Virus record (IMG/VR): IMGVR_UViG_2541047498_000018
DNA length: 40,212 nucleotides
Direction: 5' to 3' (one strand)
From: a virus
Taxonomy: Duplodnaviria; Heunggongvirae; Uroviricota; Caudoviricetes
Part shown: piece after piece, positions 1-40,212 of the stretch
Layout of the letters: each line of letters starts with the position of its first letter
Numbering within the stretch: position 1 is the first letter of the stretch
Notes under the pieces: generated by a model
Told to the model about the DNA's origin: nothing
The model's database searches: none
What the model saw: only the letters and a program-made list of their open reading frames with translations
Program-made: the position numbers and the translations under genes

Positions 1-1
1 T

Positions 2-376
2 ATTGAAGGGGCTTACGAGGTGGTGGGCGTTTTTGACCGGATAGAGGAGAAGCGTGATGCCATGCAGTCGCTGGTCCTGCCGCAACCGGCACGCCAGGCG
101 CTGGCACAGGCGGCACTGACTTACCGTTATGGTGACGAACATCAGCCCGTCACCACCGCCGACATTCTGACGCCGCGACGCCGGGAGGATTACGGTAAGG
201 ACCTGTGGAGCGCATATCAGACCATCCAGGAGAATATGCTGAAAGGCGGGATTTCCGGTCGCAGTGCAAAAGGAAAACGTATCCATACCCGGGCCATTCA
301 CAGCATTGATACCGACATTAAGCTCAATCGCGCATTGTGGGTGATGGCAGAAACGATGCTGGAGAGCCTGCGCTGA
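2..376 (+). CDS. Partial CDS (3' end) of a flanking genomic-island gene; hypothetical protein, possibly DUF932-like
   Basis: Reading frame is open from the window start to the stop at 374-376 (track ORF 20..376 is its in-window part). It sits outside the prophage end, on the same strand as the antirestriction gene on the other flank. Confidence 0.5.
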   Translation: MEGAYEVVGVFDRIEEKRDAMQSLVLPQPARQALAQAALTYRYGDEHQPVTTADILTPRRREDYGKDLWSAYQTIQENMLKGGISGRSAKGKRIHTRAIHSIDTDIKLNRALWVMAETMLESLR

Positions 377-490
377 TGCCGTTTCCCTGAGTGAGGGAAT
401 CATTCAGCTTTCGTTCCCGAAAAACACACATTTATTTGTTATTTAAGGAGTTATCTCATGAAAACCGTTTCTCAGAATATATAGCGCGGC

Positions 491-562
491 GATTTTTTTG
501 ATACCGATTTGCATTTCATTTGATACCGCTGAAAAACGCCGATACGCAACTTATTTGATACT
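491..562. repeat. Right-end (attR-side) transposase-binding repeat array, three closely spaced TTTGATAC(C/T) sites
   Basis: TTGATACC at 498-505, TCATTTGATACC at 516-527, TTATTTGATACT at 551-562. The same motif occurs inverted at the other prophage end. Tight clustering resembles Mu R1-R3. Confidence 0.6.
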
Positions 563-607
563 AAATCGGCGCTTTTCTTTTGAGTTTTAGAATGAGTTTT
601 TAAGCGC

Positions 608-1345
608 TCATTCACTCTCTTTCAAACCAGTTTTAACTGTTTGTGGTTTTGGGTAAGGCTGGACTTTGAATAGCTTTGTGTTGAGGCGTTTTCTGGCCCT
701 CTTGTTCAGAAACCGGATGTAACGAAACTGTCGGAACTTATGAACACTGGCTCTGTCAATATTAGCCCTCAGATGTTCACCTCGTTGTCCGCCTCGTTTA
801 ATGGCATTCCTGCAAATCTCGTGATACCACTCGCCATCAAGTTCATAGAATATTGATTCATGGCTGCCTACATAATCAAAATTGCTTGCCTGATACACGA
901 CACCAAGACAGCCACAACGCTCATCTGCAAACGACTGAACCCACTGTACCTGCGGATAAAGCTGCCTGATTAGCTTGAGCGCGTAACTGATTGCCCTTGA
1001 TTCGGAGTTTCTCGGCATACAGTCATGCAGCCATAGCCGGTTAAGCTCCATATATTCTCGGTTCTGCGTACCCGTTACGACGCGTGCACCACTGTTTGGG
1101 TTAAGGGCGTAACCCCATTGCATTACGCCAACAAGTTCCCGTTCTGAAAATATGCCCAGATGAAGGTAGGAGTTATTTACGAAACGGTGGCTGTAATGTT
1201 TATTGACGATGACCAGTCTGGCCAGCCAGCAACTTATTGTCTCAACCCGCAACTCACGGGAGCCATAACCAACGATATTGTCGTTATAGCGAATAAGTTC
1301 AGGCGTGCTGATGATTCGGGATGTGACTTGCTTTCTGTTCCCCAC
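608..1345 (-). CDS. mom: DNA modification protein Mom (adenine modification, antirestriction)
   Basis: 245-aa ORF as the last gene before the prophage end. Its 5' end overlaps the 3' end of the upstream Com-like zinc-finger gene, as in Mu. True start may be an internal codon. Confidence 0.8.
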
Positions 1346-1499
1346 GACAGGATTTCCTTGTGTATGTGGGGTGCTCTGTGGCGCTCGGAGATGTGATTTG
1401 ATTGAGGGTTTTACAGCGCGGACATTTTACTTCCAGATAACTGAAACTGGCCCGTGCCAGTAGCTTATTGCAGTGTCGGCACCGTATGTTTCGATACAT
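1299..1499 (-). CDS. com: Com, zinc-finger translational activator of mom
   Basis: Translation [14 protein letters not shown]...EVKCPRCK has the C4 zinc-finger pattern of Mu Com. ATG at 1499 is preceded by AGGAGG 9 nt upstream on the minus strand. The track ORF starts further upstream at a TTG at 1544. Confidence 0.85.
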
Positions 1500-1546
1500 G
1501 ACCGCATAACCTCCTGCTTTGTTGTTGATGCCTTTCTCATGCAATC

Positions 1547-1685
1547 GATCGACAAAAACGATCGATTCGATTTGTTTAATTGATACAACAAATAGATTGA
1601 AAAGTCATCAACAATGATTCAGGGAGGTGATTATTTACTTAAAGAAAACGAAGAGTTAGGTGGTGAAAACGATCATAAAATGATC
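1547..1685 (-). promoter_or_regulatory. Upstream regulatory region of com-mom with a cluster of four GATC (Dam) sites
   Basis: GATC at 1547-1550, 1560-1563, 1671-1674 and 1682-1685, within about 190 bp upstream of com. Mu Pmom is known to be controlled by Dam methylation of upstream GATC sites (OxyR binding) and by C protein. Confidence 0.5.
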
Positions 1686-1771
1686 ATTTTATTGACTTTT
1701 TATACAGTGAAGGTAGGATCACGCGTATATGTAGTATGTTTCAAATCAACAGGATACTACATAAAAGTGAA

Positions 1772-1799
1772 ACCCAGCATAGCTGGAACTATGCTGGGT
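1772..1799 (-). terminator. Candidate rho-independent terminator for minus-strand transcription leaving the cargo module
   Basis: Perfect 11-bp inverted repeat ACCCAGCATAG / CTATGCTGGGT with a 6-nt loop. On the minus strand it is followed by TTCACTTTTAT. Confidence 0.4.
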
Positions 1800-2116
1800 C
1801 AATCTGTAAAAACTTGCATCAATGCTTTACTTCGAGCTCGTGGCGTATCCTATGATATTCCCCGGTCTCCTGTAAAGCAGAGATGCATAAAAAGGAGATC
1901 TTTATCATGGATGAAAGAGCCTGTTTGCCCTGCCTGTAAGACTCCCTTACAGCTCATCTATCGCCGTTCTCGATCTCAAAATGGCAAGACATACAAACCC
2001 AAAAATGCTTCCTGTTTCAGGATGCTGATATGTCCTGCCTGTTCTCCCAGGAGGGAAAATACACAAAACGTGCATTAACAAACTCACCCGGCAGGGAAAC
2101 CTGCCGGTCGGTATTG

Positions 2117-2362
2117 TTACATCATAGTACCGTCAGTTCCGGGCTGAACCGGCTCTGGTTGCTCTACGGGTTGAGGATCATTTTCCGTGCTGTTTTCAGC
2201 CGGAGAACGGCCAACCATTCGGGCCAGCACTTCATCAACATATGCGTCGATTTGTGCCTCAAAATCCTTGCGAACCTGCGCCTTCAGCACGCGGTTCACT
2301 TCTTCAGAATAAAGTGCCTGTTTGACAAGCTCTTCAGTAACCGTGCCTTTAATCTCTGGCAT
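2117..2362 (-). CDS. Hypothetical protein (81 aa, acidic, Pro/Glu-rich C-terminus), cargo module
   Basis: ORF co-oriented with and downstream of the esterase gene. No family recognised. Confidence 0.4.
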   Translation of the reverse strand: MPEIKGTVTEELVKQALYSEEVNRVLKAQVRKDFEAQIDAYVDEVLARMVGRSPAENSTENDPQPVEQPEPVQPGTDGTMM

Positions 2363-2397
2363 GAATATTCTCCTTTTGCAGGTATATTGCCCCGTTA

Positions 2398-2580
2398 TCA
2401 GAGCGGGGTCGGGTCGTTTGGGGATGACGGTGCCTGTGCTGTTTTACTGAGTTTTTCAGCTGCCGCATCATCAATTTTACGGCGAATATAATTTCTGATG
2501 ACCTTATAACCACCGCTCACCAGATATAACGCACTGACCACAGCGCAGAAATAAAGCAGCATTGTATGAACGAATGTCAT
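2398..2580 (-). CDS. Hypothetical small membrane protein (60 aa), cargo module
   Basis: N-terminal hydrophobic segment LLYFCAVVSALYLVSGGY followed by a basic stretch. Co-oriented within the cargo module. Confidence 0.4.
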   Translation of the reverse strand: MTFVHTMLLYFCAVVSALYLVSGGYKVIRNYIRRKIDDAAAEKLSKTAQAPSSPNDPTPL

Positions 2581-2726
2581 ATAACCTTACCTTTGATATT
2601 GACTACATAATTCGTTATCGGGTAAAAACATCGAAGCGACTGATAACCACTCCTTCGGGAGTATTTTTATTTTCCTTTATGGGTTAGGTAGCTCCCGCCA
2701 GCCATATCATGACCGGCGGGATTTTT

Positions 2727-4766
2727 TTATTCTGTTACCGCTTTTTTCACTTCCACCACAATGCTGTCAATCAGCACCGGGTAAGTTGCATTTTTTGTGA
2801 TATCCGTTACGCGGAGTTTGTCCACCGGGAAAGTTCCTACTGGTGACTGCGTCAGGGTAAACGCGGCACCATCCTGACCATCAATAACCGGAATAACCTG
2901 AAGGCTGTTATTTCCTGCAAAACGGAAGGCCAGCGTATGCCATTCATTATCAAATGCACCAAAGGTTCCCAGTTTCTGGTTATTTGTTGCCACTTTTGCA
3001 TTGTGGTACATCACATTCAGGTCTTTTGCGTCTGTCTGGATGTAGAACGATGCCAGCAGATTATTCCCTGCATCCCCTGTCAGGGTGACACCCTGCGGCA
3101 GAGAGGAAACCGGCCAGTAAAGCCCCATGACATACTGGTTTGCCACCAGGTCGCCAGGTACTTTAAAACGACAACTGATTAAACCACCATTTTTCAGCAG
3201 TTCAGCACCAGTACCGGCATCATGATCCAGATACCAAGATGATTTACCTGTTTCCTTGGTCAGTTTCATTGCCTTACCACCTGTGCCTCCTGCATCACTG
3301 ATAATTTCAGCTTTACCGCCAGCCGGCTCCCAGCCCTGGGCTTTCAGATTTCCTTCTGACTCACTGACACGATAAGACAGCAGTGTTGTGGTTACTGCTT
3401 CAGTTTCTGAAGGTGACGGCACTGGTGCTTCAGTTTCAGAAGATGGAACATCGGCTTTTACTGTGGTTCGCCCCGCATGAGTCAGAACTGCCGTGGCCAG
3501 ACGGTCGGAAATAATCCCACGACGTGCCCATGAACTGAAATGGCTGGCCCGGTCCGCAGATGTCCAGGTGGCGGCACTGTTACGCCACGTTGAGCCGTAA
3601 TAACCAATGGATTCAATATCCGGGTCTTCTGCCGGATTGTTGGTGGGTACATTCGCGTCATTTTCATCTGTCATTAATGGAACGAAATGAATGTTTTTAT
3701 CTGTTTTGTTTTTGTAGCCGCCATAGATTGCCTGGTATGCCGGTTCATTTTTCTGTTTCCAGAAATACGTGGTATCGCCACAAATCCACGGAACGCCAGC
3801 AGCACTGCCACCGGTACACTGTTCCGCCTGTTCAGCCAGGTCTGCGCGGAATTTTTCCACCATCGCCAGAAACAGCGCGGAATGCTCCGTCGGCTTCGCA
3901 TCAATATCAAACTCGCCCTGCATCCACACCACAGCAAGCAGGCGGTTTTTCGGGTTCTTCGCCAGTGCCGCTTTTGTCCGGCTGATTAAGTCCTTATACA
4001 GCGGCTTATCCACACCCCAGCGGGCTGAGTCCTCTGAAGCACCCGTGCTGTCACTGTACGTGCCGTCAGCACCCGCCGTGAATGCAGAACCACCACGGCA
4101 GCAGGGAACCAGCAGAATCCCCGCATCTGCCGGAATAAACGGCAGCAGTTTTTTGGCAATGTGAAGCCCCTGACCCACGGTGCCATATTGCCCTTTAGCC
4201 ACATCCGCTTTCGGGTGATTTTTTCCACTCATATCCTGCACATCATGCAGACAGTGGTCGGCCAGAATGATGTCGTTATACTGACAGGCTTTACCTCCCG
4301 GCGTGACTGTACTGCGACGGGCTAACTGCATAATACGCGGTTCGGGGCGGTCATATGTCTCCGGCAGTGGCAGACCTTCACCGTAAGCCATACCGTTTGA
4401 CTGACCAGCAAGAACCACCACGTAATACCAGGAAGGGGAGCTGGAAGCAGTTTCATTTCCTGACGGACGGGTATGTGTTTCAGCATTATCCCAGTCTGAC
4501 GGTTCAGCAGTACCGGCAACATCAGCACTTAACGGAATGACCGCACCAATACCCGCTCCGGTAATTTCCACACTCGGATCACCGGATACTGGCCTTACCC
4601 ACAGGCAATCCCGTGTATTAAAACTGATGAGACAGTCAGCAAATGTCATTCCTCCTTTTGTTTCGGCCGGAGGAAAGGGAGCCTCAAGAAATGCCGCTGT
4701 ACCACCGGAAACTTTAACAGTAAAGTTTCCGGGCATTGATGATAGTTGAACCCATTTGGACGTCAT
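2727..4766 (-). CDS. SASA/SGNH-family carbohydrate O-acetylesterase (NanS-p-like sialate O-acetylesterase) with C-terminal lectin-like domain
   Basis: 679-aa ORF with VVVLAGQSNGMAYGEG (the GQSN nucleophile motif of SASA esterases), a Ser/Thr/Pro/Glu-rich linker (SETEAPVPSPSETEA) and a roughly 250-aa C-terminal domain. This three-part layout matches prophage NanS-p esterases as recalled. Confidence 0.75.
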   Translation of the reverse strand: MTSKWVQLSSMPGNFTVKVSGGTAAFLEAPFPPAETKGGMTFADCLISFNTRDCLWVRPVSGDPSVEITGAGIGAVIPLSADVAGTAEPSDWDNAETHTRPSGNETASSSPSWYYVVVLAGQSNGMAYGEGLPLPETYDRPEPRIMQLARRSTVTPGGKACQYNDIILADHCLHDVQDMSGKNHPKADVAKGQYGTVGQGLHIAKKLLPFIPADAGILLVPCCRGGSAFTAGADGTYSDSTGASEDSARWGVDKPLYKDLISRTKAALAKNPKNRLLAVVWMQGEFDIDAKPTEHSALFLAMVEKFRADLAEQAEQCTGGSAAGVPWICGDTTYFWKQKNEPAYQAIYGGYKNKTDKNIHFVPLMTDENDANVPTNNPAEDPDIESIGYYGSTWRNSAATWTSADRASHFSSWARRGIISDRLATAVLTHAGRTTVKADVPSSETEAPVPSPSETEAVTTTLLSYRVSESEGNLKAQGWEPAGGKAEIISDAGGTGGKAMKLTKETGKSSWYLDHDAGTGAELLKNGGLISCRFKVPGDLVANQYVMGLYWPVSSLPQGVTLTGDAGNNLLASFYIQTDAKDLNVMYHNAKVATNNQKLGTFGAFDNEWHTLAFRFAGNNSLQVIPVIDGQDGAAFTLTQSPVGTFPVDKLRVTDITKNATYPVLIDSIVVEVKKAVTE

Positions 4767-4865
4767 AATAATCAGCCTGTTCCTGAATAAACTGAATTAT
4801 CATATCCACAGACCGATAAACGCCATTTTGCGTTAATTCAGTAAAGGCCCAACAAAGGGAGCGTC

Positions 4866-5426
4866 TTATTTTTCCGAAACGCTCGCAGGATAATAACGAT
4901 AAAGGGTTGAAAGGCCGATATCAAAAATAAGTGCCACCTGTCTTCGACTGACACCCCCGGCCAGTAAACGCCCGACCTGCTCGTATTGTTCCTGCGTGAG
5001 ACGACGGGGTCTGCCGCCGGTTCGTCCCCTTTCACGGGCAGCTGCAAGACCAGCCCGTGTCCGTTCGACAATTAATTCACGCTCCATTTCTGCCAGCGCA
5101 CCCATTATGTGAAAAAAGAAGCGCCCCATGGGGGTTGACGTATCAATGTTGTCAGTAAGACTACGAAAATTTATCCCCTGTTGCTGTAATTCATCTGTCA
5201 GCGCAACAAGGTGGCGCATACTGCGCCCCAGCCTGTCCAGTTTCCAGACCATCAGTGTGTCACCGGGTTTTAGTTTCTTCAGTGCCCGCTTCAGTCCCGG
5301 CCGCTGTGTCGTTTTACCACTCATTTTATCTTCAAAAATCTGCTCACATCCTGCACATTCCAGCGCATTTCTTTGTAAACCTGTGTTCTGGTCATTTGTT
5401 GATACGCGTATATAGCCAATCAGCAT
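4866..5426 (-). CDS. gin: Gin serine DNA invertase (Hin/Gin/Cin/Pin resolvase-invertase family)
   Basis: 186 aa starting MLIGYIRVSTNDQ (catalytic Ser) with the conserved DRLGRS and GRFFFH...ALAEMERE motifs and a C-terminal HTH. It lies next to a gix-like site and the invertible segment. Confidence 0.95.
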   Translation of the reverse strand: MLIGYIRVSTNDQNTGLQRNALECAGCEQIFEDKMSGKTTQRPGLKRALKKLKPGDTLMVWKLDRLGRSMRHLVALTDELQQQGINFRSLTDNIDTSTPMGRFFFHIMGALAEMERELIVERTRAGLAAARERGRTGGRPRRLTQEQYEQVGRLLAGGVSRRQVALIFDIGLSTLYRYYPASVSEK

Positions 5427-5480
5427 GTATTTACCTTCCTTAAAAAGAGGTGGAAAGGCCTTTTAAAGCAGATATACGGC

Positions 5481-5506
5481 ATCCCTGAAACCTCGGTTTA
5501 CGGGAT
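5481..5506. other. gix-like recombination site (left border of invertible segment)
   Basis: 26-bp imperfect palindrome ATCCCTGAAACC-TC-GGTTTACGGGAT, 55 bp upstream of the gin start. It resembles the Mu gix/hix family sequence as recalled. Confidence 0.7.
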
Positions 5507-5851
5507 ACTGTAAACAGGGCCGCGAATGCCCTGCCATCGAACGGAGCGGCTGTTGCAGCGAATAAACTCGCCACTCCAAGAAATATTAATGGTGTCCCAT
5601 TTGACGGAACGCAGGATATAAATATTACATCGGGGATGACGCAGTCTGTGGCTGACTCACGTTATGTTCAAAGCATTCGAAGAGGTTCAAGGTCAACGAT
5701 TGGAATGCAATATAATATTTTTGAGGTTCCTGACGGATGCGTACTTACAGGGCTTGATGTCGCTGGTGATGGTAATGCAACGGTAACCGCATATTATCGA
5801 CCTGTTCAGTTTCTGATAGATGGTTCGTGGAAAACAGCTTCCAGCGCATAA
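5501..5851 (+). CDS. Start-less alternative tail-fibre variable C-terminal cassette (S'v-like), expressed only after inversion
   Basis: Open frame directly inside the left gix site on the plus strand. It is homologous to the C-terminal part of S and has no start codon of its own upstream (TGA at 5486 in frame). Confidence 0.7.
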   Translation, partial: RDTVNRAANALPSNGAAVAANKLATPRNINGVPFDGTQDINITSGMTQSVADSRYVQSIRRGSRSTIGMQYNIFEVPDGCVLTGLDVAGDGNATVTAYYRPVQFLIDGSWKTASSA

Positions 5852-5930
5852 AAGTGCAGTAGTTCAAAAAACAGATTATCTGAATAAATATATGATGATT
5901 TTGTCTTTTCAACAAAAACAAGGTGAAATA

Positions 5931-6452
5931 ATGGAGCTTATTAACGTAAAACGATATTACCCGGAACACAAACCCTATGGTGAGGATGTTCAGTATTTCC
6001 AGAGTGAGGACGGAAGGGATTTTTATGAATCTATCCCGCTTTTCACAAAGAAATACAAACTCTGTATTTCGCCTGTAACGGGTATTATCTGCTCTGTTGC
6101 TGAAGATGTCTCTGCTTTATATCCGGCAGGTTTTACTGTTGTTGAAGTGGACGAACTGCCGGAAGGTGTGAATATTGACGGTAACTGGCAGTTTTCTGAT
6201 GGCCTGATATCAAAGGTGCCGGTAAACTGGAAGACGGTTGCTGAAAAGCGCCGCTCATCGCTGCTCCAGGAAGCCAACGAAACTGTGGATGACTGGAAAA
6301 CGGAATTAAAACTGGACATGATTAGCGATGAAAATAAATTACAGCTGACGCGCTGGATGGCGTATATCCGACAGCTTAAAGAAATGCACTTTAATGATAT
6401 TGCCAGTGAGGGGCATTACCAGGCGATTCCCTGGCCGGAAAAACCGGAATAA
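5931..6452 (+). CDS. Tail fibre assembly protein (U'/Tfa family)
   Basis: ATG at 5931 preceded by AAGGTGA. Contains SEDGRDFY near the N-terminus and a W.AY...L...I.WPE.P C-terminus typical of Tfa/U proteins. Co-oriented with the S'v cassette. Confidence 0.8.
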   Translation: MELINVKRYYPEHKPYGEDVQYFQSEDGRDFYESIPLFTKKYKLCISPVTGIICSVAEDVSALYPAGFTVVEVDELPEGVNIDGNWQFSDGLISKVPVNWKTVAEKRRSSLLQEANETVDDWKTELKLDMISDENKLQLTRWMAYIRQLKEMHFNDIASEGHYQAIPWPEKPE

Positions 6453-6486
6453 TTCAGAGGGTGCATTCAGCACCCTTTTCTGTGGT

Positions 6487-7398
6487 TTACACTGAACTTA
6501 CCGTTCTCCAGGCATTATTAATATAAATCTGAACCGGGCGATAATAGACCCCACCGATATTGTCCGCAGACCGGGAGCCGGTTTCCTGCACGTTAATTCC
6601 GGAAAGCATACAACCGGAAGGTGCGCTGTAATTCCATGACATTTCATTGCCTCCGGGTGAATGATAGCTCTGTGCTCCAAGCTGAACATTCTGTACATAC
6701 CGGCCATCTGCGGTTGACTGCGTCATTCCTGACGTGATGTTGATATCCAGCGTTCCGTCAAAAGGAACACCATTAATATTTCTTGGGGTGGCGAGTCTGT
6801 TTGCTGCCACGGCGGTTCCACCCGATGGCAGGGCATCAGCAGCCTTATTTACCGTTTCCCGTAAACCAACGTTATCGATAAAAGCGCCTTTATCCGGAAT
6901 GTCTGCGCCGTTCTGCTCCCTGCGCAGGTAACGGTTATCACCTTCGCTTTTGCTGTAAACATCCAGATTATTACGGGCGGTTCCCGCATTCTCCAGGTCG
7001 GCAAGGTTCTGATCCTTCGCCAGAGCATTAACGTCACCGGGACCAAGACTGTTTTTTGTGGCAAGCGCCCCAAGACCAAGATAACCACGGGCAAGACGCT
7101 GGGCTTCCGCACCGGCATCAGCAATTTCTTTCAGGTTGTTTTTCCGGGAAAAGGCATTCGCAGCGATAATGGCTTTAATGGACAGCGTAAGCTGGTTTAA
7201 CTGCGCCTTATCCGGCTGAATACTGGCTTCAGCCAGAATATTCAGCAGTTCGGCCTGGAGAATATTCAGCCAGTCCTGACCAATCCAGCTGATACCTTTT
7301 TGTCCGTCACCTTCGGTAAACCAGGTGGTGGTATTACTCTGCGCCGGTGCCAGCGCAGGCATATTCGCCACGCCGGAATTATTATCAACATGAAACAT
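6487..7398 (-). CDS. S: Tail fibre protein S (constant N-terminal part plus currently fused variable C-terminal part Sv)
   Basis: Likely start is the ATG at 7398 (MFHVDNN...), which overlaps the stop of the upstream gene as TAATG. The gene crosses the right gix site, and its C-terminal roughly 125 aa lie inside the invertible segment. Confidence 0.8.
   Translation of the reverse strand: MFHVDNNSGVANMPALAPAQSNTTTWFTEGDGQKGISWIGQDWLNILQAELLNILAEASIQPDKAQLNQLTLSIKAIIAANAFSRKNNLKEIADAGAEAQRLARGYLGLGALATKNSLGPGDVNALAKDQNLADLENAGTARNNLDVYSKSEGDNRYLRREQNGADIPDKGAFIDNVGLRETVNKAADALPSGGTAVAANRLATPRNINGVPFDGTLDINITSGMTQSTADGRYVQNVQLGAQSYHSPGGNEMSWNYSAPSGCMLSGINVQETGSRSADNIGGVYYRPVQIYINNAWRTVSSV
6856..6881. 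other. gix-like recombination site (right border of invertible segment, inside S)
   Basis: TTCCCGTAAACCAACGTTATCGATAA, about 21 of 26 positions matching the Mu gix sequence as recalled, in inverted orientation to the left site. It encodes IDNVGLRE within S. Confidence 0.65.
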
Positions 7399-7958
7399 TA
7401 AATAGTCTCCTCTTCGTGACTGTTTGCATATACGTAAATAAACGTCTGCCATGCAGGCTTATAACGGTTCAGAATACATTCCAGCGCACCGCCTTCATAA
7501 ATACGCAGCGGCGTGAGAATATCATCCAGCACATTCATATTCCGGTAGCCGGTTTCACTGTTAATCGTGACAATACTGACCCACTGTGAATCCGGTGATG
7601 GCTGAATATCTATTTCATAACCAAACTCTGCCGCAAACCGGATATAAAATTCACGGTTAAGAGAGGGTTTCATCCGGTATTTATTCCCGGCATAACGCTG
7701 ACGCTCCTGAATGGTTGCGCCGGTCATATCACATTCCGGTAACCCCAGATAACGCTCCCAGTCTTCCAGCAGCAGACGGGATGAATCAGGAAAACGTTCT
7801 GCCAGCATCTGGTTACCGGTCCAGGAAACACGCTCCGTGGAATGACTGAGGCCCAGGCACAAAGCCGCAAGAACGGATGACGGCCGCTTATCCCATGCCA
7901 GCCCGTCAGGCAGCAACTGCAACAGGGCACGCTGATGCGGGGTCAGGGTTACAGCCAT
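7398..7958 (-). CDS. Baseplate/tail protein (Mu gp48-like, DUF2313 family)
   Basis: 186-aa ORF immediately upstream of S and downstream of the baseplate J-like gene, at the Mu gp48 position and size. Confidence 0.6.
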   Translation of the reverse strand: MAVTLTPHQRALLQLLPDGLAWDKRPSSVLAALCLGLSHSTERVSWTGNQMLAERFPDSSRLLLEDWERYLGLPECDMTGATIQERQRYAGNKYRMKPSLNREFYIRFAAEFGYEIDIQPSPDSQWVSIVTINSETGYRNMNVLDDILTPLRIYEGGALECILNRYKPAWQTFIYVYANSHEEETI

Positions 7959-9034
7959 GTGATTTCCCCCACGGTCAGCAACTCTGTATCTCCGGCCATC
8001 ACGGACTTCAGCGGGCTGCGAACTTCAAAATCCTCCAGTCCTTTCACCCCTGCAACAGCCCGCCAGAATGATGAAGGCAATACAAGTCCACCCGGCCGCG
8101 ATTCGTTATAAAGCAGGTCCGTTAATGCCTGTTTTACGGCAGCCTGATTTTCCGGCGTTTTGGGTACAATCCTGATCTCAAACGCCACCGGCTTATTGGT
8201 CAGCTTAAACACGCTGATTGTCGGCCCAAGTGGCTGACCAACGGGCTGGCCCGTCGCCGGATCATCATGACTGCGGATATAATCCGCCACCCGCTTCACA
8301 TCACCTTCTCCGGGGAAAATGTCAGGGTTATTATCCTGAACAAAAGTCACACCAACACTACCCGCCTCAGGCCATTCAGGCTTACACCATGCCCGCGTCA
8401 CGCCCGGTACTTCCCGTGCCCAGCGTTCAAAATCATACTGTGTTCCCCCTGATGGCGGGTTCTGTACCCGGAATACCAGCCTGGACAGCAACTCCGGCAC
8501 CGTTTCCACATCCGCACCACCGGTGAGTCCCGTGCCGGTGACCGTGGCTGTCTGGTTGATGCCCGCCTGTGGCGTGATAAAGGACAGGCGGGTTCCGGTC
8601 GGGGTATTTCCAGCGCGCCCCGCACTTTCCGCCTCCACATTAACATTCAGTGTTCCGGCTTTTCCGGTCGCAGAGCCGGTGATGCGGTACACAACACCAT
8701 CGCTTCGCTGAAGGAGTACGCCTTCCGTGATCCCTGCATCCGTGGTCAGCATCAGTTGTACCGGTCCGTCAGCGCGGGAAGCCGGTTTACGGATGACACC
8801 CCAGAATGCGCAGTGTTTCAGGAGTTCGGCTTCATCAGCTTCTGTCGGAATTATCTGCCGGGAGATCCAGGCCAGATGTTCATGCTCCTGTGCTGACAGA
8901 CCCGCCAGTGCATACGCAATGGCATTCAGGGTGGTTTCATTCACGCCCGGCTGCGAACCGGGCAGGCGCTGGCTGATATCCTGTTGTGTCTGTGTGATCA
9001 GTTGCGCCAGTGGTAAGGGCTGATAAGGCATCAT
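7949..9034 (-). CDS. Baseplate J-like protein (Mu gp47-like)
   Basis: 361-aa ORF in the baseplate block, with the size and position of Mu gp47 / P2 gpJ-family proteins. Confidence 0.7.
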   Translation of the reverse strand: MMPYQPLPLAQLITQTQQDISQRLPGSQPGVNETTLNAIAYALAGLSAQEHEHLAWISRQIIPTEADEAELLKHCAFWGVIRKPASRADGPVQLMLTTDAGITEGVLLQRSDGVVYRITGSATGKAGTLNVNVEAESAGRAGNTPTGTRLSFITPQAGINQTATVTGTGLTGGADVETVPELLSRLVFRVQNPPSGGTQYDFERWAREVPGVTRAWCKPEWPEAGSVGVTFVQDNNPDIFPGEGDVKRVADYIRSHDDPATGQPVGQPLGPTISVFKLTNKPVAFEIRIVPKTPENQAAVKQALTDLLYNESRPGGLVLPSSFWRAVAGVKGLEDFEVRSPLKSVMAGDTELLTVGEITWL

Positions 9035-9468
9035 TCCCCCTTCATATCAGCATAAAAAATCATCGGATGTCTGCTTCCGTCCGGCAGGGTGATTTTCACG
9101 GAAAGCGAAAGGCGAGCATGCCCCACACGCATGGCATGACATACCACGGATGTGGCAGCACCGCTTTTATGCAGCCACGCCAGCGCTTCATCAGCATAGG
9201 CCTGTGCACGGCTGACCACGGAGGACAGCGTCTTTTCACGGCTTAACAGCCAGAGACGGGAGCCAACGGGGCGCTCCCGGAAACTGTCTCCCCACCATCC
9301 CCGACGGTCACGGGTGCCGTCAGGGATTTCATCGGAATCCAGCGCCCGCCTGTCCGTAAACAGTGAAATAATGACCGCAGTCAGCAGGCTGTTATCCGTC
9401 AGAAGATCTGCGCCGTTCAGTTGCAGGGAACCGCAACCCTGATCCCAGACGACAGCAATATCAGCCAT
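9031..9468 (-). CDS. Baseplate protein (Mu gp46-like)
   Basis: Internal ATG at 9468 (MADIAVVWDQ...) chosen because the track ORF start at 9681 would overlap the upstream gene by over 200 nt. About 145 aa. Confidence 0.55.
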   Translation of the reverse strand: MADIAVVWDQGCGSLQLNGADLLTDNSLLTAVIISLFTDRRALDSDEIPDGTRDRRGWWGDSFRERPVGSRLWLLSREKTLSSVVSRAQAYADEALAWLHKSGAATSVVCHAMRVGHARLSLSVKITLPDGSRHPMIFYADMKGE

Positions 9469-10075
9469 TCTCTGGTCCTCCCGTTTTGCTGCCTTCACCG
9501 TTATCGTGATGCACATGACCTGAATAGGTGATCCCGGCAATAACCGCTTCGGACATCGTGAACGTCCCCTGTGATCTTCCGGTGCCGTCAATGGACACAT
9601 TGCCTTTGACATGCAGGTTCTTATCCACTGTGACATTACCGGTAAAGTGAGCCTCCGGTGTATCCACCTGAACACCTTCATCGGCGTAAATCTCCAGCGT
9701 CTTACAGGTCACAATGATCCGGCCGTTCTTTGTCAGACGTATACGGTGCCCCTCATGGTGATACACGCCGGTATCTCCGGCGGTAAGTCCGGTCGGGCGA
9801 CTGCGGCGGTCTTCCACCACAAGCACCACGGCCTGATCCCGTTGTCCGCCAGCACAGGCCAGAAAAACTTCCGCACCAGGCAGGGGGACGCTGATTTGCC
9901 CGTACTGCTGGGGGCGTTCAACGTCATCAAAGGTTTCACCATCCATACCGGTGATTTGCACATTCTGGATTTTCAGCGTGTCCGTTGTGCCGGTCAGTAC
10001 ACCACGCCCGAACAGCAGACGAACACCCCGCATCACGGGGGCCAGAAGGCGGCTGATGACTTCGTCATTCATCAT
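9461..10075 (-). CDS. Baseplate spike/assembly protein (Mu gp45-like)
   Basis: 204-aa ORF between the gp44-like and gp46-like genes, with small overlaps to both neighbours. Confidence 0.6.
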   Translation of the reverse strand: MMNDEVISRLLAPVMRGVRLLFGRGVLTGTTDTLKIQNVQITGMDGETFDDVERPQQYGQISVPLPGAEVFLACAGGQRDQAVVLVVEDRRSRPTGLTAGDTGVYHHEGHRIRLTKNGRIIVTCKTLEIYADEGVQVDTPEAHFTGNVTVDKNLHVKGNVSIDGTGRSQGTFTMSEAVIAGITYSGHVHHDNGEGSKTGGPENG

Positions 10076-11189
10076 TGAATTTAATCCCCTGTTTTTTCAT
10101 CTGTGCCCGCACGAAGGCGTCCACGTCACCCGCATTTCCGCTTCCGCTGTTTCCCGGCTCTGCCGGAACAATAAAGCCGTCACGGGGTGCCAGAATCAGA
10201 CGGGTGGTTTCGCCGTGATTTGCATCCAGCGAAAACTCCACCTGACAGACAAGAAGATCACGCTCTTCCACTCCGGTGCGGGGAGCCGTGACAGCCGTCA
10301 GCAGGTTGATATCCCACAACTGGCCGTTCTCCCGAAACCAGTGCCGCACGGTGGCTGTCAGGCGCACAGAGCGGGCAACCGCCCGGCGCATTTCCCGGAC
10401 AGCCCTCTGGCGTGCACCGTCTGCATCAACAGCATGATCCGCCAGCACAATTTTCGGTCTGTAACGGTGGATGGCACTGTCTGTCACCGTACCAACGGGT
10501 GCGGCCAGCGTTCCGGCTGTCAGTGCATCCCCGGCATGACCACCACCACGCCCGTGCCCCCGTACACGGTATTCACTGTGGCGCAGACGGTGATCCACGT
10601 TGTGATCCAAATCCAGCAGATTTTCGCCCAGCGTCAGCGTGTCGCCACGCTGACTGCCGGCCTGAGTGAAAACCAGTTCACCGGCGGCATTACTGGTTAC
10701 CAGGACGCCTCTGTGTCTCGCGGCCCGTGTCAGCGCATCTGCCACGGTTTCTGAGTTTTCCAGTGTGAAGGTGGAAAAGGGCCGGGCTGCCGTTGCATCA
10801 TTTACCTGCCAGCGCACCGTGACCCCGAACGGAGCACACAAATCTGAAGCAATGTGCTCCAGCGTGCGGTTCCTCCACTGGCTGCCCGGATGAATGGCTG
10901 AACAGTCCACCAGGTCACCGGTTTTATCCCGTCCGCTGAGCGTGATCTGAAAACGCGTGGCGCTGATGCGCTGCCGGACCTGATCCAGCCAGCCAGTGAT
11001 CACAGGCTGACCGTCAATGCGCAATTCCAGAGACTGACCGGCACGGACGGATGACGGAAGGCGTACACCGGGCATCATTACCCCCAGTTCAAAGGAGCCC
11101 GCCAGATGTTCAAGAGAGCGACGAACACTCACCGTCAGCCAGCCGGAAAAAATCTCACCGCCCAGATACAGTTCAACCCTGCTGCTCAC
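10065..11189 (-). CDS. Tail/baseplate hub protein (Mu P/gp44-like, P2 gpD-like)
   Basis: 374-aa ORF following the N-like gene, in the Mu P position. Confidence 0.65.
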   Translation of the reverse strand: MSSRVELYLGGEIFSGWLTVSVRRSLEHLAGSFELGVMMPGVRLPSSVRAGQSLELRIDGQPVITGWLDQVRQRISATRFQITLSGRDKTGDLVDCSAIHPGSQWRNRTLEHIASDLCAPFGVTVRWQVNDATAARPFSTFTLENSETVADALTRAARHRGVLVTSNAAGELVFTQAGSQRGDTLTLGENLLDLDHNVDHRLRHSEYRVRGHGRGGGHAGDALTAGTLAAPVGTVTDSAIHRYRPKIVLADHAVDADGARQRAVREMRRAVARSVRLTATVRHWFRENGQLWDINLLTAVTAPRTGVEERDLLVCQVEFSLDANHGETTRLILAPRDGFIVPAEPGNSGSGNAGDVDAFVRAQMKKQGIKFNDE

Positions 11190-12543
11190 TAATCACCTCC
11201 ACTGAATGGCCTCCGGGAATGAACAGCGGATCAACAATACCGTTACGGCGCACAAAACGTTGCCAGCCGGTACTGTTCCCGGTGGCACGGTACAGGGTCA
11301 CCAGTGCAGGCTCGGTGGTACGTACAGTCACTACTGTTGCACCGGGTAGCTGAACTCCCCGTGTATTCAGATCCTCTGTCAGTGCCAGTCTGGCATCACG
11401 AAGCGTCAGCGCCGTGGCGGTATACCCCTGCCCGGACAGTGTCATCACCTGCCGTTCGAGCGCTTCGCTTAAGTCACGGTTAATGCGCTGAAGATCAACT
11501 GAACTTTCCAGCCAGACAGGCCAGGTACGGTGGGCTGCGTCACTGTCCGGCAGGGTTTCCTGACTGAGAACCTGATCCAGCAGTTTTCCCACGGTCTGTG
11601 CCTGGGCCACCACGGCAGCACTCTGCATTACCGCCCGTATCAGACGAATATTCTTTTGTGCTGCCGGTGTCAGACCGATGAGAGTCTGCGGATTATCCTG
11701 CTCATCCAGCACGTAACGCAGGGAAGATAATGTCCTGTACAGTTGCGGCATTCCCTGAGAGAAGGCGGATGTCGTCCGGCCGATACTGCCACCGGGCCGG
11801 GTATTCAGGCCTCCTGAAGACAGTGACGGCAGCGATGGCAGGGTGATCAGGGCACTGAAAAGCCCCGCAAAAGATGAGGCCATGCGGGAAGGTGCTGTCA
11901 GTAATGCCGTGGCATTCCCTTTCAGCGCCGTGAACGTGGCAGTAAAGGCACTGATATCCTGTACAATCCCCATGCCGGAAACGGCATTTTCCAGGGCGGA
12001 CACCTTATCGCTGATGGTTTCGGTCATTGCCTGGACATCGTGCATTCCGTCAGAAATCACCGTCCAGCCCGCTTCCAGGGTTTCAAAAACCTTCCCGAGC
12101 GCGGTGGTACTCTTCTGCTCCAGAATGGCGGCCGTGTCCTGTGTGACAGCAGGTGCGGTATCATCACTTACCGGCGTGACATTAATGGTGAACTCAACCA
12201 CGCCCTGTTCAGCAGCGTTATAACGACTTTCAAAGCTGTTTATCAGCACATTTAACGTGCCGTAATCCGGGTGAAGCAGCTCCCCGGCACCGGGAGCACG
12301 AAGGGCATCACGCAGACGATTTCGCTGTGTCTGAACATCATCCCCCATCACAAGTACACTGAACGTAAATTCAGCCAGTTTAGGTCCCAGATCGTCTGCA
12401 CCACCGGTTTCCCGTAACGGATATTCCCGACGGACAATGTTTCGCCCGCCACGTTCGCGCTGCTCACGCCAGACGAGGAACGGCACACCACGGAACGCAC
12501 CACGACCGTCACCAGAGGCCATAATTCCCTCCGTTCCAGACAT
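11173..12543 (-). CDS. DNA circularisation protein N-like (Mu gp43-like)
   Basis: 456-aa ORF directly after the tape measure gene. N-terminal FRGVPFLV motif as recalled for the Mu N family. Confidence 0.65.
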   Translation of the reverse strand: MSGTEGIMASGDGRGAFRGVPFLVWREQRERGGRNIVRREYPLRETGGADDLGPKLAEFTFSVLVMGDDVQTQRNRLRDALRAPGAGELLHPDYGTLNVLINSFESRYNAAEQGVVEFTINVTPVSDDTAPAVTQDTAAILEQKSTTALGKVFETLEAGWTVISDGMHDVQAMTETISDKVSALENAVSGMGIVQDISAFTATFTALKGNATALLTAPSRMASSFAGLFSALITLPSLPSLSSGGLNTRPGGSIGRTTSAFSQGMPQLYRTLSSLRYVLDEQDNPQTLIGLTPAAQKNIRLIRAVMQSAAVVAQAQTVGKLLDQVLSQETLPDSDAAHRTWPVWLESSVDLQRINRDLSEALERQVMTLSGQGYTATALTLRDARLALTEDLNTRGVQLPGATVVTVRTTEPALVTLYRATGNSTGWQRFVRRNGIVDPLFIPGGHSVEVISEQQG

Positions 12544-14584
12544 TCACATCCAGTCCGTGACCGGACGTGTCATCAATATCAATACTGCGAGCCTGCCACC
12601 CTTCCGGGGCAACCAGCTCCACACGGGCAGAGGCTTTTTGTACCGCCTGTCCACTGCTTTCATCATCACTGCCCCGTAATTTCTGCCAGGCTTCAGTCAG
12701 CCATCCCCCCAGATAGTTACCGAGATAGCTGCCCACCGTAGAACCAATGGCAATCCCCACAGGTCCGGCTGCCGCCCCCAGCGCACCACCGGCAATACTG
12801 CCTGCAAGAGAGCCGACCGCTTCTCCCTTGTCTGTGGCACTGGCGCTGCCATCCAGCAGAACCGGGGCTGCCATCGCGCCAGCCCACAGGGCACCGCCAC
12901 CCAGCCGGCCGGCCAGTCCACCGGCACTGCGGAAAAAGCCGGAGAAACGCCCCAGCCCCATGCGGCTACCGACAGACGAAAGTAACCCACCGGCGCGCCC
13001 CATCATGCGCCCCCAGAACCCTGCCCCACCAGAAGAGGGAGACGGTGGCACTGGGGACGGTGGCAGGGGAGGCGTGACCGGTCTTCCGCGCCCCGGTCCG
13101 CGTTTCCTGCGGCCCCGCCCCTGACGTCCGCCTGAGGAAGTATCGGTCGCGCCGGTGCCGGACAGTCCTCCTGTGGGCCAGTTTGTTACAAGTACTGGCT
13201 GAACGGCTGCCGGATTTACCCCGGTAAGAAAGTTTATAAAACGTTGCCCTCGTCCCTGAGATGTGCCTGGTGGTGTTCCGGCCGGAGGAGAGCGCCGGAA
13301 AGGTGAAGTCAGGAAGGCCGCCGCTGATAATCCGTATCCCAGCAATGCAGCACCCGGACGTATAATCCCCGTTCCGACAGCCCGCGCCATTTTCAGGGCA
13401 CGGGTGGCGAGATACATGTACAGCAGGTATTTCGCGGCGGTCTGTGCCCCCTGACCAATGCGATCCAGCGCATCACCATAGCCCGCATCCCGCAGAGCCT
13501 GAAGCGTGTCGCGTACCTTTCTGATCGCCTGATAAAACCCTGTCACTGCATCACGGGCATACTCAAAGCCCTGGTTCATGGCTGATGCCGTGCTTTCCGC
13601 CAGGGAATGGTAACTGCCATCAGATTTGGCACTGTCAACCCATGAAAGAAATCCCCTGAGATTACCCTTCAGTTTTTCAAATGGCCCACTGTCCATCACA
13701 TCCCGGGCAAACTGATCCCAGACGTCACCCATCATGGCCGTCAGGCCACTCCAGGAATTCATTGCGTCCTTTTGTGCTCCCCTGGCCTGTTCCGCCAGCG
13801 TCTGAAATAACAGGCGAATACTGTCCGGCCCAAGCAGCCCTTTTTCACCAAGTTTTCTGACCACTTTCTGGTCCACACCCAGACGATCAGCCAGCACGCG
13901 GTAGGCATTAATGCCGTAGGTGGCAAGAATATTTGCATCCGCCGCCTGAATACTGCCTCTTGCATACATCTGTTTCAGTTGCAGGGATGCCCCCTGTGCA
14001 TCGGACAGTGACCAGCCGCCCACGGCACCCTGATCCTGAAGCATGGTGACAAAATTTCGGGCCTCCCTGTCACTCATACCAAAGCCCAGACTGGACGTAT
14101 ATTCCTGCATGACGCCAGCCAGCCCCCAGGTGGTTTCCTTCGCATTCTGTATTGCCCACCTGCGGACATCATCAGTTTTCGCCCGATCCCCTTTGTAAAG
14201 GGAGTTCAGGCGAATCATATAGGTTTCCATCTCCGCTGCCGGGCGAATAAATCCCCGGTTAAAGCCATATACAGCAGCACCACCGGCCAGCATTCCGTAA
14301 AGATTGCTGATCCGCCCGATGGTGCCGGTAATACTGCCCTGAAGACGGTCAAAATCAGAAGTGACATGGCGGATACTGCCCCGCACCCCGGCCAGCGTGC
14401 GCTGCATCCTGCTTCCGAGTACATCTGTTTCCTGCCCGGCACGGCGGGCAGCATTTCCCAGGCCACCCAGCCCCGCCTGGCCGGAGCGTGAGAATGCCCC
14501 CAGCTCCTGTGACCACTGGCGGGATTTGGCTGAGATATTGCCGAGCAAATCAACTATCAGAGATGCTCTGAGATTTCGGGCCAT
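12509..14584 (-). CDS. Tail tape measure protein
   Basis: 691-aa ORF with an ATG at 14584, downstream of the tube and chaperone genes. It has a Gly/Ala-rich, low-complexity C-terminal region typical of tape measure proteins. Confidence 0.85.
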   Translation of the reverse strand: MARNLRASLIVDLLGNISAKSRQWSQELGAFSRSGQAGLGGLGNAARRAGQETDVLGSRMQRTLAGVRGSIRHVTSDFDRLQGSITGTIGRISNLYGMLAGGAAVYGFNRGFIRPAAEMETYMIRLNSLYKGDRAKTDDVRRWAIQNAKETTWGLAGVMQEYTSSLGFGMSDREARNFVTMLQDQGAVGGWSLSDAQGASLQLKQMYARGSIQAADANILATYGINAYRVLADRLGVDQKVVRKLGEKGLLGPDSIRLLFQTLAEQARGAQKDAMNSWSGLTAMMGDVWDQFARDVMDSGPFEKLKGNLRGFLSWVDSAKSDGSYHSLAESTASAMNQGFEYARDAVTGFYQAIRKVRDTLQALRDAGYGDALDRIGQGAQTAAKYLLYMYLATRALKMARAVGTGIIRPGAALLGYGLSAAAFLTSPFRRSPPAGTPPGTSQGRGQRFINFLTGVNPAAVQPVLVTNWPTGGLSGTGATDTSSGGRQGRGRRKRGPGRGRPVTPPLPPSPVPPSPSSGGAGFWGRMMGRAGGLLSSVGSRMGLGRFSGFFRSAGGLAGRLGGGALWAGAMAAPVLLDGSASATDKGEAVGSLAGSIAGGALGAAAGPVGIAIGSTVGSYLGNYLGGWLTEAWQKLRGSDDESSGQAVQKASARVELVAPEGWQARSIDIDDTSGHGLDVNVWNGGNYGLW

Positions 14585-14710
14585 ACTTACTGCTTCGTTC
14601 TGATGATTTTTTCTGTCTGTCGGCAGTGCCGGTAAAGTTGCGACAGGGGGAGGTTAAGCGCCCATTCCGGACCGCTTTTTGTCACCATCCCCAGGATAAT
14701 TGCCGCTTCT

Positions 14711-15205
14711 TCAATCTGATCCCGACACTGCGCCTGATCGCCCCCGGTCAGCTGCCAGCTTTCCGGCAAGCGCGGTATCCAGCAGGCTGACCGCTGCCAT
14801 CAGGCGGGAGAGATCGCGCTCGCTTAACTGTCCAATCTGACGGGGTGACAACGGACCTTCAATGTCTCCCACTGCGGCAATCTGACGGCGCAGCAGTGCA
14901 ACACCGCGTAACGACGGAGACGCTATCAGCATCGGGCCATTGTTTGTCTCCACCACGCGCTCGGCTTCTGCTTCTGCGTCAATACTGTCTTTCGCTGTCA
15001 GTTCCCGGAACGTGACACGATATTCACGGGTCTCACCAAACGGCAGACCATCAAGCAGATCCACATATCCCTTTGCCAGTTGCTCTGTCAGCCCGGCAGT
15101 GCGTGGATCAGCCCCCTCAAGTGCTTCCCGGATTGCCTCCATCACGGCTGCCTCGGAAACTGCCGTTTTTTTCTTACGTGTGGTCATTTTATTTTTCCTG
15201 ATCAC
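14711..15205 (-). CDS. Tail assembly chaperone-like protein (Mu gp41 position)
   Basis: ORF between the tail tube and tape measure genes. A downstream overlapping out-of-frame ORF (14587..14769) is present (see findings). Confidence 0.5.
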   Translation of the reverse strand: MIRKNKMTTRKKKTAVSEAAVMEAIREALEGADPRTAGLTEQLAKGYVDLLDGLPFGETREYRVTFRELTAKDSIDAEAEAERVVETNNGPMLIASPSLRGVALLRRQIAAVGDIEGPLSPRQIGQLSERDLSRLMAAVSLLDTALAGKLAADRGRSGAVSGSD

Positions 15206-15567
15206 TGAACACGGGTACTGGAGGCGCTGGCGAACTTCACGGAGATCTCCCCGCCACCGTCAAGCGAGGCCGGTTCACTGCTCCAGGCCTTCGTCATCAT
15301 GTGGACTTCGCCGGTATCCGCCACAAACTCGATAGTGACCGCAGTCCAGTTGTTGATTTCATCGGCGGCTGGTGAACCTTCTCCGCCTGCCGGAAATTTG
15401 CAGTCCAGCGTCGCTTCACGTGGTTTCTGGCGGTAACCATAGACTTTTGCGCCTTTCACCACTTCACGTTCAAAACCAGACGGAGAAAATGTAGCCCCCT
15501 CAAGCGTCTCGTATTCCTGACCGTTCACACGGATAGTGGCCGTACCCTGATACTGTTTTCCGCTCAT
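15202..15567 (-). CDS. Tail tube protein (Mu M-like)
   Basis: 121-aa ORF immediately downstream of the sheath gene. Confidence 0.7.
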   Translation of the reverse strand: MSGKQYQGTATIRVNGQEYETLEGATFSPSGFEREVVKGAKVYGYRQKPREATLDCKFPAGGEGSPAADEINNWTAVTIEFVADTGEVHMMTKAWSSEPASLDGGGEISVKFASASSTRVQ

Positions 15568-15575
15568 GCCTTACC

Positions 15576-17078
15576 TCACAAAATGAAACGGATCTGTGCT
15601 GCCAGGAAGCGGAACTGGTTAACCAGATCCGGCGTGCATAACACGTCAAGACGGTTTCGATCTGACGCATTACGCTCCACAAGCAGATTCTTTTTAAAGG
15701 TGTCCAGATTTTCGACCAGCCCGAGTTCCACCCACTCTTCACCCAGCGAAATTAACTGAAGCTTCATGATCTCCGGCGTCACGATATTCTGACCGGCACG
15801 AACGGGCGTCCCGTCATCAGCCAGTTTATGGCGCGGAAAACGTTGTGTGATAAAAGTACGCAGGGAATAACGCAGCCAGGAGAGGGTGTAGATGGTTTCC
15901 ACATCCAGATAGCTGGGATCACTTTCGCCGTACACGTTCTGGCGATACATGGTCACCTGACGTTCGATCTGAACCACATCACCGGCAGCCACACTGACCG
16001 TGGCAATCCCTCCCCACAGCAGACTGTTACGCTCTTCACGCGTCAGACGATCGGCCGGAGCCGGGGCCATGCGTGACGGAAGCGCCAGCGTCTGAAGCGG
16101 ACGCGCAGGATCTGCTCCCAGAGAGGGTGCACAGGTGGCACAGACCGCCGCTGCCCAGAGGTAATCCGGTTCAGGGGCTTTGGGAATGGATGTGCAGGTC
16201 GCCAGAAAATCATTGCGTTTTGCCCCGAATGCCTGCACCTCACCAAACGTGCCGGTATGTGCCAGCCACAGCACGCCGTCAGACATTTTGGCCGGTCCCC
16301 AGCGTTTCAGAAGCTCATCACTGATGATTTTCAGGTTTGCATCATCCTTATAGGGCATGACGACATAGTTGTACTGGCGATCGCCCATACCCGCCACGCT
16401 TCGGGTGATATCCGGGTTAGCCGCTTTTTGTTTCGGATAGGCTATAGCGACCTGTATTCCTTCCGGGGTTGCTTCCCCGTCGTGATAGTTCAGGCGCACA
16501 TCATGAACGGAGCATTCACCGGTAAAGCGGGCGGTGATCCCCAGAGACCCTTTCAGACCTGCGCCATTATCACCACTTCCTGCACCAGAGGAGGCCGTGA
16601 AGGGCGCGTCAGGATCGGCATTGATCAGCGCGGCCAGCTCGTCGGTCAGTTCTTTGCCTTTCTTACCTTTTGGTGCCGGGAGTGTATAACGCCGCCCCCC
16701 CACGCAGGCATAAACAATCCCGTCACGGGTGACCGTTCCGGTCAGATTCATGGCCGCAGCCGTTGCCTGTCCGGTGCCGTTCCCCTGAGCAATGGCATAC
16801 AGTTCAGCATCAGGATTGATGGCGATAAATTCCGCCACCATCAGGGCAATCATGGAGCCGCGCCCCCAGAGTTCTGTTGCCTGAGACGCACGGGTGATCC
16901 TGACCGGAACATCCAGAACACCGGCACCGTCCACGGCATTCTCTTTCATTCTCGCCTGACCAAACAGCAGCACACACTGACGCTGTGCCGGAGTGCCGGT
17001 GACAGCCATGGAGTTATTAAACTCAACCTCAATCAGCGGTATACGGCGGTCATTACCGATCCCGTCAAAATTAATCAT
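15576..17078 (-). CDS. Contractile tail sheath protein (Mu L-like)
   Basis: 500-aa ORF upstream of the tube gene, with the size and position of the Mu sheath protein. Confidence 0.8.
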   Translation of the reverse strand: MINFDGIGNDRRIPLIEVEFNNSMAVTGTPAQRQCVLLFGQARMKENAVDGAGVLDVPVRITRASQATELWGRGSMIALMVAEFIAINPDAELYAIAQGNGTGQATAAAMNLTGTVTRDGIVYACVGGRRYTLPAPKGKKGKELTDELAALINADPDAPFTASSGAGSGDNGAGLKGSLGITARFTGECSVHDVRLNYHDGEATPEGIQVAIAYPKQKAANPDITRSVAGMGDRQYNYVVMPYKDDANLKIISDELLKRWGPAKMSDGVLWLAHTGTFGEVQAFGAKRNDFLATCTSIPKAPEPDYLWAAAVCATCAPSLGADPARPLQTLALPSRMAPAPADRLTREERNSLLWGGIATVSVAAGDVVQIERQVTMYRQNVYGESDPSYLDVETIYTLSWLRYSLRTFITQRFPRHKLADDGTPVRAGQNIVTPEIMKLQLISLGEEWVELGLVENLDTFKKNLLVERNASDRNRLDVLCTPDLVNQFRFLAAQIRFIL

Positions 17079-17320
17079 TGCGGTTTCTCCTTATCGGATG
17101 CCGGTTGGGCGACCGGTTTTTCTGTCGCAGTCGTTGCATCCGCAGATACAGCCGGAGCCTCTTCAGCGGCTTTTTCAGCCTGAATGACATCGCCGTCATC
17201 AAGACGCCGACACCAGAACGGCGTAAAGGGCTTTTCCTCCCCCTCCTGTGCCAGCGGGCGCATTGTGTCGGGATCACGAATCAGGCGTCCCGGCGCGGGT
17301 TTGATAAAGATGGTTTTCAT
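17075..17320 (-). CDS. Hypothetical protein (Mu gp38-like)
   Basis: 81-aa ORF with small overlaps to both neighbours, between the head and tail blocks. Confidence 0.5.
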   Translation of the reverse strand: MKTIFIKPAPGRLIRDPDTMRPLAQEGEEKPFTPFWCRRLDDGDVIQAEKAAEEAPAVSADATTATEKPVAQPASDKEKPQ

Positions 17321-17881
17321 TTACAGTTCCTCCGGCGGTTCGACCGCCGTTGTCGTGTTCCCCGGCAAATCAATATGTGCCTCAAACGGCGGCGTACCGG
17401 GCGGCTCCACAAAGGTTTCGTAATGACGCAGGAAGTCGTCCAGCGAGCTGGTATCGGTCAGCGGTGCGATCATTTCCTCGCAGGAGAAATAAAGCGCATA
17501 CATCACCGCACCACTGTCCGCCTGGGTTTCGGTGTAACCGTTGACCGCCTTTTCAAAGTAAAGCGGTGAGGTTTTTTCTGTTCTGAAGCCGTTAAGCACG
17601 GCAATCAGCCGGGCCACAATCTGATACAGTCCGGGACGGCTGGCCTCACGCCCGTTGAGCATGTCGCCGATGACGTAGAACACCCAGTGACTGACCAGGC
17701 GACCACGGGTACGGCCTTCACCGGCACCCAGCCAGGCAACGTAGATCGCCGGGGCGTTAATCAGCATGGTGCGCAGTACGCTGTCGCTCCAGTCGCCGGG
17801 ATGCGTGTCAACAGACACCAGTTCATTCCCGAAATACTCACGGATACGGGCGATGTATGCCTGTTCGGTTTCCGTAATCAT
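17321..17881 (-). CDS. Head-tail joining/neck protein (Mu gp37-like)
   Basis: 186-aa ORF in a contiguous operon at the Mu gp37 position. Confidence 0.55.
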   Translation of the reverse strand: MITETEQAYIARIREYFGNELVSVDTHPGDWSDSVLRTMLINAPAIYVAWLGAGEGRTRGRLVSHWVFYVIGDMLNGREASRPGLYQIVARLIAVLNGFRTEKTSPLYFEKAVNGYTETQADSGAVMYALYFSCEEMIAPLTDTSSLDDFLRHYETFVEPPGTPPFEAHIDLPGNTTTAVEPPEEL

Positions 17882-18297
17882 ATGAAGCCCTTCTGGTTGC
17901 GCCCGAATACCGCTGCATCAGACTGAACCTGTGGTAAATCCCCGGATTCAGGGGCCGCACCGTTCGTATCCACACCGACCGGCACATTGCCGTTCATGAC
18001 ATCTTTCAGCCAGGCCAGCGCTTCACGGTAACGGTCACGCGCCTGATCGGAGGCTCGCTGATCGCACAGGTAATAAAAGGCAATCGCGCAACAGTGCTGA
18101 ACAAGAACGGCCGGAATAACCTCCAGCGGCAACGTGTAACGGGCGGACAGATAGCTGTCGATAAGGGCTGACGCATCTGTCAGCGCCCGGTTCAGCTTGC
18201 GCGTGTCCGGCTCATCCGAACGGGGCACAGCCAGTAACGGCCTGAGCAAATCCTCGCGGTAACGCGCCCGCATATCGGTTTCAGTGGCGTAATTCAT
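17878..18297 (-). CDS. Head-tail connector/neck protein (Mu gp36-like, DUF1320-like)
   Basis: 139-aa ORF in the conserved position between the major head gene region and the tail genes. Confidence 0.55.
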   Translation of the reverse strand: MNYATETDMRARYREDLLRPLLAVPRSDEPDTRKLNRALTDASALIDSYLSARYTLPLEVIPAVLVQHCCAIAFYYLCDQRASDQARDRYREALAWLKDVMNGNVPVGVDTNGAAPESGDLPQVQSDAAVFGRNQKGFI

Positions 18298-18668
18298 GCA
18301 CGGGCCTGTTCCGCTTTGTTACCGGTCTTTTTCCGGGGAGCATCCTGTCCGGCTTCGGCTTCGGCTTCGGCTTCGGCTTCGGCTTCGGCTAAATCTGTAC
18401 CGGCCACTGCATGAACCACACCCGCCACGCTCCCCGCATCATCAGCAGACGTCTGTAGTATTCGCACAGTGAGGCATGGCTCCTCCTCCAGTCGGGCAAG
18501 CTGCTCCGGGGTGACCTCAACCTGCTGACGTCCACGCGTGAACAGGAACCCCGCACGACGAAACGCCGAACGACTGCAACGCACTTCTGCCAGCACCGTG
18601 ACAGAATTGTCACCACTGACCTGAAGACCTGAATCATCTGTTGCTGCCACAGTGTGATGTTCATTCAT
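18294..18668 (-). CDS. Hypothetical head-region protein (Mu gp35 position) containing an (Ala-Glu)n tract
   Basis: 124-aa ORF directly downstream of the major head gene. Its C-terminal AEAEAEAEAEAEA is encoded by a hexanucleotide repeat. Confidence 0.55.
   Translation of the reverse strand: MNEHHTVAATDDSGLQVSGDNSVTVLAEVRCSRSAFRRAGFLFTRGRQQVEVTPEQLARLEEEPCLTVRILQTSADDAGSVAGVVHAVAGTDLAEAEAEAEAEAEAGQDAPRKKTGNKAEQARA
18351..18390. repeat. Perfect hexanucleotide tandem repeat (GGCTTC)x6 plus a partial copy
   Basis: Directly visible on the plus strand at 18351-18390. On the minus strand it reads (GAAGCC)n in frame inside the 18294..18668 gene. Confidence 0.95.
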
Positions 18669-18711
18669 ATTTGCCCTCCGCAGGGGCCGGGCCGTAAGCC
18701 CGGCTCACCGT

Positions 18712-19659
18712 TTACAGATAATCCGCGACAACCAGCTCCAGCTTACCCTTCATCTCGTTAGAGACGGTTGCGTTTCCGTCTGCGAACAGTTCACGCTCCA
18801 GCAGCTGCACCGCCTGTTTTTCCAGCGAGGTGGGGACAACAATATGGGTGGGTTTAATGCCGAGTTTGCGGCCACCGTCAGCGGTAAATTCGCGCATGGC
18901 TGACCAGCCGTGCCACAGTGCATCCAGCGTCAGCGGTGACTGCATCATGTAGGCCATCTGCCAGAAGCCGTAGCCCACATTGCGACGGGCGGATGCACCA
19001 AACACAAATTCGTTATCGGTGAATGCGCGACCTTCATCGACTTTGGTCTGGGCAACCAGTTCAGCCTTACGGCGATCCTGATAAATCAGCGGTTTTACCG
19101 CGCGGGAGCAGTCAAGCAGATACCAGGCCGGACCGCTGTAATCAGCCTGTGCGCCGACAGAGCCGGTTTTTGCCACAAACATATTGCTGACCATCTGCGC
19201 ATCCCCGGAGCCATCCACTTTGGGGTAAACCGGATGTTCGGTATCAAAGAAGTTCTGACCGTCATAGCAGGCCGCACTGATCCCGTCACGCAGGGCAGCA
19301 AAGACCAGCTCATCCGGTTGTACCGCCGCAGCGCGCCCCATCTCCTGGAACAACGGGGAATAAATACCGAGGTTGTCGTCTTCGAAGTCATCGCGGCTAA
19401 TGGCGACAGTGCCTTCAAAAGTTTTGTTCACGATGGCATAGCCATAGGCTTTCATCTTCTCGATGACGCGGGAGCCGATCCACTCACGGAACTGCGGGAA
19501 CTGCCCCAGCCAGCCGTAGGTGTTGGATTTCGATGTGGAGGGCACGGTCATCGCAATTTTTTTATACTGCGACGGGGCCATGGACATCCCGGCCTGAAAA
19601 TCAGAACGGTAGCCCGTCATCAGGGCTGTGATCATCGCCGGTGTAATCGGGGTAGGCAT
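18712..19659 (-). CDS. Major head (capsid) protein (Mu T-like)
   Basis: 315-aa ORF immediately downstream of the protease/scaffold gene, at the Mu T position and size. Confidence 0.8.
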   Translation of the reverse strand: MPTPITPAMITALMTGYRSDFQAGMSMAPSQYKKIAMTVPSTSKSNTYGWLGQFPQFREWIGSRVIEKMKAYGYAIVNKTFEGTVAISRDDFEDDNLGIYSPLFQEMGRAAAVQPDELVFAALRDGISAACYDGQNFFDTEHPVYPKVDGSGDAQMVSNMFVAKTGSVGAQADYSGPAWYLLDCSRAVKPLIYQDRRKAELVAQTKVDEGRAFTDNEFVFGASARRNVGYGFWQMAYMMQSPLTLDALWHGWSAMREFTADGGRKLGIKPTHIVVPTSLEKQAVQLLERELFADGNATVSNEMKGKLELVVADYL

Positions 19660-20783
19660 TATTGCATTTCCTCTTTCATTTTCAGGAACTCGGCTTCGGT
19701 TTTACCCAGCAGTTTGGCGGCCGCGATATCTTCAGCCGACAGCGCAGCGGTGGCAGTCTTTTTATCCGGCACGGTCACGGTGTCGGTCTGAAGAGAGGTC
19801 AGGGCCGCAACCGGCTGGCGGGCGTCAAGCTGTGCAGAAAGTGCCGCAACGCCAATCTGCCCGCCCAGTTGTTCCAGATAGCCGCGTTCGCTTTTGAAGA
19901 TGCGCCCTTCGGATTCAGCCTTGTCCAGCACCTGCTCCAGCGTGGTGCTGCCGTGCTGCGCCGACAGCGCAACGTATTCGGTACGCAGGGCGTTATACGT
20001 TTCAACGGGCACGTATTTCGTCAGATCAATAATGCCGCCAGCCGGTGTGCCTTTTGCGGTTTCCAGCTCTGCCGACAGACTGGCGACCTGTGTTTTCAGG
20101 TTGTCGTGTGCATCCGCACGGGTTTTGATCCCGGTGAGGGCAGACAGCGCCGCCGTGCCCAGCTCCGGCGTAAATTCGTCACCGTCAGCCACGGTCAGAC
20201 CGAGCGCCGTCAGCAACTGGCGTAATTGCTCATTCATGGAGGTATCCTTTAAAGGAGGGTTTAAGGCGTTATAAAGGTCATCCGCCGACAGCGCGGCGAC
20301 AGGATTCATGCCGGTCAGACCGGGGTCACCGGTAATAGCCAGCATCCGAAGTTCGACAGGTTCGCCGGTGTTCTCGTCATAGCCAATCACCGGTGAAAAC
20401 CAGGGGAATTCGTTATTACGCAGATGTTCAAGGGCCGGAGGGTTCCACTTCGGGCGCACCTCGAAGCCACGCTCTTCACTGAAGCGAAAATTCTCCGGTG
20501 AGGCCATCACAAAACCGGCAGCCGGTGCCTGATGCCCCTTAATCAGGGTCTGGTGGTTGTAGTCAATTTTCACCGGCTGATTGAGCGCCACAACCCGGGA
20601 TACCATGCGCTCAACGGTCGCACGGTTAATCAGCCAGCCCTCGGCCGGTTTTTCCGGGCGACCGTCACGGGCCTTTACCCGACCGGCTGGCATGATCTGA
20701 CACCAGTCACCGTCCCCGTCTGCGGACAGGCTGATGGCATTCAGAATGGCATAAGCAAGTTTGGGCGTGTTTTTCGTCTTCAT
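19659..20783 (-). CDS. Head maturation protease / scaffold protein (Mu I-like, with nested Z-like C-terminal scaffold region)
   Basis: 374-aa ORF between the G-like gene and the major head gene. Ala/Leu-rich, coiled-coil-like C-terminal half. Confidence 0.7.
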   Translation of the reverse strand: MKTKNTPKLAYAILNAISLSADGDGDWCQIMPAGRVKARDGRPEKPAEGWLINRATVERMVSRVVALNQPVKIDYNHQTLIKGHQAPAAGFVMASPENFRFSEERGFEVRPKWNPPALEHLRNNEFPWFSPVIGYDENTGEPVELRMLAITGDPGLTGMNPVAALSADDLYNALNPPLKDTSMNEQLRQLLTALGLTVADGDEFTPELGTAALSALTGIKTRADAHDNLKTQVASLSAELETAKGTPAGGIIDLTKYVPVETYNALRTEYVALSAQHGSTTLEQVLDKAESEGRIFKSERGYLEQLGGQIGVAALSAQLDARQPVAALTSLQTDTVTVPDKKTATAALSAEDIAAAKLLGKTEAEFLKMKEEMQ

Positions 20784-20959
20784 TCCGGCAGCATAAGCCG
20801 GGAATTTTCAGGGCGGGTTTTGCGGGATTTCAGGAAGTGCTTCCAGGGGAAAAATACAAAGGCGCTTCACGCAGATTTTAAAGCCCGTTAAATACAGGTT
20901 AGAAAATCACGACACGCGCCTGAAGGGGGTAAGGTAATGCATTTGCATACCTTAAACAA

Positions 20960-21433
20960 TTAAGGCGTTTCTGTGGCCTTTTTAAAGCGTTTTCTGATTT
21001 CGTCCATGATCTCCTGCTCTGCCACCTGATCAAAGCCCATATACGGGCGTGCGCCAATGGCCGCCGGTCCCGGTGGCATACCAGGCAGGCCACCCCACTG
21101 ATGAATGGCCGCATAAGGCTCATTTGATCCAATCAGCGCCCAGGTATCGCCATAATCCGTGGTCAGGCGTCGGGCCAGATCGCCGTTCAGCGTCAGGATT
21201 TTGCCGGGCATGTATCCCTTACGGGTACGCCACTTGCGGTAAGGATCTGACCAGTCATGCCAGCGTTCGCCGTCCGGCTCTTTTTCCTGTTCAAACGCCA
21301 TTTCTGACGATGACAGAAGACTCGCCGCCACACTGCGGGCCAGGTCTTTCCCTCCACCCACAAACTGAAGCCGGGCAAAGACCCGCTGGAGACGCGTAAC
21401 GTCAACAACGACAGCGGCATCAATGGATGACAT
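20960..21433 (-). CDS. Virion morphogenesis protein (Mu G-like)
   Basis: 157-aa ORF downstream of the Mu-F-like gene, followed by a 176-bp non-coding gap before the protease gene. Confidence 0.6.
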   Translation of the reverse strand: MSSIDAAVVVDVTRLQRVFARLQFVGGGKDLARSVAASLLSSSEMAFEQEKEPDGERWHDWSDPYRKWRTRKGYMPGKILTLNGDLARRLTTDYGDTWALIGSNEPYAAIHQWGGLPGMPPGPAAIGARPYMGFDQVAEQEIMDEIRKRFKKATETP

Positions 21434-21554
21434 ATTGCCTCCGCATAAAGGATGAATATAAAATAAACAGGCGGTCAGTGTACGCTTAACTGGTAAAGTC
21501 GGTGCCTGCCTCCGGGTGGATCATGTATGCGGGTTCAACCCCCGCCACTGACCG

Positions 21555-22886
21555 TTAATCAATATCTCCTTCCAGTACCTCAAGCATTCCACCCCGGATA
21601 TCCGATTTCAGCTTATCCATATTGATAACCCGGTAAGCATTCACAATCACATCCAGTTTATCCGGCTGACGCTTCAGGCTGTACGGCGCATTAACGGCAA
21701 TCTGCACACTGCTATCCTTACTTTCCACGATATACATCAGATTGTTGTGGCGTTTGTCCCACAGCACCGCTTTTGGCTTTGCCAGCATTGCCGGTAATCG
21801 ACCGAAATCCTCCGGCGTCAGGGCGATACCGTCATTCTGATGTTTCATGCTGTCCGCATGGAGCACATTTTTACCGCTCATCGCCAGCAGGCGGGCCGGT
21901 GGCGTTCCCGTCCGGCTTTCCACCGCCTGCGCAATGCTTTCGGTCATAAAGCCCAGCGTGCGGATATCGTTACCGCCTCGCCGGGTTTTCATGATGTTTT
22001 TTGCCCAGATGCGGAACGCCAGCTGCCGCTCCGGGCTGTTGTTCATCTCCTGCACTACCATTTCCCGCAGCGCCGGGCTTTTCACCTCGATCAGTTTACG
22101 GATCAACGCCTGGTCTGTGCCGAACGCCGCCGAGCCGGGGTTATATGACCAGCCCACATCCGGTGTCATGGTTCTGGTGCCATCTGAATATGTGGTCACC
22201 GGCATTTCTCTGACTTCTCCGGTCTGCTTATCCACGCCAGCCTCAACATTGCGGGTGGAAAGATGATCCTGACCGGATGAAACGGATAACCCCATTGCAT
22301 CCAGACGGGTCTGAGACAATGGCCGGACACGGCAGCGGCAGTTCCAGCCATTGGGTGGGTAGTGTGTATTCCAGAACGGATCGTCATAGCGGAATACCTG
22401 CCCGTTAAGGGCGGAATGCGCCGGGCGGGTGCGGCTGTCCATCACCGCCACATACTGCCAGAACGGATGCGTGTCCGTGTTGTTCATCATCTGCGTGTAA
22501 CGCCCGGCATTGTAAGCCACGCGGGTGTTCACGTTGTAAATCAGCGCCAGACGGCGGGGACTGCCCAGTTGCACTTCTTCTGCGTTACCGGCGCTGTCCA
22601 CCACAATCTGCTTTCCCCACCATCCCAGCTTTTGCAGGCGGGGTGTCAGTGTGCGGATAAATGCTTTCTGTGAAATCCCCTCATCAACAGCACGCTGCAC
22701 TTCCGCCTGTAGTGTGGTCAGTACGTCCAGGCGTGCCACTTTTGCCGCCGTGAATGAACGGGCATGAACATCCGCGTCTGTTTCGAACCAGTTCCAGCTG
22801 ATATGCGCCCCTTTGGCGCGGAAGTATGCCACCGCCTCTTTTGAGGGAAGCGTGGCGGCATAACCTAAATCAATCCCCTGTGCCAT
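21555..22886 (-). CDS. Phage Mu F-like head morphogenesis protein
   Basis: 443-aa ORF downstream of the portal gene, with a GWNCRCRV motif characteristic of the Mu F-like family. Confidence 0.8.
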   Translation of the reverse strand: MAQGIDLGYAATLPSKEAVAYFRAKGAHISWNWFETDADVHARSFTAAKVARLDVLTTLQAEVQRAVDEGISQKAFIRTLTPRLQKLGWWGKQIVVDSAGNAEEVQLGSPRRLALIYNVNTRVAYNAGRYTQMMNNTDTHPFWQYVAVMDSRTRPAHSALNGQVFRYDDPFWNTHYPPNGWNCRCRVRPLSQTRLDAMGLSVSSGQDHLSTRNVEAGVDKQTGEVREMPVTTYSDGTRTMTPDVGWSYNPGSAAFGTDQALIRKLIEVKSPALREMVVQEMNNSPERQLAFRIWAKNIMKTRRGGNDIRTLGFMTESIAQAVESRTGTPPARLLAMSGKNVLHADSMKHQNDGIALTPEDFGRLPAMLAKPKAVLWDKRHNNLMYIVESKDSSVQIAVNAPYSLKRQPDKLDVIVNAYRVINMDKLKSDIRGGMLEVLEGDID

Positions 22887-24468
22887 CCAGCATCCCCTTC
22901 ATTTCCGCAGCAAACATGGCATCACTGAGCAGCGTCATCAGGCGGGAATCATCCATTTCACGGTAAAGGGCAGGCAGGTCTGCCAGTGCCTCCGCCAGCC
23001 CCCGCGTTCTGATGGCTTCAATGACCGGCTCCAGTACCGGGTCGATGGCCTCCTGTAACCGGCGGGCAGGCACCGCATCCCCCATGTCGTCCAGTTCATC
23101 TCGGGGGCTGCTCTTCGCTTCCGGCAGTCTGGCAGCCAGCGCTGTCTGCTCTGTCTTCTCCTGTTTTTCCGGTGGCATCTCTTTGTCTGTCTGAGCAGGT
23201 TCATTGCCACTCTGACGGACACGGAAGATGGCTTCACCGGGGGCAGGCTGTGGAATACCGGTCTGCTCCCGCACCCAGGGATCAGGAATATCCATCCCCG
23301 TACTGAGCTGCATCACCGCACTGGTGATTTTGGTGATATCCCCCGGCTCTTTTGTCTGGAAACAGATACGCGGCAGGCGACGGATATCAATGGCGTGGGC
23401 GGTGTTCAGGGCATACAGCGGATACACCAGATCGCGGTTCAGCGTGGCGGCCAGCTGACGTAAATCAGAATCCCTGATTTCCCGGCGCACCTCGTTATGC
23501 ACTTCACCCAGCGAACGTGCGCCCTTGTCTCCGGCTTCCGTGGTCAGCGTGCCGCCGAGGATAGCTTTGGAGATGGAACGCTCCCCCCACGAAATCATGG
23601 TTTCAAACGGATCGGCCTGACCGTTCGCTGCCGCCTGAAACTCCAGCGACATCCCGGCCGGGATGATCCCGCCTGTACGTCGCCCGATATCCATCACCGC
23701 CCGCATCAGGGCGCTTTTCTGCTCCGGTGTTGCCCCGGACGGGTATTTACCGACCTTCATCGGCAGGCCGTACACCTCCAGAAATTCAGCCAGATCGCGC
23801 ACGGAATAGTTTTTGAAAATGAACGGCCAGATAAGCGTTCTGACAAGCCCCGTCGCACCACCGTAGCCAGTGCGTGAACGCGACTGATGCACTATCCAGC
23901 CAAAGGGCTGAAACGCCACCCCGGCATGGCTGCCGTCACGCAGCCGCAGTTCGCTCAAATCATCCGGGTTAAGGCAGAAATGCCCGCTGTCACGCCAGCG
24001 GATGGCGCGGATGATGTGCATTTTACCGAGCATCCCGTGCTCAATCTCCATGCAGGAATAGCCTTTCAGGATGGCATCGGTGGCATCAAACAGCATGGCA
24101 TCAAACCAGTCGGCGGAATGCAGGTATTCGTCGAGCATTTCCGCGTCCTTTTTCTCATTCGCGCTGGCGTTCGGGGGCGGCTCAATACTCCAGGGCACCC
24201 CCTGAATGGCAAGACGTCGCTTGCCCAGCTCTGCAAAAAGATGGGTATCCTTTTCTTCAATGTCAGCGGCCAGATCGGACTGGGCAATCAGATCGCCACG
24301 TTCAGCCCCGCGAAGGCACTGTGCCGCCCGGTTCGGGGTGATACCCGAGGCCGGATGTTCAATATAACGGCTGGCAATCTGCGGAATATCCAGCACGGCA
24401 CTCTGCATCTCCGGGTCAAAGGAGAAAGGTTTTCCGTCAAGATCAATTATGCGTCCCACTACCAGCAC
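22870..24468 (-). CDS. Portal protein (Mu H/gp29-like)
   Basis: 532-aa ORF immediately downstream of and overlapping the large terminase gene. Confidence 0.8.
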   Translation of the reverse strand: MLVVGRIIDLDGKPFSFDPEMQSAVLDIPQIASRYIEHPASGITPNRAAQCLRGAERGDLIAQSDLAADIEEKDTHLFAELGKRRLAIQGVPWSIEPPPNASANEKKDAEMLDEYLHSADWFDAMLFDATDAILKGYSCMEIEHGMLGKMHIIRAIRWRDSGHFCLNPDDLSELRLRDGSHAGVAFQPFGWIVHQSRSRTGYGGATGLVRTLIWPFIFKNYSVRDLAEFLEVYGLPMKVGKYPSGATPEQKSALMRAVMDIGRRTGGIIPAGMSLEFQAAANGQADPFETMISWGERSISKAILGGTLTTEAGDKGARSLGEVHNEVRREIRDSDLRQLAATLNRDLVYPLYALNTAHAIDIRRLPRICFQTKEPGDITKITSAVMQLSTGMDIPDPWVREQTGIPQPAPGEAIFRVRQSGNEPAQTDKEMPPEKQEKTEQTALAARLPEAKSSPRDELDDMGDAVPARRLQEAIDPVLEPVIEAIRTRGLAEALADLPALYREMDDSRLMTLLSDAMFAAEMKGMLDGTGD

Positions 24469-26123
24469 CCCCGATCAAATTCATGATATGCCTCATCGTC
24501 ATCACGATAACCGCCCTCCATGGCCCGCGACCGCTCCGGCAGCGCCTGGCAGGCTGATTCATCCAGGATAAAGCCCTCCATGTATGACGCCCGGTTTGCC
24601 ATACAGAGCGCCACGGCAAAATCACCATGGCGGCGGGCGTTCACAGCTGTTGCGTTCTGGTCCTTCGTACGCCCCTTGTCGATTTGCGGGATACCGTTCA
24701 CCACCTTCACATGGCGCAAATCATCAAGCGTGGTCTGATGGCGGGCGACGAGGATATTCTGATCCTCAAACTCGGCCTTCAGTTTTGGCATCCACTCGCC
24801 GTACCACTTCGGCGATAACATCACGCAGTCGATGATGTCCGGGCCAAAGGCCAGCAGCGCGGCTTCGGCCAGATAGCCGCCGTTACCGGTGGCGTCGAAC
24901 GCCGCACCGACCAGCGCCGGAACGCGGGTCAGGATGTACATCATCACCTGCTCCTGCTGGGCATACGGCAGGTTGCGCAGCTCCACGCGAAACACCTCGC
25001 GTTTTGCCAGGGATTCAGTGATTTCCAGCAGCACAAAGCAGGAGAGGTCACCGGTGCGGGCAAAGTCTTCCCCGAAGCTGAAGCGGGAACGGGGATTTAA
25101 CGCCTCTAAAAGCGGTTTTAAATGTTCTTCACACCAGGTTAAAACCTCCGATTCACGCAGCCATGCGGCACGGCTGATGAAGTCGTCCGGGGCTTCAAAC
25201 GTCAGAATCGGGATGTCGCGGATCATCGCCATTTCAATAAGCGCGTGAGGAATATAGGCACCGCCGGATTTTTTCGGGATACAGCCGTATTCCTCGTCGG
25301 CATCCTCACGGGTCGGGGCGTTTTTGTAGAGATCATCACGCCACTTCTGCTCGCTTTCCGGTGACCATTCGCGGCCGGTGACATAACAGATACGACGGTA
25401 CAGCCCGTCCGCAATGGCATCATCCAGGGTTATGCGGTGGACACTGTAATCCTTGCGTCCCTCGCGGGCTTCCTGAATGTACTGATTAAACAGATTATCG
25501 ACGCCGTTATGCGTGGAGATAATACGCACGCGCGCGCCCCACATGGTGAGCGCCATTGCCGCCTTGAGAAGCTCATCCAGTGACTCGTGGAACGCGGCTT
25601 CATCAATCACCACATCCCCCTGAAGGCCGCGCAGGTTTGACGGACGGGAAGACAGTGCCTGAATTTTGAATCCACTGTTCGGAAAGCGGATCATGTAGGT
25701 CAGAATTTCTTCTTTTTTATCCCGATCCCAGAAGGTCTGCTCATACACATCAGCATCGGCCAGCTGGTTAAAGGCACGGGAGAACAGTGCGCAGGCAGAA
25801 ATATATTCCAGCGCCATCTCCTGCTTTGACCCCACATAAAACACATTACGGCCACCACGACGCTTAGGCTTTGCGGCGGTAATGACGTTACGCCCGGCTT
25901 CCGCCCAGGTAAGCCCGGTGCGGCGGGATTTTTCCGCGATGCAGACCTCACTTTCATCCTCAAACCAGCGGGCCTGATAATCCAGAAACACCGGCATATC
26001 ACCGGGCAAATCAAGGCTGTCCGGCACATCCACGCCCAGCAGGGCTTTTTCACCGGCCAGATCAATTTTGCGGGTGGAGACGGTATTCGTCAGTAAGGGG
26101 GAGAGTTCTTCGGCGTTATTCAT
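24459..26123 (-). CDS. Terminase large subunit (Mu gp28-like)
   Basis: 554-aa ORF between the small terminase candidate and the portal gene, at the Mu gp28 size and position. Confidence 0.8.
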   Translation of the reverse strand: MNNAEELSPLLTNTVSTRKIDLAGEKALLGVDVPDSLDLPGDMPVFLDYQARWFEDESEVCIAEKSRRTGLTWAEAGRNVITAAKPKRRGGRNVFYVGSKQEMALEYISACALFSRAFNQLADADVYEQTFWDRDKKEEILTYMIRFPNSGFKIQALSSRPSNLRGLQGDVVIDEAAFHESLDELLKAAMALTMWGARVRIISTHNGVDNLFNQYIQEAREGRKDYSVHRITLDDAIADGLYRRICYVTGREWSPESEQKWRDDLYKNAPTREDADEEYGCIPKKSGGAYIPHALIEMAMIRDIPILTFEAPDDFISRAAWLRESEVLTWCEEHLKPLLEALNPRSRFSFGEDFARTGDLSCFVLLEITESLAKREVFRVELRNLPYAQQEQVMMYILTRVPALVGAAFDATGNGGYLAEAALLAFGPDIIDCVMLSPKWYGEWMPKLKAEFEDQNILVARHQTTLDDLRHVKVVNGIPQIDKGRTKDQNATAVNARRHGDFAVALCMANRASYMEGFILDESACQALPERSRAMEGGYRDDDEAYHEFDRGCW

Positions 26124-26704
26124 CAGGCTTTACCCAACAGAATTCCCTTAATACGGGACTCAAGCTGTTCACTCATCCCGTCCACGCCGCGCAGCTCGTC
26201 GGTAACCGCGTTTGCCATCTCTTCAGCAAATGCAGCCCGGATTTCTTTTTCACGTTTAATGCTGCGCTCGGCGGCACTTTCCGCACGCTGTGCTGACAGG
26301 AGGATGTCCTTAATAAGACGCATATCCACGTCGCTGTCACTGTTCAGGGATTCGGTCGCGGCACGCAGACGGCGGTACATCAGGGCGCGGGACATCTCCA
26401 GAATCAGTGCCGTGGTTTCACCGGTCGGCTTGTCCCCCAGTTCGGCCATCATGGCTTTTGTCTGCTCGCGTAAATCACGCAGGTTACGGGCAATCAGCTC
26501 ATTACGGGAGGCTTCCCGGCTGATGGCCGCCGGTGAAAGCTGCTGCTCTTCCGGCAGGCCTGCCTCGCGGATCAGACGGTTGATTTCCTCGCGGATCTGG
26601 ACCTGCGTCAGACGTTTTTCACGCAGCATTTCCAGCAGTGGCTTACGGATGCTGTCGGGGAGCAAATCCACCTTGCGCACGCGGCCACGCGTCGGCTTGT
26701 CCAT
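26123..26704 (-). CDS. Candidate terminase small subunit / DNA-binding packaging protein (Mu gp27-like)
   Basis: 193-aa ORF immediately upstream of the large terminase gene. Charged, helical sequence. Confidence 0.5.
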   Translation of the reverse strand: MDKPTRGRVRKVDLLPDSIRKPLLEMLREKRLTQVQIREEINRLIREAGLPEEQQLSPAAISREASRNELIARNLRDLREQTKAMMAELGDKPTGETTALILEMSRALMYRRLRAATESLNSDSDVDMRLIKDILLSAQRAESAAERSIKREKEIRAAFAEEMANAVTDELRGVDGMSEQLESRIKGILLGKA

Positions 26705-26706
26705 CG

Positions 26707-26997
26707 CTACCCCCTTGCGCGTGGTTTCTTCACACCCGGAACGGTGGCGCGGCCTTCCGCCACATCCTGACCCCGGCCGGTCAGTTCAGCGATGAAATAA
26801 CCATTAACGAGCGTGCGCTTACGCACCAGCCCCTGCTCGGCAAGCCAGGCAATATGAGTATGAACGGTGTCGCGGGACACGCGGTGACCGTAATCATCCA
26901 GACAGTCCTGGAGCACGGATTCACCCAGTTCGCCGTTGTAATCCGCCAGCGACCGCAGAATGACAAGACGCTGATCTTCAGTAATGAAATCACTCAT
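26707..26997 (-). CDS. Hypothetical protein, possible winged-helix DNA-binding fold
   Basis: 96-aa ORF tightly packed upstream of the small terminase candidate. Fold guess only. Confidence 0.4.
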   Translation of the reverse strand: MSDFITEDQRLVILRSLADYNGELGESVLQDCLDDYGHRVSRDTVHTHIAWLAEQGLVRKRTLVNGYFIAELTGRGQDVAEGRATVPGVKKPRARG

Positions 26998-27302
26998 TGT
27001 GTTTTTTTCCTTACCGCCTGCTCCAGCAGCAGTTCGTTCTGATAGGAGACAGAGCGGAGCGTGGCGTTCGTGGTTTTCAGTTCACCCCGCAGGGTCACGA
27101 TTTCCACATTCAGACGGTTGACCTCGGCTTCTGTCGGCAGTGACGACAGGCGGGTTTCCACCTTCTCAACGCGGTCGGAGAGTTTTTCAAAGGCCTCGCG
27201 GGGGACAAACGTTTTGCGCATCAGCGCCATGAATATCCCGCCAGCGGTTGCCGTCGCCGAAAGGATCGGCACAACATAATCTTTAACGATGCTGACCCAC
27301 AT
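26994..27302 (-). CDS. Hypothetical membrane protein with N-terminal transmembrane helix and coiled coil
   Basis: 102-aa ORF with hydrophobic segment VVPILSATATAGGIFMALM and a charged helical C-terminus, next to the lysis cassette. Confidence 0.45.
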   Translation of the reverse strand: MWVSIVKDYVVPILSATATAGGIFMALMRKTFVPREAFEKLSDRVEKVETRLSSLPTEAEVNRLNVEIVTLRGELKTTNATLRSVSYQNELLLEQAVRKKTQ

Positions 27303-27510
27303 GACGGGCCTCCATGATGTTCTGGCAGTTCACACAACGGATGGCATCCGGCACAGCAACAAGACGTGCGGCGGGGATCTCTCCGCCACAGTCCGCGCAG
27401 ACACGTCTGCCCGGAGCATCCATTGCCCGGCGCTTACGTGTCAGCCGGTTACAAAGGGCGCGTTCTGATCCCCGCTCCATCACAGCCTGAGCACGATCTG
27501 AATCATCCAT
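27283..27510 (-). CDS. TraR/DksA-family C4 zinc-finger protein
   Basis: CADCGGEI...(17 aa)...CVNCQ pattern at the C-terminus. Start assigned to the ATG giving MDDSDRAQA...; the track ORF extends upstream to 27576. Confidence 0.65.
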   Translation of the reverse strand: MDDSDRAQAVMERGSERALCNRLTRKRRAMDAPGRRVCADCGGEIPAARLVAVPDAIRCVNCQNIMEARHVGQHR

Positions 27511-27520
27511 ACCTTTTTCC

Positions 27521-27892
27521 TTACTTCGTCTTTCCTGCCGGAACAGCAGGCGTTCCGGCCATATCAGTAAATTCATGTTGTCGCCGCGCCTCCAGACGAC
27601 GAATACTGGCCTTGTCCACGTTGCAGTTCTTGATCACCGCCAGCAGTTGCAGGTTGTAAGTGACCGATGCCCCAAACGTGAACGGCTCCGGCGCAGGAGG
27701 GACCAGGCAGTCAGCCAGCCATTCAGCGGGGATCGGCACCGGCTTCACAGGCACGTATTTCACAGACGGCCCGGCGCACCCGATCAGCCACATCATCAGG
27801 AACAGGGGCAGAGGCCGCAGGCACTGCCTCCAGCGACCGGCGGACAACGCTCTGCTGCCCCTCGCTGTGCTGAATGTTCTGTTGTTTTTCAT
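27521..27892 (-). CDS. Candidate o-spanin (outer-membrane lipoprotein) overlapping the i-spanin frame
   Basis: Alternate frame within and past the i-spanin candidate encodes LFLMMWLIGCAGPS (a lipobox-like LIGC) followed by a Pro-rich sequence. Start uncertain. Confidence 0.3.
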   Translation of the reverse strand: MKNNRTFSTARGSRALSAGRWRQCLRPLPLFLMMWLIGCAGPSVKYVPVKPVPIPAEWLADCLVPPAPEPFTFGASVTYNLQLLAVIKNCNVDKASIRRLEARRQHEFTDMAGTPAVPAGKTK

Positions 27893-28223
27893 TCGTGGCC
27901 GCCTCACTGATTTGTGAAATGAGTTGCAGGGTGTGCTGCTGATTTGCCAGCACCTGACGCGCCTCATCCCGCTCACGCACAAGCACCTGATTATTGTCTT
28001 CAAGGCGCTGCGTCTTCTGGTGCATTCCCCATATAGCGGCAACCAGTACAGCGATAATCCCCAGCGCCGCCATGCACGCCCCGGCAATCAGGGCCGGTAA
28101 GGCATTATTCACCGCAGCCACAGGACACCCCGTAACAGCAGTACCGCACACAGCAGCGCTATCATGAGCGGTCGCCAGAAGCGGTTCAGACTTTCGGCAA
28201 GTCGTAGCGACATAACCATTCAT
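27723..28223 (-). CDS. Candidate i-spanin (Rz-like): transmembrane helix plus periplasmic coiled coil
   Basis: ORF immediately downstream of the endolysin gene with hydrophobic segment ALPALIAGACMAALGIIAVLVAAIW and a Gln/Glu/Arg-rich helical region. Start uncertain. Confidence 0.4.
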   Translation of the reverse strand: MNGYVATTCRKSEPLLATAHDSAAVCGTAVTGCPVAAVNNALPALIAGACMAALGIIAVLVAAIWGMHQKTQRLEDNNQVLVRERDEARQVLANQQHTLQLISQISEAATNEKQQNIQHSEGQQSVVRRSLEAVPAASAPVPDDVADRVRRAVCEIRACEAGADPR

Positions 28224-28686
28224 CCGCCGAACGGCGGGCCTCAAGGCCGGGGAGTTTCACCCCCTTTGAATAAATCCAGCGGATATACTGCTTACAGGAC
28301 GCGGGCATCTGCCCGGCATTGATCAGGCGCAGAAGCGTGGAGTTGCGAAAGTTCGTTTCACCGGCCCAGAAGATCCACGAAGCCAGCGCCACCGTCTGAC
28401 CACGGGTAAGCGGCACCTGAACACGCCGATCAATGGCCGCAAAGGCCCATTTCATGTCCTTTTCCAGTAGTTCCAGGCATTCTTCATCTGTCAGGGTCAT
28501 ACCCGGTTTCACATCCGGGCCGGTATGGCCGTAACAGATGGTGGGTGTACCGGTGGGATCGATATACGTGGAGTTTTCTTTCCCTTCCCAGTAACCGGTG
28601 TAATGCGTGGCAATCGTGAACGTCCCGGCACCGGCCAGAACAAGGGCAATCAGCTTTTTACGCAGTGGTGCGGGGAGTTTTGGCAT
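28186..28686 (-). CDS. lys: SAR endolysin (T4-lysozyme-like muramidase with N-terminal signal-anchor-release domain)
   Basis: N-terminal Gly/Ala-rich weakly hydrophobic segment LIALVLAGAGTFTIA, then E...D...T spacing in EGKENSTYIDPTGTPTICYGHTG typical of the lysozyme catalytic triad. Confidence 0.8.
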   Translation of the reverse strand: MPKLPAPLRKKLIALVLAGAGTFTIATHYTGYWEGKENSTYIDPTGTPTICYGHTGPDVKPGMTLTDEECLELLEKDMKWAFAAIDRRVQVPLTRGQTVALASWIFWAGETNFRNSTLLRLINAGQMPASCKQYIRWIYSKGVKLPGLEARRSADEWLCRYDLPKV

Positions 28687-28757
28687 TGTTACGCTGTCTC
28701 ATGATGTTCTCTGAGTCAGCGTAACGGTGAAGGAGAGGCGGCAGGCTTTGCGGAATA

Positions 28758-29183
28758 TCAGAAAAGTGGCGGTTGCGTTCTTACCAGATGCAGACGGCGC
28801 TGTTCGCGTATGACGGTATAAATCTGGGTTTCTGACATCCGGTAATGGCGGCGAAGGGATTCAATTTTCTCGCCCCGGTCCCAGCGCGAAAATATCTCAT
28901 TGTTTCGCAGCTCGGCAAAGAGAGATTCCCCGACCGGCAGGTAATAACCCCGTCCGCCCATATAGGCGGCCTGAGCCGCAGCCACCTTGCGTGCCAGTTT
29001 ACCGGCCAGTACCGGCTCAATCCCCTGACGCTGAAGTTCTGCGCCGGTGACTTCAACCAGTTCTGACAGGGTCCGCGGCCAGTTCTTTTTGAGAACATCA
29101 TCAGGGATGTCATCAAGGCGGTCGATAAGGGCGTGCAGTTGCTCACTGTCACCACCAAACATGCTCATCTGAGTTTCTGCCAT
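28758..29183 (-). CDS. mor: Mor/C-family transcription activator (middle/late gene activator)
   Basis: 141 aa with YMGGRGYYLPVG and a C-terminal HTH (MSETQIYTVIREQRR), matching the Mor/C family as recalled. Located between the GemA-like gene and the lysis genes. Confidence 0.7.
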   Translation of the reverse strand: MAETQMSMFGGDSEQLHALIDRLDDIPDDVLKKNWPRTLSELVEVTGAELQRQGIEPVLAGKLARKVAAAQAAYMGGRGYYLPVGESLFAELRNNEIFSRWDRGEKIESLRRHYRMSETQIYTVIREQRRLHLVRTQPPLF

Positions 29184-29252
29184 ATCAGCCTCCGGTTCTC
29201 GCGTTCCCGGTAAGTTTAAAATAAAAATCCCGCGTTGTGGCGGGATTTGGAG

Positions 29253-29762
29253 TTAACGGGGAAGTGATTTTTCATACTGCCTGCAAACGGCGTCATACCC
29301 CATCAGCGTGCGTTCGGGCATTCCCATCGCGGCCAGCATTTTGCGGCGGTGCCATCGCTTGAGACGCTCCAGCACATCTGAGGCCAGGGCGGGGTGTTGC
29401 TCCAGCCACTGCCAGTTTGCCACACCTTCGCCGCCGTTCTGCGCGGCCGTCTGCGATTTCACCCAGCGGTTAAGGGCGGTTTCCGCACCATCGGTGATAA
29501 AGCCCTGCCGGTGCATCACCTTCCAGATGGCGCGAATTTTGGCGGTCACCGTACCCGGTTTTAAGGCCCGGTTAACCGGGTTCTGACGCACTTTAAAACC
29601 GCGTTTTTTGAAAACATCCAGCACGCGGGATAACTCATCCGGTGACATATCCCGGCAGCTGGTTTTGCCGGTAGCTGCCAGCAGCGCGGATGTATAAGTC
29701 TCATCATCCAGGGCAAGCTCGCGCTTTGCCACATGAATGGCGGATATCAGTTTTCCTCTCAT
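29253..29762 (-). CDS. GemA-like regulatory protein (Mu gp16-like, DUF1018-like)
   Basis: 169-aa ORF directly upstream of the Mor/C-family gene, the position of gemA in Mu. Confidence 0.5.
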   Translation of the reverse strand: MRGKLISAIHVAKRELALDDETYTSALLAATGKTSCRDMSPDELSRVLDVFKKRGFKVRQNPVNRALKPGTVTAKIRAIWKVMHRQGFITDGAETALNRWVKSQTAAQNGGEGVANWQWLEQHPALASDVLERLKRWHRRKMLAAMGMPERTLMGYDAVCRQYEKSLPR

Positions 29763-30055
29763 ACCGTATTTACCTTTTTACGGACATGGAAAGCCTTTTC
29801 TGCCTCATCCCACCGGGCATGGTGTGTTGGCGGAATAATCATTATGTGCCAGCCATCTCTGCTTGTTATTCGGCAGAAAAATTCACCGTTATATAACACA
29901 ATGGCCTGCTGAATGAGCGCATCAGCCGCCCGTTCAACCGGATGTCTTTTATCAAAAAAGCAGATGATTTTTCGACATAACCACCGGGTAATAACAAATG
30001 CGCCGAAAAAGGATGTGATATATAAGCACCAGAACAACAGAGAACTATTGTCCAT
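29759..30055 (-). CDS. Hypothetical protein with N-terminal hydrophobic segment
   Basis: 98-aa ORF in the tightly packed early operon (LLFWCLYITSFFGAFVI). Confidence 0.4.
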   Translation of the reverse strand: MDNSSLLFWCLYITSFFGAFVITRWLCRKIICFFDKRHPVERAADALIQQAIVLYNGEFFCRITSRDGWHIMIIPPTHHARWDEAEKAFHVRKKVNTV

Positions 30056-30242
30056 TATCTTTCTCCTTATTCACTCTTCTGCGGCATTCGGCACAGTCAT
30101 CAGGGCTTTCAAATGTATCCGGCTCGCGATTATGAGCCAGATATAACCACCGTCCACATATACTGATATTTTCGCCTGTTTTAAAAAAATGATGCTTCCT
30201 GGCCATTAGTGGCCGCGCCCATCCAGCGGGTAGACTATTCAT
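30045..30242 (-). CDS. Hypothetical small Cys-containing protein
   Basis: 65-aa ORF overlapping its neighbours by a few nt. Contains C...CAEC. Confidence 0.35.
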   Translation of the reverse strand: MNSLPAGWARPLMARKHHFFKTGENISICGRWLYLAHNREPDTFESPDDCAECRRRVNKEKDNGQ

Positions 30243-30570
30243 TTGCTTTATCCTCCATGCTGGACAGAATCATATGTATTAATGTCGGGCGTGGAGATAT
30301 ACGCATTTCATTAAGCGTCTGAAGGGCAGCAACAGCTGCCTGTTTATCGGTGCCTTTGGCAATTTCAGCAAGAGAATGCACAATCCATAACGGGCTTAAC
30401 GCTACGGCTGAATGCAGAATCATGTCATCCATAATAATTTCTGGCATATCCCGTTTGTCACATTCTTTATCCATAAAAGAAACGATTTTTTCTGCATCTT
30501 CCGGTTTCATGCCTCCGGCGATGAGAATTTTACGATATTCATAAGACGATCTTAATTCAATACTCATCAT
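30235..30570 (-). CDS. Hypothetical early protein
   Basis: 111-aa ORF in the early operon. No family recognised. Confidence 0.4.
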   Translation of the reverse strand: MMSIELRSSYEYRKILIAGGMKPEDAEKIVSFMDKECDKRDMPEIIMDDMILHSAVALSPLWIVHSLAEIAKGTDKQAAVAALQTLNEMRISPRPTLIHMILSSMEDKANE

Positions 30571-30582
30571 TCACCTGCCTGT

Positions 30583-30975
30583 TTAATCAGTTTCCAGTGC
30601 TTTGCTACGGGCAACAGCCTCACACTCAAAAAATACCGACTCCGGCACACGCTCCTTTAATTCACGAACAAGAAAATCATTAACGAGTTCATGACGTCTT
30701 ATATTTCTTTCCTTTTCCTCCTGGCGCAATACAGCAAGGCGGTATTCAACAGTCCGGCGTTGTTTCTGAAAGACAGCCAGTGCTTTTCTGGCAGAGTTAC
30801 GCCATGTATCATCGCCACAGGGTTCGTATTCAAGCTGAAATTTAATCTCTTCAATGGTTTCTTTTATTTTTGCCAGCAAGCTAAGACAGTCGCTGATTGT
30901 CTTCAGTTTTTCATTATCAATATAACTTCTCACGCATTCACCTCCCGTCATTCCGGTAAAGCTGAAATATGGCAC
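30583..30975 (-). CDS. Hypothetical early protein
   Basis: 130-aa ORF. True start may be the internal Met near 30954. Confidence 0.4.
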   Translation of the reverse strand: MPYFSFTGMTGGECVRSYIDNEKLKTISDCLSLLAKIKETIEEIKFQLEYEPCGDDTWRNSARKALAVFQKQRRTVEYRLAVLRQEEKERNIRRHELVNDFLVRELKERVPESVFFECEAVARSKALETD

Positions 30976-31259
30976 CAGTGCGTCACCTGTCCGTCCTCAT
31001 CTTCAAGGCAGGCTCCGGTTTCTTCATCAATAAAAAAGCCTTCATACCCCATATGGCCGATGCGCAGTTCCTGTTGGTCACCATACTGAACAATCAGCAC
31101 GACAGCCTCCATATCAGGCGGGAAAGCATCATTCAGTGAATGCCAGGGATAACCGCGCAAATCCCCGAAATAAACACCGGTCAGCGTTCCGCCACAGACC
31201 GGCATTCCGACGGCACACACAAGGGGTTCATCTGATTCAACAAATAATGTCGTTATCAT
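30948..31259 (-). CDS. Hypothetical early protein
   Basis: 103-aa acidic ORF in the early operon. Confidence 0.4.
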   Translation of the reverse strand: MITTLFVESDEPLVCAVGMPVCGGTLTGVYFGDLRGYPWHSLNDAFPPDMEAVVLIVQYGDQQELRIGHMGYEGFFIDEETGACLEDEDGQVTHWCHISALPE

Positions 31260-31807
31260 GGCATTAATTCCCGTAATACAACATCTTCGGCAGTCCGACG
31301 ACGGTGATAAATAAAACTCACCGTGCCCTCGGATAATTCAAATTTCTCGCCGATTTCCCTAAAGGTAAGACGCCGTGGTGATTCAGCATCCCGTAATTCA
31401 CGAATAAGACGAACATCATCGTCAGGTATGCGGGTGAAGGGCAGCAACTCTCCGTATTTTTTCATGCTTACGCCAATATATCGCGCCCGATTGTGGACAG
31501 AATCCCGGTCTCGCCCCAGATATTCTCCTATTTGCTTACCGGTCATTGTTCTGGCATTTTTTCGGATAAATTTATCTTCATCAGGTTTAAATCTGAGGCG
31601 TTTGCATTTGAGCAACTCCGGGTAAGTACCGCGTAATAAAACAATCCGGTTATGTACACCCCAGAAACTTCTTTTTATCCTGACAGCAATATCCTTAACC
31701 GGGGTGGATGGATAAAGCGCAATCAGCAGCGCATCTTCTTCAGGTGTCCATGCGCGAACATGAGCGGGTGCACGGCCTTTTCTCCCCATGGGTTGTAATA
31801 TCATCAT
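31256..31807 (-). CDS. Hypothetical DNA-binding protein with three HTH-like repeats
   Basis: 183 aa with three repeated segments that look like helix-turn-helix units (WTPEEDALLIAL..., FKPDEDKFIRKNARTMTGKQIGEYLG..., RLTFREIGEKFELSEGTVSFIYHRRR). Confidence 0.45.
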   Translation of the reverse strand: MMILQPMGRKGRAPAHVRAWTPEEDALLIALYPSTPVKDIAVRIKRSFWGVHNRIVLLRGTYPELLKCKRLRFKPDEDKFIRKNARTMTGKQIGEYLGRDRDSVHNRARYIGVSMKKYGELLPFTRIPDDDVRLIRELRDAESPRRLTFREIGEKFELSEGTVSFIYHRRRTAEDVVLRELMP

Positions 31808-31810
31808 GCA

Positions 31811-32326
31811 TCACCCCCTGACTCGCTTTTCAGCAGCATAAAACTCATCAGACAGAATTTCGGTCATTTTCTGATTTGCGGGTTTTACGCCGCACTCAAG
31901 GTAAATCACATCGTCAACGCAGAACCACTTCACAGGGCCAAACATGATTGCCGAGAAATCAATACCCAGCCAGAACAACAGTGCATCGGTTCTGGCATAC
32001 GTGACGGGCGAATATTCACGCCACAGACTGTTAAGTTCGTCAGAGGCAACGCGCAGGGCTTTGGGAATACGTGATGTGCGCGGTGTGCAGCTCCAGCCAT
32101 TCGACGCAGTCGGTTTTCGCCATAAGTCGCGATGAAAAGGATATTTGTCATCCATAAAGCGCAGCCCTTTAAAACAAAAGCCACTGATACCGGATACAAA
32201 TACCGACCGGCACGCAACATTCAGCACGGCCTCAAGGCGTTTTGCCTCATCCTTAACTTTCTGGCAGTCCTGCTGATATTTTTGCCACGCGGCCAGCGCG
32301 GAAGGGTTTGATGTTTTAAAGAACAT
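31811..32326 (-). CDS. Hypothetical early protein
   Basis: 171-aa ORF. No family recognised. Confidence 0.4.
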   Translation of the reverse strand: MFFKTSNPSALAAWQKYQQDCQKVKDEAKRLEAVLNVACRSVFVSGISGFCFKGLRFMDDKYPFHRDLWRKPTASNGWSCTPRTSRIPKALRVASDELNSLWREYSPVTYARTDALLFWLGIDFSAIMFGPVKWFCVDDVIYLECGVKPANQKMTEILSDEFYAAEKRVRG

Positions 32327-32859
32327 TACGCCACCTCCGCAGATATCCCGGCAGGCGCGGCCGTCCGGTCAACAATCAGGTAACGCAGAACGCGCGAGGT
32401 GATATTCCAGCCGCTTAAACCGCAGATAATGACACCCAGGCGTATGTCGATATACGCCATCACAAACTGGGGCACGCCTTCTTTCATGGCCTGCTCATCA
32501 ACTTCAGCCACCACATAAACGGTTTCACAGGTCAGAACGCCCTGAGCAAATTCCCACGCCATTGACGGAATATCATGCCCCTCAATCCACGGCAGGGATT
32601 TTCTGAAGCTGCACCACTGAACATCATCAGCCGCACCTTCCTGGCTGCATTTGCGACGAACCGGCTGCACCGGGCGGGGACGCGGAATATCATAAAAACC
32701 GTTACATTCCGTCAGCACCCCGGCATCGACCGCATCACGCAGAAAATAAACCATCGAGGATGGCGGCATATTCATTTTTTCAGCCAGAATGCCGCAGGTC
32801 AGACGCCCGTAAATACTCAGCCAGTTTTTAACCCCTTCAAGCACTTTTGCACCAATCAT
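32326..32859 (-). CDS. Hypothetical early protein
   Basis: 177-aa ORF. No family recognised. Confidence 0.4.
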   Translation of the reverse strand: MIGAKVLEGVKNWLSIYGRLTCGILAEKMNMPPSSMVYFLRDAVDAGVLTECNGFYDIPRPRPVQPVRRKCSQEGAADDVQWCSFRKSLPWIEGHDIPSMAWEFAQGVLTCETVYVVAEVDEQAMKEGVPQFVMAYIDIRLGVIICGLSGWNITSRVLRYLIVDRTAAPAGISAEVA

Positions 32860-32862
32860 GAA

Positions 32863-33405
32863 TTATTCCTCCGTCAGCGCCACATATTCAGAATGTTTAA
32901 TCTCCTGGCATTCTTCAGGAATACCCCCTTTTATTTCCCTGCCATAAGCGCCTACTTTAAACACCACGCACAGGGCATCACGGGAGAGCGACGGGGTCCA
33001 CCAGGAGTCCATGTTAAACATGGAGGGGATTCTCATTACCCCCAGCTTTTCACAGAGCCAGACAAGGAAATCAGGACGCTTTCTTAACTCGCGTTCAGCG
33101 GCTTCAATCATTGCGGCAATCGCCGGTCCTTCAGGGCATGACTCATCAGGTCTGGCAATAAAGCACGGTCCGTCCCCGATAAAAGCCACATCATCGCGCT
33201 TACGCCAGCCCGCAGGCAGAGCACCAGAAAAATAAAACTCACTGATTACGTCCATGGCAAACGGCTTTAAGCGCAATCCGGCAGCGCCTGTATTTTTCAG
33301 TAATGCCCGAAGAATACTGTTGCGTAGCGGTAAAACAGTCTGTTGATATTTGGTGAAATATTTATTTGTCTGCACACGGTCTAATTTGAAATAAAAATAT
33401 GCCAT
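32863..33405 (-). CDS. Hypothetical early protein
   Basis: 180-aa ORF downstream of gam. No family recognised. Confidence 0.4.
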   Translation of the reverse strand: MAYFYFKLDRVQTNKYFTKYQQTVLPLRNSILRALLKNTGAAGLRLKPFAMDVISEFYFSGALPAGWRKRDDVAFIGDGPCFIARPDESCPEGPAIAAMIEAAERELRKRPDFLVWLCEKLGVMRIPSMFNMDSWWTPSLSRDALCVVFKVGAYGREIKGGIPEECQEIKHSEYVALTEE

Positions 33406-33502
33406 ATATCCTGTTCCTTATTTTCAGTTTACAGGCGCAGGCAGTCCCCTGACGCGAGCGCCATACTTAAAACGATGTGATATTTAAAGATTTAATGCGG
33501 TG

Positions 33503-34033
33503 TTATTTATTCAGTCCGGCGTCCTGTTCAAAAGGCTCGACATAAAAACTTTCAGCGCCTTTATTCACCTTAATACCGGCAATGCCTTTCACTGCATCCG
33601 GCTCCGCCAGGACCGCTTCCTTGTTCACTTCCTCTTTCGTGCGGATGAATCGCTCAAGCCCCATACGGCGCAGCATTTCAATCACACCTTCCACATCACG
33701 GCTGACGCTGCATGATGGATTTCCCAGCCGCCATGACACTGTTCCGGTGGTCAGATTGGCTGTTTTGGTTTTGCCGCCGTTCGTCAGCTCATCGCGGTTG
33801 GTTTTGCACCAGTCCTGAATCCCCTTAAAAAGCACTTTGATTTCTTTTTTAAGGTTTTCAATCTGCGGCGTATAACGGGCGGTGATTTCTGCCACTTCAT
33901 CATTCATCGCCGTTTCCAGCCGTAGCGCCTCTCGCTGAATATCGCCCAGGGTACGGATATCGCGGCTGACTTCTTCGCGGGTCTGCGGTGCAGCCTCGGC
34001 TGCGGCCTTTAATTTTGTAACACGTTTAGCCAT
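33503..34033 (-). CDS. gam: Host-nuclease inhibitor protein Gam (Ku-like DNA end-binding protein)
   Basis: 176 aa. Blocks such as GDIQREALRLETAMNDEVAEI, RDELTNGGKTKTANLTTGTVSWR and ERFIRTKEEVNKEA match Mu Gam as recalled. Confidence 0.9.
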   Translation of the reverse strand: MAKRVTKLKAAAEAAPQTREEVSRDIRTLGDIQREALRLETAMNDEVAEITARYTPQIENLKKEIKVLFKGIQDWCKTNRDELTNGGKTKTANLTTGTVSWRLGNPSCSVSRDVEGVIEMLRRMGLERFIRTKEEVNKEAVLAEPDAVKGIAGIKVNKGAESFYVEPFEQDAGLNK

Positions 34034-34044
34034 TTTGTTTTTCC

Positions 34045-34338
34045 TTATTGCAGTGTGCCTGATGCTTTATGCACGCGGTGGTGTTTAATGATGGCATCCG
34101 CCCCAAAAGCCTGTACAGATGCCTGAAATTCCGCTGAGAGAAACTGAATAATTTCAGGACTGTGATACTGGAGAATACTTGCATAAACGCCACAGAGTGA
34201 CGTCGGCCTGTTATTCGTATCACGTTCTGTTTTTACATCCACACCAATCTTTTCATGCACTTCAACACAGTCATTGCCTGCCGGTTTTTCGTCATGCGAA
34301 ACATGCTTAAATTCAAAAATAACGCGTACTTTGCTCAT
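34045..34338 (-). CDS. Hypothetical early protein, paralogue of the adjacent upstream gene
   Basis: Starts MSKVRVIFEFKH..., similar to the upstream MSKVVRIIFEYKEH.... The track ORF starts 27 nt further upstream. Confidence 0.45.
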   Translation of the reverse strand: MSKVRVIFEFKHVSHDEKPAGNDCVEVHEKIGVDVKTERDTNNRPTSLCGVYASILQYHSPEIIQFLSAEFQASVQAFGADAIIKHHRVHKASGTLQ

Positions 34339-34342
34339 GGAA

Positions 34343-34615
34343 TTACCCCTGCTGATTAAATTCATTACCTTTAATAACCCCGGAACGCATGCTCATATCT
34401 TTCATGAGCGCACTGGCTTTCATTGCCACAAGTTCAGCAAAGTCTCTGCTTTCCGCGAGCATAACCACCCCAAAAATCATGGCGGGTCCATCACCTTTCT
34501 GCTTTATCCCGGTTGAACGTATGTCCAGACTTACCCCCATGCGCACTGTTCCATCAGCGTTTTTATGGATAACGTGCTCCTTGTATTCGAAAATAATGCG
34601 TACGACTTTACTCAT
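34343..34615 (-). CDS. Hypothetical early protein, paralogue of the adjacent downstream gene
   Basis: 90-aa ORF, N-terminus MSKVVRIIFEYKEH. Confidence 0.45.
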   Translation of the reverse strand: MSKVVRIIFEYKEHVIHKNADGTVRMGVSLDIRSTGIKQKGDGPAMIFGVVMLAESRDFAELVAMKASALMKDMSMRSGVIKGNEFNQQG

Positions 34616-34893
34616 CCTCTGGTCCTCGTTCTGTTTGGATAACTGACCCGGCGTCTGACCTCACGGCAGAACCGAATCATGGCATTAAAGGCTTCTTCCT
34701 CCGTCACCGCTTCCGGTATCCCCGGAACCAGTAACTGCTCCTGTTCATCACGTCCATGACGCGCCATAACCTCAATCACATGCCGTACCGTGGCAGGCTT
34801 TCCGGCAACTATCGGCAATGCACCTTCCGGCAGGACGTAACCAAACTCAATAAGACCACTCGACCACGCCCATGCAATGAGATTTTTTTTCAC
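34612..34893 (-). CDS. Hypothetical early protein
   Basis: 93-aa ORF in the early operon. No family recognised. Confidence 0.4.
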   Translation of the reverse strand: MKKNLIAWAWSSGLIEFGYVLPEGALPIVAGKPATVRHVIEVMARHGRDEQEQLLVPGIPEAVTEEEAFNAMIRFCREVRRRVSYPNRTRTRG

Positions 34894-34894
34894 C

Positions 34895-35161
34895 TCACAC
34901 CTCCCAGTAAACCGTGCAGCCGCTGATGCGGGTGGCCTTCACACGGCGGCGCAGGCCGTTGGTCTGTATGGTGATTTCAATTTCACCGGTTCCCTGCACG
35001 TTGCCTACCGGCGGCGTGGTTTTCAGTGCAAAACGTTGCGGATAGCGCTTACTGCGTTCCAGTACCGCACCGGCAAGTTCGGTCAGACGGCGCGCGCTGT
35101 TCAGGGAGTCGAATAAATTCATTTTGTTACCGCAGGATTGCATATTCATATAACACCTCAT
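34895..35161 (-). CDS. Hypothetical early protein
   Basis: 88-aa ORF in the early operon. Confidence 0.35.
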   Translation of the reverse strand: MRCYMNMQSCGNKMNLFDSLNSARRLTELAGAVLERSKRYPQRFALKTTPPVGNVQGTGEIEITIQTNGLRRRVKATRISGCTVYWEV

Positions 35162-35389
35162 TTAGCTGACTTGTTTCGCACCAACAGAACGGCATATTCC
35201 GCTGTAAACGTCTGTCGCACCTTCGCGATCAAGTCCGGCAGATATCACCATTCGTGTGCGGTCATTAAATTCAAAAAGTAAATCGCCACATTCTTTATTT
35301 TCGGCCAGTGAAATCACCTTCACGTTATCGAAATTAACCAGGTAAAAGCGTCCGTAAATATCAGGAATATTAAATACCGCCATAATCAC
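35162..35389 (-). CDS. Small early protein immediately after B (position of Mu kil)
   Basis: 75-aa ORF whose start overlaps the B stop. Assigned by position and size only. Confidence 0.35.
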   Translation of the reverse strand: MIMAVFNIPDIYGRFYLVNFDNVKVISLAENKECGDLLFEFNDRTRMVISAGLDREGATDVYSGICRSVGAKQVS

Positions 35390-36318
35390 ACCTGTGAGAG
35401 TAATTCAGGGTTGGTATAAACCTCTTTAAAGGCCGCATTAATATGTTTTTCTGTCAGCGCCGCGCCTTCACCGCTGGCGGTGAGCCACGCCTGGTTAAGC
35501 GTATGTGTCAGAACGCGTAACGCTCCCGGCTTTTCAGCGATAGCCTGCATGACGGCCAGCTCGGCCTCACCACTGATCCCCCACGCCCTGGCAATGGCCA
35601 GCACATCCGCCTTTTTGGCCTTGCGAAGTTGTTTTGTACGGGCAAGACGGCTGAACAGGCGCGATAAATCATCAAAGGCGCGGCGTCCACCTTTAAACAA
35701 TCCGCGCGGGTTACCAATAAGCACCATCCCGATCCCCGTGGCGTCCTGAATTGCCCGGAGTTGCTCCAGACCGTCAATACCCAGATGATCCGCCTCATCC
35801 ACAATCACCAGTCCACGCGTTCCCATCAGGCGACGGCGGATGGCGCGGGATAATGCCCCTTTGTTCGCGCGGGTGTAATCAATCCCCAGCGCATCGGCCA
35901 GCTCCAGCAGACACTCCGTGACGCTGGAGTGCGCGGGTGACAGGGTGATCATCCAGGTGTTTGGTTGCTCCTGGCAGTAATTACGGGCAGTGGCCGTTTT
36001 ACCCACACCCGGTACGCCCACAATAACGTTAATACAGCCCATCAGACGAACCGCCTGAAACAGTGCGCGCAGCTCCTGGACTGTCTGCGTTTCCACAAAC
36101 TGCGGCGGTTCCGGCAGTGCGCTTTGTTTATTCCAGTTTTCATACCAGGAACGCAGGGAAGCAGCCACAGCGGCGTTATCGCCTTTATATTTCCCCTTGC
36201 GGAAAGCCGATAATGTGCCGTCGGAAATTCCCGCCTCTCTGGCGATGGCATACTGCGTCAGTACGCCGCCATCAATAAGTTCATCAATGGTCTTGATTAC
36301 ATCGTTAATATCAGTCAT
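35386..36318 (-). CDS. B: MuB-like AAA+ ATPase (target DNA activator of transposition)
   Basis: 310 aa with an N-terminal HTH region and Walker A motif GVPGVGKT. Immediately downstream of the transposase gene. Confidence 0.9.
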   Translation of the reverse strand: MTDINDVIKTIDELIDGGVLTQYAIAREAGISDGTLSAFRKGKYKGDNAAVAASLRSWYENWNKQSALPEPPQFVETQTVQELRALFQAVRLMGCINVIVGVPGVGKTATARNYCQEQPNTWMITLSPAHSSVTECLLELADALGIDYTRANKGALSRAIRRRLMGTRGLVIVDEADHLGIDGLEQLRAIQDATGIGMVLIGNPRGLFKGGRRAFDDLSRLFSRLARTKQLRKAKKADVLAIARAWGISGEAELAVMQAIAEKPGALRVLTHTLNQAWLTASGEGAALTEKHINAAFKEVYTNPELLSQV

Positions 36319-36389
36319 ATTATTAACCTCTCATTTGATACCTTGTTTAATCAAATAACCTGAGTCGCCGCTCGGGTTATTTTTTTATT

Positions 36390-38480
36390 TCAGGCCAGCG
36401 GGTCATTTTCTTTTAATTTCGCTTCCAGCAACTGCAATCCCCGCTGGAAATTACGCTCGTATTCTTCATCAGGTTCATCGTCAGCGACCGGTTGCTGAAC
36501 GGTCACCGTATTACCCACAGGGCGGTATATGTTTTCCAGCCAGGGCTCCTGCGGCTTGTGCTCCAGCACGTTGACAACCTCATCCTCGGCATCACGGATT
36601 TTTTCCTCTGCGCGTTTACGCATGCCTTTAAGGCGTTGCTGCTGTTTGTAGTATTCCGCGCTGACCGGGAAGGCTTCGCGTTTATTGCCGTCCCATACCG
36701 CCTCGCAAATCACGCTGCCATCCAGGCGACGTACGGTAATTCGTTCGGCATCATGAATGTCATAGCTGATAAGCACCTTACGGCCATGCTCGTCACGCAG
36801 CTCGGGCGCGTAGTAAATATTATTCAGCCAGCGTATTTCACAGCGTCTTACAGGGCGTTCCACCATCGGCCGGAACATATCCCGCAGCTCAACATCGGAC
36901 AGCCATTCAATTTCCGTGTCCTCTTCCGCCAGGCGTTTTTTTCTGAACTCCGCCGGGCTGTAATGCTTGCCGTTCGGCTTCACCGGTAATTCATCGTGCG
37001 GCCGGTTGTTGTACCACTCAACACCGTCACGAATGGCATCAATCAGTTCAGACCAGGACGGTAAATCACGCATCGCTGACTGCTGCCGGGCGTTCAGCCG
37101 TTTGCCCTGTTGCAGGGCAGTAAATGCCGAGCGTAAATCGCGGTTGGTTTTGCGTAACGTCTCGCGATCTGCACCTTTCCCGAAATAGGTGCGGTATTTA
37201 CGGGCTATGCGCATCGGTAATGTGCGGTTAAGCCGTTCGATAATGCCTCGTCCCTGCGGATTACCGGCAATCCCGGTCGGGTGATTAATCCCCAGTCGCG
37301 GCAGTATCCCCACAACCTCCTTATCCAGGATGTCGGCGGTTTCCCCGGAGCCGTTATCCGAGTAATACAGAAACGGTTTGCCGTGATGGCGAATGCCGTG
37401 CTGTATGGCACCGGCTACGGCGAAAACATTTTCAGCCAGGTCAAGGCTCCAGCCCACCACAAAGCGCGTGCCACCGTCGATAACAAAGGTCACTTCCGGT
37501 GCAAATGGCCGACCGTGAACCGGGTGTGCGCATTTCAGCTTCATGCCGTGACCGTCACCAATCCAGACATAATTCACCGGCATTCTGGACCAGTCGCGGC
37601 GCGTGAATCCCTCAAGCTGGCGGTATTCACTGCCGGTCACCCGGCCTTTTTGTTTCACCACTTCCGGCAGTTTCTTCATTGCGCGGCGAATGGTGTCATA
37701 AGACGGCATGATATCGAGCATATAAGGCTCATCAGCGTGCCGGTGCTGCCATTCAGCGACAAAATCCTCGTAAGCCTCGGTCATTGGTCGGCCGTTTGAC
37801 TGGCGATACTGCGCCAGAAATTCGGGCAGCCAGTTAATATCTTCGGCTTTTATTTCCTGGCGCTTACCCGGTGCCAGTAAAAGCAGGCGTTCAGCGGCGT
37901 TCTGCGCCTTGTTAAAGGCCGCAATCCAGCGTTTCAGCGTGATTTCACTTAACGCGCGGCTGTTTCCCTTTTTGGCGTTCGCCGTCTCAACCATTGCCAC
38001 AATGCGCTCGTCCAGCTGCGAACGTGCCAGGTTGTCAACGATAAACCGGATAGCCTTCGCACAGCTGAAACCAGGTTGTTGCGCGACTTTCAGAACTTCG
38101 CTGACGATCGCGATTCGTGCATCAGCCACCTGGCGCTGGTTTTCAGTCAGGGCATTAAGGCGTTCGACCATCAGTTGTGGTGATCCGCGATATGCCTCCA
38201 CCGCATCAACCACGGCAGGCGAGCGTCTGGCCTTTGTCACCACTGGAGCCGGTGATTCATCGACTTTTTGAGTCATCAGTTGCAGGGCGTAGCGTTCACG
38301 TAATGCCTGCTGCGTCACTTCAGGTAAACAGTCGATGCTGTATTCAGTTGCTTTAGAGCCTGAGCGACGACGGGAACAACAGCTTTTCCCTTGTACGTAA
38401 CGTTGTAATGCCTGGCGAATACCTTTTGTTGTAGCAGGCATTCCGGGCGCGCCAATCAGTTCTTTTGCAATGACATACAT
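36390..38480 (-). CDS. A: MuA-like DDE transposase
   Basis: 696-aa ORF immediately after ner, at the Mu A position and size (Mu A is 663 aa). Contains a DGHG motif consistent with a DDE catalytic core. Confidence 0.93.
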   Translation of the reverse strand: MYVIAKELIGAPGMPATTKGIRQALQRYVQGKSCCSRRRSGSKATEYSIDCLPEVTQQALRERYALQLMTQKVDESPAPVVTKARRSPAVVDAVEAYRGSPQLMVERLNALTENQRQVADARIAIVSEVLKVAQQPGFSCAKAIRFIVDNLARSQLDERIVAMVETANAKKGNSRALSEITLKRWIAAFNKAQNAAERLLLLAPGKRQEIKAEDINWLPEFLAQYRQSNGRPMTEAYEDFVAEWQHRHADEPYMLDIMPSYDTIRRAMKKLPEVVKQKGRVTGSEYRQLEGFTRRDWSRMPVNYVWIGDGHGMKLKCAHPVHGRPFAPEVTFVIDGGTRFVVGWSLDLAENVFAVAGAIQHGIRHHGKPFLYYSDNGSGETADILDKEVVGILPRLGINHPTGIAGNPQGRGIIERLNRTLPMRIARKYRTYFGKGADRETLRKTNRDLRSAFTALQQGKRLNARQQSAMRDLPSWSELIDAIRDGVEWYNNRPHDELPVKPNGKHYSPAEFRKKRLAEEDTEIEWLSDVELRDMFRPMVERPVRRCEIRWLNNIYYAPELRDEHGRKVLISYDIHDAERITVRRLDGSVICEAVWDGNKREAFPVSAEYYKQQQRLKGMRKRAEEKIRDAEDEVVNVLEHKPQEPWLENIYRPVGNTVTVQQPVADDEPDEEYERNFQRGLQLLEAKLKENDPLA

Positions 38481-38481
38481 A

Positions 38482-38730
38482 TCATGACGCCTTTCTCATA
38501 TAGCTCTTAACCTGGTATCGACTGGGCCAGATTTCTTCAGGCGATACCCCAAGAGCATCAGCAATTATTTGCTGATACGGTCGGCAAGGAGTACGTAATA
38601 CGCTTTTCAGCGAATCCCTGCTGTAACCAGCCTTTAAAGATAAAGAGCGCAGTGATAAGCCAGCCATGTGTAAGCGCGCCTTGATGATTTCAGGCGGCCA
38701 ATCGTGATCTGAAACTTCTCTTCTACTCAT
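38482..38730 (-). CDS. ner: Ner-like DNA-binding regulator (Ner/Nlp family)
   Basis: 82 aa with QIIADALGVSPEEIWPSRY, resembling the Mu Ner C-terminal region as recalled. Divergent from the repressor gene. Confidence 0.8.
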   Translation of the reverse strand: MSRREVSDHDWPPEIIKARLHMAGLSLRSLSLKAGYSRDSLKSVLRTPCRPYQQIIADALGVSPEEIWPSRYQVKSYMRKAS

Positions 38731-38897
38731 ACTTCCTCTATTCTAAAAAGTTACCCGCGCGGATATTCGTGCGGATATCTGTACGGGTAAATAATAGAAC
38801 AAACAAAAGAACCAAATCAAGGTATTTTGTTCTTTTTATTCTTTGCGGTGTTTTTGTTATTAATATCAATAAGATAAATACAAAGGAACCTGAGAGC
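38731..38897. promoter_or_regulatory. Divergent c / ner-A-B operator-promoter region (likely also the transpositional enhancer)
   Basis: 167-bp AT-rich intergenic region between divergent genes. Direct repeat GCGGATAT at 38777-38784 and 38790-38797; inverted repeat AAAAGAAC / GTTCTTTT at 38815-38822 and 38829-38836. Confidence 0.55.
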
Positions 38898-39482
38898 ATG
38901 AACATGAAAAACAGTTCTTTTCTCGACGAAGGAAAAGAACCAGTGATCGAACGGATTTTTCGTCTTGCAGAGCGTTACAAATCGAGAAGTGAGGCGGCTA
39001 GAGCATGGGGAATAAACGTTCAGACATTGCAGAACTACTACAAAAGGAGAAACAATCAGCCGCCACCACAACCAAGAAAGCACCATCTCCAGAACATTGC
39101 AGAAAGAGAACATGTATCTATGGAGTGGCTAGTCAATGGTTATGGTGATGAGCCAGGCATGAAAAAAGAACCAATTGAACAAACAAAAAGAACAAAAAAA
39201 CAAAGAATTGATGATAGTGATTCCATCATCATGAGGGCGTGGGACTCGCTAACTTCATCTGAACAAGAGATTTTGTCCAACTTATTGATCAGAAAAGGGG
39301 CCGAACTACTAACCGTTTTGCTTGATACAGATATTCAAAAACTGCACTCATTGAGCGGAGTCAAAAGAGCACTAGCATTGAGTCTACAAGAGTTACCCGA
39401 TGATACTGTAAGAGAGATTTATGAAGAATGTGAAGCTAAGGTTAATCATTTAAATGTAACCCAGAAAAAGGCTGGTGCGTAA
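38898..39482 (+). CDS. c: Lysogeny repressor (c-like), HTH DNA-binding protein
   Basis: ATG at 38898 (MNMKNSS...). The track ORF starts 129 nt upstream and would run through the operator region. Divergent from ner-A-B at the prophage left end. HTH-like segment RSEAARAWGINVQTLQNYY. Confidence 0.7.
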   Translation: MNMKNSSFLDEGKEPVIERIFRLAERYKSRSEAARAWGINVQTLQNYYKRRNNQPPPQPRKHHLQNIAEREHVSMEWLVNGYGDEPGMKKEPIEQTKRTKKQRIDDSDSIIMRAWDSLTSSEQEILSNLLIRKGAELLTVLLDTDIQKLHSLSGVKRALALSLQELPDDTVREIYEECEAKVNHLNVTQKKAGA

Positions 39483-39572
39483 GGGAGTGGTGCAATTTTT
39501 GTGCTGTAGTACACTCCTTTAAAGACAATCTGGAGAAAAACGTTTTAAGCCTTTTTAAAGCCATTTTAAGCG

Positions 39573-39747
39573 TCAATCCGTAGTATCAAAAGTTTTGCCG
39601 ATTTTAGAATAAACGATTAATTATTGCACAATCGGTATCAAATAGACTTTAAGCGCTCATCCAGACATCACCTGTTTTATTTCAGTATCTTACAGGTGAT
39701 TTCACCTCCTTTCACTAAAACCCTCGTTGGTATCAAATGATTCACCT
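39573..39747. repeat. Left-end (attL-side) transposase-binding repeat array, three spaced GTATCAAA sites inverted relative to the other end
   Basis: AGTATCA at 39582-39588, GGTATCA at 39634-39640 and 39729-39735 (reverse complement of TTGATACC). Wide spacing resembles Mu L1-L3. The terminal site GGTATCAAATGATTCA resembles the Mu L1 core in reverse complement. Confidence 0.6.
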
Positions 39748-40212
39748 GGTTACAAATACCCCCACAATTTATTCAGCTACAACACCAGAGAATAATCCGC
39801 CTCAGTTGGTTGCCAGCCTCGTCCCTGATGAACAGCGCATCAGCTTCTGGCCGCAGCATTTTGGCCTCATTCCACAGTGGGTCACCCTGGAGCCCCGTGT
39901 CTTCGGCTGGATGGACCGTCTGTGCGAAGACTACTGCGGTGGTATCTGGAATCTGTACACCCTGAACAACGGCGGGGCATTTATGGCCCCCGAACCGGAT
40001 GATGATGATGACGAAACATGGGTACTGTTCAATGCCATGAACGGTAACCGCGCTGAAATGAGCCCGGAAGCCGCCGGTATTGCCGCCTGTCTGATGACGT
40101 ACAGCCATCATGCCTGTCGTACGGAGAATTATGCCATGACGGTCCATTATTACCGGTTGCGGGATTACGCCCTGCAGCATCCGGAAGGCAGCGCCATTAT
40201 GCGCATCATTGA
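39737..40212 (+). CDS. Partial CDS: antirestriction protein (KlcA/ArdB family, YfjX/YafX-like); 3' end beyond the window
   Basis: Plus-strand frame is open from the ATG at 39737 to the window end. Translation ...WPQHFGLIPQWVTLEPRVFGWMDRLCEDYCGGIWNLYTLNNGGAFMAPEPDDDDDETWVLFNAMNGNRAEMSPEAAGIAACLMTYSHHACRTENYAMTVHYYRLRDYALQHPEGSAIMRII matches CP4-type island antirestriction proteins as recalled. The in-frame ATG lies inside the terminal repeat, so the native start is uncertain. Confidence 0.7.
   Translation, partial: MIHLVTNTPTIYSATTPENNPPQLVASLVPDEQRISFWPQHFGLIPQWVTLEPRVFGWMDRLCEDYCGGIWNLYTLNNGGAFMAPEPDDDDDETWVLFNAMNGNRAEMSPEAAGIAACLMTYSHHACRTENYAMTVHYYRLRDYALQHPEGSAIMRII

Follow-up and report, generated by a model that had tools for sequence, protein, structure and literature searches.

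How does a Mu-like prophage with only one recognizable activator of the Mor/C family control its late genes, and what is a TraR-type zinc-finger gene doing among them? The question is raised by an Sp18-type Mu-like prophage of E. coli, which lies on the minus strand and is contained entire, from the repressor through mom, in the window analyzed here (the whole stretch of 40,212 nt, IMG/VR record IMGVR_UViG_2541047498_000018). The region was matched in 231 of 5426 complete E. coli genomes (~4%), with at least 99% identity in ~155 records. Sp18 itself, the Mu-like prophage of E. coli O157:H7 Sakai, is of the same type and differs in nothing substantial; it was predicted to be intact and its DNA is packaged efficiently, and its regulators are not discussed in the published description (PMC2669165). 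The NCBI annotation (PGAP) of the activator and TraR-type genes is identical to the present calls in coordinates and names; the two genes come from families that are well described, automatic annotation had named them already, and as a finding they are ordinary. No RNA genes emerged from Rfam and tRNA scans of the window. The following genes bear on the question.

31256-31807: gene of a 183-aa early protein with several helix-turn-helix motifs
29253..29762, minus strand: gemA (gp16), the final gene of the early region (Pfam GemA, E 3.2e-30)
28758..29183, minus strand: the sole Mor/C-family activator gene, C type, 141 aa (Pfam Mor, PF08765)
28186..28686, minus strand: endolysin (lysozyme) gene, first gene of the lys operon (Pfam Phage_lysozyme, E 6e-37)
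27723-28151, minus strand: candidate inner-membrane spanin gene (PGAP annotation), in the spanin block 27521..28151
27521-27763, minus strand: LysC outer-membrane spanin gene (PGAP annotation; Pfam LysC, E 5e-16)
27283..27510, minus strand: TraR-type C4 zinc-finger protein gene, 75 aa (Pfam zf-dskA_traR, PF01258)
26994..27302, minus strand: DUF2730 gene, counterpart of Mu gp25 'releasin' (Pfam DUF2730, E 7e-20)

The single Mor/C-family activator

The product of 28758-29183 matched Pfam Mor (PF08765) with an E-value of 1.2e-31 (109 bits), covering profile positions 2–107 of 107. An HMM built from Mor, C, and their relatives was run without filtering against every ORF of 25 aa or more in the six frames of the 40-kb window. 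This search gave one match (E 9e-60) and no second Mor/C paralogue in the window, the runner-up having an E-value of 2.5. As a control, the same HMM was run on Mu and found its two paralogues, Mor and C; Mu Mor was detected (E 3e-22) even when all Mor-type sequences were left out of the model. The original prediction that the prophage has only one Mor/C gene is thereby upheld, as is its placement of the endolysin gene directly after it: the activator gene is separated by 69 bp from gemA and by 71 bp from the lysozyme gene, whose product is 39% identical to Mu Lys. Homologs of Mu gp18, gp19, and gp20 were not found in the window by tblastn. One Mor/C gene and the lack of a gp18–20 middle operon support a regulatory cascade with fewer tiers than that of Mu, in which Mor, Pm, C, and the late promoters follow in turn; the difference is one Mor/C tier, with the Mu-type middle operon absent.

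Judged by its sequence, the activator is of the C type. BLASTP gave 39% identity (105 bits) with Mu C and 27% (51 bits) with Mu Mor; a PDB sequence search returned 9l0x_G, the Mu late transcription activator C, at 2e-26 and Mor (1rr7) at 4e-9; the protein matched phrog_532, 'late transcriptional activator' (1.3e-44); and a neighbor-joining tree clustered the protein with Mu C and the Pmp9 activator. The features of the Mor domain (acidic dimerization domain at the N-terminus, beta-strand linker, helix-turn-helix at the C-terminus) are present, the linker GGRGYYLPVG and the helix-turn-helix aligning with Mu C. Residues of Mu C that contact DNA include R72, Y75, P77, S110, Q113, and Y115 (bioRxiv 10.1101/2025.05.02.651988), all of which are conserved in alignments of the activator to Mu C; R98, Q116, and R120 are different, which fits a box sequence unlike that of Mu. 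MuC binds the clamp through the motifs QHDLF and QPDLF, with the family consensus Qx[D/E][L/M]F and QPDLF (PMC12867686). Candidate counterparts in the activator are QMSMF at residues 5–9, in which the S at position 3 conforms to the general clamp-binding consensus QL[SD]LF, and QPPLF at residues 137–141, the C-terminus, so that both putative motifs match those described for MuC.

The comparison with Mu C (gp21) thus extends from family and sub-branch, with the GGRxxYxP linker and helix-turn-helix kept, to a gene directly 5′ of lys and to target promoters that are predicted here to be without a -35 element. Unlike Mu C, however, the window activator is the sole one, with no Mor, Pm, or gp18–20 before its gene; no terminator lies between its gene and lys, and its box is unlike the ATAAyCCCC-type sequence common to four Mu late promoters. 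Mu Mor (gp17) belongs to the same family, and in Mu it is mor that is the activator gene directly after gemA, but the window activator is only 27% identical to it. The Mor-type branch includes the single activators of Mu's sister clade, and the window activator does not fall in it.

Predicted late promoters and the hairpin upstream of the activator gene

The regulatory features discussed below are as follows.

29225..29248, minus strand: intrinsic-terminator hairpin with a 9-bp stem and T run, in the gap between gemA and the activator gene (terminator scan)
28740..28766, minus strand: predicted activator box of the lys promoter, CTTTTCTGATATTCCGCAAAGCCTGCC, at about -55 to -29, overlapping the activator stop codon
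28718..28723, minus strand: TACGCT, predicted -10 of the lys promoter, 16 bp 3′ of the box, the same spacing as at the I promoter
20812..20838, minus strand: predicted activator box of the promoter of gene I (head protease), ACTTCCTGAAATCCCGCAAAACCCGCC, matching the 22-bp core
4820..4846, minus strand: weaker third box (…CTGAATTAACGCAAAA…), with TATGAT at 4799-4804

Activators of the Mor/C family act at promoters that have a -10, no -35, and an upstream binding site at about -30 to -55. The box consensus was built on two strong sites and one weak site. The window has exactly two copies of its 22-bp core, CTGAwATyCCGCAAArCCyGCC, compared with zero expected from shuffles. At the lys promoter, relatives preserve both the box and the -10 region, with variation in the intervening 14 bp; no match to a -35 element was found there, as with Mu late promoters. 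The predicted I promoter has its -10, TATGCT, at 20790-20795, with spacing identical to that of the lys promoter; its box is conserved in a relative, E. coli strain M3 (score 45/47), and sits in the G-I intergenic gap, the location of the PI promoter in Mu. The third box lies 3′ of gin and 5′ of a 679-aa DUF6645 gene, where Mu has Pmom, and strain M3 has an independent match at the equivalent position amid otherwise diverged sequence. The pattern TGAWWTNNCGCAAAR occurs three times (0.04 expected), in each case on the coding strand and upstream of an operon start, a count made partly circular by the derivation of the pattern from the same sites. From motif, spacing, and conservation we infer activator-responsive promoters before lys and I, and a similar promoter probably precedes the genes downstream of gin.

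A search for C-box-like motifs upstream of lys, I, P, and com had been suggested. None of the Mu type was found before a late operon, and the different box found here precedes lys and I but was not found for P or com. The sequence of the Mu late promoters (ATAAyCCCC-type; Plys, PI, PP, Pmom) was found upstream of none of lys, I, and com. Matches in the window to the Mu motifs ATAAyCCC and TTAT-N6-ATAA fell in coding regions only, none of them before a late operon, suggesting that the Mu late-promoter motif is not used here. As for a PP-like promoter, gene N holds a poor candidate only, whose spacing is wrong and whose -10 reads TACGTG, and no box was found directly before com/mom in the searched window.

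The hairpin between gemA and the activator gene is kept in relatives 88–90% identical. In strain M3, two copies of it flank an insertion of ~640 bp, and the copy adjoining the activator gene retains the downstream TATTTTAAACTT. Shewanella phage MuM16-2 likewise has a hairpin terminator between gp16 and its lone Mor/C gene. The late-promoter box resembles, in its 3′ half, the left arm of the hairpin (CAAATCCCGCC), TATTTT stands at late-promoter spacing, and the hairpin is possibly also part of a promoter of the activator gene. As an autoregulatory box for that gene the hairpin scored 31/47, equal to background, and we keep the idea as a hypothesis only. Early transcription would proceed through gemA up to the hairpin terminator, and the activator gene would be reached via terminator read-through, a weak promoter overlapping the hairpin, or both.

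The TraR-type gene in the lys operon

The original prediction also placed a TraR/DksA-type C4 zinc finger among the late genes. The product of 27283-27510 indeed matched PF01258 (E 7.7e-12; 45.4 bits, cut-off 24.9), and its gene is located in the lys operon. Its alignment with the solved structures of TraR, 5w1s/6n57, is end to end (E 2e-5), with residues 2–69 on TraR 3–68, placing D2, D5, and A7 on TraR D3, D6, and A8, which are required for TraR function (PMC9239242). It also matched phrog_54, 'DksA-like zinc-finger protein' (9e-20, residues 1–74). The zinc ribbon C-x2-C-x17-C-x2-C (CADC-x17-CVNC) does not vary in an alignment that includes TraR and its phage homologs, and the N-terminal DxxDxA motif (MDDSDRA) is invariant among close relatives. 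From the start codon that carries a ribosome-binding site, the protein is 75 aa long and has no DksA coiled coil; F-plasmid TraR, lambda Orf73, P2 Orf82, VHML Orf8, and VP882 Orf61 are likewise ~73–75 aa. The likeness to TraR and its phage homologs comprises the N-terminal DxxDxA helix, a C4 ribbon with IPxAR and CVxCQ, and a predicted C-terminal helix; the window protein differs in being only ~32% identical, and its binding to RNA polymerase is a prediction. An AlphaFold2 model of moderate confidence (pLDDT 68) has a helix at 3–30, a zinc ribbon, and a helix at 60–72, the putative counterpart of the C-terminal TraR helix that touches the beta-lobe Si1 insertion. Foldseek found no match to this small, elongated protein in the PDB at E <0.1, and the TraR assignment was made on sequence alignment to TraR, not on the fold search.

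The ORF appears to be translated rather than spurious. An AAGGA ribosome-binding site lies 7 nt before the ATG, the gene starts 10 nt past the lysC stop codon and its end overlaps the DUF2730 gene by 20 nt, and dN/dS against ~88% identical relatives was 0.26–0.35. A pseudogene or untranslated ORF was rejected on the ribosome-binding site, the dN/dS of ~0.3, and conservation across genera. A longer ORF from 27576 is an unlikely start; it would bury the N-terminal motif and overlap lysC.

With the predicted activator-dependent lys promoter lying upstream, the TraR-type gene is a late product by position. Since it lies within the lys operon, 3′ of that promoter, it cannot start late transcription, and a role as stand-in for the missing activator or Mor is not supported. 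The other suggestion, that the phage might modulate host transcription, fares better. Phage homologs of TraR complement a dksA deletion and inhibit rrnB P1, Orf73 increases lambda yield, and the characterized homologs work on host promoters without DNA binding (PMC9239242). Because the TraR-type gene has every sequence hallmark of TraR, it is reasonable to expect that its product modulates host RNA polymerase. The known TraR systems are early, derepressed, or transfer operons, whereas the window gene belongs to the late lysis/packaging operon of a transposable phage. In particular, lambda Orf73 and VP882 TraR are encoded by early or derepressed genes, and the unlike, late expression predicted here means that the physiological role may differ too.

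Taken together, we favor, at a probability of about 0.68, an Sp18-type prophage with a single C-type activator, boxed late promoters, and a late TraR-type host modulator, with no substitute for Mor. The activator, probably with the beta sliding clamp as in MuC, would switch on -35-less promoters that carry the box 16 bp 5′ of a TAYGCT -10. The TraR-type gene, fourth in the lys operon, would be expressed late, and the N-terminal helix of its product, with D2 and D5 at the tip, would most likely enter the RNA polymerase secondary channel, as suggested by homology. By analogy with F-plasmid TraR, lambda Orf73, and P2 Orf82, from which the mode of action is taken, the protein would mimic DksA and ppGpp, shutting down host rRNA and ribosomal-protein promoters, which could raise phage yield late in infection.

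Distribution across Mu-like phages and alternative readings

We surveyed 80 viral loci, the IMG/VR loci among them gathered with a GemA profile, together with nine reference phages. Word-indexed protein searches reached close relatives only, whether started from the activator, from the TraR-like protein, or from Mu gp24; phage records and the IMG/VR loci supplied the diversity. A TraR-type gene was found directly upstream of DUF2730 in 44/44 single-Mor/C loci that could be read through to DUF2730, and all 44 of these genes encode the acidic N-terminal pair, which is kept in most Mu-like lineages. In all 20 two-Mor/C loci that slot is either empty or occupied by a decayed gp24, which carries ExxNxA and lacks the C-terminal helix, and on a GemA tree these loci form one monophyletic Mu clade. 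The layout of one activator with a TraR-type gene upstream of DUF2730 occurs in at least nine deep Mu-like lineages. The order GemA, one Mor/C, lysis genes, TraR zinc finger, DUF2730, winged-helix gene, small terminase is conserved in phages of Shewanella, Pasteurella, Vibrio, and Pseudoalteromonas and in IMG/VR contigs. BcepMu, SuMu, and D3112 have one activator, and TraR and DUF2730 matches are absent. One activator with TraR is the usual layout and the two-activator layout of Mu a derived exception; the single-activator layout is probably ancestral for DUF2730-type Mu-like phages. The idea of a different late-regulation scheme thus survives in the sense of fewer tiers than in Mu, but not as a departure from the norm, nor with TraR replacing an activator.

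Mu gp24 (64 aa, phrog_3260) occupies the same slot, with the o-spanin gene on one side and DUF2730 on the other, and has the same C-x2-C-x17-C-x2-C spacing. Profile-profile comparison with the TraR-type protein (hhalign) gave a probability of 72–83% over the zinc ribbon, and the N-terminus MNEDQNRA of gp24 compares with MTDQFDRA or MDDSDRA in TraR-type proteins. On position, cysteine spacing, hhalign probability, and N-terminal motif, gp24 is probably a decayed or repurposed TraR relative. It differs in having ExxNxA instead of DxxDxA and in stopping right after the second CxxC, without the C-terminal helix; a search against Pfam gave no TraR match even at E-values up to 10, and one relative of gp24 has lost a cysteine.

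The co-distribution of one activator with an intact TraR, and of two activators with a decayed one, is real. It could mean that the TraR-type protein is integral to late regulation, as a co-factor at activator-dependent promoters or as an off-switch for early transcription, in a role that became dispensable once the Mu lineage acquired the second Mor/C tier. The correlation is perfect in the survey, and location in the lys operon would allow positive feedback. However, the two-activator loci being one clade, the correlation reflects a single evolutionary transition and is weak evidence for a functional link; the gene lies 3′ of the late promoter and so cannot start late transcription, characterized TraR homologs target host promoters without binding DNA (PMC9239242), and BcepMu, SuMu, and D3112 have one activator and no TraR or DUF2730 match. 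We consider this reading unlikely. Equally speculative is the proposal that the protein is an ancestral, integrated component of late control in transposable phages, decayed to gp24 in Mu with the second Mor/C tier; if true, TraR and that tier would be alternative devices by which late transcription is timed or boosted, and the textbook phage Mu would be without a regulator used by most of its relatives.

Two further readings draw on the neighborhood of each gene. The zinc-finger protein might, instead of acting on RNA polymerase, serve in lysis timing or DNA packaging together with a conserved neighbor (the DUF2730 releasin, the small terminase, or the gp26 winged-helix protein). Across deep lineages, its gene invariably adjoins that for DUF2730 and in many cases overlaps it, and VP882 TraR works in complex with a phage protein, QisA (bioRxiv 10.64898/2026.07.27.740977). 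The full block from lys to the terminase is syntenic, though, so adjacency is uninformative by itself; nearly all lineages retain the acidic pair, which TraR requires solely for its effect on RNA polymerase; and the described lysis genes of Mu are gp22, gp23, gp23.1, and gp25, with gp24 unmentioned (PMC9239132), leaving a lysis or packaging role improbable. Least probable is a Mor equivalent from another family, such as the 183-aa early protein, activating a hairpin-overlapping promoter. A terminator does separate gemA from the activator gene, the strain M3 insertion with its duplicated hairpin also intervenes, suggesting that the activator gene has its own promoter, and the 183-aa protein, which is conserved in relatives, combines a weak helix-turn-helix of the Sigma70_r4 kind with a match to phrog_323 ('transcriptional regulator, D5-like', 6e-58). 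Nothing ties this protein to the hairpin promoter, however; it partly resembles the Mu early protein gp9, and read-through or autoregulation accounts for the data equally well.

On the favored reading, with a single C-type activator and a late TraR-type host modulator, the Mor-to-C cascade of Mu is a derived peculiarity, and most Mu-like phages use one activator, C-type in some lineages, including the one analyzed here, and Mor-type in others. The TraR-type gene upstream of the releasin gene is a conserved trait that supplies a probable ancestry for Mu gp24, and it adds a late-expressed setting to TraR homologs known to reprogram host transcription. The phage also offers a simple, predicted late-promoter box. 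Sp18-type prophages are active in EHEC, in which a late mimic of ppGpp/DksA could influence host physiology during induction.

The prophage and its single activator gene

The window was found to contain an entire Mu-like prophage, minus-strand in orientation and inserted in gsiA, in which transposase genes A and B are followed by the early region, gemA, the late genes, the invertible tail-fibre segment with gin, and com/mom:

about 38.8-39.5 kb, repressor gene
36390-38480, transposase gene A
35386-36318, transposase gene B
about 0.6-1.5 kb, com/mom

Prophages matching the 3 kb around the activator and TraR-type genes at 98-100% identity occur in 231 of 5426 complete E. coli genomes, many of which are O157:H7; a "Mu-like phage" inserted in two Stx phage records matches this stretch equally well. 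The prophage is of the type of Sp18 from O157 Sakai, which is predicted to be intact and whose DNA is efficiently packaged (PMC2669165). Between gin and com/mom (1614-4766) lies cargo encoding a 679-aa DUF6645 protein and DUF1378 and DUF826 proteins, together with an opposite-strand ORF. Just upstream of gemA, five or six small early ORFs (29759-31259, minus strand; GC 43-47% vs ~57% in the late region) had neither Pfam matches nor Mu homologues, and this block looks like a variable accessory region. The 183-aa product of an early gene kept in relatives (31256-31807, minus strand) contains about three repeats of the helix-turn-helix or Myb-like kind. It matched phrog_323 "transcriptional regulator, D5-like" (6e-58), gave a sub-threshold Sigma70_r4 match and showed partial similarity to gp9, an early protein of Mu (32% over 101 aa); it could be an extra early regulator. 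The PGAP annotation of the E. coli strain M3 relative places a "tRNA-OTHER" in the intergenic gap between F and G (L010 27532-27611, approximately window 21434-21554); ARAGORN and Rfam found no RNA genes in the window.

The original prediction, that the prophage has only one Mor/C-family activator gene, was borne out. The ORF at 28758-29183 (minus strand, 141 aa) matched the Pfam Mor model over the whole domain (E 1.2e-31). A Mor/C HMM built from Mu Mor, Mu C, the window activator and three relatives was run unfiltered on all stop-to-stop ORFs of at least 25 aa in the six frames of the window, and revealed this single match (E 9e-60) and no second Mor/C gene, the next best score being E 2.5. 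The search was sensitive enough, because the same HMM recovered both Mor and C in Mu; an HMM from C-type sequences alone still detected Mu Mor (E 3e-22). Mu gp18, gp19 and gp20 had no counterpart in the window, where gaps of 69 bp and 71 bp separate the activator gene from gemA and from the endolysin gene lys, respectively.

Sequence comparisons assign the activator to the C type: it was 39% identical to Mu C (105 bits) vs 27% to Mor (51 bits), and among solved structures it scored 2e-26 with "late transcription activator C" compared with 4e-9 for Mor. In a neighbour-joining tree of Mor/C proteins, it clustered with Mu C and the Pasteurella Pmp9 activator, whereas Mu Mor clustered with the single activators of another phage set. 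Close to its N-terminus the activator carries QMSMF, and it ends in QPPLF; these are counterparts of the two beta-clamp-binding motifs that are both needed for MuC function (PMC12867686). Among the DNA-contact residues reported for C (bioRxiv 10.1101/2025.05.02.651988), R72, Y75, P77, S110, Q113 and Y115 are kept, while R98, Q116 and R120 are changed, which would fit a different target sequence.

Directly 3' of gemA is a strong terminator hairpin with a 9-bp stem and a T run (29248-29225), and a terminator likewise stands between gp16 and the single Mor/C gene of Shewanella phage MuM16-2. In strain M3, an insertion of ~640 bp separates gemA from the activator gene (L007 3482-4195, approximately window 29184-29252), carrying an opposite-strand 113-aa ORF and flanked on each side by a copy of the hairpin; this gap seems to be a point of entry for additional genes. 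Since the M3 copy adjoining the activator gene retains the downstream TATTTTAAACTT, there are hints that the hairpin region may double as a promoter. In Mu Pm, the terminator/Mor site also serves as promoter. The likeness of the hairpin to the late box described below scored no better than background. Possible routes of activator expression are read-through, autoregulation and another early factor. Unlike in Mu, no terminator separates the activator gene from lys.

Predicted late promoters

The search for C-box-like motifs suggested in the original prediction succeeded in part: lys and the head protease gene I are preceded by a shared box that differs from the Mu sequence. The ATAAyCCCC-type sequence common to the four annotated Mu late promoters was not found upstream of the window's late operons, and neither a PP-like site nor a box directly upstream of com was found in the window. 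The shared box, CTGAwATyCCGCAAArCCyGCC, occurs in two copies in the window vs none expected from shuffles. At both promoters, exactly 16 bp separate the 3' end of the box from a TAYGCT -10 element, there is no -35 element, and the box covers about -55 to -29; C footprints on Mu late promoters fall at about -55 to -29. Relatives ~88% identical show no change in the box or the -10 region while differing in the intervening 14 bp, and E. coli strain M3 keeps the I-promoter box. Motif, spacing and conservation together lead us to infer that these are likely target promoters of the activator.

A weaker box with TATGAT at the same spacing follows gin, at the position that Pmom has in Mu, and strain M3 has a matching site at the same place. 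Because this box precedes the DUF6645 gene, that gene may be expressed along with the late genes.

Two further elements were observed on the minus strand. A perfect 9-bp inverted repeat, GTTACGCTG…(20 nt)…CAGCGTAAC (28688-28725), invariant in the relatives ~88% identical, extends from the predicted lys -10 to just short of the start codon of lys (28686); it may act as an operator or, should transcription arrive from upstream, as an RNA hairpin beside the lys ribosome-binding site. Upstream of com (start 1499), a GATC-rich palindromic stretch, GAATCGATCGTTTTTGTCGATCGATTG (1542-1568), kept in strain M3, is reminiscent of the region of Mu Pmom under Dam/OxyR control; no activator box was detected beside it.

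The TraR-type gene

The ORF at 27283-27510 (minus strand, 75 aa) matched the DksA/TraR zinc-finger model above the curated cut-off (E 7.7e-12), confirming the zinc-finger gene of the original prediction. This gene and the activator gene belong to known families and are already annotated, PGAP giving "TraR/DksA family transcriptional regulator" and "Mor transcription activator family protein" at the same coordinates. Residues 2-69 align with TraR 3-68 (E 2e-5), placing D2, D5 and A7 opposite TraR D3, D6 and A8, the DxxDxA motif that TraR needs in order to act in the RNA polymerase secondary channel (PMC9239242). In the zinc ribbon, both the spacing typical of the family and the residues IPxAR, P and CVxCQ are present. 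An AlphaFold2 model of moderate confidence (pLDDT 68) has helix 3-30, the zinc ribbon and helix 60-72 in the order of TraR; a Foldseek search with this model was uninformative. The ATG at 27510 is preceded by an AAGGA ribosome-binding site and stands 10 nt beyond the stop of lysC, the outer-membrane spanin gene, and the end of the gene overlaps the DUF2730 start by 20 nt. In comparisons of the gene with relatives diverged by ~25% at synonymous sites, dN/dS was 0.26-0.35. These features argue that the gene is very probably translated and place it in the lys operon as a late product.

A role for the TraR-type gene as a substitute trigger for Mor was rejected, since it lies downstream of the predicted activator-dependent promoter. 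Judging by its homology to TraR, lambda Orf73 and P2 Orf82, the protein most likely binds RNA polymerase and mimics DksA plus ppGpp late in infection, which would reduce host rRNA and ribosomal-protein transcription and improve phage yield (PMC9239242). A link with the products of neighbouring genes is also possible, as phage TraR proteins can act with a phage partner, exemplified by VP882 (bioRxiv 10.64898/2026.07.27.740977).

Distribution among Mu-like phages and Mu gp24

The order GemA, one Mor/C, lysis genes, TraR-type zinc finger, DUF2730, winged-helix gene and small terminase recurs in Shewanella MuM16-2, Pasteurella Pmp9, Vibrio martha 12B12 and Pseudoalteromonas HS6, and in siphovirus MuM16-1 with a weak TraR match; D3112, BcepMu and SuMu have a single Mor/C gene and no TraR or DUF2730 match. 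We then surveyed 80 IMG/VR loci fetched by GemA profile, using HMMs for Mor/C, TraR-like, Mu gp24 and DUF2730, with counts covering these loci and the reference phages. A TraR-type gene lay directly upstream of DUF2730 in all one-Mor/C loci that reach DUF2730 (44/44), spanning at least nine deep GemA lineages. In two-Mor/C loci, the same slot held a gp24-type gene in 18 and nothing in 2. All two-activator loci formed one clade with Mu on the GemA tree. Two Mu-clade variants with both Mor and C (L067, L070) have DUF2730 almost directly after lys; HMM and tblastn screens detected neither gp24 nor a counterpart of the Mu i-spanin gp23 in them.

In the clade sister to Mu (IMG/VR loci L077, L086, L050, L059; ~8490-11400) there is no C gene; the only activator is of the Mor type and shares 61-63% identity with Mu Mor, and after it come a homologue of gp18 and a TraR-type gene that is intact and starts with MTDE(I/T)DRI. 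The clade resembles a Mu that had yet to gain its C-type activator and would suit studies on the origin of the middle tier. Based on the survey and this clade, one activator with TraR is the common and probably ancestral state; the two activators of Mu belong to two subfamilies, each working alone elsewhere.

Mu has gp24 (64 aa, function unknown) at this position, flanked by the o-spanin gene and gp25 (DUF2730). Its cysteine spacing, C-x2-C-x17-C-x2-C, is that of the TraR-type protein, and profile-profile alignment with TraR-like proteins gave 72-83% probability over the zinc ribbon. Its N-terminus, MNEDQNRA, can be aligned with MTDQFDRA and MDDSDRA, although the motif there is ExxNxA. As gp24 stops right after the second CxxC, it lacks the C-terminal helix. 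It had no TraR match in Pfam and falls in a separate PHROG; one relative has lost a cysteine. These comparisons suggest that gp24 is probably, though not provenly, a decayed or repurposed descendant of a TraR-type gene. The pairing of an intact TraR gene with one activator, and of a decayed one with two activators, is a striking co-distribution, whose weight is limited because a single transition lies behind it; a functional link between TraR and activator number is unlikely.

The original interpretation is partly supported: the late cascade is indeed simpler than that of Mu, but this simplicity is the norm and no peculiarity of this phage. The remaining value lies in a testable late-promoter box and in the comparative picture, in which Mu is the exception and gp24 a likely TraR remnant.

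Follow-up and report, generated by a model that had tools for sequence, protein, structure and literature searches.

A probable Mu-type, holin-less lysis cassette with a conserved small open reading frame in a Mu-like prophage

The lysis genes found in the window (the whole stretch of DNA that was analysed, 40,212 nucleotides) raise the question of how lysis is triggered when no classical holin can be recognised beside the endolysin. Phage Mu offers a precedent. Its holin-less lysis relies on the SAR endolysin gp22, the spanins gp23 and gp23.1, gp24, and the releasin gp25 (Chamblee et al. 2022, mBio, PMC9239132). We report that the cassette is of this known Mu type, and ordinary apart from a conserved, unannotated small gene that probably encodes a membrane peptide. 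It is very probably the cassette for late lysis in an intact prophage of the Mu-like (transposable) kind, and most likely works as the holin-less system of Mu does.

Genomic setting of the lysis cassette

The cassette occupies the minus strand throughout. In the order of transcription, its features are:

28758..29183, minus strand: Mor/C-family transcription activator, immediately before the endolysin gene
28687..28757, minus strand: intergenic region of 71 nt, presumed activator-dependent late promoter, from its position and by analogy with Mu Plys
28186..28686, minus strand: SAR-type endolysin, GH24 muramidase, 166 aa, orthologue of Mu gp22
28109..28213, minus strand: unannotated 34-codon ORF (36 codons from ATG 28219), hydrophobic peptide MSLRLAESLNRFWRPLMIALLCAVLLLRGVLWLR
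27723..28121, minus strand: Rz-like i-spanin, 132 aa from GTG 28121, orthologue of Mu gp23
27521..27892, minus strand: o-spanin, predicted Rz1/LysC-like lipoprotein, 123-aa precursor, orthologue of Mu gp23.1
27283..27510, minus strand: TraR/DksA-type C4 zinc-finger protein, 75 aa, in the position of Mu gp24
26994..27302, minus strand: DUF2730 protein, 102 aa, candidate releasin, orthologue of Mu gp25

The open reading frames lie exactly where the original prediction had placed them, and its reading of the locus as a lysis cassette stands. It gave no strand, did not fix the exact start codons and overlooked the small conserved ORF that lies between the endolysin and i-spanin genes; both spanin genes are in truth shorter than their raw ORFs. 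Family matches of the cassette proteins (Pfam, PHROG) were far beyond chance, and an Rfam scan of the whole window returned no match.

The cassette sits in a complete Mu-like prophage. A query covering positions 26900-28800 was 100% identical to E. coli O157:H7 chromosomes, an identity that concerns the cassette region only, and was present in 231 of 5426 complete E. coli genomes, in at most four copies per genome. The query was also found inside Stx phages, where it is labelled 'inserted Mu-like phage'. On the chromosome, the segment that matches carries annotated transposase, Gam, GemA, Mor, Mu gp27, head, tail, com and mom genes. Identity across many genomes, multiple copies and insertions into Stx phages together point to recent transposition.

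The endolysin

The 166-aa protein matched Pfam Phage_lysozyme (E=6e-37) and the endolysin family PHROG 7 (8e-51), and shares 39% identity with Mu gp22 (E=1e-32). Its catalytic triad, E34/D43/T49 (Glu-8aa-Asp-5aa-Thr), was invariant in 7 homologues and aligns with E37/D46/T52 of the Mu protein. The N-terminus, MPKLPAPLRKK-LIALVLAGAGTFTIAT, starts with a predicted cytoplasmic tail (M1-K11) containing R9 K10 K11, at the place equivalent to that of the basic residues beside the SAR segment of Mu. The SAR-like segment itself (L12-T27) consists of 16 uncharged residues, 56% of them Gly, Ala, Ser or Thr, as compared to 62-65% in Mu and R21. Hydropathy scanning (19-residue window, Kyte-Doolittle cut-off for TM segments of 1.6) left this segment below the cut-off, indicating that it is weakly hydrophobic. 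Since the segment contains no Cys, any regulation would not be of the disulfide type that operates in P1 Lyz. The closest solved structure was PDB 3HDE (1e-24), which we take to be the SAR endolysin R21 of phage 21 (3HDE/3HDF), and the alignment spans the N-terminal SAR segment, set against PAPLRKKLIALVLAGAGTFTIAT. Mu gp22 is annotated as a SAR endolysin and was shown experimentally to be one (PMC9239132). The SAR type proposed for this enzyme by the original prediction is thus supported both by the alignment through the N-terminal segment and by the resemblance to a proven SAR endolysin. By analogy, the protein would be exported without cleavage, tethered in the membrane and later released.

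The overlapping spanin genes

The i-spanin and o-spanin genes share 170 nt in different frames, and the o-spanin gene extends 202 nt further. The i-spanin (raw ORF 27723-28244) matched PHROG 214, 'Rz-like spanin' (1.3e-32), and is 27% identical to Mu gp23 (E=7e-7). Its one strong TM segment (about A7-W31), the strongest in the region with Kyte-Doolittle values of 2.6-2.7, fits an N-in, C-out arrangement; beyond it come a long helix in the periplasm, a linker rich in Pro and, at the C-terminus, a second helix. AlphaFold2 placed helices at residues 2-99 and 109-126 with a linker at 100-108 (mean pLDDT 86); cysteines occur at positions 16, 120 and 125. The membrane-anchored helical protein that had been foreseen was therefore recovered, by its PHROG match and its almost wholly helical predicted fold. 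Its location 'immediately downstream' of the endolysin was not: between the stop of the endolysin gene and GTG 28121 there are about 65 nt, filled by the conserved small ORF.

GTG 28121 appears to be the best supported i-spanin start. It is preceded by GGGGTG; its aligned counterpart is an ATG in the Citrobacter clade and, in another relative (L075), the GTG chosen by the gene caller. PGAP starts the gene at GTG 28151. We rejected ATG 28223, which is ACG in several relatives and opens a stretch whose substitution pattern misfits the frame. Near-identical genomes label the gene 'endopeptidase' or 'hypothetical'; the possibility of a frameshifted gene was discarded, as the gene models are identical save one residue, with no frameshift.

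The o-spanin (raw frame 27521-28087) matched the Pfam LysC/Rz1-like family (5e-16), PHROG 3001 (8e-42) and PHROG 456 (2e-17), and is 40% identical to Mu gp23.1 (E=2e-14). The pattern [LVI][ASTVI][GAS]C located its lipobox at L36-I37-G38-C39, with Ala rather than Asp at position +2 after the Cys and a mature part of 85 aa including 11 Pro. The lipobox is kept across four clades, as LIGC here and as LTGC, LSGC or LTAC in relatives. In all four, the lipobox Cys is preceded at a distance of exactly 38 codons by an ATG, which has GAGG, AAGG or CAGG 9 nt upstream. The overlapping o-spanin suggested earlier is supported by this conserved lipobox, the Pro-rich mature part and the Pfam match. Lipidation is expected by homology. 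Against a lipoprotein, Cys39 falls outside the PROSITE lipoprotein rule, which expects the Cys within residues 15-35. Two other starts were set aside: TTG 27847 is not conserved, and GTG 27763, the PGAP start of lysC in RefSeq, falls after the Cys39 codon (27776-27778). The RefSeq o-spanin is therefore truncated, lacking the signal and the lipid-attachment Cys.

The DUF2730 protein and its neighbours

The zinc-finger protein matched Pfam zf-dskA_traR (8e-12) and TIGR02419 (7e-22, exceeding its cut-off). Its similarity to Mu gp24 is weak (E=0.04), and its position is as in Mu. Counting annotated genes from the endolysin onwards, the DUF2730 gene comes third, or fourth with the small ORF included, and the prophage that carries it has transposase, GemA and Mor. 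Its product matched Pfam PF10805 (7e-20), residues 6-97 of 102 corresponding to profile positions 3-101 of 102, and PHROG 736 (9e-32), and shares 35% identity with Mu gp25 over 91 residues (E=4e-17). Hydropathy places an N-terminal TM segment at about V10-M28. It is followed by an R29-K30 junction motif and by a predicted cytoplasmic domain of 74 residues that is net basic (11 acidic, 14 basic) and without His. Our releasin criteria were drawn from the study in which Mu gp25 was experimentally defined as the founding releasin (PMC9239132); the RK at the TM junction and the position three genes past the endolysin match the family description given there. This TM protein had been put forward as a holin or releasin. 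The second half of that proposal is supported, the protein being a full-length DUF2730 homologue of gp25; no holin family was matched. A releasin role, and dependence of the endolysin on it, may be expected from the homology with Mu, in whose system basic residues beside the SAR segment confer that dependence.

Upstream of the endolysin, the activator matched Pfam Mor (1e-31) and is closer to Mu C (40% identity) than to Mu Mor (27%). According to the Mu annotation, gene C directly precedes lys and activates Plys. By analogy, the protein at 28758-29183 is presumably the activator of the late (lysis) promoter. Scanning around the cassette revealed no sigma-70 consensus promoter, as expected for an activator-dependent one.

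A conserved small open reading frame

The 34-codon ORF shares 28 nt with the 3' end of the endolysin gene and 13 nt with the beginning of the i-spanin gene. Three clades, with endolysin identities of 100, about 83 and 67-70%, all keep the frame open up to an identical stop position, and the ORF was intact in 86 of 88 locus instances. Within the stretch free of other genes (28122-28185; 21 codons), the varying sites numbered 13, 10 and 19 at the first, second and third codon positions. For this non-overlapped stretch, pN/pS was lowest in the small-ORF frame in all six clade pairs (0.28-0.63 versus 0.65-2.7).

The peptide had no match in Pfam, PHROG or NCBIfam, and its sole database relative was one 34-aa gene call (P0088). 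Neither Mu nor a relative at 64% identity (L078) has the ORF. Peptide patterns were run on IMG/VR and metagenome contigs, and a library of 1.84 billion representatives was searched. Distant carriers did not emerge: these searches returned the same three clades, the 34-aa gene call and two repeat artefacts. An endolysin scan of genome contigs yielded one Citrobacter braakii locus. The distribution is that of one sub-lineage of Mu-like prophages, which does not include Mu. The supplements of the Sakai small-gene study, consulted for Ribo-seq evidence, held nothing matching the peptide or 'Sp18'. An origin by duplication was rejected, as similarity to the i-spanin TM segment, the o-spanin signal and Mu gp20 did not rise above shuffled controls. 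We also rejected a conserved RNA structure in the spacer between endolysin and i-spanin (single-sequence z-score -1.47; consensus fold -7.6 kcal/mol with zero covariation).

Comparison with known lysis systems

The gene order is that of Mu, downstream of a C-type activator, and gp22, gp23, gp23.1, gp25 and C each have one counterpart here, in the same order. Both systems possess a GH24 endolysin with an E-D-T triad and an uncharged, weakly hydrophobic N-terminal segment just preceded by basic residues, overlapped i- and o-spanin genes, and a small zinc-finger gene. This is followed in both by a full-length DUF2730 gene whose product has an N-terminal TM segment and an RR/RK junction; neither system has a recognisable holin. 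However, protein identity is only 27-40% (gp22, gp23, gp23.1, gp25), and there are differences in detail. The SAR segment contains two Gly, whereas Mu has six in a run of seven, so that the need for a releasin could differ from that of Mu. The cytoplasmic domain of the DUF2730 protein is net basic and without His, unlike that of Mu gp25, and the o-spanin signal has 38 residues instead of 28. The extra 34-codon TM ORF parts endolysin from i-spanin, whereas Mu gp23 begins within the end of gp22. Finally, no homologues of gp18-gp20 and only one Mor/C gene are present.

Phage 21, the source of the nearest solved endolysin structure, has the S21 pinholin; here, no pinholin gene lies beside the endolysin, and a DUF2730 releasin homologue is found instead. 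The spanins resemble lambda Rz/Rz1 and P2 LysB/LysC in pairing a helical inner-membrane protein with an N-terminal TM segment and a short Pro-rich outer-membrane lipoprotein (predicted here), and in their matches to Pfam LysC and Rz-like PHROGs. Whereas lambda Rz1 is embedded within Rz, the o-spanin gene here only overlaps its partner and continues past the i-spanin stop; its lipoprotein signal is also unusually long.

Alternative explanations

We searched the lysis cluster for a holin, one of a class of small late membrane proteins of 60-150 aa, usually with at least two TM segments, that are lethal upon membrane depolarisation. No cassette ORF matched a holin family in Pfam, PHROGs or NCBIfam, and hydropathy revealed no multi-TM protein among the annotated prophage genes, in agreement with the original prediction that a classical holin is absent. 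TM segments occur, among annotated genes, only in the i-spanin, the DUF2730 protein and one early 98-aa protein (29759-30055), and the only unassigned membrane ORF of the lysis cluster is the 34-codon ORF, with one hydrophobic stretch. The phage may nevertheless not be holin-less: the peptide of this ORF or, less likely, the 98-aa protein with its N-terminal TM segment would be a minimal pinholin-like or membrane-depolarising trigger that frees the SAR endolysin, and the DUF2730 protein an accessory. Membrane depolarisation is an established way of releasing SAR endolysins in other phages. The ORF is located within the late lysis cluster and kept in three clades with a coding-type substitution pattern, and it encodes a hydrophobic peptide. 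Yet the 34 residues offer a single short hydrophobic stretch, broken by Arg28, and to our knowledge every characterised holin is larger. The peptide matches no holin family, and the close relative L078, like Mu, retains DUF2730 without the ORF. Some of what is conserved in it, RGVLWL, falls on the i-spanin Shine-Dalgarno sequence and start codon, and the 98-aa protein belongs to the early region, upstream of gemA. Even though the phage shown to be holin-less (PMC9239132) was Mu, which is without the small ORF, we consider such a trigger improbable. Less probable still is that the endolysin begins with a normal Sec signal peptide, whose cleavage would yield a soluble periplasmic enzyme controlled in another way. 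The n-region/h-region layout and the small residues A18-G19-A20 would fit a signal peptide, but only six hydrophobic residues precede the AGA motif. Moreover, the segment is Gly/Ala/Thr-rich and weakly hydrophobic as are those of Mu gp22 and phage 21 R21, aligns with an N-terminus retained in the 3HDE structure, belongs to a homologue of an experimentally proven SAR endolysin and co-occurs with a releasin homologue. Equally hard to sustain is the idea that the cassette is a decaying, non-functional remnant in a defective prophage, as many O157 prophages are (PMC2669165). All cassette ORFs are intact and under conservation, the annotated prophage has its full gene set, and the element recurs, 100% identical, in many genomes (with four copies at most) and in Stx phages. 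Furthermore, Sp18, the Mu-like prophage of O157 Sakai, which we do not equate with the window, was judged intact (PMC2669165).

Concerning the small ORF, the substitution pattern suggests that it is probably translated. A spacer kept open by chance or base composition, and conserved through the overlapping endolysin 3' end and i-spanin ribosome-binding site, is a possible but less likely explanation. It would account for the absence of a strong Shine-Dalgarno sequence before ATG 28213 or 28219, for the overlap with other functional sequence at both ends and for the near-total neglect of the ORF by gene callers. Another reading frame of the stretch is also open in all clades, and a chi-square over the three codon positions gave p=0.22; with a free stretch of just 21 codons, the statistics are thin. 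On the other hand, variation is greatest at third and smallest at second positions (19 versus 10 of 21, Fisher p=0.006), and the pN/pS minimum falls in the same frame in every clade pair. Replacements in the peptide stay hydrophobic, and even where the endolysins diverge by 30% the ORF retains its start, stop and length, a conservation that no conserved RNA structure explains. If the ORF is indeed translated, its stop, overlapping the i-spanin start, may at least couple i-spanin translation. The peptide could also be an unrecognised membrane-active lysis factor, in which case 'holin-less' would be the wrong term for this phage. A new type of lysis-timing factor, be it a minimal trigger that perturbs the membrane or a peptide acting with or against the releasin or the SAR segment, seems unlikely, if slightly less so than the pinholin-like trigger.

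Proposed mechanism and significance

Taking the Mu experiments as a guide to tethering and release, releasin dependence, lipidation and spanin function, we propose the following course of lysis. The Mor/C-type activator would switch on the late transcript. Host Sec would export the endolysin, whose SAR segment would tether the inactive form in the inner membrane, held there by R9 K10 K11 on the cytoplasmic side. The membrane-anchored DUF2730 releasin would then promote exit of the SAR segment from the bilayer, and the released enzyme would refold and degrade peptidoglycan. The inner-membrane i-spanin and the outer-membrane lipoprotein o-spanin would bind each other by their C-termini, forming a periplasm-spanning complex that disrupts the outer membrane after loss of the wall.

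The cassette itself adds little to what is known of such systems. Its interest lies in showing that a releasin system of the Mu type, described in 2022, is also carried, apparently intact, by a widespread and recently mobile prophage of Shiga-toxin-producing E. coli, and in the conserved small membrane ORF as a candidate extra component. It also brings to light errors in the RefSeq annotation, in which the i-spanin is called 'hypothetical' or 'endopeptidase' and the o-spanin is truncated. The locus is, moreover, a natural variant for tests of mechanism, with few Gly in the SAR segment and a net basic, histidine-free releasin domain. As it differs from Mu gp22 and gp25 in features on which the published models lean, it could be an inexpensive means of testing the protease and acidic-microenvironment models.

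Organization of the lysis cassette

The cassette is a Mu-type, holin-less lysis system carried by a well-known STEC prophage family, and the interpretation in the original prediction, including its guess at a releasin, was essentially right. The open reading frames were found at exactly the predicted coordinates, and profile matches far beyond chance confirmed the cassette:

28186-28686, minus strand: endolysin, 166 aa (Pfam Phage_lysozyme, 6e-37)
27521-28087, minus strand: o-spanin frame (Pfam LysC, Rz1-like, 5e-16)
27283-27576, minus strand: TraR/DksA zinc-finger frame (Pfam profile match)
26994-27302, minus strand: DUF2730 protein, full-length (Pfam DUF2730, 7e-20)
26123-26704, minus strand: Mu gp27-like gene (Pfam profile match)
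28758-29183, minus strand: Mor-family gene (Pfam profile match)
29253-29762, minus strand: GemA gene (Pfam profile match)

In the re-annotated Mu record, gene C and the late promoter that C activates are followed by gp22 ('SAR endolysin'), gp23 ('i-spanin'), an overlapping 'o-spanin' (lipobox LTGC), gp24, gp25 ('releasin'), gp26 and gp27. The proteins of the window pair one-to-one with those of Mu, in identical gene order. Mu gp22 is an endolysin of the signal-anchor-release (SAR) type, gp23 and gp23.1 are spanins, and Mu has no holin (Chamblee et al., PMC9239132).

Table. Comparison of window proteins with phage Mu proteins (identity, E value)
Endolysin, Mu gp22: 39%, 1e-32
i-spanin, Mu gp23: 27%, 7e-7
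o-spanin, Mu gp23.1: 40%, 2e-14
DUF2730 protein, Mu gp25: 35%, 4e-17
Next gene, Mu gp26: 63%, 4e-40
Next gene, Mu gp27: 57%, 5e-74
Upstream activator, Mu C: 40%, 3e-32
Upstream activator, Mu Mor: 27%, 3e-13

The endolysin

Residues E34, D43 and T49 of the endolysin do not vary across seven homologues; they align with the annotated E37, D46 and T52 of Mu. The protein begins with MPKLPAPLRKK, followed by the uncharged 16-residue segment LIALVLAGAGTFTIAT, which contains 56% Gly, Ala, Ser or Thr, as compared with 62-65% in the matching segments of Mu and R21. Its closest solved structure was 3HDE (1.2e-24), which we take to be the full-length SAR endolysin R21 of phage 21; the alignment starts at residue 5 and thus includes the N-terminal segment. 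P1 Lyz is regulated by a disulfide switch; since the SAR-like segment contains no Cys in its sequence, a switch of this type is not expected here. The segment fell under a standard hydropathy threshold, whereas the transmembrane (TM) segments of the i-spanin and the DUF2730 protein were above it, the former being the behaviour described for SAR domains (PMC9239132). The Phage_lysozyme match, the uncharged, weakly hydrophobic N-terminus and the alignments with Mu gp22 and 3HDE bear out the predicted SAR endolysin, an assignment well supported by homology and composition.

The spanin pair

The i-spanin start is best placed, from sequence comparison, at GTG 28121. Ahead of this codon stands a conserved GGGGTG, replaced by GAGGTG in a more distant clade, and the codon aligns with an ATG of the Citrobacter-type clade and with the GTG picked by a gene caller in the 70% clade. 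The PGAP start at GTG 28151 is less likely, as is ATG 28223, which is ACG in several relatives. The resulting 132-aa product has one strong TM segment and matched PHROG phrog_214 ('Rz-like spanin', 1.3e-32). An AlphaFold2 model made from the single sequence (mean pLDDT 86) predicted two helices, at residues 2-99 and 109-126, separated by a Pro-rich linker (100-108), which as modelled is the layout of an i-spanin. All three observations agree with the i-spanin-like protein originally proposed.

The overlapping frame, predicted to be o-spanin-like, was upheld by its lipobox LIGC, its Pro-rich mature part (11 Pro in 85 aa, with Ala at +2) and the LysC match; it also matched phrog_3001 (8e-42) and phrog_456. 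Its start, judged from conservation, is ATG 27892: in 4/4 clades examined, including a 64%-identity relative, an ATG lies exactly 38 codons ahead of the lipobox Cys, with GAGG, AAGG or CAGG 9 nt upstream. The lipobox reads LTGC, LSGC or LTAC in the other clades. The conserved ATG gives a 123-aa precursor (27521-27892, minus strand) with Cys at positions 39, 62 and 90. Its signal is unusual, with 38 residues and a long, very basic n-region. The PROSITE lipoprotein rule places the Cys within 15-35, so that this lipobox Cys falls outside the permitted range. The RefSeq/PGAP lysC gene (27521-27763, minus strand) starts at GTG 27763, past the Cys codon at 27776-27778, and the annotated 80-aa protein therefore has neither signal nor lipidation site. 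The i- and o-spanin genes share 170 nt, with the latter extending 202 nt past the i-spanin stop, an overlapped architecture common to the window and Mu.

Releasin candidate and holin question

Release of Mu gp22 needs gp25, a dependence conferred by Lys6 and Lys7 (PMC9239132); R9, K10 and K11 occupy their place in the window endolysin. In Mu-like phages, DUF2730 proteins are encoded at most five genes from the endolysin and have an N-terminal TM segment with an RR/RK junction motif (PMC9239132). The 102-aa TM protein at 26994-27302, proposed as a possible releasin, has such a segment (about residues 10-28), with R29-K30 next to it and then a cytoplasmic domain of 74 residues. It shows all the sequence-level features set for type I DUF2730 proteins (PMC9239132), which together with its 35% identity to gp25 strengthens that guess. 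In its cytoplasmic domain, 11 residues are acidic, 14 are basic and none is His, versus 12 acidic, 11 basic and two His in gp25. Should the protein function as a releasin, its net basic, His-free domain would argue against both the serine-protease-like and the acidic-microenvironment models raised for gp25 (PMC9239132).

No cassette ORF matched a holin family in Pfam, PHROGs or NCBIfam, in line with the predicted lack of a classical holin and with the demonstrated holin-less state of Mu (PMC9239132). Among annotated genes, a convincing TM segment was found only in the i-spanin, the DUF2730 protein and a 98-aa protein (29759-30055, minus strand). The last, with an N-terminal TM segment (SLLFWCLYITSFFGAFVIT) and no match in Pfam or NCBIfam, is encoded in the early region just upstream of gemA; apart from the first two, it is the one clear membrane protein in the vicinity of the cassette.

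A conserved small ORF between endolysin and i-spanin

An unannotated ORF of 34 codons (28109-28213, minus strand; 36 codons from ATG 28219) encodes the hydrophobic peptide MSLRLAESLNRFWRPLMIALLCAVLLLRGVLWLR. It begins within the 3' end of the endolysin gene (stop at 28186), and its TGA lies 10 nt past the i-spanin GTG 28121. Start region, length and stop position are kept in three clades, namely E. coli, relatives with about 83% endolysin identity (including Citrobacter braakii) and relatives with 67-70%. The ORF was intact in 86/88 locus instances, both exceptions being one contig fetched twice (IMGVR_UViG_2526164665_000023). Here the AAA run just ahead of the endolysin stop, equivalent to window position ~28190, is longer by one A; the insertion would join the endolysin in frame with the hydrophobic portion of the small ORF and is probably a homopolymer sequencing error.

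Within the 21 codons that no other gene overlaps, a small sample, variable sites at codon positions 1, 2 and 3 numbered 13, 10 and 19 (position 3 versus 2, Fisher p=0.006). pN/pS was lowest in the small-ORF frame in 6/6 clade pairs (0.28-0.63, versus 0.65-2.7 in the other frames), and the replacements preserve hydrophobicity. No such coding-type pattern was seen in the other open frame, and no conserved RNA structure was found that accounts for the conservation. On sequence grounds, the ORF has a fairly good chance of being translated. The peptide matched no family in Pfam, PHROGs or NCBIfam, and its exact sequence is missing from a 15-billion-protein collection; a HMMER scan of 1.84 billion representatives returned only one 34-aa gene call, the Citrobacter-type version. 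As for its origin, no similarity suggesting a duplicate of the i-spanin TM segment, the o-spanin signal or Mu gp20 was detectable.

As caveats on its coding status, the ORF has no good Shine-Dalgarno sequence ahead of it, and its invariant Arg-Gly and LWL codons overlie the Shine-Dalgarno sequence and start of the i-spanin gene. On the minimal reading, the ORF would couple translation of the i-spanin to that of the endolysin. The ORF is absent from Mu and from the 64%-identity relative, where the i-spanin ATG instead overlaps the endolysin stop. The more interesting reading is that the peptide is a candidate membrane-active lysis modulator. This conserved small membrane ORF is the only element of the cassette that might repay work.

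Prophage setting and distribution

Region 26900-28800 matches, at 99% identity, segments that two Stx-converting phage records label 'inserted Bacteriophage Mu-like phage', and it matches chromosomes of E. coli O157:H7 and of related isolates from cattle and humans at 100% identity. Of 5426 complete E. coli genomes, 231 carry the region, at up to four places each. Sp18, a Mu-like prophage of O157 Sakai whose equivalence to the window is not assumed, was judged intact (PMC2669165).

Gene content was read from the RefSeq stretch of strain F1273, picked as the counterpart of the window. According to its annotation, it holds a full Mu-like prophage that runs in reverse, and this orientation places all cassette features on the minus strand. 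Its genes comprise a repressor-region HTH gene, the Mu transposase, an AAA ATPase, Gam, GemA, one Mor-family gene, the lysis genes, Mu gp27, head and tail genes, an invertase, com and mom. It is flanked by the two halves of an ABC-transporter gene; in the window, 1-453 and 39745-40212, one at each end, carry pieces of ABC-transporter ATP-binding genes that are annotated as incomplete. The prophage therefore interrupts a host gene, in the way expected of Mu-type transposition.

A single Mor/C-family activator, nearer Mu C than Mor, lies within 28758-29252 (minus strand), and a terminator-like hairpin (29248-29225) separates it from gemA. Since, in addition, the F1273 annotation contains no homologues of Mu gp18-gp20, this suggests a regulatory cascade simpler than the early-middle-late scheme of Mu.

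Between the invertase and com/mom, at ~2093-4742, RefSeq annotates three genes:

2703-4742, minus strand: DUF6645 gene
2374-2556, minus strand: DUF1378 gene
2093-2338, minus strand: DUF826 gene

The DUF1378 and DUF826 genes are of a kind typically met in lambdoid Stx prophages, and the block therefore looks like an accessory acquisition by the Mu-like genome.

Follow-up and report, generated by a model that had tools for sequence, protein, structure and literature searches.

The interval 29759..35389 of the window, a 40,212-nt stretch of DNA from a virus of the Caudoviricetes, is very probably the semi-essential early (SEE) region of a Mu-like E. coli prophage of the Sp18 type. It carries 15 genes (O1 to O15, numbered from B towards GemA), and the corrected map sets five Mu-type genes apart from ten that are lineage-specific. 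The block is mosaic, and several of its slots hold alternative alleles or cassettes. The region is of an ordinary and already known kind; to our knowledge, every Mu-like phage has an early block of small genes with poor conservation, and this exact prophage has already turned up in hundreds of E. coli genome sequences, where its genes are called hypothetical. A Mu-type SEE region is expected to be dispensable for plaque formation while contributing to growth. Earlier work (PMC8705779) already pictured such a region as a long series of small proteins that are uncharacterised and poorly conserved.

Gene layout and boundaries

The upstream boundary of the block is the transposition ATPase gene B (35386..36318, minus strand; PF09077, E 2.5e-25, plus AAA_22), and the downstream boundary is GemA (29253..29762, minus strand; PF06252, E 3.2e-30), which shares 44% identity with Mu GemA. 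The first-pass annotation had described about 17 tightly packed small minus-strand ORFs between these two genes. Packed ORFs of this kind do fill the interval, but the count is 15, all on the minus strand, and the interval is about 97% coding. The gene order ner-A-B-15 ORFs-GemA-Mor forms a dense, co-oriented run with overlapping junctions, and the Mu order is kept for ner, A, B, Gam, GemA, Mor and lysozyme. The earlier view of the interval as a Mu-type SEE block is borne out by its place in the early gene run, in the same orientation as ner-A-B, and by the presence of both kil and gam, as expected of such a region.

Each of the 15 ORFs is preceded by a Shine-Dalgarno-like sequence, and neighbouring genes overlap by 1–11 nt at five junctions, with several stop and start codons overlapping. 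All 15 match PHROG families (E 7e-32 to 1.7e-104), and the same search returned no family match for the six longest opposite-strand ORFs of the interval. The same genes are annotated in a RefSeq twin at 99.9% identity. The only gap in the block longer than 15 nt is a 97-nt non-coding spacer that follows gam (33406..33502, minus strand). This spacer is conserved in Mu, in one Salmonella prophage and in E. coli variants, regardless of which gene comes next. It contains a short hairpin with one compensatory pair and a folding z-score of -0.10, and no Rfam match was found. A terminator-like hairpin (29225..29248, minus strand), with a 9-bp stem containing 5 G-C pairs and followed by TTATTTT, lies 5 nt past the GemA stop codon. 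Mu has no such hairpin between gemA and mor, and expression of Mor may therefore differ from that in Mu.

Genes with counterparts in Mu

The block matches the Mu SEE region (kil to gp15/gp54, between B and gemA) in position, strand and dense packing, and the two have in common Kil, Gam, gp11, gp12, a gp9-related putative HTH protein and the non-coding spacer after gam. Gam had been considered the only confidently recognisable product, which was too pessimistic given that the other four can also be recognised. It was nevertheless correct that most products are without known function, as five of the 15 have Mu counterparts and ten do not. Mu gp6, gp7, gp8, gp13, gp14 and gp54 are missing from the block, which has, relative to Mu, an additional gene (O1) between B and kil and a DUF5420-type gene inserted after gam.

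The Kil homologue O2 (34895..35161, minus strand; 84 aa from the ATG at 35149) matches phrog_2679, 'Kil protein for bacterial septation inhibition' (E 7.8e-46), and is 33% identical to Mu Kil over 39 aa (E 1.7e-4); a Salmonella homologue 73% identical to O2 carries the PF26843 Kil_protein domain. O6 (33503..34033, minus strand) is Gam, the DNA-end-binding protein that blocks host exonuclease. Its residues 19–167 cover positions 1–149 of the 149 in the PF07352 profile (E 1.5e-41), and it is 57% identical to Mu Gam over the full length. O8 (32326..32859, minus strand; phrog_1949, E 1.7e-104) is 67% identical to Mu gp11 and contains PF25754 Gp11_C (E 8e-40). O9 (31811..32326, minus strand; phrog_2314, E 1.4e-85) is 54% identical to Mu gp12, and its 53% identical Salmonella homologue carries PF26885 Phage_Mu_Gp12.

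The fifth protein, O10 (31256..31807, minus strand), is a basic protein of 183 aa (pI 10.2) that matches phrog_323, 'transcriptional regulator' (E 6.3e-58), and is related to Mu gp9 through residues 66–166 (32% identity, E 3.6e-8). The three HTH-like repeats that had been noticed in it were recovered as weakly similar, putatively Myb/SANT-like units of the form 'P-[DE]-[DE]-D ... HTH' (R1/R2 z 3.5, R2/R3 z 3.4). Sub-threshold Pfam HTH matches fall at three separate positions (residues 19–32, 80–106 and 145–169), all seven matches being under the gathering score (the best, Sigma70_r4, at 23.3 versus 24.1 bits). Some RefSeq records name the protein 'SANT/Myb-like DNA-binding domain-containing protein'. 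It is twice the length of the Mu protein and is encoded after gp12, whereas the Mu gene lies before gam. Two alleles, of about 94% and 72% identity, occur in the lineage.

Lineage-specific genes

Eight of the ten genes without a Mu counterpart (O1, O4, O5 and O11–O15) are lineage-restricted orphans. O1 (35162..35389, minus strand; phrog_3375, unknown function, E 8.9e-47), located between B and kil, encodes 73–75 aa, depending on whether it starts at the ATG at 35383, as in RefSeq, or at the GTG at 35389. No Pfam or NCBIfam match was found for it, and a 55% identical homologue occupies the same position in Salmonella Mu-like prophages. O4 (34343..34615, minus strand; 90 aa; phrog_4107, E 1.1e-61) resembles O5 in its N-terminal 30 residues (hhalign probability 67%). 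O5 itself (34045..34365, minus strand; 97 aa from the ATG at 34338; phrog_2230, E 2.2e-39) occurs in the lineage as two alleles of about 92% and 60% identity, in which the N-terminus is kept and the remainder has diverged.

At the other end of the block, O11 (30948..31259, minus strand; 103 aa; phrog_6925, E 1.9e-52) is very acidic, with a pI of 4.05, 18 D+E against 2 K+R and a net charge of about -16. Its homologues in Salmonella prophages are 82–84% identical, which exceeds the conservation of Gam and GemA. A UniRef cluster label of DUF551 was not reproduced: O11, its 110-aa variant and the Salmonella homologue all lacked a match to the Pfam DUF551 model at E<=1 to 10. O12 (30583..30975, minus strand; 116 aa from the GTG at 30933; phrog_6158, E 1.8e-57) is rich in charged residues (23 D+E, 23 K+R) and was found in only 12 of the related loci. 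O13 (30235..30570, minus strand; 110 aa; phrog_1988, E 5.7e-45) is acidic and has a 42% identical homologue in one Salmonella prophage. O14 (30045..30242, minus strand; 65 aa; phrog_2358, E 4.7e-34) contains three cysteines, in line with its earlier description as a Cys-containing protein. A zinc site is not well supported because one of the three, Cys29, is Arg in a close homologue (locus L004); in another locus (L023) the gene is frameshifted. O15 (29759..30055, minus strand; 98 aa; phrog_17269, E 7.2e-32) had been proposed as a membrane protein, and this agrees with a single predicted N-terminal membrane helix (maximum Kyte-Doolittle 19-residue mean 1.82, at residue 5). The helix is near-identical between its two alleles, and the C-terminal domains are about 49% identical.

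O3 (34612..34893, minus strand; 93 aa) belongs to a large family labelled 'host nuclease inhibitor', a label also borne by small gam-adjacent ORFs in the records of phages D3112, MP38 and JBD. No experiment supporting the label was found, and O3 shows no Gam or other Pfam domain and no significant similarity to Mu Gam; this widespread label is therefore flagged here. Homologues of O3 adjoin gam in Pseudomonas and other Mu-like phages, and one is found in the non-transposable podovirus BcepMigl, away from any annotated gam. The best structural matches to the predicted O3 model were MbtH-like proteins, small proteins that pair with the adenylation domains of non-ribosomal peptide synthetases. 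Membership of that family is not supported (9–14% sequence identity, no Pfam match). O3 also differs from these proteins in having an extra C-terminal helix and a genomic context unrelated to peptide synthetases, and the modelled resemblance is probably one of fold only. A protein-binding adaptor is more likely than a 'nuclease inhibitor'.

O7 (32863..33405, minus strand; 180 aa) occupies a swappable slot after gam. It does not match the Pfam DUF5420 model (PF17457) even at E<=10, but 17 of the 28 proteins recovered with an O7 profile do, as does a protein that O7 matches by BLAST at E 4.6e-21, and O7 is therefore regarded as a divergent member of the DUF5420 superfamily. The motifs YFKxD, PDRRYKEGK, PxFSxW and EIKxSEFxALTEE are common to DUF5420 and the O7 family. 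DUF5420 is a family without known function and was absent from the literature searched. Structure prediction for its proteins, O7 included, gives a confident fold that lacks a solved structural neighbour. A profile comparison (hhalign) of O7 with gp12 (PF26885 family) gave a probability of 0.3% with shallow alignments, rising to 64% (P 6.6e-5), collinear over 155 columns, with the 28-sequence alignment. O7 and its DUF5420 relatives sit directly after gam or after its DUF3164 substitute.

Prevalence and mosaicism

The B gene of this Mu-like prophage occurs in 233 of 5426 complete E. coli genomes. Mu-like prophages of O157:H7, bovine and other E. coli share 99.9% DNA identity over the interval and carry the same 15 annotated genes. 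Sp18 is described as the only Mu-like prophage of O157:H7 Sakai and as predicted intact (PMC2669165); the label 'Sp18-type' is applied here by inference and not from an alignment to the Sakai record. Comparison with other Mu-like prophages, which the first-pass annotation had proposed as a way of finding variable cassettes, did reveal them, the mosaicism being read from which genes and alleles are present or missing in 41 related viral contigs. Sister prophages differ by cassette swaps, mainly in the O11–O15 segment, which is the only strongly variable part in complete genomes and is present in full in just 114 of the 233 carriers. O3 (about 219/233) and O7 (214/233) are each found in more than 90% of carrier genomes, O7 being missing or replaced in some sister prophages.

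More distant relatives occur in Salmonella enterica, where three Mu-like prophages (L085–L087) show the order B, O1-like, Kil, O3-like, Gam, O7-like, gp11, gp12/Myb-like, O11-like ... GemA, Mor, with identities to the block proteins of 29% to 84%. In these prophages O7-like and canonical DUF5420 genes stand in tandem ahead of gp11 and gp12, some have a DUF3164 protein in place of Gam, and other genes, such as one for a 317-aa protein, precede gemA.

Possible roles of the block

By analogy with Mu, the ner-A-B-...-gemA run would form an early operon read from an early promoter, and homology to Mu proteins suggests that the block would be expressed early upon induction or infection. Kil would then block host cell division and Gam would protect linear DNA ends from RecBCD by capping them, as expected from their homologues. 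The gp11, gp12 and putative three-HTH gp9-like proteins would act as conserved Mu-type partners, and O3 and O7, the latter encoded next after gam and perhaps a distant relative of gp12, may be others. O1, O4, O5 and O11–O15 are accessory genes, exchanged between related prophages as cassettes or alleles. We infer that the joint role of these eight orphans is most likely host takeover or conditional fitness in early lytic growth, with DNA-end handling, exclusion or counter-defence as possible activities.

The early block had been singled out as the most likely place in the window for anti-restriction or anti-defence proteins. Known Mu early functions do not account for all of its ORFs, as ten of the 15 lack a Mu counterpart, and for these ten 'host takeover or counter-defence' is a prior drawn from position, size and mosaicism. 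None of the ten matched any Pfam family at cut-offs as loose as E<=10 or E<=1 (the Pfam copy used may lack anti-restriction models) or gave a PADLOC defence match. The ORFs tested had no PDB sequence relatives and no solved-structure relatives, and no paper citing the block proteins was found in a literature search. As a plausible prior, the block is a reasonable place to seek anti-defence genes, and these searches yielded no positive evidence for any.

It is possible, though on balance doubtful, that at least one lineage-specific ORF inhibits a host defence such as restriction-modification, a RecBCD-linked system, Gabija, CRISPR or others. The best candidates would be the hypervariable O11–O15, among them O11, whose charge would suit a DNA mimic, and O7 or O3 near gam. 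Consistent with such a role are the Mu-type early position, the small size and narrow taxonomic range of the proteins, and the swapping of cassettes or alleles. Neighbouring Mu-type early proteins do interact with defence, as Gam and GemA of the Pseudomonas Mu-like phage JBD30 each make that phage more sensitive to Gabija (bioRxiv 10.1101/2025.08.30.673261), and in B3-like transposable phages an early-operon gene beside ner gives superinfection exclusion (PMC9936078). The lack of Pfam families at permissive thresholds, of solved-structure relatives and of any paper found on the candidates argues against it, and O3, O7 and O11 show good conservation where rapid turnover would be expected. The frequency of O3 and O7 among carriers and the conservation of O11 across genera, greater than that of Gam, fit phage-internal roles better than an arms race. 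O3, O7 and O11 may be helpers of transposition-replication or DNA-end processing that work with Gam, gp11 and gp12 and have no part in anti-immunity, a tentative reading to which we give a minority chance. Pointing towards it are the position of O7 and its DUF5420 relatives directly after gam or its substitute, their tandem arrangement ahead of gp11 and gp12 in Salmonella, the possible distant relationship of O7 to gp12, the gam-adjacent homologues of O3 and the cross-genus identity of O11. Mu, however, lacks all three genes, so that none is needed for Mu-type replication; moreover, O7 can be lost or replaced in sister prophages, and the BcepMigl member of the O3 family lies in a non-transposable virus away from annotated gam.

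That some of the small ORFs are nonfunctional, either annotation noise or decaying remnants of a domesticated prophage, is very improbable. Related contigs do contain truncated copies, the frameshifted O14 and, in L039, an O1::O3 fusion that has removed kil, but all 15 ORFs are intact here with ribosome-binding sites, all fall in PHROG families at E 7e-32 or better, most have Salmonella prophage homologues (29–84% identity), and opposite-strand ORFs lack family support.

A bolder and decidedly speculative reading is that the swappable slots (O7/DUF5420 after gam, and O11–O15 before gemA) encode undescribed counter-defence or exclusion proteins, including the acidic, DNA-mimic-like O11 and a membrane-anchored O15 with a fast-diverging soluble domain, and that the DUF5420/gp12 superfamily is a new class of DNA-end or RecBCD-pathway modulators alongside Gam. 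A screen for counter-defence or exclusion would sensibly begin with the slots that are swapped between sister prophages.

Organisation of the early region

The window carries a minus-strand Mu-like prophage in which a repressor (about nt 38898–39482, plus strand) is followed on the minus strand by ner (nt 38482–38730), transposase A (nt 36390–38480), B (nt 35386–36318), a run of small ORFs, GemA (nt 29253–29762), Mor (nt 28758–29183) and lysozyme. The run between B and GemA (nt 29759–35389) consists of 15 minus-strand ORFs, numbered here O1 to O15 from the B side, each with a Shine-Dalgarno-like sequence upstream. Five junctions overlap by 1–11 nt, and no spacer exceeds 15 nt except one of 97 nt after gam. 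The same 15 genes are annotated on a RefSeq E. coli chromosome with 99.9% identity to the window, and every product (15/15) matches a phage protein family (PHROG, E-values 7e-32 to 1.7e-104), while the six longest plus-strand ORFs of the interval, used as a control, gave no PHROG match. The ORF map, the RefSeq twin and the PHROG matches show that the block is real and its boundaries exact. The first-pass annotation was thus largely correct, except that its count of about 17 genes is wrong and becomes 15.

Mu-like prophages of O157:H7 and of bovine strains share this 99.9% identity, from which an Sp18-type prophage can be inferred. Sp18, the Mu-like prophage of O157:H7 Sakai, has been described as predicted intact (PMC2669165). 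For transposable phages, published work depicts the semi-essential early region as a long series of small proteins, poorly conserved and of uncharacterised function (PMC8705779). The block is therefore an ordinary Mu-type early accessory region, an already known kind of region in a known prophage lineage.

Proteins with counterparts in Mu

Each ORF product was compared with the early proteins of Mu itself (L001). O6 is Gam (57% identity with the Mu protein; Pfam E-value 1.5e-41), O8 corresponds to gp11 (67% identity; PF25754) and O9 to gp12 (54% identity), and residues 66–166 of O10 align to Mu gp9 (32% identity, E-value 3.6e-8). The similarity of O2 to Mu Kil is weak (33% over 39 aa), but the protein falls within the Kil PHROG (E-value 7.8e-46), and a Salmonella homologue sharing 73% identity with it carries the PF26843 (Kil_protein) domain. 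The initial view that only Gam is recognisable was accordingly too pessimistic, as O2, O8, O9 and O10 also match Mu proteins. In precomputed gene tables, PF26843 and PF26885 (Phage_Mu_Gp12) are assigned to close homologues. The Pfam copy that was scanned, which returned no match for O2 or O9, probably lacked these recent models, so that the absence of a Pfam hit understates what is recognisable.

O10 is a basic protein of 183 aa for which three HTH-like repeats had been proposed, and this description holds. Sub-threshold Pfam HTH matches occur at three positions (Myb, residues 19–32; HTH_11, 80–106; Sigma70_r4, 145–169), and the three 'P-[DE]-[DE]-D ... HTH' repeats show modest similarity among themselves (z 3.4–3.5). 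The sole match in an NCBIfam scan was a sub-threshold sigma-70 hit, also on O10.

Mosaic structure and related prophages

Eighty viral contigs were retrieved via Gam and each ORF of the window was scored in them; 41 belong to the E. coli lineage. The comparison with other Mu-like prophages that had been proposed earlier did uncover variable cassettes, both in these 41 contigs and in complete E. coli genomes. Across the 41 contigs, O3 may be present or absent, an extra 139-aa gene sometimes lies between O1 and kil, and the slot after gam is occupied by O7, by a canonical 196-aa DUF5420 protein (23% identical to O7) or by nothing. Two alleles each were found for O5 (about 92/60%), O10 (94/72%) and O15 (97/49%), those of O5 and O15 having a conserved N-terminus and a diverged remainder. 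The segment from O10 to gemA shows at least five arrangements, the alternatives including a 61-aa hydrophobic ORF and a 100-aa phrog_6075 protein. B is carried by 233 of 5426 complete E. coli genomes, O3 by about 219 and O7 by 214, compared with 114 for the full O11–O15 block, which identifies the distal segment as the strongly variable part.

Salmonella Mu-like prophages have the same overall order as the window, with O7-like and canonical DUF5420 genes in tandem. In some of them a DUF3164 protein replaces Gam: L085 and L086 both encode a 212-aa protein of this type in the gam slot (nt 5275–5913), and the same neighbours on both sides suggest that it is a functional substitute for Gam.

Proteins without counterparts in Mu

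Ten ORFs (O1, O3, O4, O5, O7 and O11–O15) have no counterpart in L001, and none of them gave a Pfam match at E ≤ 10 (O1–O13) or E ≤ 1 (O14, O15). A word-indexed search with O7 (nt 32863–33405, 180 aa) returned enterobacterial relatives only, together with a Salmonella protein of 38% identity that is named DUF5420. A full search with an HMMER profile, covering 1.84 billion representatives, recovered just 26 clusters. The family alignment has the motifs YFKxD, PDRRYKEGK, PxFSxW and a C-terminal EIKxSEFxALTEE. PF17457 (DUF5420) is matched by 17 of the 28 aligned proteins, O7 itself being among those that do not match, and BLAST links O7 to a Pfam-positive Salmonella protein (E-value 4.6e-21). A close paralogy of O7 to gp12 or gp11 was considered, but shallow alignments gave no support. 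With the deeper 28-sequence profile, hhalign found a collinear, near full-length match to the gp12 family (P = 6.6e-5, probability 64%), a modest signal, and still none to gp11. Judged from these matches, O7 belongs to the DUF5420 superfamily as a divergent member and may be distantly related to gp12. An AlphaFold2 model built on the family alignment is confident (pLDDT 92.7, pTM 0.84), and a Foldseek search of predicted viral structures with it returned uncharacterised phage proteins only.

O3 (nt 34612–34893, 93 aa) is the only accessory ORF with homologues beyond the E. coli lineage in the related viral contigs, where these usually adjoin gam. A single-sequence search found near-identical proteins only, owing to the word index, and the family was recovered with an alignment seeded by distant copies from viral contigs. 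With the resulting profile at least 1485 clusters were collected, spread over Pseudomonas, Enterobacteriaceae, Burkholderia and Bordetella. The name 'host nuclease inhibitor protein' is given to almost all of them; none contains a Pfam domain, and they show no similarity to Gam. The same label is attached to a small ORF adjoining gam in the records of D3112, MP38 and JBD phages. No experiment supporting the name was found, nor any significant similarity between O3 and Mu Gam; in BcepMigl, a non-transposable Burkholderia podovirus, the O3 homologue lies away from any annotated gam. The modelled likeness of O3 to MbtH-like proteins is one of fold, not of membership, and this resemblance suggests a small protein-binding adaptor. 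An apparent homology between O1 and O3 (hhalign probability 98%) proved to be an artefact. In the related IMG/VR contig L039 (nt 5171–5422), the N-terminus of O1 is fused in frame to the C-terminus of O3 with loss of kil, and this fusion had entered both family alignments; without it the probability falls to 0.2%.

O11 (nt 30948–31259) encodes a very acidic protein (103 aa, pI 4.05), a property compatible with a DNA mimic; an assignment to DUF551 was not reproduced in Pfam scans. Its sequence is 82–84% identical in Salmonella Mu-like prophages (L085, nt 8179–8505; L087, nt 8197–8523), higher in the same comparison than Gam (77%), GemA (64%), gp11 (63%) or gp12 (53%). O15 has one N-terminal hydrophobic helix by hydropathy. 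A zinc site in O14 was rejected, as one of its three Cys is not conserved, and paralogy of O4 and O5 is a weak lead, only the first ~30 residues aligning (hhalign 67%).

Possible roles in host immunity

Mu-type early genes do touch host immunity: Gam and GemA of the Pseudomonas Mu-like phage JBD30 individually sensitise it to Gabija (bioRxiv 10.1101/2025.08.30.673261), and superinfection exclusion in B3-like transposable phages is conferred by a gene of the early operon that adjoins ner (PMC9936078). For the block this is a prior, not evidence on these ORFs. PADLOC defence models gave no match among the ten ORFs without Mu counterparts. Searches of solved structures, by profile (O3, O7) or single sequence (O8, O10, O11), found no significant relatives, and literature searches for Mu gp11/gp12, for DUF5420 and by six RefSeq accessions of the block proteins returned nothing relevant. 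Together with Pfam, these searches revealed no anti-defence function for any ORF of the block. It is considered rather unlikely that new counter-defence or exclusion proteins are encoded in the swappable slots and that the DUF5420/gp12 proteins form a new class of modulators of DNA-end pathways. The block is nevertheless a legitimate hunting ground, with the targets narrowed to the slot after gam, O11–O15 and the divergent alleles of O5, O10 and O15.

Non-coding elements

The spacer after the gam stop codon (nt 33406–33502, minus strand) is conserved in the window, Mu (L001, nt 6326–6423), a Salmonella Mu-like prophage (L087, about nt 5895–6000) and E. coli variants, whether O7, DUF5420 or gp11 comes next. 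Within it lies a short hairpin (GGCGC...GCGCC) that shows a single compensatory change in Salmonella and is not followed by a T-run. The spacer has no Rfam match and carries no annotation in the GenBank record of Mu. Given its unremarkable folding (z −0.10) and the single compensatory pair, there is too little to claim a structured RNA; the spacer might bind a protein, serve as an internal promoter or be a site of processing. A strong terminator-like hairpin (nt 29225–29248, minus strand), with a 9-bp stem followed by TTATTTT, lies 5 nt past the GemA stop codon and upstream of Mor. The Mu record differs in this respect: its gemA overlaps mor, and the terminator is predicted downstream of mor.

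Follow-up and report, generated by a model that had tools for sequence, protein, structure and literature searches.

Two adjacent small genes in the early region of a Mu-like Escherichia coli prophage are likely distant members of one protein family

Two short genes that lie one after the other in the early region of a Mu-like prophage begin with nearly the same protein sequence and then diverge. Do they descend from one ancestor, and did a local duplication create them, or does the likeness end with the N-terminus? The locus belongs to a window of 40,212 nucleotides, the whole stretch of DNA that was analyzed (IMG/VR record IMGVR_UViG_2541047498_000018). An earlier note on this DNA had read the pair as a local gene duplication followed by diversification under host-driven selection. 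The two ORFs have exactly the coordinates and N-termini given there, both on the minus strand, and the pattern that it described holds as well: 12 N-terminal residues are near-identical, whereas the identity over the entire proteins is only about 20%. The evolutionary interpretation fared less uniformly. Here, the two genes are called A and B.

Gene A (34343-34615, minus strand) encodes a protein of 90 aa with a pI of 9.45 that begins MSKVVRIIFEYKEH, and gene B (34045-34338, minus strand) encodes a protein of 97 aa with a pI of 6.64 that begins MSKVRVIFEFKH. Both ORFs are RefSeq coding sequences with the product name hypothetical protein (WP_000049432 and WP_000049306, respectively), and both match a PHROG family over the full length, gene A PHROG 4107 (phrog_4107, E = 1.1e-61) and gene B PHROG 2230 (phrog_2230, E = 1.6e-39). 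The conserved N-terminal strand common to the two products is encoded by codons 1-13 of gene A (34577-34615, minus strand; MSKVVRIIFEYKE) and codons 1-12 of gene B (34303-34338, minus strand). The ATG of gene A overlaps the stop codon of the preceding gene (ATGA), an arrangement by which its translation is predicted to be coupled to that of the preceding gene. The start codon of gene B lies 4 nt past the stop codon of gene A, and gene B is directly upstream of gam. GAGG- or AGGGG-type sequences are found at a suitable distance before both starts, with AGGGG before that of B. The mechanical ORF of B extends to an ATG at 34365, inside A; in RefSeq and in all full-length homologs the start is the MSKV codon at 34338. 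To judge from the RefSeq annotation, the Shine-Dalgarno-like sequences, the ATGA overlap, the dN/dS ratios of 0.29 and 0.35, and the occurrence in E. coli genomes, A and B are two real protein-coding genes. Neither product contains a membrane-spanning hydrophobic segment (GRAVY -0.07 for A and -0.33 for B). The G+C content of the two genes is 0.44-0.45, compared with 0.53 for the whole window. A lower content, 0.41-0.43, is reached in the gap of about 100 nt 3' of gam (33406-33502) and at 35150-35450, over a small gene assigned to PHROG 3375.

Several alleles of the two genes are interrupted. The B variants P0053 and P0061 have C-terminal halves that correspond to an alternative frame at 34026-34223 on the minus strand (…FRHLH…MPSLNATACIKHQAHCNKEKQNG); these are frameshifted copies of B or sequencing errors, and they indicate no second gene. 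The truncated A variants P0040 and P0068, which belong to two different allele backgrounds, change frame right after Met26-Gly27, at a homopolymer at 34534-34538 (C5 on the plus strand, G5 in gene A, codons 26-27). This frame change could be recurrent slippage or sequencing error. A further variant, P0041, seen in 24 contigs including one of 4.67 Mb, stops at the same Gly without the frame-shifted tail.

Taken whole, the window presents a complete Mu-like prophage in reverse orientation, with a sequence identical or almost identical to that of the Sp18-type element of E. coli O157:H7; over 2.1 kb (33400-35500), it matches strain FRIK804 at 100% identity. Genes on the minus strand follow in the order ner (38482-38730), transposase A (36390-38480), transposition protein B (35386-36318), a 73-aa gene of PHROG 3375, a kil-like gene (34895-35149), a gene of PHROG 1518 (34612-34893), genes A and B, and gam (33503-34033). 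The c gene precedes ner in early-strand order, which is thus c, ner, the two transposition genes, small genes, and gam. Transposition protein B is a MuB-like AAA ATPase (PF09077 and PF13401) that marks the start of the accessory early region. The kil-like gene encodes 84 aa and matches phrog_2679 (E = 7.8e-46), with a weak BLASTP match to Mu Kil, and gam belongs to the Mu Gam family (PF07352, E = 1.5e-41; 57% identity to Mu Gam). A consensus scan of the minus strand at 33300-35500 found no promoter-like or terminator-like sites, and an Rfam search of the whole window found no RNA family. For phage Mu, a long early transcript and an uncharacterized semi-essential region have been described (PMC3820752, PMC8705779).

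Because no such signals separate the genes, and given the gene order, the pair can probably be placed in a long early transcript. We infer from the same two observations that A and B belong to the semi-essential early (SEE) region: they lie on the early strand, between transposition gene B and the middle/late regulators, without an intervening terminator. The description of the pair as early genes was thus borne out, since both share the strand of transposition gene B and gam and lie between them with no promoter- or terminator-like site intervening. That A and B are both expressed early is, in our estimate, very probable.

Other small genes of the prophage deserve mention. The 93-aa PHROG 1518 gene, directly upstream of gene A, carries the label 'host nuclease inhibitor', also in some RefSeq records; it neither matches Pfam nor resembles Gam. 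It is present or absent among relatives, and in several of them, such as loci L012 and L047, only the last ~22 codons are left, so this slot is a replaceable cassette too. Like A and B, the PHROG 3375 gene has allele classes that diverge (74-79% identity) between prophages that are otherwise nearly identical. Far from the early genes, a 679-aa protein (2727-4766, minus strand) combines a SASA carbohydrate (sialate-type) acetylesterase domain with a C-terminal DUF6645. It has the Gin-like invertase (4866-5426) on one side and the Mom gene (608-1345) on the other, and is a cargo gene without a counterpart in the phage Mu early region that was examined; it resembles the prophage-borne esterases of EHEC.

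How far does the similarity of A and B extend? BLASTP aligns the two proteins at 33% identity over 55 aa (E = 8e-4). The Smith-Waterman score lies 5.1 standard deviations above shuffled sequences for the local alignment (z = 5.1; 2 of 2000 shuffles reach it), and the global score at z = 5.3 is reached by none of 2000. This pairwise evidence stands for the proteins as wholes but not for their bodies, since outside the first 12-13 residues z falls to 1.3, which is not significant alone. Family profiles were therefore compared. The profile of A was built from E. coli alleles and the 55%-identical P0063, and that of B from E. coli alleles and the 30-36%-identical P0065 and P0067, two proteins that HMMER retrieved when 1.84 billion representatives were searched exhaustively. 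Compared by hhalign, the two profiles align over 62 columns with a probability of 89-92% (E = 2e-6 to 8e-7), and the score exceeds that of column-shuffled B profiles at z = 11, a value that none of 150 shuffles attains. When the profiles are run over the window's 769 six-frame ORFs, each family finds the other first: the best non-self match of the B profile is A (E = 0.0028, 68 positions), and that of the A profile is B (E = 0.066). The profile search of these ORFs found no third copy elsewhere in the window.

One might still suppose that two unrelated small ORFs match at the N-terminus by chance. MSK is a common start in E. coli proteins, and the low overall identity would suit such a coincidence. 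However, the rarity with which shuffled sequences reach the observed pairwise scores, the hhalign result, and the reciprocal best matches all speak against it. Moreover, alleles of both families keep the motif with hardly a change, and it can be recognized in the Salmonella relatives as well. Among A alleles, seven of the 13 N-terminal positions are strictly invariant, and the others vary in one or two sequences only. A chance match is, accordingly, highly improbable.

A more serious alternative is that only the N-terminal ~12 codons are common to A and B, as a module spread by recombination or a 'linker' of exchangeable cassettes, and that the other ~80 residues are unrelated. Residues 1-13 do give nearly all of the pairwise score, and the 5' ends of the genes lie at recombination boundaries, the first ~50 nt of each gene being 88-96% identical among alleles and the body 56-74%. 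PHROGs, which clusters by remote homology, also holds A and B in separate families. On the other hand, when the N-terminal 12-13 residues of both proteins are removed, the probability given by hhalign drops to 8%, but the register of the alignment is unchanged and its score (19.6, compared with 10.4 +/- 2.4 for column shuffles) is reached in only 2 of 300 shuffles. The earlier note had named a short chance match at the N-terminus as the finding that would overturn its reading; the unchanged register indicates that the similarity is not limited in this way. A natural intermediate points in the same direction. The Salmonella protein P0065 bridges the families, with E = 1e-11 against B and, over 59 aa, E = 0.006 against A. 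Its middle (GISVRVRSQGL...GP) is A-like and its C-terminal half (ILKHNAPNIIRFL) is B-like.

The nucleotide sequence bears on the same alternative. The first 31 nt of A and B are 81% identical, and synonymous codons differ at three identical residues (AGT/AGC, TTC/TTT, and CAC/CAT). Such differences in common codons indicate that the match was kept at the protein level and does not reflect a recent DNA copy. Recent gene conversion of the N-terminus was rejected for the same reason, and a recent transfer of DNA at the 5' ends becomes harder to sustain. With the same lengths and predicted element order of the two proteins, described below, these observations leave a confined N-terminal module improbable. 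The preferred reading is that A and B descend from one ancestor over two thirds or more of their length, which we regard as likely. PHROG 4107 and PHROG 2230, both of 'unknown function' and held as two unrelated families, are linked here by profile comparison.

Structure prediction agrees with common ancestry in outline. For B, the AlphaFold2 model (pLDDT 72) contains a hairpin formed by residues 4-20 and 24-39 and a helix at 48-77. For A, the model has a hairpin (7-18 and 24-34), a short strand, and a helix at 56-72; with a pLDDT of 50 it counts as a secondary-structure prediction only. The lengths and the succession strand-strand-helix are alike in both, the agreement of folds being one of element order, since the model of A was too unreliable for more. 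As read from the sequence, one face of the B hairpin carries V/V/F/F and V/V/I/V/V, which makes it amphipathic; the helix is amphipathic as well. Residues conserved across the B family are mostly at hydrophobic core positions. These features suggest a soluble two-layer alpha/beta unit of small size, with an edge strand by which it probably pairs. A structure search found no fold match for A or B.

A possible third relative is found in phage Mu itself. Mu gp7 (formerly E6; Mu_7, AAF01086; phrog_10252) is an uncharacterized early protein of 87 aa, encoded between kil and gam, that begins MAKVIIEIKN. It resembles A and B in size and in its early operon region; unlike the pair, it is present as a single copy and does not adjoin gam in Mu. 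It matches phrog_2230, the family of B, at E = 0.009 over nearly the whole length, and P0065 and P0067 from Salmonella are assigned to that family too. The gp7 profile gives colinear alignments to both proteins: z = 4.1 for A, a score that none of 150 shuffles reaches, and z = 2.8 for B, reached by 2 of 150. When run over the 769 ORFs of the window, it ranks B first and A second, neither E-value being significant. The hhalign probability of gp7 against A or B is only 2-12%, BLAST and HMMER gave no link to either, and a search with a joint A+B profile did not retrieve gp7. Hence gp7/E6 may be a third, distant relative.

We next consider the forces acting on the pair. Gene-wide Nei-Gojobori dN/dS ratios over the fetched loci are highest for A and B, compared with 0.10 for MuB, 0.12 for kil, 0.12 for PHROG 1518, 0.08 for gam, and 0.21 for PHROG 3375. 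Values below 1 support the protein-coding nature of A and B. The two genes are under purifying selection and evolve about three times faster than their neighbors. No gene-wide positive selection was seen in this analysis, and the earlier suggestion of diversification driven by the host is not supported: dN/dS is 0.29 for A and 0.35 for B, and the diversity seen is mainly an exchange of old allele cassettes.

The evidence for exchange is found in the alleles. A second class of B alleles, at 57-61% protein identity, occurs in prophages in which the DNA of the flanking genes is 93-100% identical, and the A alleles fall into classes of about 89%, 81%, and 55% identity. The divergence is confined to the body of one gene and spares its first ~50 nt. 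Furthermore, the classes reassort, so that the 58% B class occurs with three A classes, and in P0046 the two B classes are combined in a chimera. Alleles of A and B are thus swapped among prophages as cassettes the size of one gene, whose boundaries coincide with the conserved 5' ends. A poorly conserved SEE region is the usual picture for transposable phages (PMC8705779).

The distribution of the genes separates the question of common ancestry from that of a local event. Among 5426 complete E. coli genomes, gene A is present in 228 and gene B in 232, nearly always together. Gene A has 41 homologs at 55-97% identity, almost all from E. coli, and an A-type gene was observed only alongside B (41 of 41 IMG/VR loci, and L047). 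By contrast, B-like genes stand alone in L044, L045, and L046. In the Salmonella enterica loci L044 and L045, the order is kil, a PHROG-1518-like gene, the B-like gene, and a DUF3164 gene instead of gam; in L046, it is kil, the B-like gene, and gam. The survey of copy number that the earlier note had proposed thus gave a split picture, with the pair in the E. coli lineage and a single B-like copy in these three loci. The DUF3164 gene encodes 212 aa (L044:5303-5941), and its presence in the gam slot means that the position downstream of the B-type gene is filled by different genes across lineages.

Protein B is 34-36% identical to the single B-like products of Salmonella and other Mu-like prophages, more than it is to A, while MuB of the single-copy prophages is 62-65% identical to MuB here. 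Since A and B differ from each other more than B differs from its single-copy relatives, the split between them is old, deeper than the split between the E. coli and Salmonella prophage lineages. Given the single-copy prophages and the restriction of A to loci with B, a B-type gene next to gam is the widespread basal form and A an added member in the E. coli lineage. Two origins of A are equally possible: a tandem duplication long ago, or recombination that brought in a distant homolog. No lineage with a young A/B duplicate was found among the loci compared. Of the proposed local gene duplication, therefore, the common ancestry is supported by the profile comparison, but the local event is not, the pair being less alike than B and its single-copy relatives elsewhere.

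Beyond these lineages, relatives are scarce. A tblastn search of 50,697 phage records with A and B matched only two records, both of Stx phages with a Mu-like element inserted in them, and in this search neither protein retrieved the other. Word-indexed homolog searches, together with the exhaustive HMMER run of the joint A+B profile over the 1.84 billion representatives, found only 14 proteins at E <= 0.001, which shows the family to be very narrow, too narrow for a deeper alignment. A pattern scan over one genome per species (GTDB) gave no relative.

Natural variants of the pair also exist, that is, prophages without A, with frameshifted or IS-disrupted copies, or with an A-B hybrid; indirectly, they suggest that the genes may be dispensable for plaque formation. 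In E. coli 23CRST049 (L048:2501-5161), an IS66-family element (ISEc22-like; tnpA, tnpB, and transposase) at the 3' end of gene A separates A from B. In the E. coli prophage of GCA_049182865.1, a single 67-aa hybrid gene (L050:2501-2704) lies between kil and gam instead of the pair and consists of A residues 1-49 joined to B residues 80-97. The junction falls in an 8-nt repeat (CCCCAAAA, plus strand) that occurs once per gene (34101-34108 and 34468-34475); the tandem pair can thus collapse by deletion at microhomology.

The same observations bear on whether A and B are two diversified effectors or subunits of one obligate hetero-oligomer, that is, one functional unit. Their almost constant joint occurrence and adjacency in the E. 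coli lineage would be expected of such subunits, and the conserved N-terminal strand could serve as a pairing edge strand. Yet B-like genes occur alone in Salmonella and other prophages, the allele classes of the two genes reassort freely, and the hybrid takes the place of the pair in one prophage. We consider an obligate hetero-oligomer quite improbable and retain the view of two distinct, distantly related proteins.

What these proteins do must be approached by analogy. Pfam, NCBIfam, PADLOC, and PDB sequence profiles contain no match for A or B, and the literature on the protein accessions, on Sp18, and on the Mu early region offers only general statements of an uncharacterized region. Kil, Gam, and GemA, products of the Mu SEE region, are small and have the same operon position as A and B. 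Kil and Gam act by binding to DNA ends or to components of the host. Neither A nor B is related to Kil, Gam, or GemA in sequence or fold. Small, variable accessory proteins of Pseudomonas Mu-like phages, of the anti-CRISPR and Aqs1/Tip type, inhibit host or defense proteins. A and B are analogous to them in being short, lineage-restricted, fast-evolving, exchanged as cassettes, and without a domain match. The anti-CRISPR loci of these phages, however, are in the late region, unlike the early A and B, and we know of no defense system that is affected by either protein.

A scenario compatible with these data is as follows. A and B would be parts of one long early message, which extends from ner over the two transposition genes and kil as far as gam. 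As distant members of one small protein family, they would consist of an N-terminal beta-strand, a second strand that completes an amphipathic hairpin, and an amphipathic helix, with the hydrophobic core kept and the surfaces fully diverged. They may act stoichiometrically soon after induction or infection, through contact with proteins of the host, of a defense system, or of a competing element. The contrast between pI 9.45 and 6.64 suggests that the two probably address different partners. Small Mu SEE products have been described as dispensable (PMC3820752, PMC8705779). A similar role for A and B, as dispensable early proteins that bind a host, defense, or competing-element protein, is proposed on the grounds of position, size, and evolutionary behavior like that of other small SEE products; it is tentative, and we would not yet call it probable. 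Taken together, the reading of A and B as related genes of the SEE region, expressed early, swapped as cassettes, and probably host-binding seems to us reasonably probable. A broader version, which we think rather unlikely, would join A, B, and gp7/E6 in one unrecognized superfamily of early hairpin-plus-helix proteins of ~90 residues from enterobacterial transposable phages, with a conserved N-terminal strand and hydrophobic core and hypervariable surfaces, that inhibit host defense or aid takeover, the allele classes, exchanged as cassettes at the conserved 5' ends, tracking the repertoire of host targets. If it were true, two copies would let a prophage hold two specificities.

In summary, the pair represents ordinary diverged paralogs in a mosaic accessory region; the genes are already annotated, and no new mechanism is involved. 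The sole new element is the link between two PHROG families, possibly with the addition of Mu gp7. The allele cassettes, together with natural single-copy, hybrid, and disrupted variants, lend themselves to comparative tests of function. The pair occurs in about 4% of the complete E. coli genomes, many O157:H7 and other Shiga-toxin strains among them. Small genes without an assigned role abound in the accessory early region of Mu-like phages, and the family link described here slightly trims that uncharted space.
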